Of a stretch of 64,000 bases of DNA, positions 1 to 64,000 are shown piece by piece; position 1 is the stretch's first letter; each line of letters starts with the position of its first letter. The notes under the pieces are model-generated. The model did no database searches and was not told the origin of the DNA. It saw nothing but the letters and a program-made list of their open reading frames with translations. The stretch lies in IMG/VR virus record IMGVR_UViG_3300047476_001238, positions 15,712 through 79,711 of that record; one strand, 5' to 3'. The translations under genes and the position numbers were made by a program. Source of the DNA: a virus. Its lineage: Duplodnaviria; Heunggongvirae; Uroviricota; Caudoviricetes.

Positions 1-1
1 T

Positions 2-313
2 TTAGGTAATAATGCTTCCCCTGGTCACAGGCTCTATACCAGTGGTGGTTTTGATGTAATGTTTTTGCATGGCATCAATGCTAGGAGCATGCATAATAAC
101 ATGTTCCTTCTGCAGGACCACACCGGCATCTGCATCAGCAGTAAACAGGCTTTGAATAAGTCCCATTCCTTGCGGACTAGGCATTACTGTACAAGGCTTT
201 GCGATTTCGAAGCCATTGGGACCAGAGTCAACGATTCTTGCTACTATTTCGTCGCCAGTGACTAACTTGAAACTAACAATGTCACCTTGTTGATAACCTT
301 TTGATACTAGCAT
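2..313 (-). CDS. hypothetical protein (103 aa), last ORF of the nrd operon
   Basis: Complete minus-strand ORF abutting the nrdC-like gene (313/314). No recognisable motif. Confidence 0.45.
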   Translation of the reverse strand: MLVSKGYQQGDIVSFKLVTGDEIVARIVDSGPNGFEIAKPCTVMPSPQGMGLIQSLFTADADAGVVLQKEHVIMHAPSIDAMQKHYIKTTTGIEPVTRGSIIT

Positions 314-556
314 TTAGTTTTTTACCTTTTCGAAAAATTCAGCTGGTTGTTTATTGAGTCCATCAAACCCACCTGGAATTAACTCGTATCCGTGAAAGAT
401 TTGTGGAACACTTCTAAGGCCTTTATCTAACAACATCTGCCGCGATTCTATATCGTTCTCGATGTTAATTTCGTTAAATGGCACCCCTTTACTTTCTAGT
501 AATTGTTTTGCTCTAACGCAAAACGGGCAATTGTTTTTGGAATATATTGTAAGCAT
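314..556 (-). CDS. nrdC: glutaredoxin-like protein (T4 NrdC-type redoxin)
   Basis: 80 aa with a CPFC active-site motif near the N-terminus and glutaredoxin-fold spacing (VPxI...GGFD). Located in the nrd operon. Confidence 0.8.
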   Translation of the reverse strand: MLTIYSKNNCPFCVRAKQLLESKGVPFNEINIENDIESRQMLLDKGLRSVPQIFHGYELIPGGFDGLNKQPAEFFEKVKN

Positions 557-585
557 AGTGTTTTATTATAATGAATGTTTTGTAT

Positions 586-1719
586 TTACGCAAATTTATA
601 TTGCTCGGGTATTTTGTCCAAAATCATTTGATGCATTTGGTTTCTGATATCTTTTCTATATTGATACAGATGATTGTGGTTGTGCAATCGAATATGTTGT
701 GTTTGGTTTATCACTGTTTCCGGATCCAAGGTACTCAAATATTCAACTTGGTCAAACGCGAGTTTAAATCTTTCGCCGGCGTTATCACAATCGTCGTATG
801 ATTCGTCAATCACATTATCAAAAGTCATGAATCCAAGATCTTTTAAAAACTTCAATGTATGTCTAGGGCCAAACATTACAAATAGTCTCTGCCCTAGTAG
901 AACTTTGGCTGTTTTTTCAGTTATAAAAAACGGTCCTGGATCTTGATATCTGCTGGGCTCGGGATGTTGAAATACCGTTTCGCAACAAATACTGTAATAG
1001 GTATTATTGTAAATTTGCCACGGTGTTATTTCGCTTATTTCTCTTAGTATTTGATCTGACACTTCCATATCTGGAGTCAAATTGGGCGATACATAAGGCC
1101 ATACTAAATTTTTTTCAATCAAACGTACAGTATTTTGATCAAAAAAAGCATCAAGATTATTGTCGTCATATCCAAATTCTTTTCTATATGTAATTATAGA
1201 TTGTGATAACAAATCAGCATTTAATTGAAAACGAGACATCACATACGATCTATGTGCTCTACGTGCTCCTAGCAGTGCTTCAAATAAAAAATCTTTTTTA
1301 CCTTGGTGCGGCTGGAATGAATTCAATCTCATATGTTGAAAAATCCACCAGGGTCTATAAACAAGGTCAGGTTCGCTTATTCGTTTGGTAAGCCCGCCAA
1401 GTGCGATTAAAGAATTTTTTATTCCTGCTTGAGCAGCATATTCTTGAATGAGTTCTAAATTGGTATATTCGATGTCTGATAACAACACCAAATCAAACTT
1501 TGACCAGTCAATTGCACAAAGCATCTGATTATATGAATAACTACCTGGTTGATTGAACAATGCTGGAACAGCAGCAACACGATATGGCTGTGCTAGACAC
1601 TCTTCCAAGTTGTCTGTGGTTTGATGAGGAGAGAAATTTTCCCCTTGCCAATCTGATATGCAATCAACTGCTGAATGGGGAGGTAGCAGAGTAAATATTT
1701 TATATACAAACTGCTTCAT
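586..1719 (-). CDS. hypothetical protein (377 aa) inside the nrd operon
   Basis: Long ORF translationally coupled (ATGA overlap at 1716-1719) with the upstream ORF. No diagnostic motif recognised. Confidence 0.5.
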   Translation of the reverse strand: MKQFVYKIFTLLPPHSAVDCISDWQGENFSPHQTTDNLEECLAQPYRVAAVPALFNQPGSYSYNQMLCAIDWSKFDLVLLSDIEYTNLELIQEYAAQAGIKNSLIALGGLTKRISEPDLVYRPWWIFQHMRLNSFQPHQGKKDFLFEALLGARRAHRSYVMSRFQLNADLLSQSIITYRKEFGYDDNNLDAFFDQNTVRLIEKNLVWPYVSPNLTPDMEVSDQILREISEITPWQIYNNTYYSICCETVFQHPEPSRYQDPGPFFITEKTAKVLLGQRLFVMFGPRHTLKFLKDLGFMTFDNVIDESYDDCDNAGERFKLAFDQVEYLSTLDPETVINQTQHIRLHNHNHLYQYRKDIRNQMHQMILDKIPEQYKFA

Positions 1720-2567
1720 ATCCTGCTTGATATATCTTGGCGAATCTTATCAAAATTTATTACAGTGTTGGTATGAAATTCAAATAATATGCTATCATCA
1801 AGTCTTGGACACGCATCAACATAACAATTATAATCAACAGAATTTAATTTTGACATTTCGTTGCTGTCGTTGATGTTTCTTATTTCGCATCTACGCTGTA
1901 CAGTTCTATCTATGTTTCTTCTGGTCAAAACATAATTACCAAGAATTTCGTATTCGCTGAACCATATAAGATTGGTTTCCGCTTCTCTGTGACAGTTGTC
2001 AATGATTGCGTCAAGAAAATGTTTACCGGTCCGTTGTTCTAATTGCTGTCGCATTGCGACCCAATCTTCTTTGAGGAATGGTAAAAATTCAGTGATAAAA
2101 CAATCGGTGGTTTGTCGTGGTATGCCCAGGCTGTTTTCTATAACAGAGTAGTACCCAGGACTGTGTGTAGTGTCAGGAAGAACAAAAAAATTGGGTGTAT
2201 TGCCGTTGAAGCATTGGTATGGGCGTATTGCAAATGTGTCGGGATCTTGTATAAGAATTTTTTCATCTTTGAAATAATCTAGACATGCAATTTTCAAAGC
2301 CTGTTGTCTAAGCCATGTTCCTCTGTAATCACCAGGTTGATCCCAATTTAGAATTTCTGGGTATGCATCAATTAATTCTTGATCATTTACATAAACAAAT
2401 CTACTGGGATCGTCTACGTACTTTCTTAGAGTTTCGTTATAATGCTTTTCGGCAATATTACTTACGATATAAGTTTTATCTATACCTTCAAGAAAGTGAT
2501 CAAACTGAAAGGACATGATTGCATGTCCCATCCGATATCCGCCAACAAATACAGCTCTAGCCGTCAA
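1716..2567 (-). CDS. hypothetical protein (283 aa) inside the nrd operon
   Basis: ORF coupled to the nrdB stop (2564-2567 overlap). No diagnostic motif. Confidence 0.5.
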
Positions 2568-3691
2568 AGACTAAATCCTTTAAACGTGTTGGAGTCTACG
2601 TCTTGTTTTGTCCCGCCAATCACATAACTTGAAATCTCTGTTTCTTGCGGTGCCACTTGCACTTCTGCTCCAGCGATCCATTTGGCTGTCCATGGTAGCG
2701 GATTGGATCCTGGCTTCATACCACAATTCAATCCAACTGCGGTCATGCGCTTGCAGGTTAACCAATCTACATATTGACTCAGCAACTGCTCATTGAGACC
2801 AATCATGCTGCCGTCTTTGAACAAGTAGTGTGCCCAGGCTTTTTCTTGTGCGGCTGCTGCCAAAAACATTGCTTCACATTCTGCACGAGTTTCTTCTTTG
2901 ATAGAAGCATAATCAGGATCATCCTGAGGTAGCAATTTGAGCAGGGTTTGCGTGGACCCTAAGTGTACGTTTTCGTCTCGTGCAATCAGTTTAATGATCT
3001 TGGCATTGCCTTCCATCTTCTTTAGTTCTGCAAATGCCCACGAACAAGCAAAGCTCACATAAAAACGGATACCTTCTAGTGCGTTGACACTGTTAAGACA
3101 CAGCCATAGTTTTTTCTTCAAGTCTCGTTGGCCTACAACGATTTCTTTGCCGTTAACAGTGTGACGGCCATACCCTAACAGTTTATAATACTGTACAGTT
3201 TCAATAAGATCATCGTAGTACTTGCTGATATCTTTTGCACAATCTACAATTTCTTTTATATCCGTGAGCTCATCAAATATAACACTAGGGTCACTATAAA
3301 CATTGCGGATAATGTGAGTATAGCTACGGCTATGAATCGTTTCGTTAAAGGCCCAGGTTTGAATCCAAGTTTCGAGCTCAGGAATAGTAGCGATGGGAAG
3401 AAAAGCAAGATTGGGACTACGACCTTGAACACTATCCAAAAGGATTTGTCGCTTAAGATTACTTGTGAAAATATGCTGTTCATGTTCGGTCAATTCCTTG
3501 AAGTCTTTTGCATCTCGAAGTACATCTACTTCTTCTGGTCGCCAGAAGAATCCCAATTGTTTATCTGTCAGTTTGTCAAACTGTCTATACTTTAGTACAT
3601 CATATCGTTGAATAGGATGTGCGCCCGATTCGTCAAGAAATGCCAAAGCCTGTGTGTGATTATTTTTATTATTAATGTTAAAGACGCTCAT
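2564..3691 (-). CDS. nrdB: ribonucleotide reductase class Ia beta subunit
   Basis: 375 aa colinear with E. coli NrdB: [55 protein letters not shown]. Confidence 0.92.
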
Positions 3692-3693
3692 TG

Positions 3694-4143
3694 TTATTTT
3701 CCAACCTCGTAAGTTTTTTCAAATATTTCTCTTTTTACTACACCGTAGTCGTTGGGACCGTGGCGGACAATATAGTCATTGCCTGCTGTATAGTTTAGCA
3801 CTTCGCCCCAACTGGTTGCAACTGATCCATCATGATCGGCCAATTTGGCCAATTTTATTATTTTCTTGGGATAACAAATACCGTTGCCTGCGTCATCTTT
3901 TAATTCACGAAACTTTTCTGGAGGGATAGGGTATTGTTCGCCCTTGGGTCCGGTAAGGATATAATAACCTCGTTTATAGTTTACCGGGCCTTCGAGAGTT
4001 TGAATAACGCCATCCTCTTCGGCTATTTCGTATTGCTCAGGGTTGGGTTTTTTATAGGTTTTAAAAGACCCGTCTTTGAACCAATCATCAGTGATACCAA
4101 TAGCGGTATCCTCAAACAGATTGATATATTTTCGTAGATTCAT
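3694..4143 (-). CDS. PGDYG-domain-like protein
   Basis: 149 aa with a C-terminal [12 protein letters not shown] stretch resembling the PGDYG motif family. Sits between nrdA and nrdB. Confidence 0.5.
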
Positions 4144-4150
4144 AACTCTA

Positions 4151-6454
4151 TTAGATTACGCAACTGTCGCAGTCTTCTTGACTGGTGTATTCTGTTTCTT
4201 CTACTGGTTTAGAGTCAACTAACTTGTCGATGTTGATTTCGCCTTGACCATCAAAGGTGTTAAAATAATACAGTTGCTTCAATCCATACTTGTAGCACAT
4301 TAAAAGATGCTGTAGCATTTCCGACATAGGAATCTTTTCATCATCGTAGTACTGTGGATTGTAGGAAGTATTTACACTGATACCTTGATCAATATATTTT
4401 TGTAGCACTGCACACAGCTTGAGATAGCCCTCGGGGCTGACTTGATCCCAAAGCAGTTCATATTTGTTCTTTAAACGACGATATTCAGGAACTACCTGAC
4501 GTAATGCGCCGTGTTTGCTTTGCTTTACTGACACATACGAACGTGGTGGCTCAATTCCATTAGTAGCATTACTGATCTGAGCACTTGTCTCTGCAGGCAT
4601 CAAAGCCATTAGTGTGGCATTGCGCTGACCAGTACGTTGGATTTGTTCGCGTAGTGATTGCCAAGGCATACGCTCTTGGTAGGGCACCAATTCGTCCACA
4701 TCTCGTTTACGTGTATCAATAGGTAATACGCCGTTTGCACTCTTTAAATCCTTCCAGCGAGTGCAAGCGCCTTGTTCTTCGGCGAGGTCTGCAGAAGCTT
4801 TGATCAAATAATACGACCAAGCTTCTGCATACTCGTCAACTAAAGCTAACGCCTTAGGGTCACTATAACTAACATCATTCTTAGCTAGGAAGTAGGCAAA
4901 ATTAATAATTCCAACCCCAATTGGCCTAAACTCTTCGGTCGCTAAACGTGCTGCAAGGATCGGATAATTTTGATACGACAACAATGCATCCAATCCTCTT
5001 ACCGCCAACCGACACATCTTTTCGAAGTCATGTGGGCTTTTTACATTGCCCCAATTGATCGCTGATAGAGTACACAGGGCGATCCTACCATCCTCGTCGT
5101 TGACATCTTTTAACGGCACAGTTGGCAAATCAATTTCAGCGCAAAGATTACTCATCTTGATTGGTGCAACTCGTTCATCAAACGGCGAATGCGTGTTTGC
5201 ATGATCGACATTCTGGAGATAGATACGACCAGTATCCTTGCGTTCCTGCATGAATCTACTAAACAAATCAGCAGCCTTGAAAGTTTTCTTTCTCAGCTTG
5301 GTATTACGCTCTGCTCGCTCATATAGCTCTTTGAATCGATCTTGATCATTGAAAAAGGCAGAGTACAGCTCTGGTACATCATTAGGACTAAAGCAGGTAA
5401 TATCGCCACCTGTAATTAGTCTTTCATACATCAACTTGTTAAACTGCACACCATAGTCCATATGGCGTACACGATTGTCTTCGGTTCCTTTGTTGTTCTT
5501 GAGAACAATCAAATCCTCAATCTCGAGGTGCCAGATCGGGTAGTACAAAGTAGCGGCGCCATTACGGACACCCCCTTGCGAACAACTACGAGTGGCGCTT
5601 TGGAACAGCTTGTAAAAGGGTATAACCCCGGTGTGGTAAGCATCTCCATTTCGGATTGGGCTTCCGAGTGCTCGTATTCTACCTGCACCGATTCCAATGC
5701 CGGCTTTTTGGCTGACGTACTTAACAATGGAAGAAGTAGTAGCATTAATACTGTCAAGACTATCGTCCGTTTCAATAAGAACGCAACTACTGAATTGCTT
5801 TTGCGGAGTGCGTACACCGGCCATAACAGGAGTAGGCAAGCTGATATCGTGTAAGCTAATGGCGTCATAATAATCTTTTACCCATTGTAATCTTGTTTCT
5901 CGCGGATAATTTTGAAATAATGTTGCGGCGATAAGCAGATATGCCACTTGCGGTGTTTCGTATATCTCATTGGTCACACGATTTTGTACAAGATATTTAC
6001 CGCGCCATTGTTCCATGGCCACATAGGTAAAGTTCTCGTCTCTGTCGTGGTGAATAAATGAATTCAGTCGTGCCCACTCGTCCTCACTGTAGGCGGCGAG
6101 AAGTCCTGTATCGTAAAATCCCGACTCCACATTCTTTTTTACAAGATCTATCAAGGGCCAAGGCTGGTAGTCACCATAAACCTGTTTGCGAAGATGATAG
6201 TTAATCAATCTTCCTGCTACATATTGATAGTTTGGGGTTTCTTCGCTGATTAGATCAGCGGCTGACTTAATTAATGTTTCTTGGATATCCGATGTACGGA
6301 TTCCGTTATAAAATTGAATATGACTTTTTATTTCTACTTCACTTGCACTAACTCCAGTGATCCCTTCAGTTGCCCAAAACACCACTTTATGTAGTTTTTC
6401 TAAATCTAGTGTTTCTTTACGTCCGTCTCTTTTAGTTATTTGAATCTGCGTCAT
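4151..6454 (-). CDS. nrdA: ribonucleotide reductase class Ia alpha subunit
   Basis: 767 aa with an N-terminal ATP-cone (VTKRDGRKETLDLEKL), the catalytic NLCAEI and CSQGGVRNGAAT loops, and a C-terminal Cys pair. Length is typical of NrdA. Confidence 0.93.
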   Translation of the reverse strand: MTQIQITKRDGRKETLDLEKLHKVVFWATEGITGVSASEVEIKSHIQFYNGIRTSDIQETLIKSAADLISEETPNYQYVAGRLINYHLRKQVYGDYQPWPLIDLVKKNVESGFYDTGLLAAYSEDEWARLNSFIHHDRDENFTYVAMEQWRGKYLVQNRVTNEIYETPQVAYLLIAATLFQNYPRETRLQWVKDYYDAISLHDISLPTPVMAGVRTPQKQFSSCVLIETDDSLDSINATTSSIVKYVSQKAGIGIGAGRIRALGSPIRNGDAYHTGVIPFYKLFQSATRSCSQGGVRNGAATLYYPIWHLEIEDLIVLKNNKGTEDNRVRHMDYGVQFNKLMYERLITGGDITCFSPNDVPELYSAFFNDQDRFKELYERAERNTKLRKKTFKAADLFSRFMQERKDTGRIYLQNVDHANTHSPFDERVAPIKMSNLCAEIDLPTVPLKDVNDEDGRIALCTLSAINWGNVKSPHDFEKMCRLAVRGLDALLSYQNYPILAARLATEEFRPIGVGIINFAYFLAKNDVSYSDPKALALVDEYAEAWSYYLIKASADLAEEQGACTRWKDLKSANGVLPIDTRKRDVDELVPYQERMPWQSLREQIQRTGQRNATLMALMPAETSAQISNATNGIEPPRSYVSVKQSKHGALRQVVPEYRRLKNKYELLWDQVSPEGYLKLCAVLQKYIDQGISVNTSYNPQYYDDEKIPMSEMLQHLLMCYKYGLKQLYYFNTFDGQGEINIDKLVDSKPVEETEYTSQEDCDSCVI

Positions 6455-6463
6455 CTATTGCCT

Positions 6464-6913
6464 CTAGTATTGTTCTAATTTTAAATCTATTGCTGTGTAG
6501 CAATATTTTAAGTTAAATTGTTGATTAATGTGTTCTTTATTTACGATCTCGTCCTCAATCAAATTAAGAACATATTTCCCATCGGCAAAGTATGCTATAT
6601 GATATTGATATCTATCAACTGGATCATTATATACTCGTATTTCCGGTTTTAGATTTTTGCCGTGATCGCTAAGATGTAAAGTATATACTATTCCCAAGCA
6701 TTTTGCAAGATCGCAATAGTAATTTTCTATCAGTAATTCCCAAGGATTGGGCCACGAGTCAGGTTGCTCGGCTGTGAGATAGAACGGAGTAAAAGGACAA
6801 GTTTGCCAAAGTCGTTGAGTTTCCTCCAATGCACGTTCAAGTGGCATACTACCAATTTGACTTCGAAAATTCTTCCAATAGGCCAAACGCCTATTAGCAG
6901 ATAGTTTGAACAT
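6464..6913 (-). CDS. hypothetical protein (149 aa)
   Basis: ORF with a TATAAT/TTTATAAATG-like element immediately upstream. No motif. Confidence 0.45.
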   Translation of the reverse strand: MFKLSANRRLAYWKNFRSQIGSMPLERALEETQRLWQTCPFTPFYLTAEQPDSWPNPWELLIENYYCDLAKCLGIVYTLHLSDHGKNLKPEIRVYNDPVDRYQYHIAYFADGKYVLNLIEDEIVNKEHINQQFNLKYCYTAIDLKLEQY

Positions 6914-6920
6914 TTATAAA

Positions 6921-8282
6921 TTATACAAATTGTGTAAGACTATATTTTAAAGTACCAGTGCCCGAATCTAAGGAACAAATTAAACTGTCTGCATTGGCAA
7001 ACAAATTTGCCTTGAGACTTATATTTGATTCAGTATAACTGTCGGTAAAATTACTGTAAGTACCATCAGTAGAAAACGTAAATGTACCAAAGCGTTTAGC
7101 AGAGCTATTGCTCAATTCATAACGTATTTTTCCTGCGGTGTTTGGAACTAAACTGGCCACATAAGTGGTACCTGTAATGGATGCCCCTCGTGCTACCCCT
7201 GTCAATAAATTTCCCAAGAACATACCTAAGCCAGCGTCTGATCCTGTTTGGAATGTTTCACCAAAACTCACAAAGCTCACAGCCGAGTCCTTCAAGAAGA
7301 CTGCTGACTGTCCTGCGTAGTAATTGTTAATTGAAGAAACAGAATCTATAGAATTCATCACAAAAGCAGTATTCGACAGACCATCGTATCTACTGTTCAT
7401 GATACTCAATGAACGTGTAGTAGTTCCAAAATTAACTATCCCATTACCGCCGCCAACGAAACGACATCCATCAAAAGTTAACGAATTAACTGGTGACACA
7501 GTACTGTAGATGTGTACCACATTTGGAAACACAGTTGCAGATACATTTGATCCAAAATGAGTATTTACTATTCTGACGTTAGATGCACTGTCAATGTTCA
7601 AAACAGGTTGTGCTACACCGGCGCTGGTGTTAACAAACGACATGCCGCTGATTTCAATACCTTGTGGTAATATAGCTGTTCCTGAGCCAATCAATGGTCC
7701 AGAATTAAAAGAAGAATCGCAAAGGTTTGCTACAGATAAATTACCAAACTTGGCCTTGATAATTGTGCTATCAATACCATCACCTACCAATCTAGCATAA
7801 GGAGGAATTTGAATAGTATTGGATGTTAGATACGTGCCGCCGGGCAAATAAATTGTTCTACGTGTGCGAGGATCTATTTCGTTTAACGATGTTCTATAAA
7901 TTTGAGTTATTGCTCGATTAATTGCAGCATAGTCATCGTCCAAGCCATTGCCTTTGGCTCCAAAATCTCTAACATTTACAAAGTCGTCAAACTTTTGTTG
8001 GAAGCTACGAACAGTTGGATTTAGTAGACTGCTGCCAGTCTGTACCGAAAATCCTGTTGCATTGCCTACAAATGTGTAAGTTCCAAGTAGAGCAGTAAGG
8101 TCAGAGTACTGAGTTAAAATTTCAGTGACTCCCAGTGTCGGGGCACCTTCATCCAAGGTACCATTACCAATGTATAATTTTCTGGTGTCCAAACTCCAAC
8201 CAAGTTCAGCTGAAGCTAACTGCGGAAGATCTTGCTCTAATCCTCTGCGATGTTGAATTCTGCTTATCTGCGTAACGGCCAT
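6921..8282 (-). CDS. late-expressed putative virion protein with beta-helix-like repeats (fiber/spike-like)
   Basis: 453 aa, Gly/Asn/Thr/Ser-rich with repetitive short beta-strand segments. A CTAAATA late-promoter motif (8304-8310) and a GAGGA RBS lie upstream. Confidence 0.5.
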   Translation of the reverse strand: MAVTQISRIQHRRGLEQDLPQLASAELGWSLDTRKLYIGNGTLDEGAPTLGVTEILTQYSDLTALLGTYTFVGNATGFSVQTGSSLLNPTVRSFQQKFDDFVNVRDFGAKGNGLDDDYAAINRAITQIYRTSLNEIDPRTRRTIYLPGGTYLTSNTIQIPPYARLVGDGIDSTIIKAKFGNLSVANLCDSSFNSGPLIGSGTAILPQGIEISGMSFVNTSAGVAQPVLNIDSASNVRIVNTHFGSNVSATVFPNVVHIYSTVSPVNSLTFDGCRFVGGGNGIVNFGTTTRSLSIMNSRYDGLSNTAFVMNSIDSVSSINNYYAGQSAVFLKDSAVSFVSFGETFQTGSDAGLGMFLGNLLTGVARGASITGTTYVASLVPNTAGKIRYELSNSSAKRFGTFTFSTDGTYSNFTDSYTESNISLKANLFANADSLICSLDSGTGTLKYSLTQFV

Positions 8283-8303
8283 GCTAAATCCTCAATTATT
8301 GTG

Positions 8304-8310
8304 TATTTAG
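8304..8310 (-). promoter_or_regulatory. CTAAATA late-promoter-like motif (cyanomyovirus-type variant)
   Basis: 21 nt upstream of the ATG of the beta-helix protein. A second copy at 12591-12597 sits upstream of the 231-aa gene. Confidence 0.4.
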
Positions 8311-9005
8311 CTTGTAAGATAGTAGAGCTCTACTCTACGCATCCACTGATCACTCCAATAAGCAAAATCCTTGGGTTCTAGTACAAATTCCTGGTATTGA
8401 GGCGTTGCGTGTTCATCAGTAGGTCGAGCACACATGAGAATAACACCCGTGTTAATGTTTGTTCCATATGTGTCGTTGTGAGCCGCAGCATATGCCGCGA
8501 GCTGTAGAAAATAATCGTCGATCCACTCACGCTTTTTAGGCTTGTTCGTTTGCTTAAAATCCATGATTGCAGGCTGTCCCTTCCACACCCCGACACAGTC
8601 AGTAGTACCAGCATATAGCCCAGAATAGTATAAAGGAACCTCGCAACCCCAATATTCATCAACATTACCTAATCCTTCTAAAATAACTTGTGCAGCCATA
8701 AACCAGCTAGGCTGTGCAAACGGGTTGGAGGGGAAATCGCCTATATCGTCATTTTTAACATAACGCTCAAGATAGGTATGCATACGGGTGCCACGATTGG
8801 CAGCTTCTGTGGTAATTTGCTGTGCTCGTTCATGCCCAACACGATCTTTCCATTCTTGAAGCTTTTGTCTTGCTTCAGCAGGTTTAGTACGATCTAGGAT
8901 TGTTGTGACACTAGGAACACGGCTACCATCAGGAAGGGCGTAATGACGTTTACCCTCTACACTTTCTCTAGCTAGAGGGGTATAATCAAATTTTGGTATA
9001 ATCAT
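8307..9005 (-). CDS. PD-(D/E)XK family exonuclease (Cas4/YqaJ-like)
   Basis: 232 aa with IMDFKQ (hxDhK) and upstream acidic residues typical of PD-(D/E)XK nucleases, plus a conserved Cys. Confidence 0.55.
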   Translation of the reverse strand: MIIPKFDYTPLARESVEGKRHYALPDGSRVPSVTTILDRTKPAEARQKLQEWKDRVGHERAQQITTEAANRGTRMHTYLERYVKNDDIGDFPSNPFAQPSWFMAAQVILEGLGNVDEYWGCEVPLYYSGLYAGTTDCVGVWKGQPAIMDFKQTNKPKKREWIDDYFLQLAAYAAAHNDTYGTNINTGVILMCARPTDEHATPQYQEFVLEPKDFAYWSDQWMRRVELYYLTS

Positions 9006-9332
9006 TTAAACTCGAAAACTTTCTCCGCAACCGCAGCGGTCACGTTCGTTTGGGTTGATAAACTCGAAACCTTCGTTGAGTCCTTGCCGCTTGTAATCCA
9101 TAGTAAGACCATTTACGTAAGGCAAATCTCGACCGTTAACATATATTTTAACACCATTGCTGTCATAAGTCATCCAGTCTCTAGTGACCGGAGGAACATC
9201 TACATATTCTAACTTATAAGCAAGACCCGAGCACCCGGTAGTACGGACGCCAATCATTATGCCAGATCCACGACCACGTTTGATTAAGTGCTGTTGTACT
9301 TTTTTTGCTGCTTTTTCGGTGAGAGTAATCAT
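9006..9332 (-). CDS. HesB/IscA-type Fe-S cluster insertion protein
   Basis: 108 aa with a GCSGLAYKL core and the C-terminal CGCGESF signature of A-type carriers. Confidence 0.85.
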   Translation of the reverse strand: MITLTEKAAKKVQQHLIKRGRGSGIMIGVRTTGCSGLAYKLEYVDVPPVTRDWMTYDSNGVKIYVNGRDLPYVNGLTMDYKRQGLNEGFEFINPNERDRCGCGESFRV

Positions 9333-11056
9333 TATTCAAATCCTGCTAGCGTTTCTATTTTAACATTTAAACGATTGCCGTTTTTTACTAAATTGTTTTT
9401 TATAAATTCTGTTGGAGACATTACCCCAGGATCAAGATTTTTAGCAATTAGGGTGAGAAGTTTGTGATTACCTGCCCAAATTGATCCAGTAAGGAAAATA
9501 TAACAGGCGGTGATTGCTTCTTGTCCAAATAGCGGTCTGCCATCAACACCTTTGGTATAATAAAATTTATTGTGATTTGTCCAATTATCGTACAAATTGT
9601 CTTCAACTGCTTTGCACATTGGCGATTCTAAGAAATCATCAACTACCTGTTCCAAATTAAAAGTTGCAATTTTTTGACTTCTGAATTGAGTAAGAGCAGA
9701 ATAAATGTGTGATAGCACTGTCATTCTTACAAAATCTTTTTTACTAAAACTAATGCACGTTTCAGGAAATGTTGCATCAAAATAGTGATGTCCATTGAAA
9801 CGTTCGCTAGTGGTATAGGTAAATTTAAACTTTTCTTGATAAGTTTTATCTCTTGCTGCTGGGCTGGCTGGTAAAAGTTCGCTGATAAAAATTTGCAATT
9901 GTAAATCGTGTCTGCTTATTTCTTTAAGTGTTTCTCTCCAGCTTTCTACTGTTTGTCCCGGTAGTCCTTGAATCAATTGAATTTTTGAATGTAGATGTGG
10001 GTAAGCTTCTTTTAATTCTTGTATCATTGACAGATGCACATCCCACCCAACGTCGGGTCTATCAATATTTTCCAATACAGTTTTATTGATATCTTGTACT
10101 GAAATTGTAAATCCCGCAACATCGGTTAGCATATTACTTTTTGCCAATATGTGATAAATTTTTAAATTGTTTTCTTTTCTTAATTTACTAAAATTACCAT
10201 CAATTTTAAAACCAGCATTTTCAAAAATATTTTTATTGCCCATGTATTCAATCATGTCAATATCTTCTTGATACTGACCAACATTGGCATCTGACAGATA
10301 GATGTTCTTGACCTTTAACTCTTGAAACAAATCAATTTCATCTTTATAACTGTTTTTACGTCTAGTGGTTTTATTAGTTAGACCGCTATTCCAATCACAA
10401 AATGTACAACTGTAAGGACAACCCCTAGTCAAATCATAAGGAAGAACTACGCTTATCTGTTTGCTTTGCACATCCTTGATCATTGATGCAAATAATTCTT
10501 TATTGCTCAAGTATGGACTAACTGACAATTGTGGTACGTATTTAAAATCAGCCACAACAGTTTTATTTTTTACTTTATCCAGCCAGGCCACGTTTGAGGT
10601 ATTAAAAGCTATCAGCTTTTTGTTTTTTAAAATGCTTTCTACTATGTCAGCAAATGCCACTTCGCCTGCACCATATATGGCATAATCAGGGAATGTTTTT
10701 TTGGTAAAAAATTCTGGATCAATGTTTACATCAATGCTAGGACCGCCTGCTATAAAACAAATACTTGATGGAACCTTACTCTTGATTCTATTCAATTGAT
10801 CGCAGATAAAACTATCATTCCAAATGTAATGACTACTGCAAAACAGGTCTGGCTTTTCTTTCTCTAATAGACTTACCAACTCATCATCTGACATCTTTTT
10901 TTGTATCGGAAGCATCCAATCTAATTTTTCTCCGATTTCAGGACGATTTTGGTCGATCCATGTTTTTAAATACAGAGCTGCTACTCCCAAAAATAATAAT
11001 TTTTCGGCACTTTCTCTCAGAGTATCATTTGCATGATAAAATAAAACTTTAAGCAT
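9332..11056 (-). CDS. B12-binding-domain radical SAM enzyme (class B type)
   Basis: 574 aa. The N-terminal Rossmann-like block (ICFIAGGPSID) resembles a cobalamin-binding domain. A CPYSCTFC (Cx3Cx2C) radical SAM motif lies mid-protein. Confidence 0.75.
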   Translation of the reverse strand: MLKVLFYHANDTLRESAEKLLFLGVAALYLKTWIDQNRPEIGEKLDWMLPIQKKMSDDELVSLLEKEKPDLFCSSHYIWNDSFICDQLNRIKSKVPSSICFIAGGPSIDVNIDPEFFTKKTFPDYAIYGAGEVAFADIVESILKNKKLIAFNTSNVAWLDKVKNKTVVADFKYVPQLSVSPYLSNKELFASMIKDVQSKQISVVLPYDLTRGCPYSCTFCDWNSGLTNKTTRRKNSYKDEIDLFQELKVKNIYLSDANVGQYQEDIDMIEYMGNKNIFENAGFKIDGNFSKLRKENNLKIYHILAKSNMLTDVAGFTISVQDINKTVLENIDRPDVGWDVHLSMIQELKEAYPHLHSKIQLIQGLPGQTVESWRETLKEISRHDLQLQIFISELLPASPAARDKTYQEKFKFTYTTSERFNGHHYFDATFPETCISFSKKDFVRMTVLSHIYSALTQFRSQKIATFNLEQVVDDFLESPMCKAVEDNLYDNWTNHNKFYYTKGVDGRPLFGQEAITACYIFLTGSIWAGNHKLLTLIAKNLDPGVMSPTEFIKNNLVKNGNRLNVKIETLAGFE

Positions 11057-11429
11057 TTTGTTTATTCTTATAGTCTGCTAGTGCCGCTTTGATTGCATCT
11101 TCTGCTAATATAGAACAGTGAATTTTAACAGGCGGTAGTGCAAGTTCTTCTGCAATTTGAGTGTTTTGAATTGCTGCTGCTTCATCAAGACTCTTTCCCT
11201 TGAGCCACGTTGTGACCAATGATGAACTTGCGATTGCCGAACCGCAACCATAAGTCTTGAATTTGGCATCTGTAATCACATTGTTTTCTACTTGTATTTG
11301 TAATTGAAGTACATCTCCGCAAGCAGGAGCTCCTACTAGACCTGTTCCTACACTGGGATCATTTTTATCCAGTTTACCAACGTTTCTTGGATTTTCATAG
11401 TGATCCAAGACTTGACCTGAGTAAGCCAT
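11049..11429 (-). CDS. iscU: IscU/NifU-like Fe-S cluster scaffold
   Basis: 126 aa with the IscU signature GAPACGDV...YGCGSAIASSS...HCSILAEDA (three conserved Cys). Confidence 0.88.
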   Translation of the reverse strand: MAYSGQVLDHYENPRNVGKLDKNDPSVGTGLVGAPACGDVLQLQIQVENNVITDAKFKTYGCGSAIASSSLVTTWLKGKSLDEAAAIQNTQIAEELALPPVKIHCSILAEDAIKAALADYKNKQNA

Positions 11430-11458
11430 TTTATTCTCCTTGGATTATTGTAATTTAT

Positions 11459-11872
11459 TTACGATCTTTTTGCAAGAGCAGACTTAGCCATTGAATCTAC
11501 TGTACGCTCAGGGGGTGTTCTAGGAGCGTTTGAGTCACCAATTGCGGCCAATTCTTCATCGTCGTCGGCAAACGGAGTTAGGTACACATACTTTACTCCA
11601 GTTGCGTCGTCTTTGATATCTTTAACAAGAGCTTTCAAAGATTCGTTGTTTGATAGAGCTTGATCTAATGTATCTAAATTAAATTGCGGATGCTGCATTT
11701 GCACTAGATTTATTAGTGAATCGGCCCGTACTCGTGGCACCGCGTGAGTGTCATGAGCACGGTTTCTCATAGTTTCAAGTATGTTCATCAGATCAAGAAT
11801 AGCCGGATCTGCTGCCTCGTCTTCGAGGATCTCATCAATAGCATCCTCAGTGATAATTTCACGAATACGCAT
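11459..11872 (-). CDS. hypothetical acidic protein (137 aa)
   Basis: ORF with acidic low-complexity termini. Confidence 0.45.
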   Translation of the reverse strand: MRIREIITEDAIDEILEDEAADPAILDLMNILETMRNRAHDTHAVPRVRADSLINLVQMQHPQFNLDTLDQALSNNESLKALVKDIKDDATGVKYVYLTPFADDDEELAAIGDSNAPRTPPERTVDSMAKSALAKRS

Positions 11873-12567
11873 TAACGTTTTTCTCTGCCTACAACATTTG
11901 GACCTGCTGCTGCACTAGTTGCTGCGAATTCGTCAGTATCAAGATCACTGCCCATATCTGCTGCTGGCATTTCAGTACCGTCAGGCATTGCACCAGGTGC
12001 TGCATCAGCTCCCATGCCCATACCCATTGGTTGCGCCACTTGTTCTCCTGCAAGAGCTCTAGCAGCGGTATCAGCTGTGCTTCGTGCCGAGCTTAACTGC
12101 TGGCTCATGTTAGCCAATAATGGCTCAACTGCGGCTTTAAATGCGTCAGCTTGTTCCATGCCAATTTGGTCACGAATAGTGTCTAGTAATGCAGGCATCT
12201 GCTCGTTTTGCATTTTGCTAACTTCTTCAAGCATGTCCTGGATACTGTCAACCATGTCCTTGGCAGCTAGAATAGCCTGGCTCTTGCCCATTTCGCTTTC
12301 TAGGATCAGTTGTTGTTTGTTTTCAACCATCCAGCGATGTAGGCCTTCACGTACCATTAGCAGCTCCATGTACTTAGGATTCTTTTCTGCTACGTGTACT
12401 CCGTGGCTGTGCTTGATTTTTTCAAGGCTCTCAGTTAGGCCACGTGCTAATACATATGCACGTTTGAAGTCTAAATTGGCGTAATCAATTTTAACGCCAA
12501 AACGGCTTTCCATTACTTTGTTAATTTTTTTTGCTGTGGGCTTGGTGCCCATTTCTGTTAGTCTCAT
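11872..12567 (-). CDS. hypothetical alpha-helical protein (231 aa), late-expressed, scaffold-like composition
   Basis: A CTAAATA motif (12591-12597) and an AGGAA RBS lie upstream. The protein is coiled-coil-like and Glu/Gln/Met-rich with a GMGMG tail. Confidence 0.5.
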   Translation of the reverse strand: MRLTEMGTKPTAKKINKVMESRFGVKIDYANLDFKRAYVLARGLTESLEKIKHSHGVHVAEKNPKYMELLMVREGLHRWMVENKQQLILESEMGKSQAILAAKDMVDSIQDMLEEVSKMQNEQMPALLDTIRDQIGMEQADAFKAAVEPLLANMSQQLSSARSTADTAARALAGEQVAQPMGMGMGADAAPGAMPDGTEMPAADMGSDLDTDEFAATSAAAGPNVVGREKR

Positions 12568-13090
12568 AGCTGTTGTTCCTAAAGTTAAAGTATTTAGCCG
12601 AAATTAAAGTTTTTTTCAAAATCTGTATTGAATCTTTACGCTGCATTCTGGCATCTAATAGTCTATTGTATGCAACGTCTTTTTTAAAATTATCCTGTTT
12701 TTTTCGTTGTAATGCTTTTTCGTAGTGTATAATATCAGTACTTAGTTTTCCTATTTTTTTATCAAGCTCTAATAGCGTATTGGCTTGAGGAAATTGTCCG
12801 CGTGTTTCATACAAACAATACAAAATCGCTGTAATTTTATCAACAAAATCATGAACGTATTTGTCATCAAATTGAGTCACTGTCCAACAATATGTGTGTT
12901 TACCAACAATTTGAAACGATCCAACAAAAAACCTGTAGTCCCCAATCGGAATAACTACAGGCTTTGATCTATATTTTGCTAGTTCTTGACGGGTCCATGA
13001 TTGAATATAATTTAGCCCAAATTCTGTAAATGCTGCTCTGGCATTGTCCAAATCAGACTTTCTTTTTGTAATAAATTTGCCCTTCGTCAT
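12521..13090 (-). CDS. hypothetical protein (189 aa)
   Basis: ORF overlapping both neighbours. No motif. Confidence 0.4.
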   Translation of the reverse strand: MTKGKFITKRKSDLDNARAAFTEFGLNYIQSWTRQELAKYRSKPVVIPIGDYRFFVGSFQIVGKHTYCWTVTQFDDKYVHDFVDKITAILYCLYETRGQFPQANTLLELDKKIGKLSTDIIHYEKALQRKKQDNFKKDVAYNRLLDARMQRKDSIQILKKTLISAKYFNFRNNSYETNRNGHQAHSKKN

Positions 13091-13259
13091 TTTTTCTATA
13101 TAGTATATCTTTGTTTACCAATTGGTTAGCTAATAATACTTCTCTTGGACTTAAATCTTTTTTTAATATTTCCGTTGATTCGCTAAATTTACCTAAGATG
13201 TCTGATTCTTCGTTGGTAATTGGTAATCTAACTTTATTTAATAATTCTATTATCTTCAT
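13053..13259 (-). CDS. hypothetical protein (68 aa)
   Basis: Small ORF with a plausible composition. Confidence 0.3.
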   Translation of the reverse strand: MKIIELLNKVRLPITNEESDILGKFSESTEILKKDLSPREVLLANQLVNKDILYRKNDEGQIYYKKKV

Positions 13260-13261
13260 TA

Positions 13262-13528
13262 TTATTTCAGGACAAGTTGTACAATAACCATAATTAAGCC
13301 TGTGAGCATTGCTACACCAAAAGCTGTGCCAATGGTAATCAACTGCCCGCTAGTTTTACTGGTAGCCTCGGCAGTAGATTCCGAAATTTTCGTGCGGATA
13401 ACTATGATGTTTTCTTCCATATTAGTCATACGCTGTTCTAGTTTGTCTAATTTATCTTCCAATGCCTTGTATCTTTCGGCGCATAAATCCACGTGCGCTC
13501 CAAGGCTTGTTCTTTCGCTTGCTGCCAT
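13262..13528 (-). CDS. hypothetical protein with a C-terminal transmembrane helix (88 aa)
   Basis: N-terminal coiled region followed by a hydrophobic C-terminal 25 aa. Confidence 0.45.
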   Translation of the reverse strand: MAASERTSLGAHVDLCAERYKALEDKLDKLEQRMTNMEENIIVIRTKISESTAEATSKTSGQLITIGTAFGVAMLTGLIMVIVQLVLK

Positions 13529-13612
13529 AGTACTCTTTCATAAAAATTAGAGGGTTCTGTGTTGTTGTCTAGATTGTGAGCCATAAAGAAAATGCCTTAA
13601 AATGCCAATGAT

Positions 13613-14065
13613 TTAAATTGTATTTAAGTTCATTCTGCCAGTTTTAAAGTATATGTTTTTTATAGCGCCATATGGATAAAAAATTGGTAATATAAACCTT
13701 GCAGTTTCATCTAGCCCACAAATTATAGGCACTTGAGCAAAATCTTTGTCCAATCCGCCAACCGGATCACGGTCTTCAAGAAATACATCTTCATGTTCGA
13801 CCCCAAAGCAGAAAATCCATGCTCGCTGCTTGCCATAGTACATCTCACCGAAGCCGCTGGTTTCATCGATGTCAAATTCTGCACAAATTGGTCCTTCAAT
13901 CAACTGTGGCTGTGATCTAAGACCTATTACCTGTAATACTGTTTCCCAATTTCTTTGTTGATCCCGTTGAACTTCTTGGCCAGGTCTGTGTCTGGTGATA
14001 CCAGTAGCAGTAATATCAACTAATGTTATGCCAGTATAAAATTTCATATAGATATTTATAGCCAT
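13613..14065 (-). CDS. hypothetical late protein (150 aa)
   Basis: TATAAATA (14053-14060) lies only 5 nt upstream of the ATG, on a T4 late-type promoter. Confidence 0.5.
   Translation of the reverse strand: MAINIYMKFYTGITLVDITATGITRHRPGQEVQRDQQRNWETVLQVIGLRSQPQLIEGPICAEFDIDETSGFGEMYYGKQRAWIFCFGVEHEDVFLEDRDPVGGLDKDFAQVPIICGLDETARFILPIFYPYGAIKNIYFKTGRMNLNTI
14053..14060 (-). promoter_or_regulatory. T4-type late promoter TATAAATA
   Basis: Exact octamer 5 nt upstream of the ATG at 14065. Confidence 0.5.
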
Positions 14066-14093
14066 AAAAAAAGCAGACCAAAGTCTGCTTTTT
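14066..14093. terminator. bidirectional rho-independent terminator (AGCAGAC-CAAA-GTCTGCT)
   Basis: Perfect 7 bp stem with flanking A and T runs. Nearly identical copy at 14516-14546. Confidence 0.65.
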
Positions 14094-14110
14094 GTTGTAA
14101 TTTTTAAAAA

Positions 14111-14461
14111 TTACGATACTACAAAACTAGTTCCGTCTGTCACAGTTGCGCTACCTAAGTTAACAGAACCTTTCTTGGTGCCAATAGCCTGTAGTGCTGT
14201 CTGTAGTGCGCTAGCTGCTGGGGCATTTACACCATCGCAGATAATGCTAATAATGCCGCTAGTAGCATGAGCAAAATATGCTAGTACTGGTGGGAATGCC
14301 TGAATGATTGCTTCATAAGCTTCGTTTGCTGCATCATCTTCTGATGACAAGTTAACGCCAGCATCAACTACATATAACTTAACGCTTTGACCAGGAACGA
14401 TCAAAGTTCCAGTTGTACCTGCAAAAAAGTAGCCTGCGCTACGATCTAAACCAATTGCCAT
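14111..14461 (-). CDS. small Ala/Gly/Thr-rich late protein A (116 aa), probable abundant virion-associated protein
   Basis: CATAAATA late-type promoter plus a strong AGGAGA RBS upstream, flanked by rho-independent terminators. Paralogous architecture with the next gene. Confidence 0.65.
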   Translation of the reverse strand: MAIGLDRSAGYFFAGTTGTLIVPGQSVKLYVVDAGVNLSSEDDAANEAYEAIIQAFPPVLAYFAHATSGIISIICDGVNAPAASALQTALQAIGTKKGSVNLGSATVTDGTSFVVS

Positions 14462-14515
14462 TTTATTTCTCCTAAATTATTTGCGTGTTATCGCATGTTA
14501 ATATTTATGCTGGTT
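14462..14515 (-). promoter_or_regulatory. late promoter (CATAAATA) plus conserved 5'UTR with AGGAGA RBS, copy 1 of a duplicated unit
   Basis: About 90% identical over roughly 55 nt to 15010-15061. Confidence 0.55.
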
Positions 14516-14546
14516 ATAAAAAAAGCAGACCGAAGTCTGCTTTTTA
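14516..14546. terminator. bidirectional rho-independent terminator (AGCAGAC-CGAA-GTCTGCT)
   Basis: Perfect stem flanked by A and T runs. Confidence 0.65.
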
Positions 14547-14562
14547 ATTAACTTAAATTTAA

Positions 14563-15009
14563 TTAAGCTAGTTTGATACCGCCAGTTGACGATACAGTAG
14601 CCAATGCTGGGAATACGTTGCCGTATGCACCAATGTTAGCACCAGCTGTACCATTGTGGGTTAGTGTGCGAATCTGAGCTTGTAGATCAGCATCTGACCA
14701 TGAGCTACGCTCTACTAGAACGCTTAGTTGTGCGCTTGAACCAGCTGCATCAACTTGGTATGCAATAACAGATGCGTTTGTAGAAATGGTCTTGATTAGG
14801 GTTTCTACTGCACCTACTAGACCTGCACCGCTTGGCTCGCCTAGTTCTGCTGCTAAGTTAGCAGTTGCACCTAAGGTACCAATCTTGATTGCACTGATAG
14901 GTGAAGCGATACCTGTATTAATGATCTTTGCATTTGCAAAAAATTGACCTGCATCAACGTTGTTTACACCAGCACTATTGCCGTGTACTTTTTGGACTCC
15001 AATTGCCAT
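14563..15009 (-). CDS. small Ala/Gly/Ser-rich late protein B (148 aa), paralogous unit to protein A
   Basis: Exact TATAAATA late promoter plus the same AGGAGAAATAAAATG leader as gene A. No Cys, low complexity. Confidence 0.65.
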   Translation of the reverse strand: MAIGVQKVHGNSAGVNNVDAGQFFANAKIINTGIASPISAIKIGTLGATANLAAELGEPSGAGLVGAVETLIKTISTNASVIAYQVDAAGSSAQLSVLVERSSWSDADLQAQIRTLTHNGTAGANIGAYGNVFPALATVSSTGGIKLA

Positions 15010-15061
15010 TTTATTTCTCCTTAATTATTTGCGTATTACCGCATGCTAATATTTATACCAA
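15010..15061 (-). promoter_or_regulatory. late promoter (TATAAATA at 15050-15057) plus conserved 5'UTR, copy 2
   Basis: Exact T4 late octamer and the same leader and RBS as copy 1. Confidence 0.6.
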
Positions 15062-16174
15062 TTAGTTCATTTTGGCGAAATTAGCGGCACTAAACACTTC
15101 TCTGTCCACGATTTTGACCAAACCTGTTGAGGTTGGAAACACAAAACCTTCGCCTGCGGGCTGTCCGTTTACATATTCTTCAATTCCTTGCACTTGCGAT
15201 GCCAGCTGTTTAGCCAGGTGTTGTTTAAAGGCGTAAATGCTGTTCCAGATTGCTTTGAGTCCAACATACCCAGGACTCTCAACTATTTGTCCGCTGGGGT
15301 CTTGTGCAAACAGTTTTCCAGTATAATTGTCGCCAGCTAGAGCGTTATACTGCACTTTGCTAACGTTTGCGGCTAACCATGTATGCAAAGGCTCGGTGGT
15401 TTGTCTAGTGATAAATTTATTAAAATATGTTTTGATTCTGTCTCTGGTGCTTTGTGGGATGGATCCCAACAGTTCATCTACTGCTGCGCCATATTTTTTT
15501 AGGGCTGCATCTGCTGCACGTTCCTGTTGTACCGGAGTTTTTAGTGTAAATTTATTACCCGCTGTGGGAGAAATAATAGCAATGCCGCCAGGCACGTTTG
15601 CTAGTCCCTTGCCGTTCCACTGCGTTGGTTGTCCACCTACACTGTCAAAATATTGATGCACTACGATTCCGCCAACAGATCCTGCAATAATCTTTCCTAG
15701 AGCACTGTTGGTTGCTATTCTGTATTCAACTAGATTGGGTTGGAAAACAAATTTTCCTTGAGTCGGCTGTAGCTGTCCTGCATAAAGCAAATCGCCCCAA
15801 TAGAAACCTGGTCCTTGTACTGCTTGATTTAGTGCAGGCCAAATTGTTTCTAATAGATTATAAAGGCTACCTCTGAGATTGCCTGATGCTTTTTGTGAGT
15901 CGTATCGTTTCCAATCTTCTACATTTTTTGCCAGGAAGCCGGCATCAAACATGTACTTGTCCATGATTGCCAACTGCCCATCACTGTCCCTACCAAAAAT
16001 AAGAGCAGGCTTACCGTCCCATTTGATGGTAAGGTTTCTTGGATTTGATATTACAGATTTTAATCCGGCTATTTGTTGAGCTGCGGCAGCACTACCAGAT
16101 AGTATTGCATCTTCAGGATGTGGAGTTCTGGGATTAGTAGCCTCCATTAGATATTCGACAAATTCAAAATACAT
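15062..16174 (-). CDS. hypothetical late protein (370 aa)
   Basis: Translationally coupled (TAATG) to the upstream late genes. No diagnostic motif beyond a KWDGK stretch. Confidence 0.55.
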   Translation of the reverse strand: MYFEFVEYLMEATNPRTPHPEDAILSGSAAAAQQIAGLKSVISNPRNLTIKWDGKPALIFGRDSDGQLAIMDKYMFDAGFLAKNVEDWKRYDSQKASGNLRGSLYNLLETIWPALNQAVQGPGFYWGDLLYAGQLQPTQGKFVFQPNLVEYRIATNSALGKIIAGSVGGIVVHQYFDSVGGQPTQWNGKGLANVPGGIAIISPTAGNKFTLKTPVQQERAADAALKKYGAAVDELLGSIPQSTRDRIKTYFNKFITRQTTEPLHTWLAANVSKVQYNALAGDNYTGKLFAQDPSGQIVESPGYVGLKAIWNSIYAFKQHLAKQLASQVQGIEEYVNGQPAGEGFVFPTSTGLVKIVDREVFSAANFAKMN

Positions 16175-16917
16175 TACGATAGTTTATCCGTGTATGTTCT
16201 GAACCAAGCAGCAGTGCCTGGAGCAGGCGCTGCCTCAGGTAATTGAATATCGCTCTTGGCCAGGGTTTCTCTAGCTGCTGCAATCAACTGTTCATAGTTG
16301 GGTCTTTTGCTAATAGCATCCAATATATCGTCAGCTGAATTTAACTTGGCAGCAGGAATGCCTGTTATTTTACTGAGTGTAGCTGGGCTTTTACCATCCT
16401 CGATTGTGGTATTAGTGACTCTATCAACCAGTCCGTGTTTATAACTCCATTTAAGTCCTGGGTGCAGGGCAGCAACAACACTGGCAAGAATAACATGACG
16501 ACTCATACCAGTCAGTTTGCTACCTTCTGCAGCACCACTCATACTAAATGCTTGCCACTTAGGGTCACCAAACATCAAGTCTGCTTGTACATATCCTTGA
16601 CCTAAACGACCGCCAATTGGTGCTTTGACATGTACGCTGTCACCGGACTTTTTGATATCTTTGGCGTCAACACCAGCTGATAATAATACTGCAACTAGTG
16701 TATCTTTATCTATACTGGTTTCGTCAACAGCTAGATCTAAATCACCTGAACTGGATTTTCTTCCTGTGGTGCCTAGCCATGTTTCTTCCGGAAATCTAAT
16801 TCCTGACACATGCTCGATCCATTTAATTGTTGCAGGAACGTCATCGCGATTGATTCTTTGTGTTAACGGTTGCCCATCGGGACTCTTGAAAATATTGCCG
16901 CCTTCGTTGATTTGCAT
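16174..16917 (-). CDS. hypothetical late protein (247 aa)
   Basis: Coupled TAATG junctions at both ends. Confidence 0.55.
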   Translation of the reverse strand: MQINEGGNIFKSPDGQPLTQRINRDDVPATIKWIEHVSGIRFPEETWLGTTGRKSSSGDLDLAVDETSIDKDTLVAVLLSAGVDAKDIKKSGDSVHVKAPIGGRLGQGYVQADLMFGDPKWQAFSMSGAAEGSKLTGMSRHVILASVVAALHPGLKWSYKHGLVDRVTNTTIEDGKSPATLSKITGIPAAKLNSADDILDAISKRPNYEQLIAAARETLAKSDIQLPEAAPAPGTAAWFRTYTDKLS

Positions 16918-17609
16918 TATAGTTTTCCTCGTTCTTTAGTTAGGAAAGTCTGCAATGCAGGAGTGACTTTTCTTGTGGTACCAAACGGATGGAACTCACC
17001 GTAATCATCCATTTCGAATCTTTTACCTTTGTACTGAATAACCAAAGGAACAGATTGTACTATTGATACATCAGGATGTAATGGTTCTGTTATAGATGGC
17101 TCCCCAACAGGCCCTTCATCACCAGGCATTACAATAGAAGAATCTGTAGTTCCTGGTTCTGCACTGGTGTCGTTATTACGTGGATCAAAAGTAAGTTGTC
17201 CATTTTGTTGTGCTAGATTTTCCAATGATGCTACAGATTGCGGGTCTACTATTTCCGATCCTTCGCTGTTTGCCCAAAAACCAGTTTTGTCTTTAGAATT
17301 TGGTTTAGCGGAATATTTGAAGTATCTACGACCGTCTTTGGTTTGAACTACCAACATTCTACCCGGTGGTACTCGATAACGTTTGATTTTCTCTTTCCTG
17401 TCATCGGTTGGCGCCTTTACCCATTGACTACCCGAGTCCGCACCCAGTCTGTCAGCTACTCCTTGCAGCATGTTTGTGAATGATCTGGGATTATTTTCAG
17501 TATTACCTGTATATTCTCCAGTTTCCGGATCTCGTTCATAATCTGTACCAAATTGATCTCTACGGCGTCTAGTTCCAAACGCTTCACTTACAATATCTCT
17601 AATCTTCAC
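16917..17609 (-). CDS. hypothetical late protein (230 aa), charged/Pro-rich
   Basis: Part of the late operon downstream of TATAAATA at 17866-17873. Confidence 0.5.
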   Translation of the reverse strand: MKIRDIVSEAFGTRRRRDQFGTDYERDPETGEYTGNTENNPRSFTNMLQGVADRLGADSGSQWVKAPTDDRKEKIKRYRVPPGRMLVVQTKDGRRYFKYSAKPNSKDKTGFWANSEGSEIVDPQSVASLENLAQQNGQLTFDPRNNDTSAEPGTTDSSIVMPGDEGPVGEPSITEPLHPDVSIVQSVPLVIQYKGKRFEMDDYGEFHPFGTTRKVTPALQTFLTKERGKL

Positions 17610-17847
17610 GCCTAAATCTCCTTACGCCGCGAGCAAATTTAGCAGGATCTTGGGCTCTAATACTATTGAGCAATCTACGCTCCAATTCAGCTGATTGTTC
17701 TGCATCATAGTTTTCTTTGATATAATTGATCAGATTGATAGCACCTTGTATCACATGGCTAGCACGACTTTCCACAAGATTTTCCCGATCTCGACTGACG
17801 GGCATGTGGGCTAATTCATCAAGAATACTGCGAGTACGCTTTTGCAA
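17599..17847 (-). CDS. hypothetical protein (82 aa), first gene of the late operon (TTG start)
   Basis: TTG start with a GGAG RBS and TATAAATA 20 nt upstream. Confidence 0.4.
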   Translation of the reverse strand: MQKRTRSILDELAHMPVSRDRENLVESRASHVIQGAINLINYIKENYDAEQSAELERRLLNSIRAQDPAKFARGVRRFRRED

Positions 17848-17865
17848 AATCTACTCCGTTTTATA

Positions 17866-17873
17866 TATTTATA
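17866..17873 (-). promoter_or_regulatory. T4-type late promoter TATAAATA driving the 82/230/247/370-aa late operon
   Basis: Exact octamer about 20 nt upstream of the TTG start. Confidence 0.5.
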
Positions 17874-19032
17874 TTATAGAAGTTAATACTTCTTTCCACT
17901 CAGCATGCGTTTTTTCAAATTTAGTACTTCTTAAATTATCAAATTTATCAATTTGATCTAAGAATTTTTGGTGGGAAAATTCTTCTCGTATGGGTATCGA
18001 TTTAAGTAGCTGTAATAACATCGGATAGTCGGCGAACTTATTTCTTAATATATTATATTGGGTTTTATCCAAAAACTCTAATCTAAAATCATGCAGACCA
18101 GGATAAGGCAGTACCTTTTGAAAAATTAAATTTACAGGATCACCTAATCTATTTTCTTTGAGATTCATTTTATGCCAGTCAACCAATTGATCAAGATAAT
18201 AAAAATTCAAGTAGCTGTATACACAATTAACTTTAAACATATGATTAACCGGCATATTTTCTTTGTACCAAGTTAAATTCTCTGTTATTCTTTCCCAAGA
18301 AACCCCCGGTCTCTGATACTCGAATCTTTGTTCTATATCGTCAATACTAAAATATAATTCTACTAATCTACATTCAGACCACAAATTCAAAATTTCATCA
18401 GAAACTCGTACAGTTCCATTGGTGTTATAAAACACATGAACATCAGACAATCCCTTGACTTTTTTAATATTTTTTAAAAAAGTGATATGACTATCACTTA
18501 ACAATGGTTCGCCGCCACCGTGAAAATGCACATTGCGAATATTTTGTAGCTGATTGTCGGTTATTTCAATTTGATTATTTTTTTGATATTTGAATTTTGT
18601 TGCATCAGCTTCGGGAAATAATTTTTGATAGTCAGGCACCCAAGATGAACTATTACCGGGATTGCACACTAAACATTTTAAATTACACAAATTTCCAACG
18701 CTGTAGTCAATGCTAATCGGTCCGGGTGAATTGGTGTCAGAATCATTAAAAAAATTTTCATACAATTCAACCACACCTTGACGCCTACTTGTTAACCCCA
18801 ACGCTTCATCATTATAACAATTAATACATCCAGGAACTTTTTGATCTGATTCTATTAATTTTTTTATTCCGATATGCTTTTTGTTATTCCAAACTTTGGC
18901 TATGCTAATATTATCGTCTGTTCCTATATCACCAGTGTAAAAAGAACAAGGAGTATATTTGATTCTTCCGTTATGGGACCATATGGCCAAATTTTTATAC
19001 ACTTCATAACAAAAGTATTTGTTCTTTTTCAT
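17869..19032 (-). CDS. radical SAM enzyme with a SPASM/twitch-like C-terminal domain (paralog 1)
   Basis: CNLKCLVC (Cx3Cx2C) and a GGGEP SAM-binding motif, with additional Cys pairs N- and C-terminal. Similar layout to the ORF at 61470-62747. Confidence 0.8.
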   Translation of the reverse strand: MKKNKYFCYEVYKNLAIWSHNGRIKYTPCSFYTGDIGTDDNISIAKVWNNKKHIGIKKLIESDQKVPGCINCYNDEALGLTSRRQGVVELYENFFNDSDTNSPGPISIDYSVGNLCNLKCLVCNPGNSSSWVPDYQKLFPEADATKFKYQKNNQIEITDNQLQNIRNVHFHGGGEPLLSDSHITFLKNIKKVKGLSDVHVFYNTNGTVRVSDEILNLWSECRLVELYFSIDDIEQRFEYQRPGVSWERITENLTWYKENMPVNHMFKVNCVYSYLNFYYLDQLVDWHKMNLKENRLGDPVNLIFQKVLPYPGLHDFRLEFLDKTQYNILRNKFADYPMLLQLLKSIPIREEFSHQKFLDQIDKFDNLRSTKFEKTHAEWKEVLTSII

Positions 19033-19037
19033 GTATT

Positions 19038-20501
19038 TTATTCGGTTTTAGTTTTTAAGCTGGCAAGCATTTGTTTCAATTTTGTGCTATCTACATTGGC
19101 CTGTACTTTGCTTTCGATGTCAAATCCCGGCTTTGGTGTAGCTTTAATAAAGGGTGCAGCACCTGCACCTTCAGTTGTGGTAGTGCTTTTGGCTTTGATT
19201 TGATTCATTATGCTACCAGGCGCACTTGGACCACCAGGACGCCCATACCCGATTGTACCAGCCTCAGCTGCATCTTCACCAGGGTCAGTGATACGCATGG
19301 TTTCAATGTTGTATTCTAGATCTACTTTTTGACCCACACCGGTACTGCTTCGACTTTTCATACACTGGATTTGATAGCGTCCGCGCTCGCGCATGGCACG
19401 ACTTGTAAAAATACCAAACACATTATCTGCTGTGTTAATTTTACTGATACCACCTGAAATGTGACTGTGATCAAATTCAATTTCGTCAACTGCGCCTCGG
19501 TTCAGCTGACTTGCAGTGACCATGAGCACCCCCAATTCTTTACTCAAATTACGCAGTTCTTCTGATACATATTTGTCTTTCACAAACAAATCATTGGGAC
19601 TAACTTTGGCACTCACAGGCATCAGCAGATCTAAATAGTCGATCATCATAAAGTCAATTTTGCGCCCTGTTTGGATTTGGTATTCTTTTAGGAATGCTCT
19701 GATATCGTTGATATTGCTTTGTGCAGGCAATGCTTTGACTTGATAAGTGCCAGACTTTTTACCAACCATTTTAATTTTAAGTGCCGCGGTATCTTTGTCT
19801 TTGCGTATGTCTTTGGTACTCATGTTGGTCAACATGGCCGCTGTACGCAAACCTGTTAATTCTTGACTGAGTTCTAGTGTGATATAAACTCCATGAAGTC
19901 CTTGTTGTACCCAGTTAAGGGCAATGTTCATCATGACCAAGCTTTTACCTGAGCCCGATCCGCCAGCAAAAATATTAAGCTCACCTCTACTGAAACCACC
20001 ATACAACAGTTTGTCTACCTGTGGCCAGCCTGTGCTAACTTGCCCACCTGAATCAAAATATCTAGTAATCATGCCAGACGGATCTTCCCAGAAGTCCATG
20101 CCTAGATCTTTGGTAAGACTGATTTGTACAGCATCTTTGATTAGTTTTTCCACAGGATCAAAGTCGCCTTTTTCAATCATGTCTGCTGCTTGCAGAATAG
20201 CTCGTTCAAGTTCTTGTTTACGACTGAATCCTTCAAATTCTTTTAAAAACCAATCGTAGTGACCTTCTTTAAGGTCAGGAACTTCCCTGAGCTCTACACC
20301 TGTTGCTGCTTGAATCTGTTCTTTAGTAGGCAACGTTTTGTGATCATCGCTGTGTTTTTTGATAAACTTTGCAGCTTCTCTAAGACTGCGATCAAAATTT
20401 TCTGCATTGTAAATGTTCTGCACACGCACATATACTTCTGCGTCTTGCAGCATCATCTCCAGGAAAAGTTTTTGTATGTCGGGATTATAATCTTTTGTCA
20501 T
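19038..20501 (-). CDS. 41: DnaB-like replicative DNA helicase (T4 gp41 type)
   Basis: 487 aa with Walker A GGSGSGKS and DnaB-family H2-H4 motifs (IDYLDLL, TASQLNR). Confidence 0.88.
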   Translation of the reverse strand: MTKDYNPDIQKLFLEMMLQDAEVYVRVQNIYNAENFDRSLREAAKFIKKHSDDHKTLPTKEQIQAATGVELREVPDLKEGHYDWFLKEFEGFSRKQELERAILQAADMIEKGDFDPVEKLIKDAVQISLTKDLGMDFWEDPSGMITRYFDSGGQVSTGWPQVDKLLYGGFSRGELNIFAGGSGSGKSLVMMNIALNWVQQGLHGVYITLELSQELTGLRTAAMLTNMSTKDIRKDKDTAALKIKMVGKKSGTYQVKALPAQSNINDIRAFLKEYQIQTGRKIDFMMIDYLDLLMPVSAKVSPNDLFVKDKYVSEELRNLSKELGVLMVTASQLNRGAVDEIEFDHSHISGGISKINTADNVFGIFTSRAMRERGRYQIQCMKSRSSTGVGQKVDLEYNIETMRITDPGEDAAEAGTIGYGRPGGPSAPGSIMNQIKAKSTTTTEGAGAAPFIKATPKPGFDIESKVQANVDSTKLKQMLASLKTKTE

Positions 20502-21451
20502 GACTTGGGACAGTTAAATGTACAAGCTTTTGGCTTGATTGTTTCGATATTGTTGTAAAAATCTTTTAAATTGTTGATAACTTGCGATAACGTTGTTTTA
20601 CTTATTGCAAATTTTTCTTTTTGTTTATAAAAATCACTCTCGTAATAGAATCTATGATCGCCCATCCAGCAACAGGGCAAATAAAAACCCGAAGCTGAAA
20701 TGAAATGCATAGAATGAGTAATTTTGCAAACAGGGTTTATGTCATTTTTGTTGTTGCTGTTTTTCCATTGTATGATACTATCATTTCGATTTCCATCAAA
20801 GCTGCCGTTAGACAGTATTCCAGTTTCTGTTTTATAACCGGTATCAACGTATCGTTTAGGATTCAACCAATCGTTAACATCGTCCCAACGATCACTATTG
20901 TTTAAAACAAACTCGTTGATTCCTAAATTTTTGCTCAACTGTTGAGCTGTTTCGATGTCATTGATATTATAACTAAACACAATAAATTTCCAAACAGTCT
21001 TTGCTCGACTCTTGGTCATTATGCTTATACCACGTTCAATGCTGGGCCAATCTGCATTTACTCTATACTGTGTAAAATTCTCAGGAACGCCATCAATGCT
21101 GAAATTCACAACATCTGTTTCGTCAAGAATTTCTGCCAGTTGCTCCCAGGTTGCATTGCTGGCGTAGCTGCCGTTTGTGGTAATAATTATATTGCATCCT
21201 GCAGATTTAAAATATTTTATCAATGGAATTAGGTCAGGGTAATACAGTGGATCTCCGTAATTTCCATTCAATGCAACGAGCTTTCCTTTAAGATCTATAT
21301 CTAAAAAATTTTTTAGATCTTCAAAATTTAAATTTAAATTTTTCCATTTTTTTGGAAACTTTTTAATAAACTCTGTTCGCGAACATCGCGGGCATTTTAA
21401 GGTGCAAATGTTAGTTGGTTCAAGATGAATGCCACGAATAGATTCAAGCAT
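20498..21451 (-). CDS. radical SAM enzyme with a SPASM/twitch-like domain
   Basis: N-terminal CTLKCPRC (Cx3Cx2C) at residue 16, and a C-terminal Cys cluster (C..CC..C..C). Lies between the helicase and primase genes. Confidence 0.8.
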   Translation of the reverse strand: MLESIRGIHLEPTNICTLKCPRCSRTEFIKKFPKKWKNLNLNFEDLKNFLDIDLKGKLVALNGNYGDPLYYPDLIPLIKYFKSAGCNIIITTNGSYASNATWEQLAEILDETDVVNFSIDGVPENFTQYRVNADWPSIERGISIMTKSRAKTVWKFIVFSYNINDIETAQQLSKNLGINEFVLNNSDRWDDVNDWLNPKRYVDTGYKTETGILSNGSFDGNRNDSIIQWKNSNNKNDINPVCKITHSMHFISASGFYLPCCWMGDHRFYYESDFYKQKEKFAISKTTLSQVINNLKDFYNNIETIKPKACTFNCPKS

Positions 21452-22469
21452 ATAACTTTTTCTTCTTTAACTCTATTTTAAGTCGACTAGTTTCTCTCGC
21501 TGCCAGAATACATTTAAGCACAAACAATTTGCCGTATTTGACTACTGCTTCATTGATGTCTTTGCAGGTCTCCTGCCAGACTGGAAAACTCACAGTCCAC
21601 CCTGCTTCTATTGCGCGGTCAACCAGCTTCTTACCTGCTCGGTCTGAATCAGGAACTACAATGACTTCTCGTTGCAATCTATCAATTTGATCAACTTGTA
21701 TGTCGGATATTTCTGCTCCGTTAAGTGCAACTCCGTCTATGCTCATTGCATCAAATGGTCCTTCGCACACAATAACAAACTTATTATCAGGCTTTTGATT
21801 GTCTAAGTTAAACACAAAGTCTGCTGGATGACTGCTCCAATACTTGGGCTTGATACCATCTGTAATTGCTCGGCTTGTATAGCCTACTGTTTCGCCACGA
21901 TAACGGAAAGGGATGATTATCCTACGATGTAGGTTATACGCTTCTTCGGGTGTCCAATAAAATTCGTATCGGTTTATGTCAATGGATCTACGATGTACGT
22001 ATTCGATAGCAGCAAGTAGTTCGGCTGGTACATTGTTATAATCGCCAATGCTGTAAAAGTTGGCAAGTTCGACCACGTTCTTTGCCTGTTCAGGCAACGA
22101 TCTTGCTTCATACGCAATCTCTTGCTCGGGTTCTTTGGCTAATTCTTCAGGCGCAACTAATTCTCTGAGTCTGACTGCATCAATAACCAATCTCCGGACA
22201 GTTAGGTCGTCGGCACCTAACCAAGCAAGCAACTTTCTAAACTTAAAAGTTAAATGTCTGCCGGGAACAAAACTGGCTTTAAAGCCGCAATTGAAGCAAT
22301 GATAGCTTACAGCACCTGCATTGGTTTTAACCCCGCCACGCCCTCTAGTGTCAGCAGTTTCACCATTATGTACACAGCACGGAGCATTGAAACTGGTCCA
22401 GCCATTCTGACCCGTTTTTTTACGGGCAGGAAGCAGTTGAAGGACAGAATCTTGAATAGTAGTCAGCAT
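21444..22469 (-). CDS. 61: DNA primase (T4 gp61 type)
   Basis: Zinc-ribbon CCVHNG...HCFNCG followed by a TOPRIM block VIVCEGPFDAMS and DSDRAGKK. The start could instead be the TTG at 22499. Confidence 0.82.
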   Translation of the reverse strand: MLTTIQDSVLQLLPARKKTGQNGWTSFNAPCCVHNGETADTRGRGGVKTNAGAVSYHCFNCGFKASFVPGRHLTFKFRKLLAWLGADDLTVRRLVIDAVRLRELVAPEELAKEPEQEIAYEARSLPEQAKNVVELANFYSIGDYNNVPAELLAAIEYVHRRSIDINRYEFYWTPEEAYNLHRRIIIPFRYRGETVGYTSRAITDGIKPKYWSSHPADFVFNLDNQKPDNKFVIVCEGPFDAMSIDGVALNGAEISDIQVDQIDRLQREVIVVPDSDRAGKKLVDRAIEAGWTVSFPVWQETCKDINEAVVKYGKLFVLKCILAARETSRLKIELKKKKLYA

Positions 22470-22550
22470 CCTAGTATTATATACTAAAACACACAACAAC
22501 TCAAATAATTTATAGGTTTGTTATTCGATTTTAAATGTTTCAAAAGACTG

Positions 22551-23003
22551 TCAAGGCGCAGGAGCAAAGTATGCTGGTAATACTTCTAAATCAAGCGGTG
22601 CAGTCCAATTATCATCTACATAAACCGGGCGAGCAATATTGCCCACATTTGATACTGTTTTTAATGTTAACCAGTAAAATCTTTGATCCAAACTGCTTAC
22701 CTCAGCATTGGGTATAGTAAATGTTCCGCGTCCTTTGGTCTGATCTGTAAATGTAATTGTATAGCTGTGTGCTGTTGTTTGACTCAACGGATCTTGTACT
22801 TCGGCACGAAGAGTGTGCCCAGTCAAATCAACTGGTTTTTGATCTTGGTTTAGAACCACAATTTGTATGGGATTGTCTATACCTTGATAGACTTTAATAG
22901 GGCGGCTGTACACGACTCGATTCCTTGGTGTAAAAATTGTCTGGTCCCATATTTGGACCGTGACTGTGTTTGGATATAAATAAGCTTGGATTTGCATTAT
23001 CAT
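22551..23003 (-). CDS. hypothetical protein (150 aa), probably late
   Basis: An AATAAATA late-like motif lies upstream. Composition is beta-rich. Confidence 0.45.
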   Translation of the reverse strand: MIMQIQAYLYPNTVTVQIWDQTIFTPRNRVVYSRPIKVYQGIDNPIQIVVLNQDQKPVDLTGHTLRAEVQDPLSQTTAHSYTITFTDQTKGRGTFTIPNAEVSSLDQRFYWLTLKTVSNVGNIARPVYVDDNWTAPLDLEVLPAYFAPAP

Positions 23004-23018
23004 GTATTTATTGAAAAA

Positions 23019-23396
23019 ATGGTCGAACCTGATTACACAGAATTATTAAAAAAATATCCGTTCTTGACTTACCTTGTGTATGGCGGCAACGAGTATATAG
23101 GAGTTATCCAAAACCTAGACGAAGTAATTACTACTATATACGACTACGGCGCCTTAAAAACCCTAGATCAAAAACAGCAGTTTTTAGAGCTTGCAGAAAT
23201 GTGGTGGTGGGAAAGTAATAGGTTAATACCAATAAACGTGTTCTTGAAACAGGAGTGGACTCCGTTTAGAAGCGTTGTTAAAACAATGAACAGCAAAGAT
23301 GTGGAAATCAAGTTTGGCCCGCAAGTGAGCCTTAAAGAAATTGCTGCCAAACGCAGCAAACGTAGATCAATTACACTGGTACGTAAAGTGGGTTAG
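23019..23396 (+). CDS. hypothetical protein (about 125 aa), rare plus-strand gene
   Basis: Fills an otherwise non-coding 390 bp gap and has a protein-like composition. The start is uncertain (TTG at 22986 or ATG at 23019). Confidence 0.35.
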   Translation: MVEPDYTELLKKYPFLTYLVYGGNEYIGVIQNLDEVITTIYDYGALKTLDQKQQFLELAEMWWWESNRLIPINVFLKQEWTPFRSVVKTMNSKDVEIKFGPQVSLKEIAAKRSKRRSITLVRKVG

Positions 23397-23986
23397 AGAT
23401 ATTCTGCGCTGATTTGTTCGCAGATCAAGTTCATGTTAACAGCAACCAAGTGTGCGTATCCCACAGCATGAGCTTTCTTAAAGTAGTATTCATCACCGTC
23501 CGGGCGCTCCCAAACAGTTTCTGCTACTTCGCGCCAAGTCCGACCAATCAAATGCCGTTTGGCAGGTCTTATAACTGCAAGAAACATAGCCAGTCTTGGA
23601 ATTGTGTTAACAGGCTCGGGCATTCGAACCAGTGTGTCGTAATGTGACCCAATGTGTATCAACTGACTGCAAAAGTCTCGGTCTAGCAGTAAATCCCAAA
23701 GCGGATCCTGACTCATCAAATGCTGCAAATGCTGTTCATTTTTAATCTGAGAATATAACCCAACATTAAGAACGTCTACTTTTACGTAGCCACGCTCTTC
23801 AGCTGCTTCATAATCCAAACTTGCCCGACCAGTAAAAGGATCCACTGGAACGGGTGTAAAGTACACACCAGTATTGTGTTTGGTGATTTTACCGTCGCGT
23901 ATGATACTTGCTGCGGTATGATCAAGCACTGCAAGTGCCTGATCTCTATCAGCTACATCAATATCAATGTCCGACTTAAATTTCAT
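23393..23986 (-). CDS. hypothetical protein (197 aa)
   Basis: ORF coupled to the upstream gene (23983-23986 overlap). Confidence 0.5.
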   Translation of the reverse strand: MKFKSDIDIDVADRDQALAVLDHTAASIIRDGKITKHNTGVYFTPVPVDPFTGRASLDYEAAEERGYVKVDVLNVGLYSQIKNEQHLQHLMSQDPLWDLLLDRDFCSQLIHIGSHYDTLVRMPEPVNTIPRLAMFLAVIRPAKRHLIGRTWREVAETVWERPDGDEYYFKKAHAVGYAHLVAVNMNLICEQISAEYL

Positions 23987-24663
23987 AGCCCGGCTTCCTG
24001 AAGAACATGTTTACACCACTCTGCATCAGCTACGTAATCCGAGAACTTACGATTCCAATAATCAGGATCAATCCAAGGAATAATAATGGCCAAAAGCCCC
24101 TCGTCAAGAGACTCGAGAAACTCAATACCGCTAGCACAATTAAACACAATCCAAGGACTAATGCGACCAGTGGTAATATGATGACAAATCCTATTATGAT
24201 TCCCGTACTTAAAATAATGGCTGTAAGTAGCAAGGCCACTGTCTCCATTGGCGTATTCCTCCATGGTTTTGAGTCCACGCTCGAGTGCATCCTGGACTGC
24301 TTCCTTTTTAAGATATTCATGTAGCCATTCCTCGTAAAAACTATCCTTGCACCAATAGTCTAATTTCTTATTATTTTTTAATAGCCATTCTGTAAAACTC
24401 GTGCTATTAACACAGCGAATAGCAACCATGTATCTACCGAACCGAACAAAAGCATTGTAATAGGGACTTGCAACAAAGTCATGATAGCTTTTGAGCCGTG
24501 CGCTGCCTTGTGTGGTTTCATAAAATTTTAAATATGCTCTGAGCCCAAACTGTACTCCTGTTTCAGATTCTTGTTGCCAGCGTCTTTTGGTTTCACACAG
24601 ATGTGCTGTTAGTGTACTTTCTTTTCTAAATTCTTTATCACAATATTTACACTTGTAGCTCAT
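23983..24663 (-). CDS. C2H2 zinc-finger-containing protein (226 aa)
   Basis: N-terminal CKYCDKEFRKESTLTAHLC classical C2H2 finger. Confidence 0.5.
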   Translation of the reverse strand: MSYKCKYCDKEFRKESTLTAHLCETKRRWQQESETGVQFGLRAYLKFYETTQGSARLKSYHDFVASPYYNAFVRFGRYMVAIRCVNSTSFTEWLLKNNKKLDYWCKDSFYEEWLHEYLKKEAVQDALERGLKTMEEYANGDSGLATYSHYFKYGNHNRICHHITTGRISPWIVFNCASGIEFLESLDEGLLAIIIPWIDPDYWNRKFSDYVADAEWCKHVLQEAGL

Positions 24664-24748
24664 GCTGTCTAATATAGTTTTCTAAATAGTCTTTTAACGG
24701 TTTGTGTGATCCTGGCTGTCTGTGTCGCATATCAATTACTTGAGCATG

Positions 24749-25216
24749 TTATTTAAACAATGCTTTTATTTCTTTGTCTGGCATGCCGTGTTCTCTGGCC
24801 AGTTGTTTGATATCATCGGTGTCGTTAATTTGGACTAGCAATTCCAATTCATCTTCTTTGTAGTCTGGATACACCTGTCTTAGAAATTTAATAACTTTGT
24901 TGTTGTTGCTGTCTCTTTTCTTTTGTTTGATCCAGTCGTGCCTGAATGCGCCCATGCCCGGACTCACTGTTGTTGCCGACAACCATTGTAATTCTGGGTA
25001 CTTGGCCAAATCAAAAAAGTGCTTGTTGAGATTTTCGTTGCACGAAAGCAAATAGTATTGTTGCAATTCGGCGCTGCCTTGCACACTCGAACCCCAACGA
25101 ATCATAAGGAAGTTGCTGAACTTTTTTCGCTCTTCGTCAGTAAGGTCAGCATAAAAATTTCGATCCTTGCGATCAAATGCTTGCATTTCATTGGCTATGG
25201 TTAATTTATCTGTCAT
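24749..25216 (-). CDS. hypothetical protein (155 aa)
   Basis: ORF with no motif. Confidence 0.45.
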   Translation of the reverse strand: MTDKLTIANEMQAFDRKDRNFYADLTDEERKKFSNFLMIRWGSSVQGSAELQQYYLLSCNENLNKHFFDLAKYPELQWLSATTVSPGMGAFRHDWIKQKKRDSNNNKVIKFLRQVYPDYKEDELELLVQINDTDDIKQLAREHGMPDKEIKALFK

Positions 25217-25485
25217 ACCGGATGATGGAAAAGTGGGTCTTCTTGTTTGCTTAACTCGTATATAATTTTAACACGTTCCAGTGCATCTTGTAAAGCAGGA
25301 TTATGCTCGGCTGCTTCCAGTATTGGAATCCAAGCGTCTGATAATTCCATTCTACGTTGTTGAATATCTAGTGCGTAATCTTCGCCAATTAACACTCGCT
25401 CGGAATCGCCAACTTTGCGAGCATATATTCTAGGGCCATCACGCTCGTATATATAAGTGGCACCCGGTTCTAGTTGACTTGTCAT
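25213..25485 (-). CDS. hypothetical protein (90 aa)
   Basis: Coupled ORF. Confidence 0.4.
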   Translation of the reverse strand: MTSQLEPGATYIYERDGPRIYARKVGDSERVLIGEDYALDIQQRRMELSDAWIPILEAAEHNPALQDALERVKIIYELSKQEDPLFHHPV

Positions 25486-26102
25486 GAAAAAAATACCTGT
25501 ATGCTATGTCTGCAACTCAATCCAATCAAATCATCAACAGCGGATACTGGTGTCACCGAGTGTTGATACATTGCAGGAAAAATTACCAATCTATCATTTA
25601 CACATTCTATCACAGTTGTTTCCGTTCGTTGTTCTTGATAAAGCCCGTTGCTCAATTCAAAATCGCCTCCAACAAATTGTTTAGGTGTTTGGTAGCAGAA
25701 ATAATTCCAAGTCACATGCCCGCCGCCATCGGTATGCCATTTATAAAAATCAGCAGTCTGATATCTACTTAAAACCATATTGTAGTTTCTTGATTGTGAC
25801 CCAACAAAATGATCTAGTTCTGGCATCTGGGCAACTGCTTGCGCTATATCAGCATGAAAAAACTTTTCTGTAAAAAAAGCCATTATTCCCAAGGTGTCAT
25901 TATCAAATGTATCCAACCACAAGTTTAGATTTTTTCTAAATCCGTGATCAATCCTTCGCACTCCATGATCAATAATTTCTGCATCAATCATTTTATCCTC
26001 AACAGCCGATATCATATTCAATATGCGGCTGTTGTTTTTTGCGCCCAGAAAATTGTCAATCACAATGTGGGGTACTGGTTTAGAGAAACAATTTATTTGC
26101 AT
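25482..26102 (-). CDS. 2OG-Fe(II) oxygenase superfamily protein
   Basis: HTDGGG (HxD) iron-binding motif followed by a distal H (AMYQHSV), with prolyl-hydroxylase-like spacing. Confidence 0.7.
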   Translation of the reverse strand: MQINCFSKPVPHIVIDNFLGAKNNSRILNMISAVEDKMIDAEIIDHGVRRIDHGFRKNLNLWLDTFDNDTLGIMAFFTEKFFHADIAQAVAQMPELDHFVGSQSRNYNMVLSRYQTADFYKWHTDGGGHVTWNYFCYQTPKQFVGGDFELSNGLYQEQRTETTVIECVNDRLVIFPAMYQHSVTPVSAVDDLIGLSCRHSIQVFFS

Positions 26103-26662
26103 GATAAAAAACTTCTAGCTCTATCTGTTATTATATACCTGCCGGTAAGTCTGTCTTGAAAATCTTCAATTACACTTTTGTGTATTGGCAAGTCATCAAG
26201 ACTGTATTCTTGAGCAGTAAATTCATCTGTTGCATTAAATGTACTAGCGAAATAGATTTGCGGGAAATCAACCTTGGACACTATATCATAAAGCAACTTG
26301 TGATGTATATGACCGTAGTCTCCGTCTTGATTGTGTGTTAGTACTAATACTGGCTGTACAGTATTGATTACTCGATGAACATTTTGCTCTGCGTCCGCAG
26401 GATTCCAAAAATTAAACTGTTGCGTTTGTTGATCTTGGTAGTCATCTACAAATCCTAGAAATTCGCAGGTGACATTTCTTTGTGACCAAAAATTTTCAAC
26501 TTCTTGAGCTCGAGGATCTATTTTGGTGTAGGTAAGATACGCAATGTGCCAATCAAAATTTGAATAATGTTCAATCAAAGGTAAAGCAAATATAATGCAA
26601 TCGTCTGGGTGTGCAACAACTGCTAATGCTTTACCAGCACTTGGCATAATCAACCACTTCAC
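26093..26662 (-). CDS. LmbE/PIG-L-like (GlcNAc) deacetylase family protein
   Basis: N-terminal VVAHPDDCIIF matches the (A)HPDD(E) zinc-binding motif. A downstream H..DH cluster is present. Confidence 0.55.
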   Translation of the reverse strand: MKWLIMPSAGKALAVVAHPDDCIIFALPLIEHYSNFDWHIAYLTYTKIDPRAQEVENFWSQRNVTCEFLGFVDDYQDQQTQQFNFWNPADAEQNVHRVINTVQPVLVLTHNQDGDYGHIHHKLLYDIVSKVDFPQIYFASTFNATDEFTAQEYSLDDLPIHKSVIEDFQDRLTGRYIITDRARSFLSCK

Positions 26663-27134
26663 TTTGTCTGGATATGTCTTTTACAAAATAAGCGCACAAG
26701 GGTTTTTCAACACCAGATTCTAACGGAATGGCCAACAGTTGTCCAGGTTTGAGTTTAGGAAAATACCATTTGACGTCTTGATAAATGTCTACAATTTCAA
26801 TTTGTGCAAACTCAGGCCTAAAACTGCTCAGTGGGTTAAAACAATATACACTGAATCCTCGATCGTTGATACTGGTTAACGGAACCACTTCGAGATCGCC
26901 TAGATCCGGTTCACCAATTAATACATGCCAATCCACTGGCATTTTAATTACGTTTTCCCCAATACGTAAAACCAGGGCCGGGCTGTTAAAGCTTTCTAAA
27001 AAAATTAAGGGAATATAAAAATAATCTGGGGTACGAGGATCTGAATTATCAAGTACTGCAAATCTTAAATCTTCTACTTCGTCGGGTATTTCGTTTAGCT
27101 CGTAGGCTGTGTTTTCTAGTGTTAGTATTCTCAT
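26631..27134 (-). CDS. hypothetical protein (about 167 aa)
   Basis: Start set at the ATG overlapping the upstream stop (TAATG). The longer ORF would overlap by 43 nt. Confidence 0.4.
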   Translation of the reverse strand: MRILTLENTAYELNEIPDEVEDLRFAVLDNSDPRTPDYFYIPLIFLESFNSPALVLRIGENVIKMPVDWHVLIGEPDLGDLEVVPLTSINDRGFSVYCFNPLSSFRPEFAQIEIVDIYQDVKWYFPKLKPGQLLAIPLESGVEKPLCAYFVKDISRQSEVVDYAKCW

Positions 27135-28072
27135 TAGTATTTTAATCTCCATCCAGTGATTGAGTGGTCGTACCACATTTCTAAATCTGTGTCAGGTTTT
27201 TTAACATGTGGCAAAATTGTTTTTGCAGGATTGCCCCACCATGTTTCAGTGACTGGCATTACAATATCATCGTACATGTTTGCTCTCCAAAATAACACTA
27301 CAACAAATGTATTTGGCGGTATCTTGTTGGCCGGTACAGTGATACGAATATCATTAATGTCAGTTGTTCCGTTCAAGTCAATATTCAAAGGTTCACTCTG
27401 ATACAGTTTTTTTAATTTTAAATCTGTAAATCTAGGCAACATAGTAAACAAATTCTGCACGTAGCCGGCGCGATACACAGTTGAGTCTAGTGGATGCTGT
27501 GCCTGAAACGAGTCATTGATAATTTTTTCAAATGCAGGATCAATATCAATGTCGGGCTGAAATTCAAAGGCGCCAGATTCGGGCATAACCAACGGGAAGA
27601 TTGGATGATCATCGTAAATTTCCACCCATAGATCAAAGCTTCCAGGTATAAACTGTCCCCCATGCCTTGTAGCATGTTGTGCTATTGCAATGATATCTTC
27701 ATTGAAGACCGGAGTTCCAATTGTTTCTGATACAAAAATGTCAGCATGTATGTCTGTATCAAAAAAGTTTTTGTGAATCACTTCAATCTGATCAGACAGC
27801 CCGACCTGCTGAATAATTTTTCTAGCAAAGTCGGCTCTACCTGGATCCATCTCAACGCTGTACACTTTTTTGGCACCAGCTTTGGCCGCTAGGATGCTCA
27901 ATAGTCCTGTGCCTGTTCCAATATCACAAACAACTTTGCCTGGAACTGCGGCTTCAATTGCTCGTTTGTAATACACGTTGCGACCAGTGTCGTTGATCAT
28001 GGGCATGTAAATGCCGTTGTGTTTAAACCAATCAAAATCCTCTTCAGAGTTTGTAATTGTATTATCTGTCAT
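27134..28072 (-). CDS. protein arginine N-methyltransferase (PRMT)-like SAM methyltransferase
   Basis: Motif I VVCDIGTGTGLLSILAAKAGAKKVYSVE, a double-E-like loop FVSETIGT, and motif III-like HGGQFIP. Confidence 0.7.
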   Translation of the reverse strand: MTDNTITNSEEDFDWFKHNGIYMPMINDTGRNVYYKRAIEAAVPGKVVCDIGTGTGLLSILAAKAGAKKVYSVEMDPGRADFARKIIQQVGLSDQIEVIHKNFFDTDIHADIFVSETIGTPVFNEDIIAIAQHATRHGGQFIPGSFDLWVEIYDDHPIFPLVMPESGAFEFQPDIDIDPAFEKIINDSFQAQHPLDSTVYRAGYVQNLFTMLPRFTDLKLKKLYQSEPLNIDLNGTTDINDIRITVPANKIPPNTFVVVLFWRANMYDDIVMPVTETWWGNPAKTILPHVKKPDTDLEMWYDHSITGWRLKY

Positions 28073-28871
28073 AATGTTTGTTTATAAGTTCGTAGTATCT
28101 GTTTGCAAGGTATTCTTGACTGGCTTCGCTACCGTGATAGCCAGGATCTTCGCCTGCAAAGGGGTATGCATTAGTAGCGTATGCCGGAGTATCTTCGTAT
28201 CGTAAAGTAAAGCAACGGTCTGGAATAGCAGAAGGAAATGCTTCTCGAACAGTATTGCTGGTCCATATATTACAGGCTACCAATAAGAATGGTATATTGG
28301 CATGATGCAATCTAAAAACGCCATCACTGATCAACCATCTGTCTTGCTGTAGTTTCCAGTTGCTGTCGTAAAGAAAATTTACATACTGCTTGACTGCATC
28401 TTGTGTGTGACGGTCTAGCTTGGACGAGCGATAGTGATGATCGTAATTTTCAGCGAGGCTAAAGATAGTTTCTGAAATCATTCTGTACGGATTGTTGCCA
28501 AAATTGATATTGTCAACTCCGACCGCCGGGTCGTATCCTATGCCGTGATTCTCTTGCAGGTGTTTTTGCAGATCGCTGTTCCACCCTTTGTTTTCATTCT
28601 TGGGAGGAACATATGGTGCTGCACCTGCTGGTATTTCCATACGGTCATGAAATGTAGGAGCAACAATAGCAAAGTCTGGTCGCTGTCGAACAATCTCATC
28701 AATCATAACTCTAATGCCGCCATTGCTCATGCCTTGGCGAGCTAGATGTACTAGGTCCCAATCTAATTTAGCAGCCAGTTTTTCTCCCCAACTGGTACCT
28801 TTTAATTCAGGCCGAGTGCTAGGTGCGCTAAAACTGCACCCAGTGATCATTATTTTTTTTCTCATTGCCAA
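28062..28871 (-). CDS. SGNH/GDSL-hydrolase-like protein
   Basis: N-terminal IMITGCSFSA resembles the GDS(L) block I. Confidence is low. Confidence 0.4.
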   Translation of the reverse strand: MAMRKKIMITGCSFSAPSTRPELKGTSWGEKLAAKLDWDLVHLARQGMSNGGIRVMIDEIVRQRPDFAIVAPTFHDRMEIPAGAAPYVPPKNENKGWNSDLQKHLQENHGIGYDPAVGVDNINFGNNPYRMISETIFSLAENYDHHYRSSKLDRHTQDAVKQYVNFLYDSNWKLQQDRWLISDGVFRLHHANIPFLLVACNIWTSNTVREAFPSAIPDRCFTLRYEDTPAYATNAYPFAGEDPGYHGSEASQEYLANRYYELINKHYDR

Positions 28872-30316
28872 TCAGCCTTTTCAACTGTGAAAGGATAGTT
28901 AGCCTCTTTGTAAAAGGCTTTTCTTTTTGTTAAATGTCGTTTTGCGAACTTACAGGTGGATGTGATATCCCAGATTTGGACGAAGTCTTTGTCCTCAGCT
29001 TTGCGAATACCTCGACCAATGCTTTGTATAACTCTGACAAAAGATTTGCCAGGCTCAAGTAAAACAAGATTAAAAATGCGGGGAATATTGATACCAACAG
29101 CAGCAACGCCATAAGTGGCGATGATGATTTTGTCGGATACTTCGGCCACCTCATCATAGTGCTCTTTACGCTCCCCAGCTTTAGTGGCACCAGAAACAAA
29201 AACACTATTTGGCAATCTACTAGCTAACGCTCGGCCGGCACTTATTCTATCTACTAGAATAAGAGTATTTCCAGTATCAACAATTGTACTTATCAATTGT
29301 GCTATATAGTCCAGTCTTTCGCTGGTTTCTATTAGATATTTTAGCTCGCTTTGATAGTTTGTGTACTCTTTGTTATCCACTAGCTGCACAACATTAACAT
29401 GACATTGTGCTAGGTGCCCGGCTTCCTGTAGCTCGCTGGCGCTCAACTGTCCCACTACTGGACCCAGCATGCAGAAAATACTTTGTCTAGCATAATCTTC
29501 TTTGGGAATTGTGCCTGTGAGTCCCCAGCGAATAGGCACTTGAGCGAACGGACCCGACAATAATGTTTTAAGTGCATCGGCTTTGGCTTGATGTGTTTCG
29601 TCTACAATAACCGCAACTACACCTTCTAAGAATTCGCCAATAGTAATATCGGCTTCGTGATTTTTTGTGTTCTTGAGCAGATTGTTTAGGCTTTGCCAGG
29701 TACAGATAGTATGTGTTCTATTGTATTCTTTTCTGTCGCCAAAATACACACCCACATCCAATTGCATGTTAACAAAGTCATCTTCGGTCTGTGTGACCAA
29801 GCTCTTGTTGGGTACAATCACAATACTACGACCATATGCACTCACTCCGTCGGCCAAGGCCGCAGTGATTACAGTTTTACCTGCACCTGTTGCTACTTCT
29901 TGTACACACTGCGGATTGGCAAAGAATCTATTGATAATTTCGGGCTGATAGTCACGCATGACCATGGGCTCGCCAGCTTTGGGATGACCTTTAGGCCACT
30001 TGATATGGCTGTAGCTTTGTTCGTTAACTTCAGCAAATTCAAATGTGGTACGATACTCTCTTGCATCTTCAACTTCAATATCATAACCTTGTTCGTCCAA
30101 GTACGGAAGTATTTCGGGCAGCAAATTGATATAAGTGGTTCCGCCAAGATTGAAGAACGGTACCTTGCCGTCCCAACGGCCAAGACGAACGCTAGGTTGA
30201 TACCTAGCGCCGGGTATTTCGTATTTGTATTTTTTAACTAGAGCTGTTCGAGTGTTTAACTCTAGCCCTTCAATTTTTACATTGACTTCGTCGCGGATTA
30301 TTAGTTTGGCTTGCAT
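28862..30316 (-). CDS. uvsW: UvsW-type SF2 DNA helicase
   Basis: ATGAGKT Walker A, VDETH (DExH) and the helicase C motifs QSIGRGIR. Size is about 480 aa. Confidence 0.82.
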   Translation of the reverse strand: MQAKLIIRDEVNVKIEGLELNTRTALVKKYKYEIPGARYQPSVRLGRWDGKVPFFNLGGTTYINLLPEILPYLDEQGYDIEVEDAREYRTTFEFAEVNEQSYSHIKWPKGHPKAGEPMVMRDYQPEIINRFFANPQCVQEVATGAGKTVITAALADGVSAYGRSIVIVPNKSLVTQTEDDFVNMQLDVGVYFGDRKEYNRTHTICTWQSLNNLLKNTKNHEADITIGEFLEGVVAVIVDETHQAKADALKTLLSGPFAQVPIRWGLTGTIPKEDYARQSIFCMLGPVVGQLSASELQEAGHLAQCHVNVVQLVDNKEYTNYQSELKYLIETSERLDYIAQLISTIVDTGNTLILVDRISAGRALASRLPNSVFVSGATKAGERKEHYDEVAEVSDKIIIATYGVAAVGINIPRIFNLVLLEPGKSFVRVIQSIGRGIRKAEDKDFVQIWDITSTCKFAKRHLTKRKAFYKEANYPFTVEKADWQ

Positions 30317-31476
30317 TAACTTGGTTTAGTTTTTTTATTATTATAAACTTCTGTTGCGAAGTACACAACCTTTTCGGCTCGTTGCAGCAACAAAGTTTTT
30401 TCCCCGCCATGCATCATGCCTTGTCCACTAACAAGCAAAGGAATAGGTTGATCCCATGCGGTCATATACTTATTAAAGTAAATTACTTTTTTATGCACAG
30501 TGGGAATCTCTTTTTTAAGATCTTTGGCTTGATAAATGTCGTCGGGATCAAAGTACCGTGATACAAAATTTTTGTAGAGACGTCCGCTTAGATCCGGCTC
30601 GTATACATATATCGGAAATCGTCCAGTGACCTGAGCATAATCAATCAAGTCTGTGTAAATGCTGTCATCGCTGTCAGGTCTAAACTTGGATTCTTGGGCT
30701 GTCATTAAATTACAAATTCTAGCATTGTGCCGTGTTGCTGTATCATCCAAGATTGATTGATCTACGGTGTATCCATATATGGCAGAATTATCAACTAGTG
30801 TATCAACATTGCTGGAATCAAACCCGCAGTAATTGCGGATGGCATCAATTAAACTGCTTGATGCGTTTTGTATTTCGAGACCTGCTTCTGTCTTAATCAG
30901 TTTGATTGCATAAGGAGTTTGTTCACAGCGAACAACTTCTTGTAAGAGAGATAAGAATTCTTCACCAATTTCAAATTCGTGATTTGCGGCAAATCCGTTT
31001 GCTGCCACAACATTGACCTCGGTGATAGCCAAGCGCCAAGCTCGAGCATTGCTGTCAAATGCCCAAGTGCCTTGACTGATCTTGGCAAGGTCTCGCAAGT
31101 CATCAATCAGTTTTGTATCATACGGAAACTTTAAAACGATATGATCGTTTTCAACATACAGCAGCTTCCTACGATCAATTGTTCGTATGCCGTGTCTGTA
31201 TTGCGGAGTTCGTATTGGATCAATACTGATCTCTAATTTTTCCAACTGCTTTTGATACTTTTGTATTATCTTTACTGCCAACTCGGCTTGTCGATCAGTC
31301 AATGCCCGACCGCTTTGTGTAGCTGCGCTCATACTGGCCAACACTTGCACATCGTATCGAGCCAAACTAACAATTGGTTGAGTGCTATCAAACAGTCCGT
31401 AAATTTTACCCGTGTTCGGATCACGGTCGCCGTTGATAACTTCTAGATAATCTTCAACATAGGTAAATGTTTTCAT
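30316..31476 (-). CDS. hypothetical protein (about 386 aa)
   Basis: Start set at MKTF because a perfect TTGACT-N17-TATAAT promoter lies within the longer ORF extension. Confidence 0.5.
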   Translation of the reverse strand: MKTFTYVEDYLEVINGDRDPNTGKIYGLFDSTQPIVSLARYDVQVLASMSAATQSGRALTDRQAELAVKIIQKYQKQLEKLEISIDPIRTPQYRHGIRTIDRRKLLYVENDHIVLKFPYDTKLIDDLRDLAKISQGTWAFDSNARAWRLAITEVNVVAANGFAANHEFEIGEEFLSLLQEVVRCEQTPYAIKLIKTEAGLEIQNASSSLIDAIRNYCGFDSSNVDTLVDNSAIYGYTVDQSILDDTATRHNARICNLMTAQESKFRPDSDDSIYTDLIDYAQVTGRFPIYVYEPDLSGRLYKNFVSRYFDPDDIYQAKDLKKEIPTVHKKVIYFNKYMTAWDQPIPLLVSGQGMMHGGEKTLLLQRAEKVVYFATEVYNNKKTKPS

Positions 31477-31482
31477 AAGAAT

Positions 31483-31511
31483 ATTATAGCATATAACAAA
31501 ATCAAAGTCAA
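31483..31511 (-). promoter_or_regulatory. sigma70-like early promoter (TTGACT-N17-TATAAT), leaderless-type
   Basis: Read directly from the sequence. The -10 ends 6 nt before the ATG at 31476. Confidence 0.6.
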
Positions 31512-31580
31512 AAAAATGCCCCACCGAAGCAGGGCAAAGAACCGAAGTAAAAGGAGCTAACAAAAACTTCGGGTAAAACC

Positions 31581-32384
31581 TTATTTGTTTAACATTAGGC
31601 CAGTGAAGTTGCTAGGAACCACAATGGTCTGCACTCGTCCACTCTTGATACCTTCACTGATATTGAGCATGGCCTGTGCCTGCATAAACGCAATTGAACT
31701 AGAACTGTTGTTGGCCAGTGCTGCCATACGGCGTGATTCGGCTTCAGCAGTTTTAACTTCAACTTCTTTCTGCTTGAGTTCGTTCTTGGCACGAACAAGA
31801 GCGTTGGCACTTTCAACTACACTGTCAGCTGGCACAACATTACGGATCAGGACCTGGCTGATAGTAATCGAACCGTCAAGTTTTTCGTCGGCAAGATTCT
31901 TTTGAATTTCTTCTTGGATAAACTTTTCCATATCCGAACGGTTGTCTGCCATGTCCAGTGCTTCATACTTACGTGCAGCCTTGTAAATAGCATTACGGGC
32001 ATTTTGCACAACATAATTGTACATCACATAAGTGTCGCCACGGAACTCAGCATGAAAGGCCTTGTTCTTGGTCGAATACAGTTCTGCTACACTCTGAGGA
32101 TTAATATTATAAACGACCACGGCATCAAGGTCCTTCATGGTACTGTTGTCTTTGGCTACCGGAGTCATGTTCTCTAGCACCACGTTGACATCTTTGATTG
32201 GGAATGTGAGCACATCGCCAATAATGGTTTGATTAAAACTACCTGGCAGTAGTTCGCCTTGTTGGATCTGCTTATCAAAGCCAATACGCACACCAACTTC
32301 GCCGGTTTCAACACGAGTACACCCGGTACTCATAACAGCAGCAGCAACAAGAGTAAGAACAGAAAGACTAGCAATACGTTTCAT
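31581..32384 (-). CDS. SPFH/band-7 (stomatin/prohibitin-like) lipoprotein
   Basis: Signal peptide with lipobox MKRIASLSVLTLVAAAVMSTGC and an SPFH-like core with a C-terminal Ala/Glu coiled segment. AAGGAA RBS upstream. Confidence 0.7.
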   Translation of the reverse strand: MKRIASLSVLTLVAAAVMSTGCTRVETGEVGVRIGFDKQIQQGELLPGSFNQTIIGDVLTFPIKDVNVVLENMTPVAKDNSTMKDLDAVVVYNINPQSVAELYSTKNKAFHAEFRGDTYVMYNYVVQNARNAIYKAARKYEALDMADNRSDMEKFIQEEIQKNLADEKLDGSITISQVLIRNVVPADSVVESANALVRAKNELKQKEVEVKTAEAESRRMAALANNSSSSIAFMQAQAMLNISEGIKSGRVQTIVVPSNFTGLMLNK

Positions 32385-32495
32385 TTTATTTCCTTTTAAA
32401 AAACTGTTATCGAGCAACTAGTATTATTACTGCTAATCCAAATGCCAGCAAAGGGTGCCCGGCGAATATCAGGAATAATACTACCAACCAGGCCA

Positions 32496-33524
32496 TTATG
32501 CACTCTTCATGCAAGTGCTTTGTGCCAGTGCCTGCCACTTGGTAGGAAAGCTCTTGTACAGCTGACCAATCTTGATTGCCATACGCAGGCTCATCTCACG
32601 CAAGCGATTCTTGTTGGTATCCATAAACGAGATGATCTCGTCTTGTGCAACTTCGCTGAGTTCAAGATCACTGAACAGTTCGCCACTACGTGCAATTTGC
32701 TTGATACGCAGAACCTTGTCACGCATGGTGTCCAGTGTAAGATCCAGATAGTGGCAGCGTGACTGCAAGGCATCCAGGTGATCCTTGAGCTTCTGGCTCT
32801 TGAGCTTGTCAAACTTGAGGTTGGTAATAAAGATAACCGAACCTTGGAAGTTGAAGCTGTCCGGAATGCCTTCGCTGCGAAGGATACGACTGTCACTCAG
32901 CCACGAAATCTTACGCTTCTTGCCTGAGTCCAGGGCACCTTTCAGCAAGTTCAGTGCAACATCGTCCAGCAGGATTGAATCGCAGTCGTCAAACACAATC
33001 ACGCAGTTTGGATCCGAGTACTTGTACAAGGTTTGATACAAGCCAATAGCACTTGCCGAACCTTTAACTACCTCGGCACGAAGACGTCGGCCAGCAATTT
33101 GATCCAGCAGTGTGGCCTTTTCGATTTCAAGCTCAACACCATAGCTCTTGCCCACGCCAGGAGGACCCGACACAATCATGGCACGGATGTCACCGTTAGT
33201 AGCAGCCTTGGTCATCTCATGCAGGATTTCAAAACGCTCGGCAATCTCAGCCATGCGTTCTTCGTCGGTCTGTTGGCTAGCAACTTCTGCTTGGATGCAT
33301 TCTGGAATTGACACATCGCCTTCGGCGACAAATTCATAATCACTCATGTTGTTTACTTTGACACGGATGTCTTCAGGAAATCCAGGAAACTGACCACCAT
33401 TCTTGACAGTGACATAACCACCTTTGGCGCCACTACGGAATTGGTCTACCAATTGAAATACACGACCGGATACATCCGTGGTACGGTAGGCACCGGCTTT
33501 GATACGAACAAATGCGTTAGACAT
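32496..33524 (-). CDS. AAA+ ATPase (MoxR/CobS-like)
   Basis: Walker A GPPGVGKS, Walker B VIVFDDCD, and an about 100 aa N-terminal extension. Confidence 0.7.
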   Translation of the reverse strand: MSNAFVRIKAGAYRTTDVSGRVFQLVDQFRSGAKGGYVTVKNGGQFPGFPEDIRVKVNNMSDYEFVAEGDVSIPECIQAEVASQQTDEERMAEIAERFEILHEMTKAATNGDIRAMIVSGPPGVGKSYGVELEIEKATLLDQIAGRRLRAEVVKGSASAIGLYQTLYKYSDPNCVIVFDDCDSILLDDVALNLLKGALDSGKKRKISWLSDSRILRSEGIPDSFNFQGSVIFITNLKFDKLKSQKLKDHLDALQSRCHYLDLTLDTMRDKVLRIKQIARSGELFSDLELSEVAQDEIISFMDTNKNRLREMSLRMAIKIGQLYKSFPTKWQALAQSTCMKSA

Positions 33525-33569
33525 ACAAGCTCCTTGTTATAAAGTTGAAGTATTTTTGTTATTTTTAAT

Positions 33570-33598
33570 ATTATACAATAATGCCCAATTATGGTCAA
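33570..33598 (-). promoter_or_regulatory. sigma70-like early promoter TTGACC-N17-TATAAT for the AAA+ ATPase gene
   Basis: Exact hexamers. A GGAG RBS lies 5 nt before the ATG. Confidence 0.6.
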
Positions 33599-33601
33599 CT
33601 A

Positions 33602-33952
33602 TTACTTGACGAGCGCATACGGCGCATTCCATTTACCAACATGAACATTGATATAGTGTGAACAATGAAAGTAATCGGTTTGTGCATCCGAATGATCAAA
33701 ATAATCAGGGCCGTACATGGCCGGGATAACTTCGCTCAAGAATTCTTTAGCGCGGCCAGTAAAGTGTTCATGGTACCAGTACGGATTAATTTGGACATAG
33801 TCGCCACCAAAGTCAATGTCGCCTTGCTTGATAGTCAGCACCAGGGTGCTATGGTTATGGACAGAAAGAAAAGCCTTGACGTTGTATTTTTTGCAAATTG
33901 CCTTGATAGTAGGTGCCAGTTTTGCTTTGTGTTCTTGACTCATGTAAGCCAT
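33602..33952 (-). CDS. hypothetical protein (116 aa)
   Basis: Preceded by an early promoter at 33985-34013. Confidence 0.5.
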   Translation of the reverse strand: MAYMSQEHKAKLAPTIKAICKKYNVKAFLSVHNHSTLVLTIKQGDIDFGGDYVQINPYWYHEHFTGRAKEFLSEVIPAMYGPDYFDHSDAQTDYFHCSHYINVHVGKWNAPYALVK

Positions 33953-33984
33953 TTGTCGCGCTCCTTATTAATTACTATATCAAT

Positions 33985-34013
33985 ATTATAGCAAAATGGT
34001 GAATTATGGTCTA
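33985..34013 (-). promoter_or_regulatory. early promoter (TAGACC-N17-TGcTATAAT, extended -10)
   Basis: Member of the repeated CCATTTTGYTAYAAT promoter family. Confidence 0.5.
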
Positions 34014-34048
34014 CCAAAAAAAGTGTTGCTAAAAAGCAACACTTTTGT
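34014..34048. terminator. bidirectional rho-independent terminator (GTGTTGC-loop-GCAACAC)
   Basis: 7 bp perfect stem flanked by an A-run and a T-run. Confidence 0.6.
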
Positions 34049-34054
34049 TAACAA

Positions 34055-34240
34055 TTATGCAACTCGGGTATAACTTGCGCGGTAGAAACATTCGCTATCA
34101 CCGTCCGCATATTCCTCGCAGAACTTTTTAGCTTCAGCTTCGGTTGTAAAGAACTTCTCTCCCATCGGGCGTTGTCCCCAACCACGCTCATATTCAGTCA
34201 TTGTCACTTTGTAAAGGGTACCAACTTGGACTTCGGGCAT
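34055..34240 (-). CDS. hypothetical protein (61 aa)
   Basis: Small ORF followed by the terminator. Confidence 0.35.
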   Translation of the reverse strand: MPEVQVGTLYKVTMTEYERGWGQRPMGEKFFTTEAEAKKFCEEYADGDSECFYRASYTRVA

Positions 34241-34313
34241 TTTGTTCTCCTTTCTATCTACTGTAATTACAGTATAAAGGAAACAGTCTTTTTGGACAAC
34301 CGTTGCTTTTTTG

Positions 34314-34577
34314 TTAATCTTTTAGAGCATGCCAAACTTCGGGATCCATACCCAGGTAAATGCGGTACAGCAACTTATTACGCCAAACGCTAAAGCCATT
34401 GATTTTGTTTTCGAACCAAATTAATAAGTCGTCTCTGAACCACAAAGGATTCAACAAGAACACGCAGAGCAGAATAAAAATAGGCAGGAACATTACAGCA
34501 AGGATGCTCCAATGTGTGAAACGCATCCTCCACCAGTTCCCGCCTTCGGGGGTCATTGATACAGTTTGTTTTTTCAT
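34314..34577 (-). CDS. hypothetical membrane protein (87 aa)
   Basis: Two hydrophobic helices. Confidence 0.4.
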   Translation of the reverse strand: MKKQTVSMTPEGGNWWRMRFTHWSILAVMFLPIFILLCVFLLNPLWFRDDLLIWFENKINGFSVWRNKLLYRIYLGMDPEVWHALKD

Positions 34578-34776
34578 AGATTAATTGTAGTTTCTATGAA
34601 AAAATTTGTCAAGCAATTTCTCGTGGAGCGTACAGATTAGCTCGCTGCCAGTTCCACAGATCTTTAATCTCGTTAAAGACTGGGCCAAACAAGTAGCCGG
34701 TTTCGACTACACAGGTCTGCCAACCACCGATAACACTTTTGCATTGGATATTCATGAGCTTGTCCTTATAATCGTA

Positions 34777-35022
34777 TCAATCAGCGATCAAAATTTTGAA
34801 CATTTTGAGACTGGCGTTGTCTCCGGGAATTTGCACTCGGGTTGCAAACTTGACTCCGTCCTGCACCGGAATCTCCAGCGTGAGCCAAGTATTCAAAAAA
34901 CCAGGCCGGGCAGTAGGAGCAACTTTGATATTGCGAACCACAGCATCACGGCGGCCTGCGGCACTTGTGTATTGAATTTTGGTACCAATTGCTAGTTCCA
35001 TCATCTGCTCCTTGTTATTCAC
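34777..35022 (-). CDS. hypothetical protein (81 aa)
   Basis: Preceded by an early promoter at 35032-35060. Confidence 0.4.
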   Translation of the reverse strand: MNNKEQMMELAIGTKIQYTSAAGRRDAVVRNIKVAPTARPGFLNTWLTLEIPVQDGVKFATRVQIPGDNASLKMFKILIAD

Positions 35023-35031
35023 TATACCAAT

Positions 35032-35060
35032 AGTATAACAAAATGGATCTTTACGAACAA
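35032..35060 (-). promoter_or_regulatory. early promoter (TTGTTC-N17-TGtTATACT)
   Basis: Same conserved spacer GATCCATTTTG as neighbouring promoters. Confidence 0.45.
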
Positions 35061-35066
35061 CCGTTT

Positions 35067-35249
35067 TTAGGCGGCTTTGAGAAGAAAAATGTTGCTTGTT
35101 TGCAAACTTGCTTCAAGTTTTGAACGATCAAGAGCAAACATGATTGCTAGATCTTTAATTGCAAATTCAGCAACTATTTGATTCTTGTATTCTACACGAT
35201 AAAGAGTTGCAATTTTATTAACTGTTGCACCTGTCCCAAATTGGCCCAT
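35067..35249 (-). CDS. hypothetical protein (60 aa)
   Basis: Small ORF downstream of the promoter at 35280-35308. Confidence 0.35.
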   Translation of the reverse strand: MGQFGTGATVNKIATLYRVEYKNQIVAEFAIKDLAIMFALDRSKLEASLQTSNIFLLKAA

Positions 35250-35279
35250 TGCTGACTCCTTATTAATTACTATACCTAT

Positions 35280-35308
35280 ATTGTAGCAAAATGGATCTTT
35301 TTGGTCAA
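35280..35308 (-). promoter_or_regulatory. early promoter (TTGACC-N17-TGcTACAAT)
   Basis: Exact -35 and an extended -10. Confidence 0.55.
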
Positions 35309-35461
35309 CTGTTGCTTATTTGTTAACTTTACGACTGAACCGCCATATGGGTCCAATTTCAGGATGCCCGCGGTCGCCGCCTACTGCTATTTGTGCATCA
35401 AGTGGCGCACCATAACTGTAGTAATTCACATAATCGGCGATTTTTCTATTGCTGGTGCGAA

Positions 35462-35938
35462 TTAAACATAGTCCCGCGTCGTTGGTGACCATGTATTGTA
35501 CCATTCCAAGTTCGTCGCGGTCAATGAAGAGCATACCATATTTATAGCTCTATCAATTTGGTCCGTGGGTACACCGTTTTCTTGATAACCTTCAGTGACC
35601 ATTTCCAAATAACCGGAGCCCGGCTCTTGTACATAACTTTGGTCGTTCATTTGATATACCAAAGCTTTTACAGTTTGATCGCCGGTATGCACTCGAACTT
35701 TGAAACGAGTATAGTAGTAGGGATAGCCTTCAAGGGCATCAAGTGCTCGTAAATCCCGATCAGTCAATTCCCAAAGAACTCCATAGCAGATTGAGCCCGG
35801 AGACTTTTCAACGTCAGCATGAGTTCTAAATTTAAACTCATAATCGTTGATCCAGGCAGGACCCAGGCAAACAGCCGTCGGACAACGACTTCGCATTTGC
35901 TCCAAGTTGGTATTCATTCCGTATGCAAAATATTTCAT
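35462..35938 (-). CDS. gamma-glutamyl cyclotransferase (GGCT/AIG2)-like protein
   Basis: N-terminal YFAYGMNTN matches the GGCT-family YFAYGSNM motif. Promoter TTGACA-N17-TACACT at 35948-35976. Confidence 0.65.
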   Translation of the reverse strand: MKYFAYGMNTNLEQMRSRCPTAVCLGPAWINDYEFKFRTHADVEKSPGSICYGVLWELTDRDLRALDALEGYPYYYTRFKVRVHTGDQTVKALVYQMNDQSYVQEPGSGYLEMVTEGYQENGVPTDQIDRAINMVCSSLTATNLEWYNTWSPTTRDYV

Positions 35939-35972
35939 AATACGCCAAGTGTATAAGAAATATTCTTAATTG

Positions 35973-36758
35973 TCAACCACCAAAAGTTTGTTGCAATTTT
36001 GTTAAGTCTGCACAAGTATAGGTTTGGTAGCTATACTCCAGGTGCTTGGGAAACGGAATTTGTTCAATTAAGGCACCGTATTGATTGGCTTTTTCTTGAG
36101 CGACATCTAGGAACGATCGTGTTTGGCCTGTTCCAATATTCCATACACCACTTTCTTCGATGTCACAATTTATAAATTGAAATTGTACGCCTAGCACTTG
36201 GTCCACAGGAACAAAGTCTCTTTTAAAATTTTCGCTTCCTTCAAACACTTTTATAATTCCAGTGGATTGTGCCTGAACAGCAAATTGATACTGAGGGCTA
36301 GCTTGTGTTCCTTTGTGCATTTCGTTTGCACCATACACATTAAAGTATCTAAATCCTTGGCACCGAACATGCGTCGGATTCTTTTCAACATAGTGTTCGA
36401 ATAGATATTTTGACCACGCATACGGGCTGCGAGGATCCACGGGTGCGGATTCTCTAAAATCTGTGCCAAGGCCATACACGCTCGCTGAGCTTGACCATTG
36501 AAGATTAACATCATGTTTCCTACATTCCTCGTATAACCAAATAGAGAAGTCTACATTTTGGCGCATGACTTTGGCAACATCACGTTCTGTAGTGCTACTA
36601 ATAGCACCAAAATGAAATACCCAATCCAGGCCTTCAATTCTAGGTAGAACACGCTCATCCCACTCGTATGTGTAGATTTCATGGACTCCCATCTTTTGCC
36701 AAAAACTTACAGCATGACTGCCGATGAAGCCTCTACTTCCTGTTATTAATATTTTCAA
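35973..36758 (-). CDS. hldD: ADP-L-glycero-D-manno-heptose 6-epimerase
   Basis: Colinear with E. coli HldD/RfaD: ITGSRGFIGSH, SSSASVYG, YAWSK, FRYFNVYG...KVFEGSENFKRDFV. Confidence 0.85.
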   Translation of the reverse strand: MKILITGSRGFIGSHAVSFWQKMGVHEIYTYEWDERVLPRIEGLDWVFHFGAISSTTERDVAKVMRQNVDFSIWLYEECRKHDVNLQWSSSASVYGLGTDFRESAPVDPRSPYAWSKYLFEHYVEKNPTHVRCQGFRYFNVYGANEMHKGTQASPQYQFAVQAQSTGIIKVFEGSENFKRDFVPVDQVLGVQFQFINCDIEESGVWNIGTGQTRSFLDVAQEKANQYGALIEQIPFPKHLEYSYQTYTCADLTKLQQTFGG

Positions 36759-37137
36759 TTATTTTACTCGTTGAATAATTTTGTACTAGTGGATAGTATT
36801 TAATGTCGCCACAATATTCAGATCCTGTGATCTTTTTGCCTTGGTAATCTGATCCTTTAATCATTAGATCTGGTTTGTAAAGTTTACAAATATGTTCCAG
36901 TTCCTGTTGTGTGTCAAAAATCCATACTGCATCCACACACTTTAGGTTATCCAATGCAAACTTACGATCTTCTTGATTATTAATTGGTCTTGATGGGCCT
37001 TTTAACTCGCGCACACTACGGTCGCTGTCAATACATACCAATAGATAGGTACCTTGACTACGTGCAAAGTTAAGCATTTCGATATGCCCGCGATGCAGTA
37101 TATCAAAAGTACCGTTAACGATTACTCTTCTATTCAT
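36733..37137 (-). CDS. hldC: D-beta-D-heptose 1-phosphate adenylyltransferase (HldE domain II / HldC)
   Basis: 134 aa cytidylyltransferase-fold protein with GTFDILHRGH (HxGH) and a downstream KGSDY. Confidence 0.78.
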   Translation of the reverse strand: MNRRVIVNGTFDILHRGHIEMLNFARSQGTYLLVCIDSDRSVRELKGPSRPINNQEDRKFALDNLKCVDAVWIFDTQQELEHICKLYKPDLMIKGSDYQGKKITGSEYCGDIKYYPLVQNYSTSKIIENINNRK

Positions 37138-37730
37138 TTTAAATGATCTTTAAACAATTTCAAAATCTCCACCCACGACAAACTTTTGTTGTCTTTGTGC
37201 TCAAATCTGAGACTAATTGTTAATCTCCAATCGTCGTCGTAATTTGCTACTCTGTGAGGAACATTTATTCTAATCAACGTAGGCCCTACTATTCGCTTTC
37301 GTTCAACTTCTACTAGTTTTGATTCATCAAACGGTCTATAATAATCTTCTTTGTTATACGAGCCCGGAATAAAACAATCAGTCACAGTTAACCCAGGTTC
37401 TGGTTTGTAATAAATTTGTTCGGAATCTAGACCCGACATTACCCAATTTACAGCTGGGAGTAAGTAATCTTCGCCGCCGCCATCAATGTGAATACCAGCA
37501 ACAAAATGTGGTGGGGTTTTAAAAATGTTGACTGCATGCATTTTTAAATTTTTAGTATCGATCCAATCTAAAATTTCTTGATTGACTACACTGTTTCCTT
37601 CCTCACGAACGTAAGTCCAAAATAATGGAGTCTGACGGTGTTGGAATGCTATAGCAGTATCGTCTGCAGGAATTACGAAATTTTTATTTAATGGCTCAGA
37701 AAAAAAATTTAAATCATGCATGTATTTCAT
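37134..37730 (-). CDS. hypothetical protein (198 aa) in the heptose operon
   Basis: Coupled ORF. The candidate HIDGGGED-like metal site is weak. Confidence 0.45.
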   Translation of the reverse strand: MKYMHDLNFFSEPLNKNFVIPADDTAIAFQHRQTPLFWTYVREEGNSVVNQEILDWIDTKNLKMHAVNIFKTPPHFVAGIHIDGGGEDYLLPAVNWVMSGLDSEQIYYKPEPGLTVTDCFIPGSYNKEDYYRPFDESKLVEVERKRIVGPTLIRINVPHRVANYDDDWRLTISLRFEHKDNKSLSWVEILKLFKDHLK

Positions 37731-38086
37731 TTTTGACTGTCCCCGGGCTGCACACGATAATTGTCCTCTACCGAGTCTGGTGTTGAGACTTCAATAATCA
37801 CACCTTCTTCAATACAAATCAACTGATGCGGAAACAGGGGCTGATTGCGCCACACATCGCCTACATGTAGTTCCTGTTCTTGCTGAGCTGCATTTTTTGT
37901 ATCAATGTACTTGACTATAAATTTGCCACTTAGCACATACCAGGTCTCATCTTTTTCTGCATGAAAGTGCATGCTAAATCGAGCACCTGGATTAAATTTC
38001 ATTAGCTTACCGCAATAACGATCGTTAGTGGCCCAAATTAGTTCATGTCCCCAGCCTTTTTCTACAAATCCTTCTAGTCTTGTCAT
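37727..38086 (-). CDS. cupin-domain protein (119 aa), possible sugar isomerase/epimerase
   Basis: WGHE...FNPGARFSMHFHAEKDETWYVLSG is a two-His cupin motif. Confidence 0.55.
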   Translation of the reverse strand: MTRLEGFVEKGWGHELIWATNDRYCGKLMKFNPGARFSMHFHAEKDETWYVLSGKFIVKYIDTKNAAQQEQELHVGDVWRNQPLFPHQLICIEEGVIIEVSTPDSVEDNYRVQPGDSQK

Positions 38087-38856
38087 ACCTGTTCAATTTC
38101 CTCTAATGTTGGGCTATACACACCAATGTGCTGTACAGTTATACTGGAAGCCCGAATAGCAAATTGGATTGATGATGTAATGTCTTGTGATAAAACGTAG
38201 TTGTATGCGAGAGCAGATAAAAAAGTATCACCTGCCCCGCATACATCAAACGCCTCTACTTGTGGAGCAGAAATCGTGTGTTCTTTGTACCGGGCACCAT
38301 CTTTCCCGAGTGTGACAATAAGTTCTGTAGGGAAAGTTTTAGCAGCAGCATGTTCAACTTGGTTAATTTTAACGAAGCAACCTTCGAATCTTGCAAGGTC
38401 AGTTTTCTTTGTGTCAACGAAAATAGGACCTGAATAATTCTTTCGAAGATGTTCGATGGTCTCATATTCTACGCTTCCCTTGTTGTAATCACTGACAACT
38501 ATTGCATTGTACTGGTCTATGTTGTTGTAGTCAACTTTTACGGCACGACTAGGCGAGTCTTGATCTATCCTAACCAAGTGTTGTTTTGTTCTTGAATCGA
38601 TCACCCGAGTCTTAACACATGTTTTAAGTCCATGCACAAAATCAACTGCACAACCAAGGCGTTCTAGGTTGTCTTTGACATTTGCTGCCATGCCAGGTTT
38701 GGTCACAGTGTGTGTATAATTCACTACCGGCACCGGTGCTTCTGGACTGATTCTGGTCACTGTGCCGTATTGATACTGATCAATACCGTTATCGCCAATC
38801 AACAGTATTCGCACTTTAGAAGTATTGACAGTTGGGTCTAGGGAAGTAGCATTCAT
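38083..38856 (-). CDS. hldA: D-beta-D-heptose 7-phosphate kinase (HldE domain I / HldA, PfkB family)
   Basis: VRILLIGDNGID N-terminus as in RfaE, and the ribokinase-family DVCGAGDTF motif. Confidence 0.8.
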   Translation of the reverse strand: MNATSLDPTVNTSKVRILLIGDNGIDQYQYGTVTRISPEAPVPVVNYTHTVTKPGMAANVKDNLERLGCAVDFVHGLKTCVKTRVIDSRTKQHLVRIDQDSPSRAVKVDYNNIDQYNAIVVSDYNKGSVEYETIEHLRKNYSGPIFVDTKKTDLARFEGCFVKINQVEHAAAKTFPTELIVTLGKDGARYKEHTISAPQVEAFDVCGAGDTFLSALAYNYVLSQDITSSIQFAIRASSITVQHIGVYSPTLEEIEQV

Positions 38857-39565
38857 TATTTTGTAATGGCTTAATTTTAATTGTTTCTAGCACAGAACTT
38901 TTACCCAGTCCCATAGCAATACTGTAGGCGGCACTTTGATTGCCCATGAACAAATCTGCACCAGCTATTACATCAGCAAGTTCTTTAAAGTCTTTTACAG
39001 CATAGTAGTTTACACGAAAACCAGTGCTTTTTTCAAAGTCTTCATGTTCGTCTTGTGTGCCAACAAATATGCCGTTTTGTGAGATATTGGCCTGTTCCAG
39101 TAGATTTTGCCAGGTGCCTGTGCCATTGGGACAACGATATCTAAATGTTCTATTGATTACCACAGGTGCCACACGCACAGGATCAGCTTCTAGCCATGTT
39201 TCGTTATAGATGTCAGCAGTGACTGGCATGCCAAATGTTCTATGATAGGCTTCAACATAGTTGCCTTCGAATCCGCGGAATAACACACCACGAAAACGAT
39301 CTAGATCCACATCATGGTCACCGGTCCAGACTGTGACAGAGTCAATGTATGATTGCCTTGACAACAAGGGTTTAATCAAATCAAGATCCGCATTGCGGAA
39401 TCTTCCTTGATGTGCAGGATCTACTTCATCGGGTCTATAACCGTATTGGGCTACACAATGTTCTATGTTCTCTAGGTGTACAGCAAAAGTGCCGCCACCC
39501 ATTTTTTTAACCACACTTAGACTGTAGATCAAATCGCCAAATGTTCCTGAATGTCTAAAAATCAT
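38816..39565 (-). CDS. glycosyltransferase family 9 (LPS heptosyltransferase-like) 1
   Basis: FRHSGTFGDLIYSLSVV N-terminal block and C-terminal FMGNQSAAYSIAMGLG, as in WaaC/WaaF. The start is uncertain (39565 or 39619). Confidence 0.7.
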   Translation of the reverse strand: MIFRHSGTFGDLIYSLSVVKKMGGGTFAVHLENIEHCVAQYGYRPDEVDPAHQGRFRNADLDLIKPLLSRQSYIDSVTVWTGDHDVDLDRFRGVLFRGFEGNYVEAYHRTFGMPVTADIYNETWLEADPVRVAPVVINRTFRYRCPNGTGTWQNLLEQANISQNGIFVGTQDEHEDFEKSTGFRVNYYAVKDFKELADVIAGADLFMGNQSAAYSIAMGLGKSSVLETIKIKPLQNNECYFPRPNCQYF

Positions 39566-39770
39566 ATTCTGTTTTAAAATTATAGTTTGAATACATACTA
39601 CCTGGCTGACCAGGTTCATTACTTTCTGTACATTTTAATCTATGATCGCTAGCATGCGGGCAACGTTTATTGCCACACTTGGAGCATACAATCATTCGTG
39701 ATGCGGAAACTGGGAATCCGTATTCATTACGAACTCCATCTAAACAACGATGACAATTTCCACAGTTCAT
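39555..39770 (-). CDS. small Cys-rich protein (71 aa)
   Basis: CGNCHRC...CSKCGNKRC suggests a zinc ribbon. Confidence 0.4.
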   Translation of the reverse strand: MNCGNCHRCLDGVRNEYGFPVSASRMIVCSKCGNKRCPHASDHRLKCTESNEPGQPGSMYSNYNFKTEYDF

Positions 39771-40639
39771 AAGATCTCTAATATGTTAACTGCAATGCGC
39801 TCGGCATCAAAGCTGTTGCTGCAACGAAAATCTCCGTACTTGCAAACAACCTGACTAACAGGCCGTTGTTGATGGTCGTTGCAACCCACACATTCAACTG
39901 AGGATTTAATAGCAGTGTAAGGTTTGTGTTGAGGAGCAATACGTTCAGGTAATAAATGCGTATGCAGACTCACAATGTGTGTGCCACTGGCTACTGCAAT
40001 ATGATATGGGCCGGAATCAATTCCAACAAAGCACCGGGCATGATCCATTAGCAATTTTTGTTGTTGAACACTTAGCCGATCTCTGGCGTCGACAAACAAC
40101 GGATGCTCCACCAATCCATCCTGTGCAGAACCTACACATACAATCTTGAAGTCTGTGCGTTCAGTAAACAGCCGTTCAAACACAGCATACCAAGTGTCCC
40201 AACTCATGTTCTTCAATGGCCAATACCACTGTCTGATATGAACCACAATGTAGTTGTCTAGTTCGTTGTCTTGTAAAAATCCATTTACAGTTGCTACATC
40301 AACTTCGTTGTGGAACAGCTCGGGCGTTTTTGTATCCACTGCTGATGTACCAAAAGCGCGATAGAAATAGCTGTCCAGATAATGATTGAGAGGATTCTGC
40401 TCGTAGGCATCATCCAGATTAATGTATAAATCATATTTGGCCGGGTCCGGCATTGCATTGGTATGATAAATTGCTCTCACGTGAGGATTATTATCATACA
40501 CGTTAGGAAACTCTGTGGCCACATCTATTTCACAGGTATATCTATTTTTAAGTTCGCGCACCACGCCGGTGCTCATAATCACATCGCCAAGTGCTGCACG
40601 TCTGCGTACCAGTATCTGTTGCGGGCGTTCAATATTCAA
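39767..40639 (-). CDS. glycosyltransferase family 9 (LPS heptosyltransferase-like) 2
   Basis: ILVRRRAALGDVIMSTGVVRELK and FVGIDSGPYHIAVASG GT9 signatures. Confidence 0.78.
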   Translation of the reverse strand: MNIERPQQILVRRRAALGDVIMSTGVVRELKNRYTCEIDVATEFPNVYDNNPHVRAIYHTNAMPDPAKYDLYINLDDAYEQNPLNHYLDSYFYRAFGTSAVDTKTPELFHNEVDVATVNGFLQDNELDNYIVVHIRQWYWPLKNMSWDTWYAVFERLFTERTDFKIVCVGSAQDGLVEHPLFVDARDRLSVQQQKLLMDHARCFVGIDSGPYHIAVASGTHIVSLHTHLLPERIAPQHKPYTAIKSSVECVGCNDHQQRPVSQVVCKYGDFRCSNSFDAERIAVNILEIL

Positions 40640-41840
40640 TCTCTACCTCTGGGAAATAACGCAGGAATCTATCATCCATACAATTGCGTTTGGTTTTAAT
40701 TTTTTCTCTAATCTCTTTAAAGAAATTCCACGCCAAGGGTATAAACAAAATCTTGTCATTGTCAGTGTAGTTGTCTAGCACATCAGATCCAACAACAGGA
40801 ATATCCATACCCGGGCTGTAGGTATTTTGTTTAAGTGGATTGTCGTCAATTATACAATCCAATTTGAGTTTTGTGTAATTAAGTAAGGTCATTCCTTTGG
40901 CAGCGGCGCCATACCCAACCAACTTGAATCCAAGTTCTCGATACTCTGCACAGATTTCAATAAGAAAATTTTTAATTGCAAAAACATCGTCGGCCCATTT
41001 TTCGTAGGTTGCTGGATCTTGCAGTTGAGATTCCATGGCAATTAAATTCTTGATGTGTTTGGGTCGTTTATGATTAGGACTCAACACAAATACATAACTG
41101 GTACCGTGTATGGGAGTTTTAATTACGTCTACTAGATTCCACCCAGCTTGTTTGGCCATAGCCCGCATAGACTGAATACAATAGAAACTGATATGTTCGT
41201 GATAGATAGTATCAAATTCGCCATTGAGTACCATGTCGGCTTGGCTGGTCTGAACAAAGAACAGTCCATCCTCTTTCATTAATGGTTCTAACAGTCGTAG
41301 GTATTCAACAGGATTGGGAATATGTGCAAATGCATTTTGCGAGACCACAATGTCAAACTTGCTGTGCTTTAGTTGATTAATGGACTTCTTGTCCCAAAAA
41401 CCACAAACAACTTTATGACCTTTTTTAGAACTTGTTTTGTACAAGTTTTCTGCAGGATCTACACCATGTGTAGTAAATCCAATTTGTCTAAATGCATCTA
41501 GTTGGCTACCATCATTACAGCCAATATCTAATACGTGTCCATGCCAACAATCCACATACTCTCTGCACCAACGTGCAAACCAATCCATGTATTCAAGATA
41601 TGTTTGACTGGTCCCGCTTACATAGGCATAGTTTTTGTAGATTGTTTCTGGATTAACAACATGAGTTAATTGCAAATGATTACAATCCGCACATCTATTA
41701 ACTGCCAAAGGATACTCGGTGTTCTGCCCGGGTTCCTTTAAAAAATTATTAGCCAATGGCTGATCGCCTAGATCTAGAGTGCTGACTAAATCTTTGCTGC
41801 CACAAGCAACACATTCATCAAGCTTTGCCAATTCTGTCAT
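40629..41840 (-). CDS. SAM-dependent sugar C-methyltransferase (TylC3/NovU-like, zinc-ribbon N-terminus)
   Basis: N-terminal CVACGS...CADCNH zinc ribbon, class I motif VLDIGCNDGSQL, and a C-terminal C-methyltransferase-like domain. Confidence 0.75.
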   Translation of the reverse strand: MTELAKLDECVACGSKDLVSTLDLGDQPLANNFLKEPGQNTEYPLAVNRCADCNHLQLTHVVNPETIYKNYAYVSGTSQTYLEYMDWFARWCREYVDCWHGHVLDIGCNDGSQLDAFRQIGFTTHGVDPAENLYKTSSKKGHKVVCGFWDKKSINQLKHSKFDIVVSQNAFAHIPNPVEYLRLLEPLMKEDGLFFVQTSQADMVLNGEFDTIYHEHISFYCIQSMRAMAKQAGWNLVDVIKTPIHGTSYVFVLSPNHKRPKHIKNLIAMESQLQDPATYEKWADDVFAIKNFLIEICAEYRELGFKLVGYGAAAKGMTLLNYTKLKLDCIIDDNPLKQNTYSPGMDIPVVGSDVLDNYTDNDKILFIPLAWNFFKEIREKIKTKRNCMDDRFLRYFPEVEIEY

Positions 41841-41841
41841 A

Positions 41842-42564
41842 TTAATTTTTAATTGCTACACCATTGGGTGCAATTGAACCTTCAACACCAAGTACAGGAA
41901 TTTCTGTCACTAATTCTGTTGGTAAGAACTTGTACAGTACATGTTCAATGTCTGCATAACCGCCTGCAGACACACGCTGTGCCATATAATTTAAACTGTC
42001 TGTGTACGTTTGAATTACACGTTCAGTTTGATCGGCCGGCCACGACCAAAGTCTAGCCATGTATTGTAGTTCGATACCAGTCACTTCAAACGGAAACTGA
42101 CTGCGATTCTTTGGACCAATTATGATTCGATCTGAGTGTTCCTGGTAGATGCCAAGATCAAATTCGTCGTTTAGAATATAGCGGCCTGACATTTTGTGAA
42201 TTCTATCTACGTCTGCAAAGTCGCCGTCGTCTAAACACATTCTTAATGTTTTACCAAAACACATTATTTCAGTACTGTTCTTTACAATATCCCAATTGTC
42301 AGTGCTGTTGTAGATAGCACGTACATCGGCATCTGTGCTAAAGTCTACTAAAAGATCGCAATTTTCTTCTAACAGTTGGCTCTGAGCCTCAGTTAGTGGT
42401 GTTCCGGTACACTCCATGATAATGATTTTAGAGCCTGGAGCTCGAGCTCTAATACTGTCTATTGTTGTTAATGTTTGTTGTAATCGAGCAGCCGGTGTAT
42501 ATACGCCAAATTTTGAATTGATTGCGCTGGTCACTACAAAACAGTGTTTAATTGTTTGATTCAT
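41842..42564 (-). CDS. hypothetical protein (240 aa) in the glycan operon
   Basis: Coupled ORF with no motif. Confidence 0.45.
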   Translation of the reverse strand: MNQTIKHCFVVTSAINSKFGVYTPAARLQQTLTTIDSIRARAPGSKIIIMECTGTPLTEAQSQLLEENCDLLVDFSTDADVRAIYNSTDNWDIVKNSTEIMCFGKTLRMCLDDGDFADVDRIHKMSGRYILNDEFDLGIYQEHSDRIIIGPKNRSQFPFEVTGIELQYMARLWSWPADQTERVIQTYTDSLNYMAQRVSAGGYADIEHVLYKFLPTELVTEIPVLGVEGSIAPNGVAIKN

Positions 42565-43595
42565 TTACGCAACCATCTTTCATTATGTAATGTCCACTGC
42601 ACCATTTCGTTAATACGCTCGCTCAATTTAATCTTGGGTTCCCATCCTAGACTCTTTAGTAGACCACCGTCTAGTGCATAGCGCATGTCGTGTCCTGGGC
42701 GGCTGGTATGAAAATCGGTCATTTCATACTTGAGTTCCTTGCCCACAGCAGCGGCGATCATTTGTGCTAGGGTAAGATTATCAATTTCTTCTGTACCAAC
42801 AAGGTTAAACTTCGGGCAGTGAGCGTGGCCGTAGTCTCCCGAGTGAGTATAATCCTTGAGGCCGAGTATGAACATAAGACCCTCAGCAACATCTCGGGCA
42901 TGGATATACATTCTACTACCTGCCACGGTTCTCGTCGGATCACTGTGTATGATGACTGTTTCCCCATCTCTTACCTTTTGAATAGTTGCCGGAATAAACT
43001 TTTCCGGATGCTGACGCTCACCAAATACATTCATAGTATGGGTGACCACAATAGGCATCTTGTAAGTGTTTTCATATGCAACACAAAACTCTTCCGCTGC
43101 CGCTTTAGACGCTGAATAGGGGTTGGTTGAGTTATATCTATCATACTCTTTATACGATACACCTGGCGGTGCAATCCCATATATCTCGTCAGTGGAAAAG
43201 TATACAAAGCGTTCCAGATTTGGTAAGTTTTTCCTTGCATAGTCTAACATATTGACAGTACCAACTACATTGTCCTGCACAAACTCCATCGGGTAAGCAA
43301 TTGAACGATCCACGTGACTGCCTGCCGCCAAGTGTAGGATGATATCTACCGGTCCAATATCGTGTGCAATTTGACTATTGATTTCGGCACGAAGATCGTG
43401 GAACACAATACGCAACCGCTTGCTTGTTGTTATTGGGTTGTGAGTCATCAACATATCAGCCAATCGATTTAAATTTCCTGATATGTCAAGACGATCCAAA
43501 CAGATAATGTTCCAATCTGTATCTTGTAAAATTTTATCTATAACATGATGCGCGATGAACCCAGCACCGCCGGTGACTAAAACTGTTTTTGACAT
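42561..43595 (-). CDS. NDP-sugar 4,6-dehydratase (RmlB-like SDR)
   Basis: VLVTGGAGFIAHHV Rossmann motif, STDEIYG, YSASKAAAE catalytic YxxxK, and a length of 344 aa. Confidence 0.85.
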   Translation of the reverse strand: MSKTVLVTGGAGFIAHHVIDKILQDTDWNIICLDRLDISGNLNRLADMLMTHNPITTSKRLRIVFHDLRAEINSQIAHDIGPVDIILHLAAGSHVDRSIAYPMEFVQDNVVGTVNMLDYARKNLPNLERFVYFSTDEIYGIAPPGVSYKEYDRYNSTNPYSASKAAAEEFCVAYENTYKMPIVVTHTMNVFGERQHPEKFIPATIQKVRDGETVIIHSDPTRTVAGSRMYIHARDVAEGLMFILGLKDYTHSGDYGHAHCPKFNLVGTEEIDNLTLAQMIAAAVGKELKYEMTDFHTSRPGHDMRYALDGGLLKSLGWEPKIKLSERINEMVQWTLHNERWLRK

Positions 43596-43625
43596 GAATC
43601 CTCAGTAATTGTTGAATAAATGTAT

Positions 43626-43775
43626 TTATTCGCCTGCTTTTGGGGCGATAAATTGCTTGATATGACTCATTGCTTTTCGGGCAGTATCAAATACGTACTC
43701 CACGGTTTCGTCCTCAAGCTGGACGGTGACTACAAAACCATTTGCGACTTTTCTAATTTCAATTGATTCAAACAT
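43626..43775 (-). CDS. small hypothetical protein (49 aa)
   Basis: AAGGAA RBS 5 nt upstream of the ATG and a TTGACT-N17-TAAAAT promoter further upstream. Not in the supplied ORF track because it is under 60 aa. Confidence 0.35.
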   Translation of the reverse strand: MFESIEIRKVANGFVVTVQLEDETVEYVFDTARKAMSHIKQFIAPKAGE

Positions 43776-43831
43776 ATCATTCCTTGAGGTTATTGACATG
43801 CTATTTTAATAAATTAAACAAGAAAAGTCAA

Positions 43832-44464
43832 TTATTTTTGTACCAGTTGATCGACAAAGTTGAGCAAATAACTGTGTCTGCCACCGTGCCATTGACGACG
43901 CATCCACGAATAACTATTGTACCAATGAGGATCTGCTTCGGGATGGCAACCGATCAATCCTATTCGATCTTGAATAATGGCCATCGGAGCATGATTGGGG
44001 TAAGTTGCTATGGTTTCAAATTGCGAGCCTGTATATGTGCAACCATCATAAAAATACATACTTGTTTTGACACCTTGCCACTTGACTGGCATTTCTTTGG
44101 CGTGTGGTCTGCGTGTGCATGTTGTGGGGTGTTTGATATATTGTGTCACCCGCACGTTGTTGAGTAAACCCAAATAGTCAGTGTCGGCCCAATAGGCGCC
44201 CATGCATACGCCCAAATAATAACCGCCATCGGCCACAAAATTTCTGATACGTTGGCCATTTGCTCGCATTAGATAATCGTAAGAATCTGAATCACCAATG
44301 CCGCCTGGAACAGCCACTATATCAACATCATCAAAGAAATCGTCTTCTAGTTCGTGCCGTGTGAATATTTTAAAATTGTAATGGCGTCCCAGAGCGCGAA
44401 TTATACCGTTCCCGGACTGAACAGAACATTTGGGTTGATGTACAAAAAGAGCTATTGTTTTCAT
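43832..44464 (-). CDS. class I glutamine amidotransferase-like (DJ-1/PfpI-fold) protein
   Basis: VAVPGGIGDS...LGVCMGAY nucleophile-elbow-like motif. Confidence 0.5.
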   Translation of the reverse strand: MKTIALFVHQPKCSVQSGNGIIRALGRHYNFKIFTRHELEDDFFDDVDIVAVPGGIGDSDSYDYLMRANGQRIRNFVADGGYYLGVCMGAYWADTDYLGLLNNVRVTQYIKHPTTCTRRPHAKEMPVKWQGVKTSMYFYDGCTYTGSQFETIATYPNHAPMAIIQDRIGLIGCHPEADPHWYNSYSWMRRQWHGGRHSYLLNFVDQLVQK

Positions 44465-44703
44465 CGTGGACGATACCGCACACCAACATAGGTTCCTGCA
44501 AATGCCCCAACAGCAGCAGGAATTAACAACCAGGGATTATGCGCTGATCCAATTATGGCCGAAGCATACAAGATATAAAGAACAGTTGCCCATACAGATG
44601 CTTTCAATGCTTGCGCCCGTTGAATGGACTGTATGTAATAAGCATTGAATACGTCAGTAAAAAACATTGCAAAAAAGGCTGCTGGATATTCCCAAGTTAG
44701 CAT
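44461..44703 (-). CDS. small membrane protein (80 aa)
   Basis: Two transmembrane helices. Confidence 0.4.
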   Translation of the reverse strand: MLTWEYPAAFFAMFFTDVFNAYYIQSIQRAQALKASVWATVLYILYASAIIGSAHNPWLLIPAAVGAFAGTYVGVRYRPR

Positions 44704-44733
44704 GATTGAAATACAATTATACAGTATTTAGTG

Positions 44734-44762
44734 AATAAAAAAGACCCTTGCGGGCCTTTATA
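44734..44762 (-). terminator. rho-independent terminator (GNRA-loop hairpin plus T-run) ending the pstS-porin operon
   Basis: On the minus strand, GGCCCGCAAGGGTC followed by TTTTTT. Confidence 0.45.
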
Positions 44763-44803
44763 CCGGTTACGAGTTCCGGCTGCACTCTATTGGTGTGCTC
44801 GAT

Positions 44804-46210
44804 TTAGAAATTCAATTGACTACGGAATATTACTGCTCTATCGCCATTTACTCGACTACCCGAACTGCCTACTAAACCATCAAACTTGGTGTCAACATAG
44901 TTTACCATAAAACGTAGGTTATCAGTAGCGAACCAAGTGATGCCGTAAGTTGTGGCAGTGGCACGATTGGTTTTGCCAGTTGCCACAGCAATATCGCCGG
45001 CGTCAAATTCGCTGAAACGCACACCAACTTGCCATGCCCCGCGACCACCTTTGTCCAGTGGATTAGCAGGTTTAACTGCGCTAAACACACCATCCTTGTA
45101 GTTGTAGCTTTCGCCGGTTAGATTGTACAAGGCCTGTACATAATAACCTTTAATTTCTTGATTGCTACCTGTGGTAGGATCATATTTGAAATTAAATTGT
45201 TCACCTTGAAGTTTAAAAGCATTGTATGCAAAGGCTGCTTCTAGACCTTGACGAGTTCTGACAGTATCACCACTTAGTGCAGAACCTGTAAAGAAAGCAC
45301 TCTGTGATCTGCTCTCTGTGCGACTGCTAGCTGGTGCTACACCACCTTTGATATCACCTACACTGTATGCAGCACCTAGGTGTGCGATGTATGCCTTGCT
45401 GCCAGTAAGCTCAGCAATATTGGTTGTGACGCGACCAATATAGTCAAACCCATCGTTTGCGGCATCTTTGTTGCCACGACCGCGACTCACTGCCACAGCA
45501 TAGGTTAAACCAGTTTTAGGCACACCGTGCAGCATGAATCCTGTTTCCTTGCCAGGAATGAATTCACCTTCAACTTGACCTACTAGGCTACGTTCCATAA
45601 AATCAATATTGTTAGAACTGGTCAATTGCTCTAAGCTGAATGGCATCTTGAATAAACCAAACTGAAATTGCAGTTCAGGATTGGCTGCATAATTTACCCA
45701 GGCTACATCCATAAGGCTCGATGTTGAACTGAAGCCAACGTCGTTGCCAAAATTACCAACAAATTCGTATTTGAAATCCTTCTGGAATTGTCCACGTACA
45801 CCAAATCTAGCACGACGAACTTCTGCTAGGTTCTGATACGAATCTGTGGTTTGACCTGTACCGTAAGACGGGGAGTATTGACGATAGTCCATATGTAATC
45901 GACCTGTAAGCTGAATGGTATTGTTGCCATCTTTGCTTTTGAGCCCGATTCCGTTTTCGGTGACTGCACCATCGCTGGCCCTGGCTTGTCTGTATTTGAC
46001 TGACTCACTAACATCTTTGTCGATTCTTTGTTCTGCAAATCTTTTGTTTTCTGCTTTGTCTTTGTATTCTTCAACTTTGACATCATATTCCTTTTGTGTC
46101 AAGATACCTTTTTCACGTAAGATATTTAACGTGTCGATGTACTCGTCTGCGTATGCCGGCACACTAAATGCCAAACTTAACGCCAATGCAATTTTTGTAA
46201 ATGTTTTCAT
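44804..46210 (-). CDS. phosphate-selective porin O/P family outer membrane protein
   Basis: Signal peptide MKTFTKIALALSLAFSVPAYA, Lys/Arg-rich repetitive beta-strand pattern, C-terminal aromatic ...SQLNF. Length 468 aa is typical of OprO/OprP. Confidence 0.75.
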   Translation of the reverse strand: MKTFTKIALALSLAFSVPAYADEYIDTLNILREKGILTQKEYDVKVEEYKDKAENKRFAEQRIDKDVSESVKYRQARASDGAVTENGIGLKSKDGNNTIQLTGRLHMDYRQYSPSYGTGQTTDSYQNLAEVRRARFGVRGQFQKDFKYEFVGNFGNDVGFSSTSSLMDVAWVNYAANPELQFQFGLFKMPFSLEQLTSSNNIDFMERSLVGQVEGEFIPGKETGFMLHGVPKTGLTYAVAVSRGRGNKDAANDGFDYIGRVTTNIAELTGSKAYIAHLGAAYSVGDIKGGVAPASSRTESRSQSAFFTGSALSGDTVRTRQGLEAAFAYNAFKLQGEQFNFKYDPTTGSNQEIKGYYVQALYNLTGESYNYKDGVFSAVKPANPLDKGGRGAWQVGVRFSEFDAGDIAVATGKTNRATATTYGITWFATDNLRFMVNYVDTKFDGLVGSSGSRVNGDRAVIFRSQLNF

Positions 46211-46219
46211 TACTGTTCC

Positions 46220-47246
46220 TTATTTCCAAATTGGGTTGCCATCGGGACCTTTTAGATCACGTTTCCAACTGTCCTGATTTAATTTTATAACCGCCTGTGG
46301 CAAGTGAACGTATTCTAGTTCTTCACTCATCTTGGCTCCGTTCTTCCAACTCCAATCAAAGAATTTAAGAACAGCACGACCTGTTAGCGCATCTGCCTGA
46401 GACTTGTGCATGATAATAAAACTTGCACCTGTTGCTGGCCAAGCATCTCGGCCTGTCTGCCAGGTTAGTAGCAAATACATACCAGGAGCATTGACCCAGT
46501 CTGCGCCGGCTGCTGCTGCTTTGAATGTTGAGTCATCTGGTGATACAAAATTGCCATCGCGATTTTTTAGCTGTGCAAAAGTAATTTTATTTCTTTTAGC
46601 GAATGCATATTCTACATAACCAAATGCACCTTTGATACGCTGCACTTGTACAGCAACGCCTTCGTTGCCTTTACCGCCTACACCCACTGGCCATTTGACA
46701 GCAGTACCTTCGCCAACACCTTTAGCAAAATCAGCACTGGCTTTGCTTAAGAAGTTAGTCCAGATAAATGTAGTGCCTGAACCATCTGCACGATGAATTA
46801 CCACGATAGGAATAGCAGGCATACTAACACCTGGGTTCAAGTCTGCGATTGCTTTGTCATTCCACTTAGTGATTTTACCAAGATGAATGTTTGCAACGAT
46901 TTCGGGGGTTAACTTCAATTGACCTGGCGCAATACCGTCTAAGTTAAAAACTGGAACTACTCCGCCAATGATTGCCGGGAATTGCATTAGGCCTTCTTTT
47001 TCAAGTTCTTCTAATTTTAGTGGCATATCACTAGCACCAAAGTCTACTGTTTTTCCTTTGATTTGCTTGATACCGCCGCCTGATCCAATTGATTGATAAT
47101 TGAGACCAATACCTGTTGCTGCTTTGTATGCCTCAGCCCACTTGGCATAGATAGGAAAAGGGAATGTTGCTCCTGCTCCTGTTAATTCTGCTGCTCCGGC
47201 ATATCCGGTTAGTGCAACGAATACAATTGCTAATAGTTTTTTCACT
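46220..47246 (-). CDS. pstS: phosphate ABC transporter substrate-binding protein
   Basis: GTG start with a GGAG RBS, a signal peptide, and PstS blocks TGAGATFPFPIY, SIGSGGG, DFGASD, ADGSGTTF. Confidence 0.88.
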
Positions 47247-47321
47247 CTATAATCTCCATTTAATGTGCATTGCACAATAATATTTAAACATAGCAAGATT
47301 ACAAGCGTGTTACAAAACCAT

Positions 47322-47348
47322 AAAAAAAGGCACAAAAGTGCCTTTTTT
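47322..47348. terminator. bidirectional rho-independent terminator (GGCAC-AAAA-GTGCC)
   Basis: Perfect hairpin flanked by an A-run and a T-run, between pstS and the OMP gene. Confidence 0.6.
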
Positions 47349-47368
47349 GATTAAAATATTTAATCTAA

Positions 47369-47929
47369 TTAGAAACTACGTGTATAACTCACACGCCATT
47401 GATTAGTTTCTGTGTCGCCGTAGCTACGTGCATAACGAACACCCACTGAATCTTTAGGTGTGACTGCATAGTTCAAGCCAAAGTGTGGTCTAGTGGTTTG
47501 AAAATTGTTAGCTGTGTCGTATGCATTACGATATCTAACACCCACATCACCACTCAGTGAGCCGGCGATAGGAAATCTTGTACCAACGATAACATTGTAC
47601 TGTGCAAAGGTGTCGTTTGATTTCACAATTTGTCCGGTACGTAGACTGACATATGGCTTTAGGGTACCAAGATCAAACAATCTAGTGACACGAGCCTCTA
47701 GTCCGTTTGTAATTGCGCCATCACCTAGTTCGGCTTGACTGGTACGCATCTGTACAGAAAAATCCCAAGTTTTGTCTACTGTCATACCAGGTACAATTGC
47801 GTAGGCATAGTTTTTGGCACTGGTGTTGACATTTTCTTCGTCGTAGTATTCGAAGCGAACGTATCCTTTGGTCTCAGCCTGCGCTGCACCAGCAATTAAT
47901 AATGCAAATAATAGTAAAAATTTTTTCAT
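47369..47929 (-). CDS. small outer membrane beta-barrel protein (OmpW/OmpA-like, 8-10 strands)
   Basis: Signal peptide MKKFLLLFALLIAGAAQA, alternating hydrophobic beta pattern, and a C-terminal ...YTRSF. Confidence 0.6.
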   Translation of the reverse strand: MKKFLLLFALLIAGAAQAETKGYVRFEYYDEENVNTSAKNYAYAIVPGMTVDKTWDFSVQMRTSQAELGDGAITNGLEARVTRLFDLGTLKPYVSLRTGQIVKSNDTFAQYNVIVGTRFPIAGSLSGDVGVRYRNAYDTANNFQTTRPHFGLNYAVTPKDSVGVRYARSYGDTETNQWRVSYTRSF

Positions 47930-47957
47930 TGTTTTCTCCTTAAAAAAAATTGTTTAA

Positions 47958-48797
47958 TTAATCAGCCCAATTGGACTGCATTTTAGTGACGTACTGATTT
48001 ACTTCATCTAAATCTTTTTGCTTGATATCCCAATTGGCAACTGTGTCTGATGTTTCTAAAAATTTGTTAAAGTCTCTGCTTTGAACAGCGTATCTAAGAT
48101 TTTTTAGAACATTGGGATCAGTTGCATTAGTGTATACCACATAGGTAATTTGGAAATTAGGAATAGGTAAATTTAGTTTTTTACCAATAAAGTTTTTGGC
48201 TGCGGGATCTGTGCTGTAGATACAATCAAGATTGGCGCCTTGTTTTTTTGCCATTCCTGATCCTATCCAACCCAGGTCAACATCGCCAGACCGTACAGCA
48301 GTCACAATTTCTGCGCTACCAGGATATGGAACCAATTTGGTACTTGATCCGGCGCTGACAAAATTGTTTTCATGCTTGGGTACGGCGTACATACTGGCCA
48401 TGCCTAGTGTAGTTTTGTTATTACCAAAATCCACTGTTGACCCTGGTTTACGGCAGATGTTCACATAAGTATAACCAATGAACAGTATCTGCTGAGGCTT
48501 AATGCCTGCCAATGAGCAATTGATTTTTTTATTGCGAGCAGCAAAATCAATTGAACTGTTGTAAACCATAACAGCATTTTTATTGTTGTTAAAAGTGGCG
48601 ATAGCATCTTCGCAATCTCGTGCTTGATACCAGTCTCCATTAACAGCACTTCTATAGGCCTGACCCACCACTGTGGCAGGACTGGCTTTGTTGCTTGGAT
48701 TGATCACAAGAGGTTCCACTAAGTTAGCTGAACCAGGTTCAGCTACAGCAGATCCCATTGTCAAAATCAAAGCAGTTATAAAACTAACAAATTTCAT
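47958..48797 (-). CDS. TctC/Bug-family-like periplasmic substrate-binding protein
   Basis: Signal peptide MKFVSFITALILTMGSAVA. LVPYPGSAEIVTAVRSGDVDLGW resembles the TctC VPYKGG...GG.VD motif. Confidence 0.55.
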   Translation of the reverse strand: MKFVSFITALILTMGSAVAEPGSANLVEPLVINPSNKASPATVVGQAYRSAVNGDWYQARDCEDAIATFNNNKNAVMVYNSSIDFAARNKKINCSLAGIKPQQILFIGYTYVNICRKPGSTVDFGNNKTTLGMASMYAVPKHENNFVSAGSSTKLVPYPGSAEIVTAVRSGDVDLGWIGSGMAKKQGANLDCIYSTDPAAKNFIGKKLNLPIPNFQITYVVYTNATDPNVLKNLRYAVQSRDFNKFLETSDTVANWDIKQKDLDEVNQYVTKMQSNWAD

Positions 48798-48808
48798 TTT
48801 TTTTCTCC

Positions 48809-50101
48809 TTAGAAATAAAGTGTGTAAGCTTGTAAATATAACCAAACAAGTTTGTCGCCCAAAATTATTGTAAACAACAATGGTAATGAGCTAACGTTCT
48901 TGAATTTTAAAATTAAACCTATTGTAGTAAAAAATGCAAGTAAAGTCAAGTATGATACTACCGTAGTTTCGGCTGTGTACAAGTCAATGCCTATCAGTGC
49001 TGCCACAACTCCAATCATGACAAATTTCATTCGAGAATGTAAACTCACAATCAATCTAGCATAAAAATCTATTAGCCGTGTGCTCAAAAAATAGTAAACA
49101 AACAAACTAACTGTTAACGAAATCGCAGTGATATCTAGCACAGTCAGTGTGCCCATGAAACTATTTTCAAATATAGCACTTGGTAAGAATAAACTTTTTA
49201 AGTCTGCCAGATTTGACATTATCAAAGTGTTTTGATTGATTGGTAATGCAAATGCCAGCAGCGGCAATGCACATGCAATAACCGAACTGTTGTTTGCAGT
49301 TTCAGCAGCAACGATTCGATCATTAGTGCCAATTGTGGTTTTATAGGCCAATACTGATGCAGTAGTTGCACTTGGTCCGGGAACCAGTCCGGCCACTATA
49401 CCAAGTACAGTTGACTTCGCAGTCAGCCATAAATTTTGAGTTCTGCGAGCGATGTAATTCAATTGACTGTCATAGGTTGAACTGTCGTGTTTGGCAAACA
49501 CCTGCGGTATGATCATTACTCCCAGTAGTACCATAAAGAATGTGTACCCTTGAAATAAAGTTTTTAGTTCAAACCACGATGCTGTGATTGCATAATTGTT
49601 CTGTGGACTAATTGCAAATCCTAAACAGATTAACAATAAGGTCCACAGATAGTTTTTGTTTACATACAACAAACTTAATAACGTGATTGTGTATAAAACT
49701 ATCTGAAACTTTATACTGGACAAGAATGGTAAATTATCCAAGTTTACATACTGTAAAGCCACGTAGAGAAACACAGTACTCGCTATACCTGCAATTAAAC
49801 TACCAACAGCAGTTTGATACAACAATGCACGACGTTCATCTAGTGTAAGATAATCTAGATCTTTGAGATATACTAAAGAACTTTCTTCCCCAGGTATCTT
49901 GGTTGTAATAGTGGCCACGCTGCCAAAAAATTGACTGCCAGACACTACTACTAACCAAAACACCAGCAAGTACTCCAACGATAAATCGTTGTGAAAGTAA
50001 TACAGTATGAAAGGGCCTATGTAAACAGGCAATGCTGGAAGCAAGCCTGTTATGATACCCACAAAGATACCTGCCAGAATAATTAAAGTTAATGTAATCA
50101 C
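48809..50101 (-). CDS. tctA: TctA-family (tripartite tricarboxylate transporter large subunit) membrane protein
   Basis: 430 aa polytopic protein with repeated halves and the GLVPGPSATTA signature of TctA/DUF112. Starts on a GTG. Confidence 0.75.
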   Translation of the reverse strand: MITLTLIILAGIFVGIITGLLPALPVYIGPFILYYFHNDLSLEYLLVFWLVVVSGSQFFGSVATITTKIPGEESSLVYLKDLDYLTLDERRALLYQTAVGSLIAGIASTVFLYVALQYVNLDNLPFLSSIKFQIVLYTITLLSLLYVNKNYLWTLLLICLGFAISPQNNYAITASWFELKTLFQGYTFFMVLLGVMIIPQVFAKHDSSTYDSQLNYIARRTQNLWLTAKSTVLGIVAGLVPGPSATTASVLAYKTTIGTNDRIVAAETANNSSVIACALPLLAFALPINQNTLIMSNLADLKSLFLPSAIFENSFMGTLTVLDITAISLTVSLFVYYFLSTRLIDFYARLIVSLHSRMKFVMIGVVAALIGIDLYTAETTVVSYLTLLAFFTTIGLILKFKNVSSLPLLFTIILGDKLVWLYLQAYTLYF

Positions 50102-50269
50102 GATGCCAAAATAAACTCGTAGAGAAATTACAATCTCAAAATTTAGTTTATATGCTTGTAGGGGATCTACGTACGGTCGGCGTTATACTGAAACACAGTA
50201 AAAAGGAGTTGTTTCTCTCCCCGTCGATTTTTGAACCGGCGTCAACAGAACGTTGGCGCTGCATAAGTT

Positions 50270-50277
50270 TATTTATA
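50270..50277 (-). promoter_or_regulatory. T4-type late promoter motif TATAAATA, about 170 nt upstream of tctA and overlapping the GT17 stop codon
   Basis: Exact octamer on the coding strand. Confidence 0.4.
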
Positions 50278-51103
50278 CTAGATAAGATCTTGCACTAGGA
50301 AAATTTCCAACAATAATATTGCTACTACCTTGTACATGCTTGGGCAAGTATTCATCTACTGCAACAGGAGCAAAACGATAATTTACATCGGTCTGTATAA
50401 TACCTGCACCACGTGCTATACTGGCTTCTATGTCCAGCTGTTCGAGTATGTCTGGCCGATTGGTTTCTGCATGAGCAAAACTTTGTATTTTGGTTTTTGC
50501 AAAATCTTCGTTGCCAAGATAAGTGAAATGCCACCCGGCATGTTCAACAATTTCCAGCATGGAATCTCGGGCTCCGTATTCAAAATCATTTAATGCGTGT
50601 CGCATGCGTCTAAAATCTTCTGCACTGACCAATAGTTTTTTTCTTAATGCGCCGGACCAGACTGTGTAGCAATCTTGGTTGATCAGCATGTAATTGTATC
50701 GGAAATTGAACAGGGGCATACGGAATCCCCAAATACTTCTTTCACTGGTTCTTAGATAATCCACTGTTTCTGGACGCGGAATTTCGTCTGCATCACCAAT
50801 CATGATAATATCTTCTGGTGCGGCATCGGCTACCGCTTGCACAATAGCATCGCGTTGATACCGTTCTCTTGCCCAAGCATCTGTGTCCACAGGCATATCT
50901 TCTACTACATAATGTATTATTTTGTCTGCCCATTCAGCGAATCGAATCGCATTTTCTTTGTAGTACAATGGTTTTTCTTTGTTCTGGAAAGTTCTTCTGG
51001 CTTCAACCAAAACAAAATGATCCACATGATCATAAAGTTCACGGAGACGTAGTTCTAGTAGCTCGAACTCGTTAAAAAATGTAAAACAGTCGTAGATTTT
51101 CAT
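50273..51103 (-). CDS. glycosyltransferase family 17-like protein
   Basis: N-terminus MKIYDCFTFFNEFELLELRL is typical of bacterial and phage GT17 homologs. DADEIP acidic motif present. Confidence 0.65.
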   Translation of the reverse strand: MKIYDCFTFFNEFELLELRLRELYDHVDHFVLVEARRTFQNKEKPLYYKENAIRFAEWADKIIHYVVEDMPVDTDAWARERYQRDAIVQAVADAAPEDIIMIGDADEIPRPETVDYLRTSERSIWGFRMPLFNFRYNYMLINQDCYTVWSGALRKKLLVSAEDFRRMRHALNDFEYGARDSMLEIVEHAGWHFTYLGNEDFAKTKIQSFAHAETNRPDILEQLDIEASIARGAGIIQTDVNYRFAPVAVDEYLPKHVQGSSNIIVGNFPSARSYLV

Positions 51104-51154
51104 GTCAATACTTAGTATAATAAATACTCTACAAATTGATTTTCAAGGAACTAT

Positions 51155-51796
51155 ATGCACGCCGTTGCTAGTCTACACGATGCCAATTATGCTGATTTGG
51201 CAAAACTAACCGATTCACCAAAACAAGAATACTGCGAACGTCACGGATACAAATTTTTTGTGCTTGATGAAATGAAGTATAGCACAATTACTGGCTTTAA
51301 CAAAATTCATTTTACTCTAGACTTATTCCAACAGCACCCAGAAATTGAATGGCTGTTGTTTAGTGAGTGCGACGCAATGATTACCAATTTAACAATTCGA
51401 ATTGAGGATCGTGTGGATGACAACTATCACTTTATTGTGCCTGTGGATCGACTGAATCTAAACTCAGGCAATTTCCTGGCTCGCAATAGCGAACAAGGTC
51501 GTGCATACTTGCAAATGATTGTAGACAGTGAAGCCGAATACAAAGATGTTGAATGGGCCGAACAACAAGTGATCATCGATACCATTGATCAATACCAAGA
51601 CATTGTCAAAATTGTTCCGCAAAAATACATGAACAGCTACGAACCGGAAATTTACGACTACTGCGACGCCAGCCGAGATATACTAGGCAACAGCGGTGCG
51701 TGGGAACCCGGAGATTGGATTGTTCATTGGCCCGGAACATACAAACCCACACGCATCAGTCGAGCAAATCATCACCTATCACAATTGACCAGATGA
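51155..51796 (+). CDS. putative GT-A glycosyltransferase (GMA12/MNN10-like)
   Basis: DXD-like ECD and a C-terminal HWPG. Confidence is low. Confidence 0.4.
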   Translation: MHAVASLHDANYADLAKLTDSPKQEYCERHGYKFFVLDEMKYSTITGFNKIHFTLDLFQQHPEIEWLLFSECDAMITNLTIRIEDRVDDNYHFIVPVDRLNLNSGNFLARNSEQGRAYLQMIVDSEAEYKDVEWAEQQVIIDTIDQYQDIVKIVPQKYMNSYEPEIYDYCDASRDILGNSGAWEPGDWIVHWPGTYKPTRISRANHHLSQLTR

Positions 51797-52635
51797 AAAT
51801 TTTTATTACTGGCGCTACAGGTTTTGTTGGGCAAAACCTAGTAGATTATTATTCTAAACGCGGTCACGAAGTCTATGCATTTCGTAGAGATGAGCAATTA
51901 CACGAATGCTTGCGTAAATTTCAGCCAGACGCTATAATTAACTCAGCAGCCGAGATATACGATCCCGAACACATGTTTGAACCGAACATTGTAATGGTTC
52001 AGACTGTGTTAGAATATGTTCGCGAATGTGATCAATACTGCCGTTTGGTTCAAATTGGTTCCAGCAGTGAATATGGGCCAACTGATCACTCAACTGCTGA
52101 AACAGATTTATTGAAGCCAGTTGATTACTATCAAGCTACCAAAGGTGCTGCAACATTGATGTGCCAAGGCTGGGCAAGATTTTTCAATTTGCCCGTTTGG
52201 ATTGTGAGACCGTACAGTGTATATGGCCCAGGTGAACGACCGCATAGATTGTTTCCTAGGTTGTATCGTGCGTTCAATTACAACGAGCCAATGACTCTGT
52301 ATCAAGGACATCATGATTTCATTTATATAAATGATTTTGTTCGTGGAATTGATTTGGTATTGCAAGAATGGGACCTGGCTCCGGGAGAAATTGTGAACTT
52401 CGGTAGCGGATCACAAACAAGTAATTTTGATCTATTGGACTTATGGATACGTATTACAGAAAATACCAATGCACCGGTGGCCAAGGTGGCCGAAATGCGA
52501 AAGGCGTTTGAAAACAACGTATGGGTCTGTGACGTTGCCAAATCTTTCAAATTGGGATTTGACTGCGAGTACACATTAGAAACAGGAATAAGAGATTTTT
52601 TATTAAAGGCAAAATATGATAGAACGATTAATTAA
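51793..52635 (+). CDS. NAD-dependent sugar epimerase/reductase (SDR, RmlD/GalE-like)
   Basis: Start at the ATG overlapping the upstream stop (ATGA). Rossmann motif ITGATGFVGQNL and YYQATK (YxxxK). Confidence 0.78.
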   Translation: MKIFITGATGFVGQNLVDYYSKRGHEVYAFRRDEQLHECLRKFQPDAIINSAAEIYDPEHMFEPNIVMVQTVLEYVRECDQYCRLVQIGSSSEYGPTDHSTAETDLLKPVDYYQATKGAATLMCQGWARFFNLPVWIVRPYSVYGPGERPHRLFPRLYRAFNYNEPMTLYQGHHDFIYINDFVRGIDLVLQEWDLAPGEIVNFGSGSQTSNFDLLDLWIRITENTNAPVAKVAEMRKAFENNVWVCDVAKSFKLGFDCEYTLETGIRDFLLKAKYDRTIN

Positions 52636-53323
52636 AACAAGTCAACAAAAGGACTTTGTTTATCAAAGCGAACATCCCGATGTCACGGCATGGTTCAATA
52701 ATCCAGAAAATTACACTGATGTAATTTTGAAACAAATAAACGAGGACGGCATGTACGATCCTATTTTTGCTGGACGCACTGATATGACTGTGCTTGATCT
52801 TGGAGCCAATTGCGGACTGTTCAGTTTATATGCAGCAGACAGTTGCAAGAAACTGATCTCTGTAGAACCAACACCAAAAACATTTGGTGTACTACAAGAA
52901 ATTGTTCGAGATCACGCAAATATTACTCCATTACAACTGGCTATTGGTCCACACAACGAAATGATTTCGTTCTATATTAACGAAAACTCAACCACCAATA
53001 GCATGCTCAATCGTAATGGCACCGAAACTCAAGTACAATGTATGACCCTAGAAACTTTGTTTCACATGCAGGGACTTGATCATGTAGACTTTATCAAATG
53101 TGACATTGAAGGTTCAGAAATGCAAGCATTAACTGATGCTACTCTTGGTCCAATTGCAGACCGGGTTAATTTTTGGTTTGTGGAAGTTCACCAAACTGAT
53201 GTTAAAGAAAATGCCTGGCCTGGCAACCTGGGTGCAAATAGGCAGCAACTTGCTGAACTGTTTCAACGTCACGGGTATCAAACTGAAATGGTCATTCACG
53301 ATCAATTGCTTGCATGGAAATGA
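52616..53323 (+). CDS. FkbM-family SAM methyltransferase
   Basis: VLDLGANCGLFSLYAA and FIKCDIEGSE FkbM signature blocks. Confidence 0.75.
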   Translation: MIERLIKTSQQKDFVYQSEHPDVTAWFNNPENYTDVILKQINEDGMYDPIFAGRTDMTVLDLGANCGLFSLYAADSCKKLISVEPTPKTFGVLQEIVRDHANITPLQLAIGPHNEMISFYINENSTTNSMLNRNGTETQVQCMTLETLFHMQGLDHVDFIKCDIEGSEMQALTDATLGPIADRVNFWFVEVHQTDVKENAWPGNLGANRQQLAELFQRHGYQTEMVIHDQLLAWK

Positions 53324-53934
53324 ACACACTAGCTCGTAGGGTAATTGATATTACCTACCAAGAACGTCTGAGTCACCTCAGCTCGACACTGAGTGCTTTG
53401 CCTATTATTGAAGAAATTTATGCTCAGAAGAAGGATGATGAAGTATTCATTCTGAGTAATGGTCATGCAGGACTTGCTCTATACGTGGTGCTTGAAAAAT
53501 ACCACGGTGTTGATCCAGTTGCTATGCTTCACAAACATGGGATCCATCCAGGTAGAGATCTAGAGAATCATTTGTACTGCTCTACAGGCAGTCTTGGTTC
53601 TGGATTACCTATCGCAGTTGGACACGCATTGGCAACTCCCAACAAGCAAGTTTACTGCATGATCAGTGACGGCGAAGCAGCCGAAGGTAGTATCTGGGAA
53701 GCATTACGTTTTATACAAGATAATAACATCACTAATCTACATGTGTACGTAAACATCAATGGTATGGGTGCATACGATGAGTTAGATACTCATCAATTGG
53801 CCTATCGGCTAGAAGCATTTTTACCTAGGATCAATTTAAGATTTAGCGATCCACCGCGATGGTCATTTGCAAAAGACCTACTAACACATTATTATGTTCT
53901 TAAAGAGCAAGACTACAAGGAGATTACTCAATGA
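53314..53934 (+). CDS. transketolase-like TPP enzyme, N-terminal (PP-domain) subunit
   Basis: GH...GSLGSGLPIAVGHALA and SDGEAAEGSIWEA (GDG-x-EG) thiamine-diphosphate-binding motifs. Only 206 aa. Confidence 0.8.
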   Translation: MEMNTLARRVIDITYQERLSHLSSTLSALPIIEEIYAQKKDDEVFILSNGHAGLALYVVLEKYHGVDPVAMLHKHGIHPGRDLENHLYCSTGSLGSGLPIAVGHALATPNKQVYCMISDGEAAEGSIWEALRFIQDNNITNLHVYVNINGMGAYDELDTHQLAYRLEAFLPRINLRFSDPPRWSFAKDLLTHYYVLKEQDYKEITQ

Positions 53935-54413
53935 GAAAAGAGTGTGCTAGTCTGTTATTAGAAAGCATGGTCAATACCGACCATATTCGTGTGATCACTG
54001 CTGATCTTGGATTTGGCATTTTGGACCAAATTCGCAATGCTTTTCCAGAACGTTTTTACAATGTTGGTGCAGCCGAACAACTGATGATTGGTGCTGCTGT
54101 AGGAATGGCACAAGAAGGTCTAGTACCTGTGTGTTATTCGATGAGTAGCTTTTTGCTCTATCGTCCTTTTGAATTCTTACGCAATTATGTCAATCACGAA
54201 CAGATACCAGTTAAACTGATTGGCTCTGGTAGAGATCGGGATTATAGCCACGATGGTATTAGCCATTGGGCACACGATGACGAACAGGTGCTTGCTGCTT
54301 TACCAAATATTAAATTATACAAACCTCAATCAATTGCTGAACTAGAGGATATTTGGCCTGTGTTTATTGGTTCCAAAGAACCTGCTTATTTAAATTTGAC
54401 AAGAAAAATATGA
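53931..54413 (+). CDS. transketolase-like TPP enzyme, pyrimidine-binding subunit (short, lacks the C-terminal domain)
   Basis: FNVGAAEQ, a Pyr-domain GxDGxTH-like SHDGISHWAHDD, and only 160 aa. Confidence 0.7.
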   Translation: MRKECASLLLESMVNTDHIRVITADLGFGILDQIRNAFPERFYNVGAAEQLMIGAAVGMAQEGLVPVCYSMSSFLLYRPFEFLRNYVNHEQIPVKLIGSGRDRDYSHDGISHWAHDDEQVLAALPNIKLYKPQSIAELEDIWPVFIGSKEPAYLNLTRKI

Positions 54414-55366
54414 CAACAAAAGTAGTTTACGTCACCGGCTGTCTGGGCTTTATTGGATATCACGTGACTAAAAAATGTCTAGCACAAGGATACTATGTTA
54501 TTGGTGTAGACAAGAAAACCTATGCAGCAAATGTACAGTTCCTTCCAGAACTGTTAGAATATAAAGATCAGTTCAAGTTCATTGATTCCGATATCAACGA
54601 TCTTGACATGCTGTACGACTGTGATTATATTATCAATACCGCAGCCGAGACACATGTTGATAACAGTATTGTGAGCAGTGATGTTTTCTTACGTAGCAAT
54701 GTAAATGGTGTACATCATTTGCTCAACTTGATCAAAGAGCGTCATCGTTTCAAAATGCCCACGCTACTGCATTTTAGTACAGACGAAGTCTACGGCGACA
54801 TCGAAGAAGGCGCACATGTTGAAACAGATCTACTAAAACCTAGTAATCCTTATTCGGCCACAAAAGCAGCAGCGGATCAATTGATTATTGCATGGGCACG
54901 TACATTCCGGGTGCCTTATGTTATTGTTAGACCTACAAACAATTACGGCATTGGTCAATACACAGAAAAGTTTATTCCTAAAACTATTAAGAGTTTGCAG
55001 TTAGGAAGAAAAATTCCGCTGCATGATGCCGGTATGCCACGCCGTACTTGGCTTCATGTGAGTGATACTGCATCGGCTGTTATAAAAATCATTGAGTCTG
55101 GTGTTCAAAACGAAATTTTCAACATAAGCGGAAATCACGAAGAACAAAATATTGTGATTGCCATGCAAATTATTGATATGTTTTGTCCCAACGAAGTAGA
55201 CGATTACGATTTGTATTTGGACTTGTCTATTAAACGACCCGGACAAGATGTTCGATACAGTATTGACGATCAAAAATTAAAGGCTCTTGGATGGAAACCA
55301 AAAGCTATTTTTGAAGTAGAACTGGCTAAGATTGTTCAGTACTATTCCCAGACGTTTGTGTGGTAG
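54410..55366 (+). CDS. NDP-sugar 4,6-dehydratase/epimerase (SDR)
   Basis: ATGA-coupled start. VYVTGCLGFIGYHV, STDEVYG, YSATKAAAD. Confidence 0.82.
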   Translation: MTTKVVYVTGCLGFIGYHVTKKCLAQGYYVIGVDKKTYAANVQFLPELLEYKDQFKFIDSDINDLDMLYDCDYIINTAAETHVDNSIVSSDVFLRSNVNGVHHLLNLIKERHRFKMPTLLHFSTDEVYGDIEEGAHVETDLLKPSNPYSATKAAADQLIIAWARTFRVPYVIVRPTNNYGIGQYTEKFIPKTIKSLQLGRKIPLHDAGMPRRTWLHVSDTASAVIKIIESGVQNEIFNISGNHEEQNIVIAMQIIDMFCPNEVDDYDLYLDLSIKRPGQDVRYSIDDQKLKALGWKPKAIFEVELAKIVQYYSQTFVW

Positions 55367-55832
55367 CAACTTCAATCCACGTATAATCACCTAACCACTT
55401 GACTGGTGCAATGTAGCTATAGCTCTCCGGTGCACCAGTCGTCCAGTCATTGGGTCCTTGGTGACACAATCTAGTACGATTTATTTTACTATCAAAACAT
55501 AACCAATAGGTTTGTCCGTGGTATACCTGAAACTGATATTCAGCTGCATGTACTGCATCAGTGATGTACAATCTACGTTTTATATCGTCGGCCTGTTTCT
55601 GTAAGACCTTTACCAAATCCATAATACGATCATACTCTTGCTCGGCGTGCATGCGAGCAACATTGACCATTATATCTTTTTGTTTTTGTACGGGAATTAA
55701 ATCAAAGGCGGGACCACCAACTTCGGTGGCGTAGGGTGTGATATTTTTATTAAAAAAGGCGACTAATTCGCCGCCTATTTGTGCATCGTAGCTGTCCTTG
55801 CCTTTAGCTACATTACTTTTTTTCTTGCTCAT
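55326..55832 (-). CDS. hypothetical protein (168 aa)
   Basis: ORF with no motif. Confidence 0.45.
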   Translation of the reverse strand: MSKKKSNVAKGKDSYDAQIGGELVAFFNKNITPYATEVGGPAFDLIPVQKQKDIMVNVARMHAEQEYDRIMDLVKVLQKQADDIKRRLYITDAVHAAEYQFQVYHGQTYWLCFDSKINRTRLCHQGPNDWTTGAPESYSYIAPVKWLGDYTWIEVATTQTSGNSTEQS

Positions 55833-56160
55833 TGCTCTGTTTAATAATAGTTGGATTTTCAGGCGCAGAACCTCTGACGTTTCTCAATACCCAACTGCTG
55901 TAATTTATAAAAGCTGCGAAAGGATAAGAAACTATTGCCAGTGATGCAGTTAAACAAACAAATAAAAATAAAAACAAAATTGTAAACACAGTGAACACAA
56001 TTTCAAGCATGAAATTCCAAAAACCATTTACACCAATATCAAATTCTGGAGTCAGGCTCCGACCTGAATTGTGGGATCTGATGTGTGTTCGTAATGATTC
56101 TATCTGTTCGATACCACGCATTACCAAAATTTCAAGCAAACCACGATACAGCTCAGTCAT
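55813..56160 (-). CDS. hypothetical membrane protein (115 aa)
   Basis: Central hydrophobic helices. Confidence 0.4.
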   Translation of the reverse strand: MTELYRGLLEILVMRGIEQIESLRTHIRSHNSGRSLTPEFDIGVNGFWNFMLEIVFTVFTILFLFLFVCLTASLAIVSYPFAAFINYSSWVLRNVRGSAPENPTIIKQSNEQEKK

Positions 56161-56428
56161 AAATTTTACTCCATTGTTTTAGTTTCAGTTTTTTGTTTTG
56201 TTTGGCGTCATCTAATCTTTTTTGATCTAGCACACCTTGTTCCAACAATATATCAATCATTGCAAGAACATCACCAATTTCAATTTCAAGCATATGATTG
56301 TGTTCGATTCCGGTTTTATAATGAACGGAATCTAATCCGAAGCGACGACATTTGCTAACTTCGACAATCACTTCAGCGCACTCTTCTTGAAGAATATCTA
56401 GGGCTTCTTGTGTTTTATCATTCATCAA
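56153..56428 (-). CDS. MazG-like nucleotide pyrophosphohydrolase (small)
   Basis: EECAEVIVE and EIGDVLAMIDIL resemble the MazG EExxE...E/D motifs. Confidence 0.55.
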   Translation of the reverse strand: MMNDKTQEALDILQEECAEVIVEVSKCRRFGLDSVHYKTGIEHNHMLEIEIGDVLAMIDILLEQGVLDQKRLDDAKQNKKLKLKQWSKIYD

Positions 56429-56675
56429 CTAGATCCAACTCTTCTACAATAGGAGCAACTGACCAATCGGTATTATCTCTAATATCTTTAATCATTTCGT
56501 CACAAGCCTGTTGTGCCTGATCTTTGTTGACGTAAGCTTTTTCGAAAATACGATTTCCGTCGGCAAACTCTGCCATGGCAATATAAATTTTTTTCATGTT
56601 ATAATTATAAACGATTTGAAAATTATTGTCAATGAACTTTGGCATCAGTGCAGCTTTTACACAAACTGTCTGCAC
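56418..56675 (-). CDS. hypothetical protein (85 aa)
   Basis: Coupled ORF. Confidence 0.35.
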   Translation of the reverse strand: MQTVCVKAALMPKFIDNNFQIVYNYNMKKIYIAMAEFADGNRIFEKAYVNKDQAQQACDEMIKDIRDNTDWSVAPIVEELDLVDE

Positions 56676-57477
56676 TGTAGCAAGGTTTCATATTTTCTCT
56701 GATAAGATTTACCATAGGAGATCCGGTATACAAATCATCGTAAGAATCGCGTACCAAGTTTCCTATCACATGTTTTAAATCGTAATCCATACAGCACAAA
56801 ACTACGTCTCCGTTTGGTAATAATACATGCTGATCGTAATTTGCTGTTTTGCTGCAACTGACCGGGCGTTCATGGCGAGTAATAAAATTTACTGGTTGCT
56901 CTTTGACTTGTTCTTTGTTAAGACTTCCTGCTCGGTCATGACCAAACCAATTGTAAAGCTGTATTCCCAAATGGCTGAGATCTTTGTGTACTTTACCATG
57001 ATTGCTCATGGTCATTGCTTCAAGTTTAATATTGGCTTCTCGTACTGCGGTGGTCACCATATGGAATACTGCTTCCCATTCGGTGCTGTATTTCCACCCT
57101 CGCATGTTTCCGTACTCATCTGGAAAATGTACACTCAGCACTTCAATTTGTGCTCTGTACCGGTAAAGTAATGGTATCACTCGCTCGGCAGTTTCAATGT
57201 CCCAATTATAAAAAGTAGTGTAGATAGCCACATTGTGTCCAGAAATCAATGCATGCTCTAACATGTCTGTTGCAGCAGGATTGATCCAGGCTTCGGCCAT
57301 GCCCGAAAAATCAATTCGAGTATTTTTTGGCACCTTTGATAGTGCTGTTTTGAATGTGTCCAGACTCATGTACTTGACATCATTGCCATACATTTCTCTG
57401 AGATTGTCTTGAGGACAAAAATTGCACATCAGTGAACAACCAATCATGGTTGTTATTTCCATTGTAGGTCTTTGCAT
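56629..57477 (-). CDS. radical SAM enzyme with a SPASM/twitch-like Cys-rich C-terminus
   Basis: CSLMCNFC (Cx3Cx2C) at residue 14 and a C-terminal VLCCMDYD...CYSADSLCKSC cluster. Confidence 0.8.
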   Translation of the reverse strand: MQRPTMEITTMIGCSLMCNFCPQDNLREMYGNDVKYMSLDTFKTALSKVPKNTRIDFSGMAEAWINPAATDMLEHALISGHNVAIYTTFYNWDIETAERVIPLLYRYRAQIEVLSVHFPDEYGNMRGWKYSTEWEAVFHMVTTAVREANIKLEAMTMSNHGKVHKDLSHLGIQLYNWFGHDRAGSLNKEQVKEQPVNFITRHERPVSCSKTANYDQHVLLPNGDVVLCCMDYDLKHVIGNLVRDSYDDLYTGSPMVNLIRENMKPCYSADSLCKSCTDAKVH

Positions 57478-57481
57478 GTTT

Positions 57482-58942
57482 TTACTTATCGCGTTTTTGA
57501 CGTGGAGTTGAATCTTTATCTCGTGGTTCGGCTTGACGACCTTTTGGTCTAATTTGAACTCGCGTTTGTTCCGGATCTGGAACTTCTAATTCTTTAAACT
57601 TTCGATCTTGTACCTTGGTTATTTCTTCAAGCAAGGAACCTTTTTCAATGTAATTTCTTACATAAGGTCCTGACTTTTTATTTTCTACTTTGCAACGAAT
57701 TGAGATCAATTCTCGTTTGGGATTCTCAACATCGTGAATACTGATTTCTGGTCGTGTCTTGCCTGTATAACTAGCGGTTAGATCTATTGTACGTAATTTG
57801 TATTCTAAATTTTTAAATCGTAAAATCTTGAATCCGCCTTTGTCAAAATCAACCAATTCCACATTTGGATCACCCAGTGTGGCGAAATGTGTCACTGCAT
57901 GGGCCACTTGATCCACAAAGCGGGCTTCTTCGGTATCATCATTACCGGCAAGTCGTCTTTGTAGTTCTTCGGTGATCTGACGATACATAAACTCTACTGC
58001 TTTGATTGGATCTTTTTTGTATTGTTTTTCAAATTTGTCAACATACGGAGCAACATCAATACCAAAGTATCCAAATAGTTTGGTCATTGACTGTGTGTCA
58101 CTACCGCCTACTTGCCCAAATTGTGCAACGCCGCCGACCTTCAAACTAGCATTAAGTTTTAAGGTACGCATAGCACCGTTTTGATCTCTGATGCCTACCC
58201 ATACATCAGACTTCTTTTCAGTTTCGCTAGCTGCACCATCAGCAACAATATTGATCTCATCTGCTTTACCGTTAAGGTAGAAGTACTTGCTGTAGCGTTC
58301 GGCCATTGCACTATTAACATAAGCCGCTGCACTGTTGAGTTCGTTAACAAGAAGCTTTCGCTTCATGGGATTCATTAGATCTTGATACGGTCCTGTTTTT
58401 AATCTTAGAACAAAACTGATAGTGTCAGCTACTTCACTGTCGGCATCGTTAACAGTGACGCTGTAAGTATCGTCACCTTGTGACTGTAAACTATCAAGTA
58501 CATTGGTAATGTCTGCTGAACTAACAGTGCCCACTTCCTCGCTGGGTTGGCGTTTTGTAAATTTAGCGAACATGGCTGCACCAAGAATACCCTCACTGAC
58601 TTCACCCCTATTGCTGATAGCTGCTTCTTTGCTGTGATTTAAAGCACCTTGTATCGCACTGGTTGTACCTTGTACATAAAAATATATGTTATCTTCGGTT
58701 CTAAATTCATAAACATCGTTGCCTTTTCCCATTACTACCACAGTTTCGCCACGTTGGGTAAGTGCCTGATCTCCTAAGCTTTTGTTAGTAAGTTCAATTG
58801 GTCCAACAATTTCAAGCCCTTGTTGTACAAGCAAGCCCGACAACATTTGCCCAGACTGACTATTACTGACAATAAATTTTTGCCCTGGGCCGTACTTGCT
58901 TAGGGTCACTTCGTTAAGAATAATGTTTATAAGATCGCGCAT
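57482..58942 (-). CDS. hypothetical protein (486 aa) with a basic C-terminal tail
   Basis: Large ORF with no motif. C-terminal KGRQAEPRDKDSTPRQKRDK. Confidence 0.5.
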   Translation of the reverse strand: MRDLINIILNEVTLSKYGPGQKFIVSNSQSGQMLSGLLVQQGLEIVGPIELTNKSLGDQALTQRGETVVVMGKGNDVYEFRTEDNIYFYVQGTTSAIQGALNHSKEAAISNRGEVSEGILGAAMFAKFTKRQPSEEVGTVSSADITNVLDSLQSQGDDTYSVTVNDADSEVADTISFVLRLKTGPYQDLMNPMKRKLLVNELNSAAAYVNSAMAERYSKYFYLNGKADEINIVADGAASETEKKSDVWVGIRDQNGAMRTLKLNASLKVGGVAQFGQVGGSDTQSMTKLFGYFGIDVAPYVDKFEKQYKKDPIKAVEFMYRQITEELQRRLAGNDDTEEARFVDQVAHAVTHFATLGDPNVELVDFDKGGFKILRFKNLEYKLRTIDLTASYTGKTRPEISIHDVENPKRELISIRCKVENKKSGPYVRNYIEKGSLLEEITKVQDRKFKELEVPDPEQTRVQIRPKGRQAEPRDKDSTPRQKRDK

Positions 58943-59022
58943 AATAACATATTTACCGGTTTTAAATATTCTGTTAATTCATGTTGCACTGCAATAAATA
59001 TACACAACAACTAAAGGAAACT

Positions 59023-59193
59023 ATGACCATCGACTTTGAAAGTATCAAAGAACGTCTAAGAGAGATGTTCCCGAACCAATATAAAAGCGACATCGAACAA
59101 TATATTGAAAGCAAAAATCCAAAGAATGCTGCTGATGTAGAACATTATATGAAGCAGTGGACTTATAGTAGTCAAAAATATCAAGGATTATGA
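59023..59193 (+). CDS. small hypothetical protein (56 aa)
   Basis: AAGGAA RBS 5 nt upstream of the ATG at 59023. A longer ORF begins at 58981. Confidence 0.35.
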   Translation: MTIDFESIKERLREMFPNQYKSDIEQYIESKNPKNAADVEHYMKQWTYSSQKYQGL

Positions 59194-59243
59194 TGCGCGG
59201 ATTTATTCAAGCCTTAATCGAAGCAAGACAACGTCAAGCAGAT

Positions 59244-60032
59244 TTATATCTGCGCTGCTTGACTGCCGGAATCTAATCGTTCAATATCTTCTTCGACACA
59301 TTGCTCGCCGTATTGAATTTCAACAATTGTACAAGGTCGCGTAAACGGATTAGTCAGTTGATGCCAGGTGTTTTTTGGTACACGCCATTCATCGTACTTT
59401 CCTAAGATTTTAGGCGGATTTTGCATATCTCCGGGCAAGGCCATATTGATCATACAGGTGCCCTCTGTCACCATCCAGTACTCATTGCGATGTTGATGGC
59501 GCTGCATACTGAGTGTTTGCCCGGGCATTACTTGTAATGTTTTTACTTTGGCACCGGGTATTTCATTTAGTACTGTATAACTGCCCCAAGCACGTTGAAC
59601 TTCAACCGAAGTCCAACGCTTTAAAATATCGCTGCTGCTGTTTAGTTTGTCATCACCGCCTACACCAAACACAAATTCAACATCGCTAAAAATCATTTCA
59701 GGAATGTTATCTTGAGTTCTATCCCCGCCATTGGCAAAAATGATTTTTCCTTTGGGGAACATCTCTTTGACTCGTCTTATAGCATCACAAGCAGTTCCGT
59801 CTGTGTCGTCAAACTCAATTACACGATCGACCATGTGTAAATTGTCTAGCACTGTCATGCGTTCGTGCCAGGTCATAAATGAACGCCCTTTTTTACGTGC
59901 AAGCCAAGCATCTGAGTTTAGCCCAACCACGAGCCAATCGCCCAAGTGGTCAGCATGGTTGAGGTAGGATATGTGTCCACTGTGTACTGGATCAAATCCG
60001 CCAGTGCATATTACAATTCGTTCAGCGTTCAT
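59244..60032 (-). CDS. bifunctional-looking sugar-phosphate nucleotidyltransferase (HIGH-motif cytidylyl/adenylyltransferase fold) fused to a C-terminal cupin domain
   Basis: N-terminal CTGGFDPVHSGH (HxGH). C-terminal QRHQHRNEYWMVTEG cupin motif. Confidence 0.65.
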   Translation of the reverse strand: MNAERIVICTGGFDPVHSGHISYLNHADHLGDWLVVGLNSDAWLARKKGRSFMTWHERMTVLDNLHMVDRVIEFDDTDGTACDAIRRVKEMFPKGKIIFANGGDRTQDNIPEMIFSDVEFVFGVGGDDKLNSSSDILKRWTSVEVQRAWGSYTVLNEIPGAKVKTLQVMPGQTLSMQRHQHRNEYWMVTEGTCMINMALPGDMQNPPKILGKYDEWRVPKNTWHQLTNPFTRPCTIVEIQYGEQCVEEDIERLDSGSQAAQI

Positions 60033-60790
60033 TCTTTGGGTAAATGGAAATCTTTGTCTAACCAGGTTGTAATTATTTCATCTTGCTTTACATAACCGTA
60101 CTTGTTTAAGCTGTTCATAACACTGTCATTTAACAAGTTTAAATCAGCTAAATCATACCACGATGTGGTTTTTGGGTCCATGGGTTCTATGTCTGTTTTG
60201 TATACCGCAGCAGAAAGCCATGGATCATTTTCTTCTTTTAGGAAATAAGCATCTCTACAATCAAATCCATTTACGGCCAACATGTACATCAAGTTAATCA
60301 AGTTGTGATTATAAAAACACCCGTTATAACTGTGTGTTTGAAGTCTGTTGTAGGAGTAGTGAATGGCCTGTGGGAAAATCATCAACAGCATGCCATTGAC
60401 ATTTAACTGCTTGTTCCATGTTTTCAGCGTCAACAAAGGATTGGTAATATACTGAAAAGTATTATGACACCAAATAAAATCTATGGATCTGCTGATAGGA
60501 ACTTCGTCACCATCAATATCCTTGTTGACTAGATAAACATTCTCTAGTTTTTTTAGATCAGGATCTAGATATTTAAAATCTCTGTCAACTGCGTATGTTA
60601 GATAATTTCGCGGCTCTGGCGGATCATCTCGCGTTTCCAAGGTAGCCCACCAACGTGTGTCTAGCCCAGATCCACATCCAAAGTCAGCCACTGATTCTAA
60701 ACTGTCAAGAAAGCTATCGTAGCCATACAGTAAATCTAAAGTCTTTTTACTGTGTTCATGACTTTCATATGCGTTTTTAAACGGAACCAT
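60029..60790 (-). CDS. class I SAM-dependent methyltransferase
   Basis: VADFGCGSGLDT motif I, with acidic post-I and motif II spacing. Confidence 0.65.
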   Translation of the reverse strand: MVPFKNAYESHEHSKKTLDLLYGYDSFLDSLESVADFGCGSGLDTRWWATLETRDDPPEPRNYLTYAVDRDFKYLDPDLKKLENVYLVNKDIDGDEVPISRSIDFIWCHNTFQYITNPLLTLKTWNKQLNVNGMLLMIFPQAIHYSYNRLQTHSYNGCFYNHNLINLMYMLAVNGFDCRDAYFLKEENDPWLSAAVYKTDIEPMDPKTTSWYDLADLNLLNDSVMNSLNKYGYVKQDEIITTWLDKDFHLPKE

Positions 60791-61031
60791 TTTTTAATAC
60801 CTCTATAACTATTTTTTCTTTTAAGGGTTTTAATCTAGACTCCAGCTGATTGCATGCTTCGGCCAATTCTAATTCTGATCCCCAATTCAATGCATGTATC
60901 AGATGAGTTGCCCATCTACCACACACATCTTTTTCGATTTGAATATCTACTGCGTTGTATTTTGGCTTGGCACTAGAGCACAGAGCCCACTCGTATAATA
61001 TGTTCTTTGCATGTTCTTTATAGTCCATCAA
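60777..61031 (-). CDS. hypothetical protein (84 aa)
   Basis: Coupled ORF. Confidence 0.35.
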   Translation of the reverse strand: MMDYKEHAKNILYEWALCSSAKPKYNAVDIQIEKDVCGRWATHLIHALNWGSELELAEACNQLESRLKPLKEKIVIEVLKNGSV

Positions 61032-61480
61032 AGTGTGATATCTTCCATTCCTGCTGTTCTTAAACGAACAACATGGCCTAACATAAAGTTTTTACTTTCT
61101 AGACCTTTCATGACTCCGAGCCATCGATTTCTAAGAAAAGCAACTTCATTAATAATAGTTTCATAATCAATAACTTCGTCTTCACCGTCCACATATTTCT
61201 CGGCATCCCGGGATGATAGCGAACGAGCGTAGGATTCAAGATATTTCTGAAAGTGTTTGCGTCGTATCTTACGAAGTTGTATATTAAGATAATTAAGTAC
61301 AGCTTCGATTTCCTGAAGTTGGTTGAACCTGTGTTCCGTAATACCTGGTAGGCCCGCGGTGGACTTCTCCAGGTTTCCCTTAATAGCTGTATCATATTTT
61401 GCTTGTTGGAGTTCACCTTCGTAATAATTTATGAAGTCAGGTATATTACCAAGATCTGCAACTATTCGATTATACCACAT
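61028..61480 (-). CDS. hypothetical protein (150 aa)
   Basis: Coupled ORF. Confidence 0.4.
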   Translation of the reverse strand: MWYNRIVADLGNIPDFINYYEGELQQAKYDTAIKGNLEKSTAGLPGITEHRFNQLQEIEAVLNYLNIQLRKIRRKHFQKYLESYARSLSSRDAEKYVDGEDEVIDYETIINEVAFLRNRWLGVMKGLESKNFMLGHVVRLRTAGMEDITL

Positions 61481-62747
61481 ATTTTTCTAACCATGGAAAC
61501 AAGACTCGCCAATTTGTATTACGCCGTCTATCTTTTTCATCAAGGAACGTAAACAATTTTACTAGTTCTTCATTGTTTTGTACACTACATTGGCATTCAG
61601 ACATTATTCCTTGCATGTATTTTACTACAGTTTTTTCTTCTTCGGAGTCTGTTTTCATTAGGCTTAAAATTTTAGCGAACGACTCTTGAAATTCGCTGCC
61701 TCCTAATATTTTTGGGTGCATATAAGTTGGCCCTGTTTGTGCCGATGGTGTTGTAAAATACTGTCCAATTTTTCTCTTTTTACTTTGTTCATTTAAGTAT
61801 TCCAACAACTCTGGCATGGTTTTGATAGTTAATACTGTAATAACTTGATTGATATTTAATTTGATCCAAGCTTGATCAATTAGATATTCAAAATTCTTTT
61901 TCCATTGTTCTAAATCTAGACCGCTGCGAACGTATTCCTGCTGAGGACCAAAACAATCTATGCTGCATGTGATGTCTAGTCTTTTTATTTTTTTAGTTGC
62001 CAGCATGTTTTGAAACTGTGCAATAAACTTTTTTAACATCTCATGAGGAACCATTAAATTTGTCACGATGTTAATTTCACAATTGGAATTTTTTTGTTGT
62101 GATAAAAAATCAAGCAGTATCACAAATTCTCGTTGAAAGAATGGTTCTCCACCAAGTACATTTAATCTTTCTAGACTAGAATAGTTTTTATCTAACCATT
62201 CGAGTAATAAAGGAAACAATTCTGCAGAATTATCTTGTGCAATTGGTTTTAGTGTTATTCCGTTTTTATCAAAATTGCCAAATTTGATGTGTTCTTGATT
62301 TATAACTGAACTGTTAGATGGGCTGCAATATAGACAGCCCAGGTTGCAAACATTGTTTAGATATACTTCAAGAATTCTAGGACTTACTATAACCGCAGTG
62401 GGATCATTCTCTAGTTCTACAGGCACTTGATCCGGAATTGCAAGATGTTGCATCCTGTCACTGAATCCGCCAACTTTTTCTATTTCTTGACAATGACTGC
62501 AATTGTGTTCCGGCCATTCACCAGCAAGCATGTGTTGTCTATCTTTTATCACATGCTTGTTGTTGTGAAAATTAAAAAAATTTTCTTTATTTAATGGATG
62601 AAAAGTGGTCCGATGGCAACTGGACGATACCCCATTATGGAGGTACAGAGTTGACCAGGACCACTTTAATTTACAGGCAGTTTCTGTGTTTATAGGAAAA
62701 AATTTTTTTTCCTTATTCATCATCGTAGTCGTCGGGTTCCTCATCAA
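61470..62747 (-). CDS. radical SAM enzyme with a SPASM/twitch-like domain (paralog 2 of 17869-19032)
   Basis: CNLGCLYC (Cx3Cx2C) and LGGEP. The N-terminal Cys/Trp-rich extension (CKLKWSW...SCHRTTF) parallels the other paralog. Confidence 0.8.
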   Translation of the reverse strand: MMRNPTTTMMNKEKKFFPINTETACKLKWSWSTLYLHNGVSSSCHRTTFHPLNKENFFNFHNNKHVIKDRQHMLAGEWPEHNCSHCQEIEKVGGFSDRMQHLAIPDQVPVELENDPTAVIVSPRILEVYLNNVCNLGCLYCSPSNSSVINQEHIKFGNFDKNGITLKPIAQDNSAELFPLLLEWLDKNYSSLERLNVLGGEPFFQREFVILLDFLSQQKNSNCEINIVTNLMVPHEMLKKFIAQFQNMLATKKIKRLDITCSIDCFGPQQEYVRSGLDLEQWKKNFEYLIDQAWIKLNINQVITVLTIKTMPELLEYLNEQSKKRKIGQYFTTPSAQTGPTYMHPKILGGSEFQESFAKILSLMKTDSEEEKTVVKYMQGIMSECQCSVQNNEELVKLFTFLDEKDRRRNTNWRVLFPWLEKYVV

Positions 62748-62934
62748 CCACGTATTCTTTTAATGCTCTGGCAAGTGCAGCATCTGTGGCTCCAAACACT
62801 TTGAGTTCTTCATCGGACAACATATCAACCATAACACTCATTAAGTTGTCTGCACACTCTTGGCGATCTTTTGTTGGGACATAAGATTTCATAATTGTGT
62901 ACAACTCAACTAACACTTCTACATCAATGCTCAT
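62713..62934 (-). CDS. small acidic protein (73 aa)
   Basis: ORF with an Asp/Glu-rich tail. Confidence 0.35.
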   Translation of the reverse strand: MSIDVEVLVELYTIMKSYVPTKDRQECADNLMSVMVDMLSDEELKVFGATDAALARALKEYVVDEEPDDYDDE

Positions 62935-63998
62935 TCTACAGTTTCCTCTTCTGATTGAACAGCAGCAGTATCTTTATGCGGATTCTTTGCAAAGTCTTCC
63001 ATGACCTTGTCCAAGCTGCCGTCATCATTGCGCTCCCACGCCTTACGGAATTGCTTGATAACGGTACCGTCTGCTAGCGTGTATTTAAGACTGTTGCCTT
63101 CTTTCTGCAATAAACCTTTGCCTTCAAACATGTCTACTAGCCCTGAGTACGGATTCATACCAGATTCATAAGGAATCTTGACTTGTACACTTTCAAAAGG
63201 CTTGGCATAGCGTGTTTTCATGATTTTACATGCGGCACGAATACCTTTAACTTCCGAAATCTTGTTGCCATCTTCATCTTCTTTGAGCTTGAGCTTACGC
63301 ATAGCAACAACAATTGAACTTGCGTAAATGAAGCCTTGTCCGCCCGAGATCTTGTCATCAGGGTCAAACATGTCTTGGCTAGCATAGGTATGATTTGTGG
63401 CAACCAGACCGATGTTCAAGCTACCAAACATGTTTACACAATTACGTACCAGAGCTGTCAGTGCCTTGGGCTTACGACCCATGTCACCTTTCAAGTCACC
63501 GGCTTCAAATTGATTAACATCTGTGGGAGTTAATAACATACCCAAGCTATCTAATACGATTAACACTTTAGGACGCTCAGTCTCTGGTAGTGTTTTGTAC
63601 TCTTTAACAAACTCTGTGATCATTTTAGCAACGTCATCGATCATTGCCATGTTGAGTTTGAGAAGCTTGTTTTCAGAAGTATCGACGCCGAGTGCGTGAA
63701 GCCAGGCTTCGTCGAGTGCGTTTTCAGTATCGATAAGAATAACATATATACCTTGTTCTTGTGCGTTCTTAACCAGATTTCCTGAGCAGATAAAGCTTTT
63801 GCCTGCACCAGACTCTCCAGCAAATACAGTAACCTTACCCATTGGAATACCCTTATTAAAGTCCCCGCTAATAAGATAGTTGAGAGCGTAATTGTTTGTG
63901 GAGATCCAGTCTGTTGGGTCGTTAAATCCGACACTGATACCGTCAATACTTTTTGTAATACTTTTGCGAAACTTGCTTACGTCAAATGGTTTAGCCAT
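62931..63998 (-). CDS. uvsX: UvsX (RecA-like) recombinase
   Basis: Walker A FAGESGAGKSF. ATNHTYASQDMF and NPYSGLVDMF correspond to the T4 UvsX INHTYETQEMF and DPYSGLLDMA blocks. Confidence 0.85.
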   Translation of the reverse strand: MAKPFDVSKFRKSITKSIDGISVGFNDPTDWISTNNYALNYLISGDFNKGIPMGKVTVFAGESGAGKSFICSGNLVKNAQEQGIYVILIDTENALDEAWLHALGVDTSENKLLKLNMAMIDDVAKMITEFVKEYKTLPETERPKVLIVLDSLGMLLTPTDVNQFEAGDLKGDMGRKPKALTALVRNCVNMFGSLNIGLVATNHTYASQDMFDPDDKISGGQGFIYASSIVVAMRKLKLKEDEDGNKISEVKGIRAACKIMKTRYAKPFESVQVKIPYESGMNPYSGLVDMFEGKGLLQKEGNSLKYTLADGTVIKQFRKAWERNDDGSLDKVMEDFAKNPHKDTAAVQSEEETVE

Positions 63999-64000
63999 GA

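Follow-up and report, generated by a model that had tools for sequence, protein, structure and literature searches.

An uncultured jumbo phage of the Phosso, PA5oct, Atu_ph07 and Rak2 type encodes, on the minus strand at positions 27134–28072 of the window (the whole 64,000-nucleotide stretch of DNA that we analysed), an enzyme that consists of one module and belongs to the protein arginine methyltransferase (PRMT) family; by sequence and predicted structure it has the full architecture of eukaryotic PRMTs. PRMTs are central regulators in eukaryotes and barely known in bacteria, the family is regarded as essentially eukaryotic, and as far as our searches show none has been described in phages. 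We favor, with moderate confidence, an account in which the enzyme carries out PRMT-type arginine methylation from a gene at an insertion hotspot, with its enzyme-encoding neighbors belonging to separate modules. With a compact PRMT carried by more than 100 viral contigs, arginine methylation would join the means by which phages modify host proteins after translation; if the account is true, phage biology would gain its first arginine-methylation system, and prokaryotic viruses a PRMT lineage of their own, which would inform the question of how the family arose.

The sequence-only reading had called the 312-amino-acid product PRMT-like, naming in advance a better alignment to small-molecule or rRNA methyltransferases as the outcome that would count against this assignment; in our comparisons the protein aligned best to PRMTs. 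The best 60 phmmer matches in the PDB were all PRMTs, and the corresponding profile matched PRMT7 at 2e-27 and PRMT9 at about 3e-22. Using hhalign, the family aligned to a PRMT7-like protein with a probability of 98.9% over residues 22–155, an alignment that ends at residue 155 and leaves the barrel and THW loop outside. The AF2 model (pLDDT 87) retrieved PRMTs as all of its best 50 Foldseek matches, with about 330 aligned columns and E values of about 1e-18. In this model a Rossmann domain is followed by a C-terminal beta-barrel with an arm-like helical insertion, as in PRMTs; the barrel is seen in the predicted structure only, not in the sequence.

The motifs told the same story at the residue level. 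Motif I (VVCDIGTGTGLLS) and post-I (VEMD) mark a SAM-binding Rossmann fold, with D50, G52, G54, G56 and E74 unchanged across 25 diverse members of the family and matched in alignments with PRMT7, PRMT8 and PRMT9. Upstream of these lies the PRMT-specific N-terminal helix motif, P24-M25-I-N27-D28-T-G-R31-N32-V-Y-Y35, in which M25, N27, D28, R31, N32 and Y35 were invariant in the same number of sequences and in register with the same three PRMTs. In the M-L-x-D-x-x-R-x-x-x-Y helix of PRMTs, the Arg binds the SAM carboxylate. The double-E loop of PRMTs clamps the substrate guanidinium, and its two substrate glutamates, which had been singled out for checking, were both invariant in the 25 family members: the phage loop reads S-E116-T-I-G-T-P-V-F-N-E125, with its glutamates nine positions apart, and aligns with SEWMGYCLFYE of PRMT8 and TELFDTELIGE of PRMT7. 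Most of the PRMT motifs were kept also in more distant viral relatives. Near the C terminus we found a putative counterpart of the THW loop, T277-W-W279-G, matched by position and pattern rather than by residue-level structural alignment. Across the phage family this loop reads T-[W/I/M/L]-[W/F], with the His missing. Its Trp was kept in 10 of the 11 sequences of a wider viral set, and the His position was occupied in distant relatives by H, C, S or T, such that only some have His. PRMT5 likewise lacks the THW His (FSW). For mechanistic work, a phage PRMT would offer a minimal scaffold whose THW loop varies naturally.

The family was found on 117 IMG/VR contigs and in 233 metagenomic clusters, several of them on contigs of 300–380 kb. 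The expectation that PRMT homologs would be very rare in phages was borne out among cultured phages, with no tblastn match in 50,697 phage records and none in PHROGs. A pattern scan of GTDB genomes, using patterns specific to the family, confirmed no relatives; the annotation names of intermediate metagenomic relatives included none that was informative, and a literature search for phage, prokaryotic or giant-virus PRMTs returned nothing relevant.

Turning to the locus, the four ORFs that had been read as consecutive coupled genes are all real and all on the minus strand, but a fifth gene among them, phrog_11279 (26631–27134; 167 amino acids; phrog_11279 E value 6e-46), had been missed. Starting from the upstream anchor of the insertion site, a UvsW-like DNA helicase (28862–30316, minus strand; identity 54% with the helicase of Sinorhizobium phage Phosso and 51% with that of PA5oct), the five tightly coupled minus-strand genes encode an SGNH/GDSL-like hydrolase, the methyltransferase, phrog_11279, a PIG-L/LmbE-family deacetylase and a 2OG-Fe(II) oxygenase. 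Every junction overlaps, by 1 to about 20 nucleotides. For the SGNH-like gene, the probable start is ATG 28865 (within an ORF first read as 28062–28871), where ATGA overlaps the UvsW stop; phrog_11279 starts at ATG 27134, with a TAATG overlap at the methyltransferase stop; and the PIG-L gene likely starts at TTG 26653 or ATG 26647. Such coupling is common to the whole minus-strand block and is not peculiar to the enzyme genes. Conservation in 85 related loci shows that these genes are not chance ORFs, and megablast of the region against phages gave zero matches. A tRNA scan of the window found none, and promoter and terminator matches in it were no commoner than in shuffled sequence; a promoter-like site at ~31.5 kb and a terminator-like one at ~23.35 kb might conceivably bound a transcription unit.

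In all 85 loci the methyltransferase gene lies between UvsW and phrog_11279, with UvsW upstream wherever the upstream sequence suffices. Records of cultured jumbo phages with phrog_11279 number 89; in those that list both positions (Phosso, PA5oct, GAP32 and CBB) it follows the UvsW-like helicase immediately downstream, and across the related loci it is 67–100% identical. We considered it as a member of the enzyme set and rejected it, as cultured relatives without the methyltransferase carry it as a backbone gene. The UvsW/phrog_11279 junction, which in relatives holds other, unrelated accessory genes, is an accessory-gene hotspot in this environmental clade, and the methyltransferase is its constant occupant. 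More distant viral PRMT-like genes occur in quite different gene contexts, in one case between two RNR subunits.

We propose that during infection the methyltransferase most likely uses SAM to methylate arginine side chains in at least one protein of the host or phage, its gene being probably co-transcribed with replication genes. Bacterial arginine methylation is poorly documented, which speaks against the proposal. More tentatively, and with less than even confidence, we suggest that this widespread uncultured jumbo-phage clade, and other large phages with more distant copies, may use a PRMT-type enzyme to methylate arginines of host proteins. The targets might belong to transcription, translation or defense, or might be the phage's own proteins; methylation of host proteins, if true, would amount to a host-takeover or anti-defense modification. 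A proposed parallel is the arginine ADP-ribosylation performed by Alt and Mod of phage T4. Against the PRMT account stand also the missing THW His, the detection of the barrel by model only, and the lack of a Gly/Arg-rich candidate substrate in the window, among whose ORFs a search for RGG-, RG- or RxR-rich proteins turned up nothing convincing.

An unlikely alternative is that the PRMT fold serves a non-protein acceptor: a guanidino or amino group on some small compound, a modified nucleotide, or an aminosugar that PIG-L would first deacetylate and the methyltransferase then N-methylate. Such an acceptor would fit the two probable sugar-deacetylating enzymes that flank the methyltransferase in most loci, the many sugar-nucleotide and glycan genes of the window, the departure from THW, and the location of the gene inside a DNA replication module, together with the distant copy among the RNR genes. 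However, the methyltransferase is kept in 15 loci without PIG-L and the orthologous SGNH-like gene and occurs in unrelated contexts in other phages, and both of the guanidinium-clamping glutamates are invariant.

The PIG-L/LmbE-family protein (26093–26662, minus strand; about 184–189 amino acids) is a predicted zinc deacetylase, as had been suggested from its AHPDD motif: it matched Pfam PIG-L (PF02585; 2.4e-14) at 54.4 bits against a cut-off of 28.2, and its sequence VVAHPDDC aligned, together with a second motif, to AHPDD and GYGHPDH of MshB. A17-H18-P19-D20-D21 and D113-G-D-Y-G-H118-x-H120-H121 were invariant in 53 unique homologs, so that by sequence the zinc ligands and catalytic Asp appear to be in place. 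The proposal that Cys replaces Glu at the metal site did not hold, as the Cys after AHPDD occupies a non-conserved position, which the alignment to MshB does not place among the metal ligands. Because its scores against the NCBIfam equivalogs fell far below the cut-offs (MshB 20.8/224, BshB1 12.6/182.5 and Mca 12.3/277 bits), the protein is not an ortholog of MshB, BshB or Mca. Tblastn against phages yielded five weak matches only; in Xanthomonas phage PhiXhv-12, a PIG-L homolog lies between GlmS and a glycosyltransferase.

The SGNH-like protein (28062–28865, minus strand; 267–269 amino acids) had zero sequence-family matches in Pfam, PHROGs or NCBIfam and no tblastn match in phages, yet its structural model matched SGNH/GDSL hydrolases, in line with its first description as GDSL-like and pointing to a probable SGNH fold. 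Its putative nucleophile motif is G-C-S13-F-S, and across the family S13 was invariant in G-[CD]-S, as were G47 and N50 in ARQG-x-SNGG and H246 with D242 (in D242-P-G-Y-H246, spacing DxxxH); no canonical GxND follows strand 3. A conserved insertion of about 55 residues (78–133) was modelled at low confidence. The SGNH-like and PIG-L genes occur together in 66 of the 66 evaluable loci of one subclade and are absent from 15 of 15 in the other, which is weak evidence of shared function because one gain or loss event suffices to explain it. We suggest that they form a separate co-varying pair that probably removes O- and N-linked acetyl groups, presumably from an acetylated (amino)sugar, and that may have a connection with the window's large complement of glycan genes (36–44 kb and 50–60 kb).

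The remaining enzyme (25482–26102, minus strand; 206 amino acids) is, as first read, a prolyl-hydroxylase-like (P4H-type) 2OG-Fe(II) oxygenase: it matched Pfam 2OG-FeII_Oxy_3 (PF13640; 4e-9) at 37.7 bits against a cut-off of 27 and phrog_61 at 1.3e-11, and its HxD...H triad is intact, with H123-T-D125 and H181 conserved in 8 sequences; phmmer against the PDB gave spurious beta-glucosidase matches only. The gene occurs in only seven of the 85 loci (L006–L012), which are the closest relatives, and is a recently and independently acquired accessory gene. A different 2OG oxygenase, of the PhyH type, adjoins the methyltransferase in the distant locus L072.

That the four enzymes tailor a single substrate in one pathway, as their description as one functional cluster implied, is very unlikely. 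Their genes do lie side by side on one strand with translational coupling, and the PhyH-type oxygenase beside the methyltransferase in L072 also counts in favor of this reading. Their phyletic patterns nevertheless differ, with the 2OG gene in 7/85 loci and the methyltransferase without the SGNH-like and PIG-L genes in 15/85; phrog_11279, a backbone gene, stands between them, and PIG-L switches side relative to it between loci; in one locus (L037) PIG-L has decayed to a split pseudogene while the methyltransferase and SGNH-like genes are intact; and the same junction in relatives holds unrelated accessory genes. The lesson is that translationally coupled neighbors at a phage insertion hotspot need not make a pathway.

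Also very unlikely is a role for the enzyme as a generic RNA/DNA methyltransferase or as a PrmA-like protein methyltransferase acting on lysine or alpha-amino groups, as annotation would have it (best Pfam match PrmA at 4.9e-10, with no Pfam model matched beyond Rossmann-domain methyltransferase families; NCBIfam prmA and an archaeal protein-lysine methyltransferase; PADLOC mad2 at 3.9e-16, PADLOC matches being Rossmann-level or generic only; 'predicted RNA methylase' from JGI and also 'PrmA' in source annotations), since all of these matches are confined to the Rossmann core (residues about 41–142), the NCBIfam score is far under its curated cut-off (37.7 vs 183 bits), and neither the PRMT-specific N-terminal motif nor the double-E loop varies.

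Compared with known systems, the phage PRMT is closest to the eukaryotic PRMTs, above all PRMT7 of Trypanosoma brucei and the N-terminal modules of PRMT7 and PRMT9, with which it has in common the predicted Rossmann and beta-barrel domains, the MxNDxxRNxxY helix (MINDTGRNVYY in the phage enzyme, MLNDTKRNTIY in PRMT9), motif I DIGTGTG, the post-I Glu, the Thr and Trp of the putative THW-loop counterpart, and a double-E loop in which S-E-T-x(7)-E aligns to [T]-E-[LT]-x(7)-E of PRMT7/9. It differs in being bacteriophage-encoded, in being a single 312-amino-acid module where PRMT7 and PRMT9 are tandem duplications, in the replacement of the THW His by W, I, M or L, in the reduction of YFxxY to [DE]-F-D-W-F (absent in the shortest family members), and in a barrel that is not detectable by sequence. 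With PrmA, the ribosomal protein L11 methyltransferase, it has in common the class I Rossmann SAM-binding core. The PIG-L protein falls with the LmbE/PIG-L zinc deacetylases (MshB, BshB and GlcNAc-PI de-N-acetylase), its AHPDD and HxxH-type motifs aligning with the catalytic Asp and the three metal ligands (His, Asp, His) of MshB, but is far shorter (about 185 amino acids vs 303 for MshB). Relative to SGNH/GDSL esterases (CE2 and CE3 acetyl-xylan esterases and GDSL lipases), the SGNH-like protein has GCS in place of GDS in most members, DxxxH rather than DxxH, and APTFHDR at the site where the fold would be expected to have the canonical block III GxND. The 2OG protein is an ordinary member of the P4H-type accessory genes of phages (phrog_61 and phrog_81), from which it shows no notable difference.

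The methyltransferase gene at 27134-28072 on the minus strand encodes a 312-amino-acid protein that is a PRMT-family enzyme, which bears out the sequence-only reading of it as PRMT-like with a double-E loop. When we searched all PDB sequences using phmmer, the top 60 matches were exclusively PRMTs, led by PRMT7 (4.5e-21) and followed by PRMT1, 2, 3, 6, 8, 9 and CARM1; with a 25-member family profile PRMT7 improved to 2e-27 (PRMT9, ~3e-22), and hhalign of the family against a vertebrate PRMT7-like protein returned 98.9% probability over residues 22-155. Small-molecule and rRNA methyltransferases lacking the double-E loop did not align better. Invariant positions in the family alignment include the PRMT-specific helix (M25, N27, D28, R31, N32 and Y35), motif I (D50, G52, G54 and G56), the post-I E74, and both double-E glutamates (E116 and E125). 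The THW-loop position, matched by location and pattern rather than by residue-level structural alignment, reads T-[W/I/M/L]-[W/F] across the family and T277-W-W279 in the window protein; of the 11 sequences in a broader viral set, 10 keep the Trp, and the His is confined to certain distant relatives. AlphaFold2 gave a confident model (pLDDT 87, pTM 0.83), and all top 50 Foldseek matches in the PDB were PRMTs, with ~330 aligned columns, indicating that the likeness takes in the beta-barrel and not only the Rossmann core.

Metagenomes yielded 233 cluster-level homologues; several of these lie on contigs of 300-380 kb, and one on a 369.6 kb NCBI 'uncultured Caudovirales phage'. In IMG/VR, a relative is encoded on 117 contigs. 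We found no tblastn match among 50,697 deposited phage genomes, no PHROG that covers the protein, and no confirmed relative when GTDB genomes were scanned with family-specific patterns. An exhaustive profile search gave 29 representatives at E ≤ 1e-30, past which came a continuum of 300-345-amino-acid metagenomic proteins (1e-25 to 1e-33) and then two-module proteins of 640-860 amino acids, one of them apparently a vertebrate PRMT7. Two of the intermediate 300-345-amino-acid proteins were traced to phage-like contigs (L087, 8001-9005, and L086, 8001-8957); of these two more distant single-module genes, one is inserted between those for the large and small subunits of ribonucleotide reductase, and the other, on a 132-kb contig, adjoins genes for a trypsin-PDZ protease and a dCMP deaminase. 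Large uncultured phages of several groups thus carry single-module PRMT-like enzymes, in unrelated contexts.

The four enzyme genes originally proposed are all present, but the minus strand of 25482-28871 holds five genes rather than four: those for an SGNH-like protein (28062-28871, 269 amino acids), the methyltransferase, an overlooked phrog_11279 protein (listed as 26631-27176, 181 amino acids), a PIG-L/LmbE-like protein (26093-26662, 189 amino acids) and a 2OG-Fe(II) oxygenase (25482-26102, 206 amino acids). Judging from the junctions, ATG 28865 is the most likely start of the SGNH-like gene and overlaps the upstream helicase stop codon as ATGA; the phrog_11279 gene starts at ATG 27134 (167 amino acids), where it overlaps the stop of the methyltransferase gene as TAATG, and its end overlaps the deacetylase start by ~20 nucleotides. 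The other junctions overlap by 4-11 nucleotides, so coupling is tight throughout. However, almost all genes in the first ~51 kb of the window lie on the minus strand with the same packing, and coupling alone therefore does not mark out these genes. A near-consensus promoter-like TTGACT-17-TATAAT (31511-31483) comes immediately after a terminator-like hairpin (31536-31517); both fall inside the listed start of ORF 30316-31563, which therefore probably begins at a Met further downstream. Another terminator-like site (23341-23359) directly follows gene 23393-23986. The sites at 31483-31539 and 23341-23359 may bound the transcription unit that holds the five genes. Conserved across related loci, the flanks comprise a Band_7/SPFH-domain protein gene (31581-32417) and a gene for a 226-amino-acid protein with an N-terminal C2H2-type zinc-finger match (23983-24663).

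The enzyme genes are insertions at a junction of the phage backbone. The upstream gene (28862-30316) encodes a UvsW-like helicase with 54% identity to that of Sinorhizobium phage Phosso and ~51% to that of PA5oct, and the 167-amino-acid protein matches phrog_11279 (6e-46), to which PHROGs assigns no function. Found in 89 cultured jumbo phages, phrog_11279 lies just downstream of the helicase gene wherever both positions are listed (Phosso, PA5oct, GAP32 and CBB), and tblastn found the methyltransferase in none of these cultured phages; phrog_11279 is therefore a backbone gene. We mapped the window proteins onto 85 related loci, many of them near-duplicates. The methyltransferase gene lies between the UvsW and phrog_11279 genes in all 85. 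The SGNH-like and PIG-L genes are present together in one subclade (66/66 loci with enough flank) and both missing from the other (15/15, six of which carry only a distant SGNH-like paralogue). With so many near-duplicate loci, and a pattern that one gain or loss would explain, this co-variation is only weak evidence that the two act together. The 2OG oxygenase gene is confined to the closest relatives, which make up 7 of the 85 loci and have methyltransferase identities of ≥ 87%. The side of phrog_11279 on which the PIG-L gene sits varies by lineage, and in one locus (L037, 6160-6755) that gene is in two fragments, likely a pseudogene, beside intact SGNH-like and methyltransferase genes. Relatives hold other accessory genes at this junction, among them genes for a Methyltransf_24-like protein, a PhyH-type 2OG oxygenase, further SGNH-like paralogues and several proteins of no known function. 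The PhyH-type gene (L072, 2851-3516), just downstream of the methyltransferase gene in a distant relative and unrelated to the window 2OG gene, makes a second, independent case of a 2OG oxygenase paired with this methyltransferase. Many loci (L006, 3718-4395; L020-L022; L032/L033, 4425-5207; L035/L036; L063; L070; L078-L083) have, between UvsW and the methyltransferase, a second and divergent SGNH-like paralogue with a canonical GDSF and 22-29% identity to the 269-amino-acid protein.

The 269-amino-acid protein had no match in Pfam, PHROGs or NCBIfam. Its family is strongly conserved (mean identity 76%), with invariant G-x-S13, G47, S49, N50 and D242-P-G-Y-H246. The model is moderate (pLDDT 71; residues 78-133 unreliable), and the SGNH fold is supported for this putative hydrolase. 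The Pfam matches over cut-off confirmed the LmbE-like and 2OG oxygenase calls (PIG-L, 54.4 bits against 28.2; 2OG-FeII_Oxy_3, 37.7 bits against 27, plus a phrog_61 match), the latter protein carrying H123-x-D125 and H181. AHPDD and H118, H120 and H121 are invariant across 53 unique PIG-L homologues, whereas the Cys flagged earlier occupies a non-conserved position; scores against the NCBIfam MshB, BshB and Mca equivalogs were far under the cut-offs. Homologues in cultured phages are limited to Xanthomonas and Erwinia jumbo phages, and in the annotated PhiXhv-12 record the gene is flanked by those for GlmS and a glycosyltransferase. Given this context and the window's large sugar-nucleotide and glycan gene set, our best guess at the substrate of both putative hydrolases is an acetylated (amino)sugar.

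Glycan genes include a cluster at 35973-44464 (two NAD-dependent epimerases/dehydratases, a PfkB-type sugar kinase, a GT9 heptosyltransferase-like protein and a Methyltransf_13/14 NDP-hexose C-methyltransferase) that looks like a pathway for ADP-heptose or a deoxysugar, along with its transferase. Others lie at 50273-55366 and 59244-60790, among them genes for a GT17 glycosyltransferase, a further methyltransferase and a cytidylyltransferase-cupin fusion; on the plus strand, an island (51700-55366) encodes an epimerase, an FkbM methyltransferase, a TPP-enzyme fragment and a GDP-mannose-dehydratase-like protein. At 44804-50101 the phage carries host-like genes for envelope and uptake functions (phosphate-selective porin O/P, E 6e-51; a PstS-like phosphate-binding protein; an outer-membrane beta-barrel protein; a TctA transporter subunit), which suggest that the host is Gram-negative and that phosphate is limiting. 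Spread among replication genes such as those for DnaB (19038-20501) and primase (21444-22499) are four radical SAM enzymes, of which one has a B12-binding domain, and a SPASM-domain protein (9332-11056, 17869-19032, 20498-21451, 56629-57477 and 61470-62747); for a single stretch of 64 kb this density is unusually high. The window's only arginine-rich protein is encoded by an 82-amino-acid ORF at 17599-17847 (15.9% arginine, three RxR motifs).

By analogy with known PRMTs, the methyltransferase most likely methylates arginine in host or phage proteins: SAM would be bound via motif I, E74 and R31, and the guanidinium would be gripped between E116 and E125. The enzyme might alternatively act on a non-protein acceptor, such as an amine uncovered by the neighboring deacetylase, but its retention in loci without the deacetylase weakens this idea. 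In Pfam many Rossmann methyltransferase models match residues ~40-145, PrmA best of all (4.9e-10); a PrmA-like or nucleic-acid methyltransferase is contradicted by the full-length PRMT fold match. A single pathway of all four enzymes is contradicted by their differing phyletic patterns across the 85 loci, and we have downgraded the interpretation of the genes as a cluster.

In alignment with MshB, the PIG-L protein matches at AHPDD and at GYGHPDH (GDYGHIHH in the phage version). The 269-amino-acid family departs from canonical SGNH/GDSL proteins in having mostly GCS for GDS, a DxxxH spacing and no GxND block. A full-text literature search, its coverage too incomplete to prove absence, returned no report of a PRMT from a phage or prokaryotic virus. 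The helix motif of the methyltransferase has its counterpart in MLNDTKRNTIY of PRMT9, and the double-E loop is in exact register with SEWMGYCLFYE of PRMT8 and TELFDTELIGE of PRMT7, whereas the His of the signature THW is altered; we regard the lineage as a compact viral PRMT with an altered THW loop.

Follow-up and report, generated by a model that had tools for sequence, protein, structure and literature searches.

Composite early promoter cassettes have been described in T4-type phages as PeSLs (promoter-early stem-loop) (Arbiol et al. 2010, PMC2839356; Comeau et al. 2014, PMC4122927). The early 'uber' promoters of T4, which combine UP, -35, TGn and -10 elements (Hinton 2010, PMC2988021; Nolan et al. 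2006, PMC1524935), have 'additional regions of consensus' (PMC2988021), and in the T7 A1 and A2 promoters the beta'-zipper contacts a Z-element at -22 to -18 (AACCT and AACAT, respectively) (Yuzenkova et al. 2011, PMC3173786). For its part, PA5oct is transcribed by the host RNAP and has 32 promoters with TTGAC and TATAATA motifs (Lood et al. 2020, PMC7318152). The window analysed here, a stretch of 64,000 nt, comes from a large uncultured phage whose nearest cultured relatives are the PA5oct-like and Phosso jumbo myoviruses (40 to 54% protein identity), and in its hyperplastic region a cassette of ~60 to 80 nt is repeated before small accessory genes. The sequence features make it probable that these are PeSL-like early promoter cassettes which are optimised for the host RNA polymerase and which recombination has homogenised. 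They add a new member to a class of elements known from T4-type phages and are not evidence for a new transcription factor.

PeSLs and the present cassettes are both composite, joining a stem-loop, an A/T-rich tract, a sigma70-like -35/N17/-10 promoter, a Shine-Dalgarno sequence and a start codon. Both occur in many copies, concentrated in hyperplastic regions before small ORFans, and in both systems the gene-content differences between related phages map to the cassettes. However, the sequences are unrelated and the phage clade is another one (distant PA5oct/Phosso relatives); the spacer and the 20-nt leader are much more stereotyped here, a leaderless class exists in parallel, and the hairpin, a PeSL hallmark, is optional, which counts against the reading. 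With T4 early promoters the cassettes share near-consensus sigma70 elements, an extended -10, an A/T-rich upstream tract, a conserved G just before the -35, the additional consensus regions, frequent location before novel ORFs and a presumed ability to out-compete host promoters just after infection. The T4 -35 is GTTTAC, whereas here it is GG-T[T/A]GACC, accompanied by CCA at -21 to -19, and T4 has no counterpart of the fixed leader. The additional A that follows the -10 hexamer in PA5oct (TATAATA) is also kept, in 80 of 96 cassettes. A search of PA5oct DNA gave few exact matches and revealed neither the cassette nor a conserved spacer or leader. The cassette was found in none of 185,579 species genomes and in no cultured phage, with no bacterial genome matched.

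A repeat search of the window yielded a 58-nt family of four copies that spans the Shine-Dalgarno sequence, the -10, the spacer, the -35 and beyond. Two cassettes with the exact box and three diverged copies lie on the minus strand between 33.5 and 35.3 kb (C1 to C5 in Table 1), all on the coding strand and immediately upstream of ORFs. The order of parts is an optional hairpin, GG, T[T/A]GACC, a 17-nt spacer, TGc-TATAAT, a start A predicted 7 nt downstream of the -10, the leader GTATAGTAAYTAAYAAGGAG and ATG. The leader consensus, AUAGUAAYUAAYAAGGAGC-N5-7-AUG, is AU-rich with a strong Shine-Dalgarno sequence; the predicted 5'UTRs showed no structure (z ~0), and an Rfam search of the leaders gave no family match. 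The upstream hairpin, of the GTTGC-loop-GCAAC type, was clear in 51 of 199 cassettes (~26%) and in one of the five window copies. C2 is the reference copy of repeat family D1, and C1 was found in both D1 and D2. C3, which has neither the CCA box nor TGn, appears in the D1 (67%) and D2 (78%) entries, and its diverged form recurs in contigs L075 and L009. In C5 the TG does not form a canonical TGn because it adjoins the hexamer directly; this promoter is kept at the orthologous position in syntenic contigs.

Table 1. Cassettes and other sigma70-like promoters in the window (all on the minus strand)
Feature	Coordinates	-35 and -10	Upstream, spacer and box	Start, leader and gene	Score (bits)
C1	35247..35327	TTGACC 35308-35303; TGc + TACAAT 35285-35280	Upstream GTTAACAAATAAGCAAC, holding stop of g35534 and GCAACaGTTG mini-palindrome; spacer contains AAAGATCCATTTTG; box 35297-35287	Predicted start A 35273; leader GTATAGTAATTAATAAGGAG 35275-35256; ATG 35249, 60-aa ORFan	38
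C2	34999..35065	TTGTTC 35060-35055; TGt + TATACT 35037-35032	Box GATCCATTTTG 35049-35039	Predicted start A 35025; leader GTATAGTGAATAACAAGGAG 35027-35008; ATG 35004 or 35001, ~74-aa ORFan, then 48-aa ORF 34609-34755	25
C3 (diverged)	34238..34318	TTGTCC 34299-34294; TATACT 34276-34271	Upstream ATTAACAAAAAAGCAACgGTTG	Leader GTAATTACAGTAGATAGAAAGGAG; ATG 34240 (61 aa)	16.6
C4	33950..34045	GG, TAGACC 34013-34008; TGc, TATAAT 33990-33985	Spacer ATAATTCACCATTTTGC	Predicted start A 33978; leader ATATAGTAATTAATAAGGAG 33980-33961; ATG 33952, 116 aa, phrog_10415, unknown function	43.8 (highest in window)
C4 terminator hairpin	~34045-34016		AAAGTGTTGC-TTTTT-AGCAACACTTT + T-run; -17.4 kcal/mol
C5 (repeat entry D15)	33522..33602	TTGACC 33598-33593; TATAAT 33575-33570	Spacer ATAATTGGGCATTATTG, no CCA, no canonical TGn	Different, longer leader: AU-rich 46 nt, AAGGAG; ATG 33524 (AAA ATPase)	28.5
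Leaderless-type	34575..34612	TTGACA 34612-34607, 17 nt, TACAAT 34589-34584	No box	ATG 34577 exactly 7 nt after -10, 87-aa gene; no Shine-Dalgarno
Leaderless-type	35936..35976	TTGACA 35976-35971; TACACT 35953-35948; no TG	No box; TTGACA overlaps stop codon of epimerase gene	ATG 35938 10 nt after -10, GGACT/AIG2-like gene
Terminator + leaderless-type	31474..31539	TTGACT 31511-31506, 17 nt, TGc, TATAAT 31488-31483	Terminator 31536-31517 + T-run; no box	ATG 31476 exactly 7 nt after -10; 386-aa gene, then helicase
Generic sigma70-like match, outside cassette family	43803..43831	TTGACT-17-TAAAAT	Within 32-nt gap before 57-aa ORF and sugar-nucleotide/glycosyltransferase block	ATG only 4 nt past hexamer	<12
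Weak family match, leaderless-type	56595..56636	TTGACA 56632-56627; TATAAT 56609-56604		ATG 56597 7 nt after -10	14.6

The initial annotation had listed at least six minus-strand promoters fitting TTGACN-N17-TAYAAT and one further site, several of them with an identical 11-nt spacer box and a TGn extended -10; both this observation and the interpretation placed on it hold in part. The sigma70-like sites do exist, and with at most one mismatch the pattern gave 18 matches in the window versus 4.43 +/- 2.16 in shuffled sequence, a number reached in 0 of 100 shuffles. Nevertheless, the site at 35060-35032 has three mismatches and is recognisable only through its homology to the cassette, and the seventh site, given as 43790-43820, actually lies at 43831-43803. 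TGn was found in four of the seven sites, and the exact box GATCCATTTTG in two only, a third (34013) matching it at 8 of 11 positions. The box itself is real, but it is part of a longer promoter-plus-leader repeat and not an isolated element. Two further sites, at 34612-34584 and 34299-34271, had been overlooked.

A chance resemblance within AT-rich intergenic DNA has some apparent footing in the window alone: the 18-mer with at most three mismatches gave three matches versus 0.54 expected, a count reached by 2 of 100 shuffles, and the 8-mer CCATTTTG was not enriched overall (four found versus ~2.5 expected). In contrast, a weight matrix of the -37 to -5 region, scanned over 1.2 Mb of related contigs plus the window, gave 317 hits versus 2 in shuffled sequence, every window copy stands on the coding strand directly upstream of an ORF, and 96 distinct cassettes keep a fixed register. 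Chance similarity, for which we retain a practically negligible probability, is thus refuted by the leader-based cassette set, the position conservation and the weight-matrix counts.

A pattern search with the box and the -10 matched nine IMG/VR contigs, eight of them with the whole cassette, while a search with the leader only matched at least 118 IMG/VR stretches, which reduced to 96 distinct contexts; ~93 of these had the same promoter at the same distance. The 96 cassettes were picked by the leader alone. In this set the spacer held ~14.7 bits, while the -35 region and the -10 held 10.5 and 10.8 bits, respectively, values that are inflated to some degree because the sequences are phylogenetically related. 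Conservation well beyond what the sigma70 hexamers need, as originally noted, is therefore borne out. The conserved spacer positions were AA (-27/-26), CCA (-21 to -19), the A/T run and TGc, with counts among the 96 of 84-85 for GG, 93 for T-35, 91 for G-33 and for A-26, 80 for C-21, 81 for C-20, 76 for A-19, 81 for T-15, 78 for G-14 and 88-96 for the -10 positions. Position -23 and the flanks (0.07-0.13 bits, with 0.07 at -23) and -6 to -4 (0.4-0.6 bits) were saturated. The commonest forms of -22 to -18 were CCCAT, CCCAA, TCCAT, GCCAA and ACCAT, and the A/T run read TTTT in 46 and AAAT in 25 of the 96.

Judged by its parts, each cassette would most likely be read by the host sigma70 RNA polymerase as a very strong early promoter: the A/T-rich tract, GG, T[T/A]GACC, the exact 17-bp spacer, TGc-TATAAT-A and the start A would be fused to a fixed, unstructured AU-rich leader that carries a strong Shine-Dalgarno sequence. 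The conserved spacer positions would be explained best by polymerase contacts or DNA-shape requirements. The TG of an extended -10 is read by sigma region 3, and the CCA with the A/T run, at -22 to -16, lies at the position of the beta'-zipper Z-element, the A-tract coming after the -35. Thus, extended recognition by the host polymerase, the second option of the initial annotation, fits best. As in the T7 promoters, (c/a)CCA(t/a) at -22 to -18 would belong to strong phage early promoters served by the host polymerase, a likeness drawn here from sequence. The resemblance is partial, and the Z-element effect is modest with an undefined consensus; since that effect is ~2-fold and the consensus 'loose', polymerase contacts alone may not account for the 14.7 bits. 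That the TAGACC variant of the -35 is as common as TTGACC also counts against the overall reading.

The excess of spacer information over either hexamer would be expected if the box were bound by a dedicated protein, encoded by the phage or injected from the virion, that acts either as a MotA-like activator or as a global repressor of early promoters. GG and CCA lie outside the classical sigma70 determinants, the cassette is confined to one uncultured phage clade, and the mechanism of T4 early shut-off is still unknown (PMC2988021). We consider such a protein improbable, however, as the A/T run can be either TTTT or AAAT, leaving a box with neither fixed sequence nor dyad symmetry, and the conserved positions fall on sites that the polymerase is known to contact (TGn and -22 to -18). 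The box was not found out of promoter register, three of the four CCATTTTG copies in the window lying at the same promoter position, and promoters of the AAA ATPase and other conserved genes in the same phages have no CCA. No candidate DNA-binding protein was identified. In T4 middle promoters, the MotA box (a/t)(a/t)TGCTT(t/c)A, centred at -30, replaces the -35, with sigma appropriation by AsiA. In the cassettes, too, a sigma70 -10, in many cases with TGn, is preceded by a conserved element, but they keep a good canonical -35 at 17 bp, place the box at -27 to -13 and have no TGCTT at -30, so that the proposed MotA analogy fails.

The cassette precedes at least 33 unrelated protein families, all of unknown function, 73% of them of 120 aa or less. 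More than 25 syntenic loci share flanks, epimerase-GGACT-g35534 on one side and AAA ATPase-helicase on the other, with differing sets of cassette-headed ORFs between them. Gene gain, loss and swap in these contigs fall exactly at cassette boundaries: one 'gene plus cassette' unit is missing at the L009 junction and two genes at that of L075, and in L118b the downstream gene is swapped while the upstream flank is kept (27/31). Genes are thus exchanged among related phages at cassette boundaries. The repeated 60-nt homology may also act as a recombination substrate, by analogy with PeSLs.

The copying of whole cassettes by duplication and gene conversion could in itself explain the box, which would then have no function of its own and would hitch-hike with the elements that do have one (-35, -10 and ribosome-binding site) as cassettes are homogenised. 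Spacers differed at 7.2 of 21 positions within a locus versus 9.35 between loci (0 of 2,000 permutations). The exact 14-mer AAAGATCCATTTTG is common to two adjacent window copies, whereas different spacers stand in the orthologous promoters of L118 and L009; the identity of 11 to 14 nt is, judging from these comparisons, explained by cassette duplication or gene conversion. Exact CCA accompanied the canonical leader in 67% of cases, versus 24% for leaderless promoters and 21% for other leaders, so that joint inheritance of box and leader, or a functional connection between the two, contributes. Other promoters of the same phages presumably work without the box. Even so, hitch-hiking as the whole explanation is unlikely, if not negligibly so: at least 33 gene families are preceded by CCA, AA and TG at 76-91 of 96 in cassettes saturated at -23 and -6 to -4, orthologous promoters that differ at -24 to -22 retain CCATTTTGC, and leaderless promoters show C-21/C-20 in 51-55%, versus 7-20% in gene-less controls.

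The association of CCA with the leader also bears on the TATAGT in that leader. This hexamer follows TATAAT at a distance of 11 nt, and roughly half of the copies have TGg in front of it. Box and TATAGT could form a second, overlapping promoter offset by ~11 bp, the box serving as -35 and TGgTATAGT as extended -10; some box variants are indeed -35-like (TTGCCA, TTCACC) at the right distance of 17-18 nt. Alternatively, TATAGT could be a sigma70-dependent promoter-proximal pause element and the box the place where a Q-like antiterminator would load, as at lambda PR'; terminators stand between some units, and a Z-like element upstream of a -10-like sequence boosts sigma-dependent pausing (PMC3173786). 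Either form seems very unlikely. As a -35, the box offers in its conserved CCA no more than the weak 3' half, conservation is lowest at the critical TTG positions (T 59, T 36 and G ~12 of 96), the window variant GATCCA fits TTGACA at two of six positions, and a transcript from the second promoter would start at the Shine-Dalgarno sequence itself. The leaderless class, moreover, keeps its C-21/C-20 enrichment without any TATAGT. Lambdoid PR' has a Q-binding element in the spacer and a -10-like pause element in the initial transcribed region, and the cassettes likewise have an element between -35 and -10 and TATAGT at about -1 to +5. This resemblance is purely formal: Q-type promoters normally occur once per genome and not in dozens of copies, no Q homologue was found, and no defined terminator lies just downstream.

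The remaining promoters of the initial list are leaderless types without the box. In this sister class of the host-polymerase cassettes the AUG itself would stand at +1, giving a leaderless mRNA. Of 294 promoters, 52 place the ATG exactly 7 nt downstream of the -10, and in 44 of these it opens an ORF of at least 40 codons. Orthologues of the 35976 promoter in L035, L009 and L025 are also of the leaderless type. Early expression of the glycan operons from this promoter family, as first proposed, is not supported: no family cassette occurs between 36 and 43.8 kb; only the generic site at 43831 precedes the gene block, and the 35976 promoter lies downstream of it. The weak match at 56632 falls outside the interval originally reported.

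A 58-nt unit present in four copies is the largest repeat family of the entire window in a repeat search. Read on the minus strand, the unit takes in AAGGAG, the -10, the spacer, the -35 and bases further upstream. Thus, the box, the conserved spacer segment between the -35 and the -10, forms part of a larger repeated cassette of promoter plus leader, whose 3' end carries a Shine-Dalgarno sequence and a start codon, AAGGAG(C)-N5-7-ATG. The six sigma70-like sites that the initial annotation had placed on the minus strand at 31.4-36.1 kb were all found. A seventh, outlying site exists too, but at 43831-43803 and not at 43790-43820, and two sites had been overlooked (34612-34584 and 34299-34271). 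With up to one mismatch, TTGACN-N17-TAYAAT occurs 18 times in the window, compared with 4.4 +/- 2.2 times in shuffles. The 11-nt box GATCCATTTTG, described as identical in several promoters, is exact at 35297-35287 and 35049-35039 but nowhere else (a third site matches at 8/11 positions), and the extended -10 is a canonical TGn in four of the seven sites listed.

Membership in the cassette family was assessed with a weight matrix covering positions -37 to -5 and built on related sequences. All five strong matches, the copies C1 to C5, are confined to a single 1.7-kb stretch of the 64-kb window, and all five carry a T[T/A]GACC-N17-TATAAT-type promoter. The sites at 31511, 34612, 35976, 43831, 38534 and 48949 lie outside the family by this matrix.

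Promoter sites, repeat copies and start regions in the window (in the weight-matrix rows, the position is that of the first base of the 33-nt match, which begins 4 nt before the -35)
Feature	Position	Strand	Basis
Sigma70-like site TTGACT-17-TATAAT	31511-31483	minus	sequence reading of 31.4-36.1 kb
Sigma70-like site TTGACC-17-TATAAT	33598-33570	minus	sequence reading of 31.4-36.1 kb
Sigma70-like site TAGACC-17-TATAAT	34013-33985	minus	sequence reading of 31.4-36.1 kb
Sigma70-like site TTGTTC-17-TATACT	35060-35032	minus	sequence reading of 31.4-36.1 kb
Sigma70-like site TTGACC-17-TACAAT	35308-35280	minus	sequence reading of 31.4-36.1 kb
Sigma70-like site TTGACA-17-TACACT	35976-35948	minus	sequence reading of 31.4-36.1 kb
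58-nt repeat copies	33961-34018, 34247-34304, 35008-35065, 35256-35313	minus	repeat search
Family site (C4)	34017	minus	weight matrix, 43.8 bits
Family site (C1)	35312	minus	weight matrix, 38.1 bits
Family site (C5)	33602	minus	weight matrix, 28.5 bits
Family site (C2)	35064	minus	weight matrix, 25.1 bits
Family site (C3)	34303	minus	weight matrix, 16.6 bits
Weak family site	56636	minus	weight matrix, 14.6 bits
Leaderless-type starts, 7 nt	56632-56595, 34612-34575, 31511-31474	minus	ATG-to-(-10) distance
Leaderless-type start, 10 nt	35976-35936	minus	ATG-to-(-10) distance
Repeats of second kind of cassette	14451-14508 / 14999-15056	minus	
Repeats of second kind of cassette	14064-14093 / 14516-14545	minus	

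The proposal that these promoters drive the glycan genes was not supported: no family cassette lies within the block at 36-43.6 kb. The generic site at 43831 is the sole one preceding this block, and that at 35976 sits downstream of it. The TATAAATA motif is not enriched in the window (6 observed versus 4.7 expected). The block itself is operon-like on the minus strand, with overlapping genes assigned by Pfam to sugar-nucleotide and glycosyltransferase functions: two NAD-dependent epimerases/dehydratases, a cytidylyltransferase-like protein, a cupin, a PfkB-family kinase and a GT9 heptosyltransferase. Such a gene set resembles a phage-borne ADP-heptose or nucleotide-sugar pathway.

The exact box plus -10 was found in nine IMG/VR contigs, eight of which contain the entire cassette before different genes. 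In order to sample the family without bias for the spacer, IMG/VR was searched with the leader GTATAGTAAYTAAYAAGGAG alone. This yielded at least 118 stretches and, among the matches listed, 96 distinct 115-nt contexts, in about 93 of which the promoter recurs at an unchanged distance from the leader. Chance similarity is thereby excluded, and the cassette is a real, non-random and widely distributed regulatory element. The proteins encoded behind the cassettes belong to at least 33 unrelated families, and 73% of these proteins are no longer than 120 aa; comparison with Pfam and PHROGs revealed no function and no DNA-binding candidates.

Cultured phages lack the cassette, and blastn with its consensus returned chance matches only (Staphylococcus, crAss-like phages). 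Megablast of the 31-37 kb region against 50,697 phage records (cultured plus GenBank) gave no matches. The closest cultured relatives at the protein level are Sinorhizobium phage Phosso (helicase, 54% identity) and PA5oct-like jumbo phages (51% identity in the helicase and 40% in the AAA ATPase); the many protein matches to T4-like phages are weaker than these. PA5oct relies on the host RNA polymerase, with TTGAC/TATAATA promoters (PMC7318152). In the 41 kb around its AAA ATPase gene, there are two generic TTGAC-N17-TATAAT sites, and the conserved spacer and leader are absent. Among 185,579 species-representative genomes, the leader had five matches, none with the promoter, and gave no pointer to a host or prophage.

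The consensus of the 96 leader-selected cassettes is numbered from the A lying 7 nt after the -10, the assumed start (+1). An A/T-rich tract at -42 to -38 is followed by GG at -37/-36 (84/96 and 85/96) and by the -35 hexamer T[T/A]GACC (T 93/96, G 91/96, C 87/96, C 82/96). In the spacer, A-27 (78/96) and A-26 (91/96) are conserved, position -23 is free to vary (0.07 bits), and C-21 (80/96), C-20 (81/96) and A-19 (76/96) precede an A/T-restricted stretch at -18 to -16, which leads into T-15 (81/96), G-14 (78/96) and C-13 (68/96). The A/T run reads TTTT in 46/96 and AAAT in 25/96. Each position of the -10 TATAAT is kept in 88 to 96 of the cassettes, and A-6 in 80/96; then come three variable bases, GTATAGTAAYTAAYAAGGAG, C, N5-7 and ATG. 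The flanks past -46 and past the Shine-Dalgarno sequence hold 0.13-0.30 bits per position. Since the spacer sums to 14.7 bits, compared with 10.5 for the -35 region and 10.8 for the -10, the claim of a spacer conserved beyond the needs of sigma70 holds for the family as a whole, although the conserved part is AA...CCA-W3-TGc and the GATCCA form occurs in only 4/96. As for -35 variants, TAGACC (A at -34) is found in 32/96 cassettes versus 31/96 for TTGACC, with TTGTCC third (11/96); the window carries TAGACC at 34013-34008.

To compare promoter classes, promoters in the same contigs were picked by their hexamers only, excluding the retrieval patterns. Exact CCA at -21 to -19 was present in 67% of those with the canonical leader, 24% of the leaderless ones, 21% of those with other Shine-Dalgarno-containing leaders and 2% of matches with no gene behind them. 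Similarly, C at -21/-20 reached 84-87% with the canonical leader, 51-55% in the leaderless class and 7-20% in gene-less matches. Therefore, the box is a real preference of functional promoters, and it is strongest where the canonical leader accompanies it. At the conserved AAA ATPase gene, CCA is missing from the promoter, both in the window and in the majority of orthologues.

Pure hitch-hiking of the box would account for the identical 11-mer of the window, but it leaves unexplained the position-specific conservation beside saturated positions, and we consider it unlikely. The initial annotation had proposed, as one of its options, an analogy with T4 MotA, in whose middle promoters TGCTT centred at -30 replaces the -35. 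This analogy is not supported: the cassettes retain the -35 at 17-bp spacing and lack TGCTT at -30. The few window ORFs scanned gave no match to motA or asiA. A MotA-like or repressor-type factor acting at the box is kept alive by the very high information content of the spacer; nevertheless, it is quite improbable, given that the -35 is retained, that the A/T run flips and has no dyad symmetry, and that the conserved positions coincide with polymerase contact points.

A -10-like TATAGT lies at about -1 to +5, which, together with the conserved spacer, formally recalls lambda PR'/Q; unlike in that system, a single genome holds many cassettes, and a Q homologue was not seen. A partnership of box and TATAGT, either as a tandem promoter or as a sigma-dependent pause with Q-like loading, would account for the association of CCA with the leader. 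However, the TTG half of a -35 is absent from the box, and the enrichment of C-21/C-20 persists in the leaderless class, where TATAGT is absent, so that such a partnership has only a slight probability. It is also very unlikely that the spacer (AA...CCA-W3-TG) and the TATAGT at the transcript start form a dedicated control site through which a phage-encoded or injected factor acts on all cassettes at once. Such a factor might repress or activate early promoters globally, or be a Q-like antiterminator loaded at a sigma-dependent pause; if so, large phages would have a novel means of switching dozens of early units in concert. On present evidence, a new transcription factor is not indicated.

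Three further candidates were discarded. As the main explanation, a second -35 in the box was rejected because conservation is lowest at its TTG positions and the variant of the window agrees with TTGACA at only 2/6 positions. A palindromic operator was rejected because the AAAAAG(A/G)TCCTTTTT variant is palindromic and the AAAT class is not, the dyad thus not being conserved. Finally, an inverted copy of the box in one contig (L006) lies within coding sequence and is not kept in orthologues, and was regarded as coincidental.

Of 294 distinct promoters, 52 have an ATG that begins precisely 7 nt past the -10, and 44 of these 52 lead into ORFs of 40 codons or more. Another peak is seen at 10 nt (15/15 open long ORFs), and the adjacent positions are nearly empty. 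By this register, the predicted transcription start is the A at the 7-nt position. Starts at 7 nt, or at 10 nt in a minority, lack a Shine-Dalgarno sequence, and leaderless mRNAs are predicted for this promoter class. In the leadered class, the predicted +1 is the A of GTATAG, giving an AU-rich 5' untranslated region of 27-29 nt, predicted to be unstructured (z about 0 versus shuffles). Rfam covariance models run over 30-45 kb at E <= 1 gave no matches to the leader. In the automatic calls for the source contig of the window, two genes seem to begin too far upstream: GTG 35022 is inside the conserved leader, and TTG 31563 precedes a terminator and a promoter. Judged by how the cassettes are built, ATG 35004/35001 and ATG 31476, respectively, are the likelier starts.

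More than 25 loci syntenic with the window were found in IMG/VR. They are flanked by epimerase-GGACT-g35534 on one side and by AAA ATPase-(SPFH present or absent)-g31476-helicase on the other (the g-numbers denote genes), and between these flanks they hold a variable set of small ORFs, nearly each preceded by a cassette. Insertions, deletions and replacements between these loci map to the cassettes. In the junction sequences, L009 passes from the end of g35534 through a single cassette to the start of g35003, missing exactly g35249 plus one cassette; L075 has a cassette joined directly to g34755; and L118 keeps the upstream flank of C2 (27/31) with another gene behind the cassette. A further presence/absence polymorphism adjoins the region: the SPFH/Band 7 gene at 31581-32417 (and 32407-32538), between the AAA ATPase gene and g31476, is carried by the window, L075 and L018/L102, and most other syntenic contigs, L009, L118 and L025 among them, lack it. 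The AAA ATPase of the window is also encoded on a 25-kb JGI contig of sample 3300043425.

Spacers differ at 7.2 of 21 positions within a locus versus 9.35 of 21 between loci, a difference reached by none of 2,000 label permutations. It is owing to concerted evolution that a 14-mer is identical in two neighbouring window copies and not in orthologues elsewhere. An example of lineage-specific homogenisation and very dense packing is positions 1-6000 of a 349-kb jumbo-phage contig (IMGVR_UViG_3300034104_005687), where at least nine cassettes in about 6 kb all carry the spacer variant TTCCCAATTTG. Upstream of the cassettes, GCAAC occurs in 78/199 compared with 10 in shuffles, a TTGC-N-GCAA hairpin in 51/199, and the minimum free energy is -10.8 versus -8.6 kcal/mol; in the window, a terminator hairpin is clear before C4 only. 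Upstream hairpins of the GTTGC-loop-GCAAC type are therefore enriched yet optional.

Structure, breadth, start-site register and a tie to gene gain and loss were all observed here for an element whose best-supported reading is a composite cassette like the promoter-early stem-loops (PeSLs) of T4-type phages. Its promoter would be a maximal-strength start for the host sigma70 polymerase, tied to an optimised translation-initiation region; repeated before accessory ORFans, the cassettes would double as recombination substrate, and the spacer positions would act by polymerase contacts or DNA shape. Like PeSLs, the cassettes occur in many copies in a hyperplastic region, adjoin small ORFans and join promoter, Shine-Dalgarno sequence and ATG. 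All the structural traits of PeSLs are present except a universal hairpin (PMC4122927, PMC2839356), and the cassettes have no sequence similarity to published PeSLs. In T4 early promoters, UP, -35, TGn and -10 elements are accompanied by "additional regions of consensus", and a G is conserved just ahead of the -35 (PMC2988021, PMC1524935); the cassettes unite such features in a UP-like A/T tract, -35, TGn, -10 and extra consensus positions. The Z-element (AACCT in T7 A1, AACAT in T7 A2) is contacted by the beta' zipper of RNA polymerase (PMC3173786), and (c/a)CCA(t/a) of the cassettes occupies the same -22 to -18 positions, the sequence being a partial match only (ACCAT, CCCAT, CCCAA). The cassette belongs with phage early "uber" promoters and PeSL cassettes, a known kind of element, and has an unusually information-rich spacer.

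The signature GG-T[T/A]GACC-N17(AA..CCA-W3-TGc)-TATAAT-A-N3-GTATAGTAAYTAAYAAGGAG, or with ATG exactly 7 nt after the -10, is a precise, easily searchable mark by which presumed early units of accessory genes can be recognised across a widespread clade of large, uncultured phages. It can serve for gene-start correction, prediction of leaderless mRNAs and the marking of hyperplastic gene-exchange regions. The spacer, with about 15 bits and centred on the beta'-zipper contact region, offers a natural data set of roughly 100-200 variants, with which the share of promoter spacers in recognition by the polymerase could be tested.

At 14040-15060 on the minus strand, the window holds another kind of duplicated regulatory cassette, whose two copies are 93% identical. 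Its elements are a (T)ATAAATA-type motif, a leader of 40 nt containing a small hairpin, and AGGAGAAATAAAATG. Two paralogous genes of 116 and 148 aa (MAIG...) lie behind the copies, both followed by the common terminator AAAAAGCAGACTT.GGTCTGCTTTTTTTAT, and a late-type transcription unit appears to have been duplicated in tandem here.

Follow-up and report, generated by a model that had tools for sequence, protein, structure and literature searches.

A predicted heptose-supply, sugar-tailoring and glycosyltransferase operon within a glycan island of an uncultured jumbo phage

Results

Organization of the operon and selection on its genes

The ORF list of the 64-kb stretch of DNA analysed here (the window) placed eleven ORFs on the minus strand between positions 35973 and 43595 (Table 1). 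Because adjoining ORFs either overlap start-to-stop (by 4-41 nt) or are separated by a single nucleotide, the set is operon-like, in agreement with the contiguous minus-strand operon described in the first-pass annotation, and throughout this phage lineage the genes share one operon and are coupled in translation. The first gene of the operon is a 49-aa leader ORF (MFESIEIRKVANGF...), which gene calling also picked up on metagenome contigs, both identical and related ones, and whose sequence shows high conservation across the aligned relatives. Sigma70-like promoters had been proposed to drive the operon, and of these one conserved upstream site stood, its -35 and -10 hexamer positions being kept in four aligned relatives (L009, L010, L013 and L022) despite diverged flanks, whereas the total from the consensus scan (42 promoter-like sites versus 33 ± 6 expected) was not above chance. 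Comparison with three relatives gave dN/dS values of 0.02-0.14 for the operon genes at saturated dS, indicating strong purifying selection (0.02 for the RmlB-type dehydratase; 0.06-0.25 for the Cys-rich protein), and the genes were intact in hundreds of metagenomic homologues.

Table 1. Features of the operon and of the surrounding glycan island, in window positions
Feature	Position	Strand	Length	Matches and remarks
HldD-like ADP-glycero-manno-heptose 6-epimerase, shortened	35973..36758	-	261 aa	TIGR02197 208 bits
HldC-like heptose-1-phosphate adenylyltransferase	36733..37137	-	134 aa	CTP_transf_like; best family TIGR02199, 132 bits (below cut-off 181)
Accessory protein	37134..37730	-	198 aa	HxD...H...RxxSxRF motif; lineage-variable
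Metal-binding cupin, candidate sedoheptulose-7-phosphate isomerase	37727..38086	-	119 aa	Cupin_2; PF01050 MannoseP_isomer 25.0 bits (above cut-off 23.6)
HldA-like heptose-7-phosphate kinase, compact	38083..38856	-		PfkB; best family TIGR02198, 146 bits (below cut-off 345)
Distant GT9-like (GT-B) protein	38816..39565	-	249 aa	Large family; HSGDxGDIIYSLP and FIGNQSxPxAIAEGLK motifs
Cys-rich, zinc-ribbon-like accessory protein	39555..39770	-	71 aa	In some relatives only
GT9 glycosyltransferase (GT9_290)	39767..40639	-	290 aa	PF01075 38 bits; TIGR02201 46 bits
Predicted SAM-dependent NDP-4-keto-sugar 3-C-methyltransferase, N-terminal Zn-ribbon	40629..41840	-	403 aa	Methyltransf_13, Methyltransf_23, Methyltransf_14
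GT-A-fold glycosyltransferase, GT8-like	41842..42564	-	240 aa	
RmlB-type NDP-sugar 4,6-dehydratase	42561..43595	-	344 aa	PF01370, PF16363; TIGR01181 238 bits (below cut-off 365)
Leader ORF	43626..43775	-	49 aa	First gene of operon
Sigma70-like promoter	43803..43831	-		TTGACT-17-TAAAAT; upstream intergenic; consensus scan and sequence reading
GT17-family glycosyltransferase	50273..51103	-		PF04724 103 bits
Divergent second sugar operon	51155..55366	+		Pfam matches
HldC-like nucleotidyltransferase and PMI-type cupin fusion	59244..60032	-	262 aa	PF01467 50 bits; PF01050 80 bits

Heptose-supply enzymes and the missing steps

Profile searches returned the expected best families for the proteins called HldA, HldC and HldD, with scores that, like that of the RmlB-type dehydratase, lie under the curated NCBIfam equivalog cut-offs, and the predicted heptose supply is well supported at the family level. 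The HldA-like kinase carries RISPEAPVPV and GAGD motifs and shares with the P-SSM2 kinase three deletions relative to E. coli HldE, while the HldC-like enzyme has HxGH and ISST-type motifs that line up with domain II of E. coli HldE. The HldD-like epimerase matched E. coli HldD (E = 1.7e-46), its next-best family reaching only 68 bits, and keeps S116, Y140, K144, K178 and an FEGSENFKRDF motif, although its NADP-binding region is shorter by approximately 20 aa and some 20-25 residues are missing from its C-terminal end.

A search of the 64-kb window for GmhA and GmhB homologues found neither, as had been noted before, and in relatives a span of ±10 kb likewise yielded no GmhB-type phosphatase. 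The cupin, an orthologue of cyanophage P-SSM2 gp312 that matched phrog_7851 (E = 6e-39), has a type-II phosphomannose-isomerase (PMI) motif and aligns with the PMI cupin domain of the fusion ORF at 59244-60032, which is itself 42% identical to the 134-aa HldC-like enzyme over 73 residues; the fusion is a Rosetta-stone link between the predicted nucleotidyltransferase and cupin activities. At least 585 IMG/VR contigs bear the kinase, and of the best 80 of these loci, 76 had HldC, 74 the cupin and 68 HldD, and none had GmhA. Since the cupin so regularly accompanies the kinase where GmhA does not, it is a strong candidate for a non-orthologous sedoheptulose-7-phosphate isomerase acting in place of GmhA, a role that the first-pass annotation had already suggested. 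The 198-aa ORF, put forward for the same missing steps, was rejected as a phosphatase: it had no family match in Pfam, NCBIfam or PHROG, was found only in the window, in identical contigs and in L016 (the family member in L021 occupies a different operon slot), and is a lineage-variable accessory whose HxD...H...R motif makes it putatively dioxygenase-like.

Dehydratase, methyltransferase and glycosyltransferases

The RmlB-like dehydratase call held, with a full-length match to solved dTDP-glucose 4,6-dehydratases (E = 6e-46), readable TDE and YxxxK motifs and 63% identity to a gene of cyanophage S-SRM01. The zinc-ribbon C-methyltransferase was likewise borne out by its domain architecture and by full-length similarity to the D-mycarose 3-C-methyltransferase 4RV9 (E = 5e-59), with TcaB9 and KijD1 matched too, which supports its prediction as a TylC3/TcaB9-type sugar 3-C-methyltransferase. 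No 4-ketoreductase for this branch was evident in the operon.

Two GT9 heptosyltransferases had been proposed, of which GT9_290 stood with its catalytic motifs intact. It is nearest to the WaaQ/HepIII type (E = 1.4e-7 to E. coli WaaQ), keeps D19 (WaaC D13), K143 (WaaC K192) and D208-S-G..H213 (WaaC D261..H266), and carries a C-terminal cluster of four invariant cysteines (C250, C253, C266 and C273). The other, corrected from 267 aa (38816-39619) to 249 aa, had no sequence match in Pfam, NCBIfam, PHROG or PDB and was rejected as a true GT9 given the absence of the D(S/T)G...H donor-site motif and of the Lys of the KxW motif; mutually consistent lines of evidence weakly suggest a distant relationship to GT9. 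The 240-aa protein, initially listed as unknown, instead carries a GT-A glycosyltransferase fold matching giant-virus glycosyltransferases that include PBCV-1 A64R. The 71-aa Cys-rich protein gave no family match in Pfam, NCBIfam or PHROG.

A wider glycan island in a jumbo phage

Rather than standing alone, the operon makes up half of a glycan island of approximately 17-20 kb in which five glycosyltransferases are encoded. In relatives (L016, L010, L021 and L022) the GT17 gene immediately precedes the leader ORF and the RmlB gene, and the second sugar operon, which encodes a GT34 protein, an SDR epimerase/reductase, an FkbM methyltransferase, a split transketolase-like ThDP enzyme and a GDP-mannose-dehydratase-like SDR, directly adjoins the heptose operon in L016, L014 and L021. 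Envelope genes (PstS, phosphate porin, OMP barrel and TctA) are interspersed with those of the island in this lineage. The island enzymes are all free of transmembrane segments, and the scanned parts of the window showed no Wzx/Wzy/WecA-type gene, which together fit a direct, LOS-like assembly. The phage is an uncultured jumbo phage of approximately 350 kb (homologous contigs, 346-368 kb). Its description as T4-like is only loosely borne out, by UvsX-, gp41- and primase-like genes; among cultured phages it is closest to jumbo phages (Atu_ph07, PA5oct and GAP32-like; 45-61% identity).

The heptose cassette in other viruses

Across the best 80 viral loci the HldA-cupin-HldC-HldD cassette is shuffled in gene order and kept on one strand, and it is a mobile viral module. 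The sets of glycosyltransferases vary between phage lineages with the same cassette, as expected if the acceptor is host-specific. Co-occurrence of kinase, adenylyltransferase, cupin and epimerase as "LPS genes" of T4-like cyanophages was described in 2005 and 2010 (PMC1079782, PMC3037559), where the cassette is annotated as T4-GCs 304/305/307/308, and pelagimyophages and huge phages are also on record as carrying rfaE genes and heptosyltransferases (PMC7029224, PMC10747093). Annotations of the core heptose genes in marine phages go back to 2005, and the initial view that they would be notable in a lytic T4-like phage overstated their novelty.

Discussion

The gene content indicates that the operon very likely makes ADP-heptose and a methylated deoxy-sugar that are passed to several glycosyltransferases. 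That its genes are non-functional "stuffer" DNA, as has been suggested as possible for the LPS clusters of cyanophages (PMC3037559), or decaying host-derived genes, to which enzymes shorter than their bacterial orthologues might point, has a negligible probability: the dN/dS values at saturated dS effectively refute it, hundreds of homologues retain intact ORFs, catalytic residues are conserved, and the same deletions are common to distant phage lineages, which argues for a streamlined functional form of the enzymes. We give slightly better than even chances to the presence of two unrelated neighbouring pathways, one for ADP-heptose and one for a dTDP-hexose, in which the RmlB-like protein would take host dTDP-glucose, the methyltransferase would yield a 6-deoxy-3-C-methyl-hexose and each pathway would have a separate transferase; alternatively, the dehydratase and methyltransferase might tailor ADP-heptose itself. 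Two pathways would accord with the similarity of the RmlB-like protein to dTDP-glucose 4,6-dehydratases, with the action of every solved relative of the C-methyltransferase on dTDP-sugars, and with the separate occurrence of the two gene sets, RmlB, GT-A and C-methyltransferase genes being found without heptose genes in other phages (S-SRM01, LR745206) and the heptose cassette without those three in at least 70 of 72 distant loci. Against this, no RmlA-type thymidylyltransferase was detected in the window, the only nucleotidyltransferases found being HldC-like, and the constant co-operonic, translationally coupled arrangement in this lineage ties the genes together.

With the same chemistry, the sugars could instead be added in the cytoplasm by soluble glycosyltransferases to virion proteins (capsid, fibres or decoration proteins), as in chloroviruses, mimiviruses and mycobacteriophages, with GT9_290 working in the manner of the bacterial autotransporter heptosyltransferases TibC/AAH. 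All transferases are soluble, and the invariant CxxC...C...C cluster in the C-lobe of GT9_290 recalls the iron finger of TibC (C339, C342, C358 and C370), which is implicated in protein-substrate binding (PMC4358343) and is absent from WaaC, WaaF and WaaQ, although the likeness is one of C-terminal position and not of residue-by-residue alignment; GT9_290 also weakly matches the Aah/TibC model TIGR04414, yet at 20.5 bits versus 46 bits to WaaQ-type models, and it lacks the TibC N-terminal beta-barrel. GT17, GT34 and the giant-virus relatives of the GT-A protein hint at protein glycosylation, and the 2OG oxygenase and protein-methyltransferase-like genes nearby, with GT17 and GT34, suggest protein modification as well. 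In cyanophages the heptose cassette and a GT-A homologue sit beside tail-fibre genes, and the cassette thrives there even though cyanobacterial LPS is without heptose and Kdo according to a review (PMC4390846), so that the cyanophage cassette cannot simply feed a canonical inner core. The operon, however, lies among replication/early-type genes behind a sigma70-like promoter rather than in a structural module, and glycosyltransferase sets vary between lineages while related phages have conserved structural proteins; we consider a virion-protein acceptor somewhat less likely than host lipid A-core. Far less probable is anti-restriction hypermodification of DNA bases such as 5-hydroxymethylcytosine (5hmC) with heptose, with or without other sugars. 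Reconstituted phage clusters do attach mono- and di-heptose to 5hmC by means of a kinase/phosphatase, a cytidylyltransferase-like enzyme and a GT-B transferase (bioRxiv 10.1101/2023.12.21.572611), the GT9 fold is GT-B as in T4 beta-glucosyltransferase, and the operon lies in a replication/nucleotide-metabolism region, where RNR, helicases and primase are encoded on its strand. The known DNA heptosyltransferase, however, is beta-GT-like and not GT9, and five transferases with branched or methylated sugars would be unusually complex for DNA modification; the scanned ORFs of the 64-kb window contained no dCMP hydroxymethylase and, likewise, no C5-methyltransferase/5mYOX (TET-JBP) or T4-beta-GT-like gene in the window, which is weak evidence given a genome of approximately 350 kb.

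We tentatively prefer, as the best overall explanation, heptose supply, tailoring and transfer with host lipid A-core as the acceptor. To our knowledge, characterised GT9 enzymes all act on LPS/LOS cores, with the exception of the BAHT family. Sedoheptulose-7-phosphate would be converted to D-glycero-D-manno-heptose-7-phosphate by the cupin or by host GmhA and then to the beta-1,7-bisphosphate by the compact HldA-like kinase; a host phosphatase would presumably remove the 7-phosphate, no phage enzyme for this step having been found, after which the HldC-like enzyme would form ADP-D,D-heptose and the HldD-like epimerase ADP-L,D-heptose. The RmlB-type 4,6-dehydratase and the 3-C-methyltransferase would supply a 6-deoxy-4-keto-3-C-methyl NDP-sugar. 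The GT-A, GT9 and GT9-like proteins of the operon, together with the neighbouring GT17 and GT34 proteins, would add sugars sequentially to a cytoplasm-facing acceptor without polyprenol-linked machinery, most likely a host lipid A-core glycolipid that is built in the manner of LOS and then exported. Such remodelling of the cell surface during a long infection may block superinfection or the re-adsorption of progeny.

Organization and conservation of the operon

The eleven minus-strand ORFs that a first-pass annotation had assigned to 35973-43595 were all present at their assigned coordinates, with adjacent genes overlapping by 4-41 nt or separated by a 1-nt gap, and no convincing terminator was found within the gene run. 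Of the sigma70-like promoters proposed to drive this run, one intergenic upstream site (TTGACT-17-TAAAAT) was accepted as real, because both hexamers and a 49-aa leader ORF, missing from the first list, are conserved in relatives despite diverged flanks, while promoter-like sites across the region (42 versus 33 ± 6 expected) were not above chance. The sequence TATTCAAYAA, conserved after the leader ORF and ahead of the RmlB gene, is not a recurrent regulatory motif of the window, where it had 28 matches (22 ± 5 expected), and the T4 late-promoter motif TATAAATA showed no enrichment.

The identical gene run was seen on independent metagenome contigs, and versions with 60-95% identity were present on twelve IMG/VR contigs; a near-identity DNA search with the operon against 50,697 phage records gave zero matches, and among the matches listed in three protein homologue searches only close relatives (at least 74% identity) appeared. 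Purifying selection was strong on every operon gene (dN/dS 0.02-0.14 against three relatives, with dS saturated), which rules out 'stuffer DNA'. As judged from its conservation, the operon is a real, functional and well-conserved feature of what appear to be working genes. Nine core genes were constant, and at least four insertion slots varied in lineage-specific small or unknown genes, whose products include proteins of 109-119 aa and 356 aa, a Cys-rich 71-aa protein and an HxD...H family (198-218 aa). Directly after the epimerase, the window and most relatives carry a gamma-glutamyl cyclotransferase-like (GGACT/AIG2) gene with its own sigma70-like site, which is conserved alongside the operon and has no obvious role in sugar chemistry.

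Coordinates of the operon, its surroundings and the cyanophage genes discussed (window positions unless a locus is named)
Feature	Coordinates	Strand	Remarks
Tailspike-like protein, 453 aa	6921-8282	-
Radical-SAM/Fe-S genes	9006-9332, 9332-11056, 11049-11429, 17869-19032, 20498-21451, 56629-57477, 61470-62747
Oxygenase, de-N-acetylase, methyltransferase	25482-28072	-
GGACT/AIG2-like gene	35462-35938	-	sigma70-like site 35976-35948
HldD-like	35973-36758	-	last operon gene
HldC-like	36733-37137	-
198-aa ORF	37134-37730	-	operon slot
Cupin	37727-38086	-
HldA-like	38083-38856	-
GT9-like protein	38816-39565	-
Operon slot	39555-39770	-
GT9_290	39767-40639	-
C-methyltransferase	40629-41840	-
GT-A protein, 240 aa	41842-42564	-
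RmlB-like	42561-43595	-	first of the eleven ORFs
49-aa leader ORF	43626-43775	-	between promoter and RmlB gene
Sigma70-like promoter	43831-43803	-
Envelope and nutrient-uptake block	44461-50101	-	includes 80-aa membrane protein, 295-aa unknown
Phosphate-selective porin O/P	44804-46210	-
PstS	46220-47335	-
Small OMP beta-barrel	47369-47929	-
TctA	48809-50101	-
GT17 glycosyltransferase	50273-51103
Divergent sugar operon	51155-55366		GT34, SDR, FkbM methyltransferase, split ThDP enzyme, GMD-like SDR
HldC-like/cupin fusion	59244-60032	-	then methyltransferase 60029-60790
Operon slots in relatives	L010 7741-9163; L021 11591-12247; L022 9675-10004
P-SSM2 gp307	L002 8717-9829
P-SSM2 gp311	L002 12746-13090		Sf-CH8: L001 11609-11959

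Compact heptose enzymes and a candidate cupin isomerase

Profile searches upheld the HldA, HldC and HldD calls, the heptose-specific model being by far the best family for each and the signature motifs being kept. The kinase matched TIGR02198 (rfaE_dom_I) with 145.7 bits versus 58 for ribokinase (equivalog cut-off 345), and its RISPEAPVPV and GAGD motifs align with E. coli HldE, with three internal deletions. The HldC-like protein aligned over its full length with TIGR02199 (rfaE_dom_II; 132.5 bits versus 63 for TagD, cut-off 181.5) and has HxGH and ISST-type motifs. The epimerase scored 207.8 bits with TIGR02197 (heptose_epim) versus 68 with GalE (cut-off 274.6), matched E. coli HldD (E 1.7e-46), and keeps S116, Y140, K144, K178 and the substrate-binding FEGSENFKRDF motif, with an NADP-loop segment and the C-terminus missing. 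Each of the three proteins is shorter than its bacterial counterpart and stays under the equivalog cut-off, for which reason we filed them as HldA-, HldC- and HldD-like. Relative to the bacterial ADP-L-glycero-beta-D-manno-heptose pathway, the kinase, adenylyltransferase, epimerase and one GT9 transferase (WaaC/WaaF/WaaQ) are homologous with catalytic motifs kept, whereas the phage enzymes are all 15-20% shorter, the operon also holds a dehydratase, a C-methyltransferase and non-GT9 transferases, and the SIS-type GmhA and HAD-type GmhB of bacteria give way to a phosphomannose-isomerase (PMI)-like cupin.

That neither GmhA nor GmhB was evident was borne out. A phmmer --max search with E. coli GmhA against the 85 window ORFs gave a best E of 0.085, and tblastn detected no GmhA in the window or in 100 loci. 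E. coli GmhB matched none of the 85 ORFs, a query with the mini-HAD, a small cyanophage phosphatase, was likewise negative, the DxD(G/N/S/E)(T/V) motif was absent from every window frame, and the 346-368 kb contigs had no GmhB-type phosphatase within ±10 kb. The 198-aa ORF was rejected as a GmhB candidate: it has an HxD...H...R motif instead of a HAD motif and occurs in only some relatives.

The cupin matched PF01050 (type-II phosphomannose-isomerase; 25.0 bits versus a cut-off of 23.6) and has the metal-binding motif HxH...E...W.V..G with a distal His, in sequence as MHFHAEKDETWYVLSG...PHQL. A second window ORF, in which an HldC-like domain of the cytidylyltransferase fold is naturally fused to a type-II PMI cupin (80 bits), aligns with it through this PMI domain and may be part of a second nucleotide-sugar route. 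Of 80 viral heptose loci, 52 gave tblastn matches to this fusion protein, although many of the matches probably stem from similarity of its HldC-like domain to the HldC genes already present there. Scanning IMG/VR for the compact kinase returned at least 585 contigs, and partner genes were counted in the best 80 loci. HldC was present in 76, the cupin in 74 (the most conserved partner, with a median identity of 72%) and HldD in 68; GmhA was present in none, the mini-HAD in 7 and a GmhB-like phosphatase in 9, so that at most 16 of these viral loci had any phosphatase. Gene order was shuffled among the loci and strand was kept. The early suggestion that the cupin might be the missing isomerase gains from these counts, from the PMI-type motif and from the fusion, and there is strong guilt-by-association evidence that the cupin would perform the isomerase step, replacing GmhA. 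In the literature searched we found no paper describing a cupin-type sedoheptulose-7-phosphate isomerase. For the phosphatase step, this lineage presumably relies on a host enzyme.

Cyanophage P-SSM2 gp311, annotated as 'phosphoheptose isomerase', was rejected as an isomerase or cupin orthologue. It and its Sf-CH8 counterpart are HAD-like phosphatases of ~115 aa (114 for gp311), with the motifs DIDGT...TAR...GKP...DD and matches to two PDB entries, 9IQW (E 1e-10; titled 'capsule biosynthesis protein') and 1XPJ, and probably perform the GmhB-equivalent step. The cyanophage cupin orthologue is the gene adjoining gp311, annotated as 'cysteine dioxygenase' or 'nucleotidyltransferase'.

One canonical GT9 transferase and one distant GT9-like protein

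Both transferases flanking the Cys-rich gene had initially been called GT9 heptosyltransferases, and the call held for GT9_290, which matched PF01075 (38.4 bits versus a cut-off of 22, over C-terminal residues 182-258 only) and E. coli WaaQ (E 1.4e-7), with every NCBIfam equivalog model under its cut-off. Residues D19, K143, D208-S-G and H213 align with those of E. coli WaaC/WaaF/WaaQ and are invariant in 23 homologues. The conserved GT9 residues, whose loss would have spoken against the assignment, are thereby all kept in GT9_290, as equivalents of WaaC D13, K192 and D261...H266, which in WaaC structures are the catalytic Asp, the KxW Lys and the donor-binding D-(S/T)-G-x-x-H, respectively. 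The co-operonic ADP-heptose genes lend circumstantial support to ADP-heptose as the putative donor. In PDB searches with single sequences and family profiles, GT9_290 and the GT9-like protein yielded only a marginal WaaF match (E 0.05), and tblastn detected neither of them in the 50,697 phage records.

GT9_290 also has an invariant C-lobe Cys4 cluster, CxxC-12-C-6-C (C250, C253, C266, C273), which E. coli WaaC, WaaF and WaaQ do not have. The BAHT enzymes TibC and AAH, likewise of the GT9 family, O-heptosylate proteins from ADP-heptose, and the cluster is reminiscent of the Fe-binding iron finger of TibC (C339/342/358/370; PMC4358343), whereas the cysteine spacing differs and GT9_290 has no evident beta-hairpin thumb and no N-terminal beta-barrel, the latter being impossible since the protein begins directly at the GT9 N-lobe motif. 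With the Aah/TibC model TIGR04414 it scored 20.5 bits (cut-off 200).

The call did not survive for the second ORF (38816-39619), which had no match in Pfam, NCBIfam, PHROG or PDB sequences. Its homologues all start at the second Met, for a length of 249 aa, and form a family of 2211 cluster representatives (E<1e-3) with the motifs HSGDxGDIIYSLP and FIGNQSxPxAIAEGLK. PF01075 matched 7 of 77 members, some via a fused canonical GT9 domain. The G-D motif is retained (G10 and D11 invariant in 77 sequences), but at the donor site D-(S/T)-G is replaced by N-Q-S, His by Ser/Ala, and the KxW Lys is absent. We classify the product as a distant GT9-like protein, with a donor that is not inferable from sequence. 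Two genes upstream of the P-SSM2 heptose cassette, the hypothetical gene gp307 weakly matched E. coli WaaQ (E 0.0015) and, at the donor-site motif, a home-made GT9 HMM (E 7e-4), and was negative in Pfam; cyanophages may also carry an unrecognised GT9-like transferase.

Dehydratase, C-methyltransferase and GT-A protein

The RmlB-like 4,6-dehydratase call was confirmed by a full-length match to solved dTDP-glucose dehydratases (E 6e-46) and by the catalytic TDE (STDEIYG) and YxxxK (YSASK) motifs; its TIGR01181 score of 238 bits, under the equivalog cut-off (365), is too low to establish a specificity for dTDP-glucose. The zinc-ribbon C-methyltransferase call proved equally sound, the protein having the sugar C-methyltransferase architecture of Zn-binding Methyltransf_13, SAM domain and Methyltransf_14 and aligning end to end (residues 8-380, E 5e-59) with the solved 3-C-methyltransferases 4RV9, TcaB9 and KijD1. 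Its identity to the counterparts in three relatives (L009, L010 and L016) was just 60-64%, with flanking genes at 75-95%, and the locus looks mosaic at this point, as might result if the allele has been replaced or a single tailoring step has diverged fast. The TylC3/TcaB9/KijD1 pathways pair the same two enzyme types, but the operon differs in its phage setting among heptose genes, and 2,3-dehydratase, aminotransferase and 4-ketoreductase are absent near it. Sequence similarity favours a dTDP-hexose as the start of this branch. ADP-heptose itself may instead be tailored by the two enzymes, given that the window has no RmlA-type gene, the HldC-like proteins are its sole nucleotidyltransferases, and the dehydratase and C-methyltransferase genes are always co-operonic with heptose genes in this phage lineage. 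The C-methyltransferase and the GT-A protein gave only few tblastn matches in the 50,697 phage records. The GT-A protein structurally matches glycosyltransferases of giant viruses (chlorovirus A64R, mimivirus), which likewise encode multiple soluble transferases and unusual-sugar pathways; those viruses have eukaryotic hosts and glycans shown on capsids or fibrils, whereas the donor set here includes ADP-heptose.

Phage lineage and genomic surroundings

The window encodes RNR, a DnaB-like helicase, primase, UvsX and helicases. 'T4-like' in the Straboviridae/Kyanoviridae sense proved too narrow a label: UvsX-, gp41- and primase-like genes exist, yet among cultured phages the closest are jumbo phages (Atu_ph07, PA5oct, Phosso and the GAP32 group, 45-61% identity), and homologous contigs, Ga0334987_0000002 and Ga0620987_00193 among them, reach 346-368 kb. 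A host search with the phage porin and TctA against 185,579 reference genomes found nothing.

The operon is half of a larger glycan island, the rest being GT17 and a divergent sugar operon, which in two relatives (L016 and L014) and a 368-kb contig directly adjoin the leader ORF and RmlB gene. In the window and a 352-kb contig, an envelope/transport block (BPL_N-like gene, phosphate porin, PstS) separates the halves, to which the window adds an OMP barrel and TctA; this block is a recent, variable insertion, since it is absent or differently composed in L016 and L021. No transmembrane segments were found in the island enzymes.

The radical-SAM load of the window is unusual, with one enzyme with a B12-binding domain, one with a SPASM domain and three others, beside IscA/HesB-like and IscU/NifU-like Fe-S assembly proteins (read by eye), which suggests extensive radical chemistry served by Fe-S cluster machinery of the phage's own. 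Further candidate sugar or protein modifiers stand in a row elsewhere: a 2OG-Fe(II) oxygenase (P4H-like), a PIG-L/LmbE-type de-N-acetylase and a PrmA-like methyltransferase. A 453-aa protein with tailspike/pre-neck-appendage-like PHROG matches stands between the RNR genes and a nuclease of the PD-(D/E)XK type, distant from any visible structural module.

Proposed pathway and acceptor

A phage-encoded route to ADP-heptose, together with at least one predicted enzyme able to use it, is well supported. In the proposed scheme the cupin would act as isomerase, a host phosphatase would remove the 7-phosphate, and three to five soluble transferases would build the glycan sequentially on an acceptor facing the cytoplasm. 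We tentatively favour host lipid A-core as this acceptor, because the GT9 is closest to WaaQ, the polyprenol-free assembly would be LOS-like, envelope genes adjoin the operon and the transferase sets vary among lineages. Glycosylation of the virion's own proteins appears less probable and is rather doubtful, although it would accord with the resemblance of the GT9_290 Cys4 cluster to the iron finger of TibC, a protein heptosyltransferase (PMC4358343), with the tail-fibre genes adjoining the cyanophage cassette, with the likeness of the GT-A protein to giant-virus transferases, and with a review in which cyanobacterial LPS is without heptose (PMC4390846).

DNA has a precedent as acceptor in heptosyl-5hmC (bioRxiv 10.1101/2023.12.21.572611), where the contig 53 cluster likewise provides a phage route to nucleotide-activated heptose with a cytidylyltransferase-like enzyme and a GT-B transferase. 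That cluster, however, relies on a bifunctional HAD/APH-like enzyme plus a T4-beta-GT-like transferase and is linked to cytosine C5-methyltransferase/5mYOX genes, whereas no hydroxymethylase, 5mYOX, cytosine C5-methyltransferase or beta-GT-like gene was seen in the window, and we regard DNA as a highly improbable acceptor. A more elaborate combined reading holds that the cassette is a viral invention sufficient in itself, with the cupin as a new isomerase class replacing GmhA; that the dehydratase and 3-C-methyltransferase turn ADP-heptose into a 6-deoxy, C-methyl-branched heptose; that the GNQS-motif GT9-like protein transfers this branched sugar and the canonical GT9 plain heptose; and that the glycan sits on the phage's own particle (or DNA) and not on host LPS. 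Taken as a whole, it is improbable.

Relation to known phage genes and significance

A heptose pathway in a lytic myovirus, first flagged as notable for a T4-like phage, is not new. P-SSM2 was described with 24 'LPS genes' by Sullivan et al. 2005 (PMC1079782), and T4-GCs 304, 305, 307 and 308, which correspond to the HldC-like, HldA-like, cupin and epimerase genes of the operon, were reported to co-occur in three cyanophages with unknown function by Sullivan et al. 2010 (PMC3037559); other reports mention rfaE genes in pelagimyophages and a huge-phage heptosyltransferase (PMC7029224, PMC10747093). All four proteins of the cyanophage cassette (P-SSM2, S-SM2, S-SSM7; also S-CAM1, S-T4 and Sf-CH8) occur in the window, with identities of 41-48% for HldC-like, 41-45% for the compact HldA-like protein (same deletions), 37% for the cupin and 38% for the short HldD-like protein, and in both settings the carriers are large aquatic myoviruses with variable glycosyltransferases and phosphate genes adjoining. 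The cyanophages add the mini-HAD phosphatase, which the window and its relatives do not have, whereas the window lineage adds GT9, GT9-like, GT-A, RmlB-type dehydratase and 3-C-methyltransferase genes, and its carrier is a ~350-kb jumbo phage outside Kyanoviridae. Three things are new here: the union of the heptose cassette with these five genes in a single operon, carried by a jumbo-phage lineage that is abundant and uncultured; the counts that support the cupin as GmhA replacement; and the re-annotation of the cyanophage HAD gene.

Collectively, these results show the heptose part to be a compact, mobile viral module of four genes on at least 585 viral contigs, with the cupin in 74 and GmhA in none of the best 80 loci. 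The locus thereby provides a concrete candidate, open to testing, for a sedoheptulose-7-phosphate isomerase that would be new, and corrects a long-standing mis-annotation of a small HAD phosphatase as cyanophage 'phosphoheptose isomerase'. Since the module and a recognisable ADP-heptose-type transferase share one locus, the donor and the transferase are accessible to a joint assay. If the acceptor is host LPS, the locus would give direct evidence of lytic phages rebuilding the host surface during infection; if it is the virion or DNA, virus-encoded glycosylation with bacterial-type heptoses would extend to abundant aquatic jumbo phages. The locus helps to interpret the phage 'LPS genes', which have appeared in gene lists for twenty years with no function attached.
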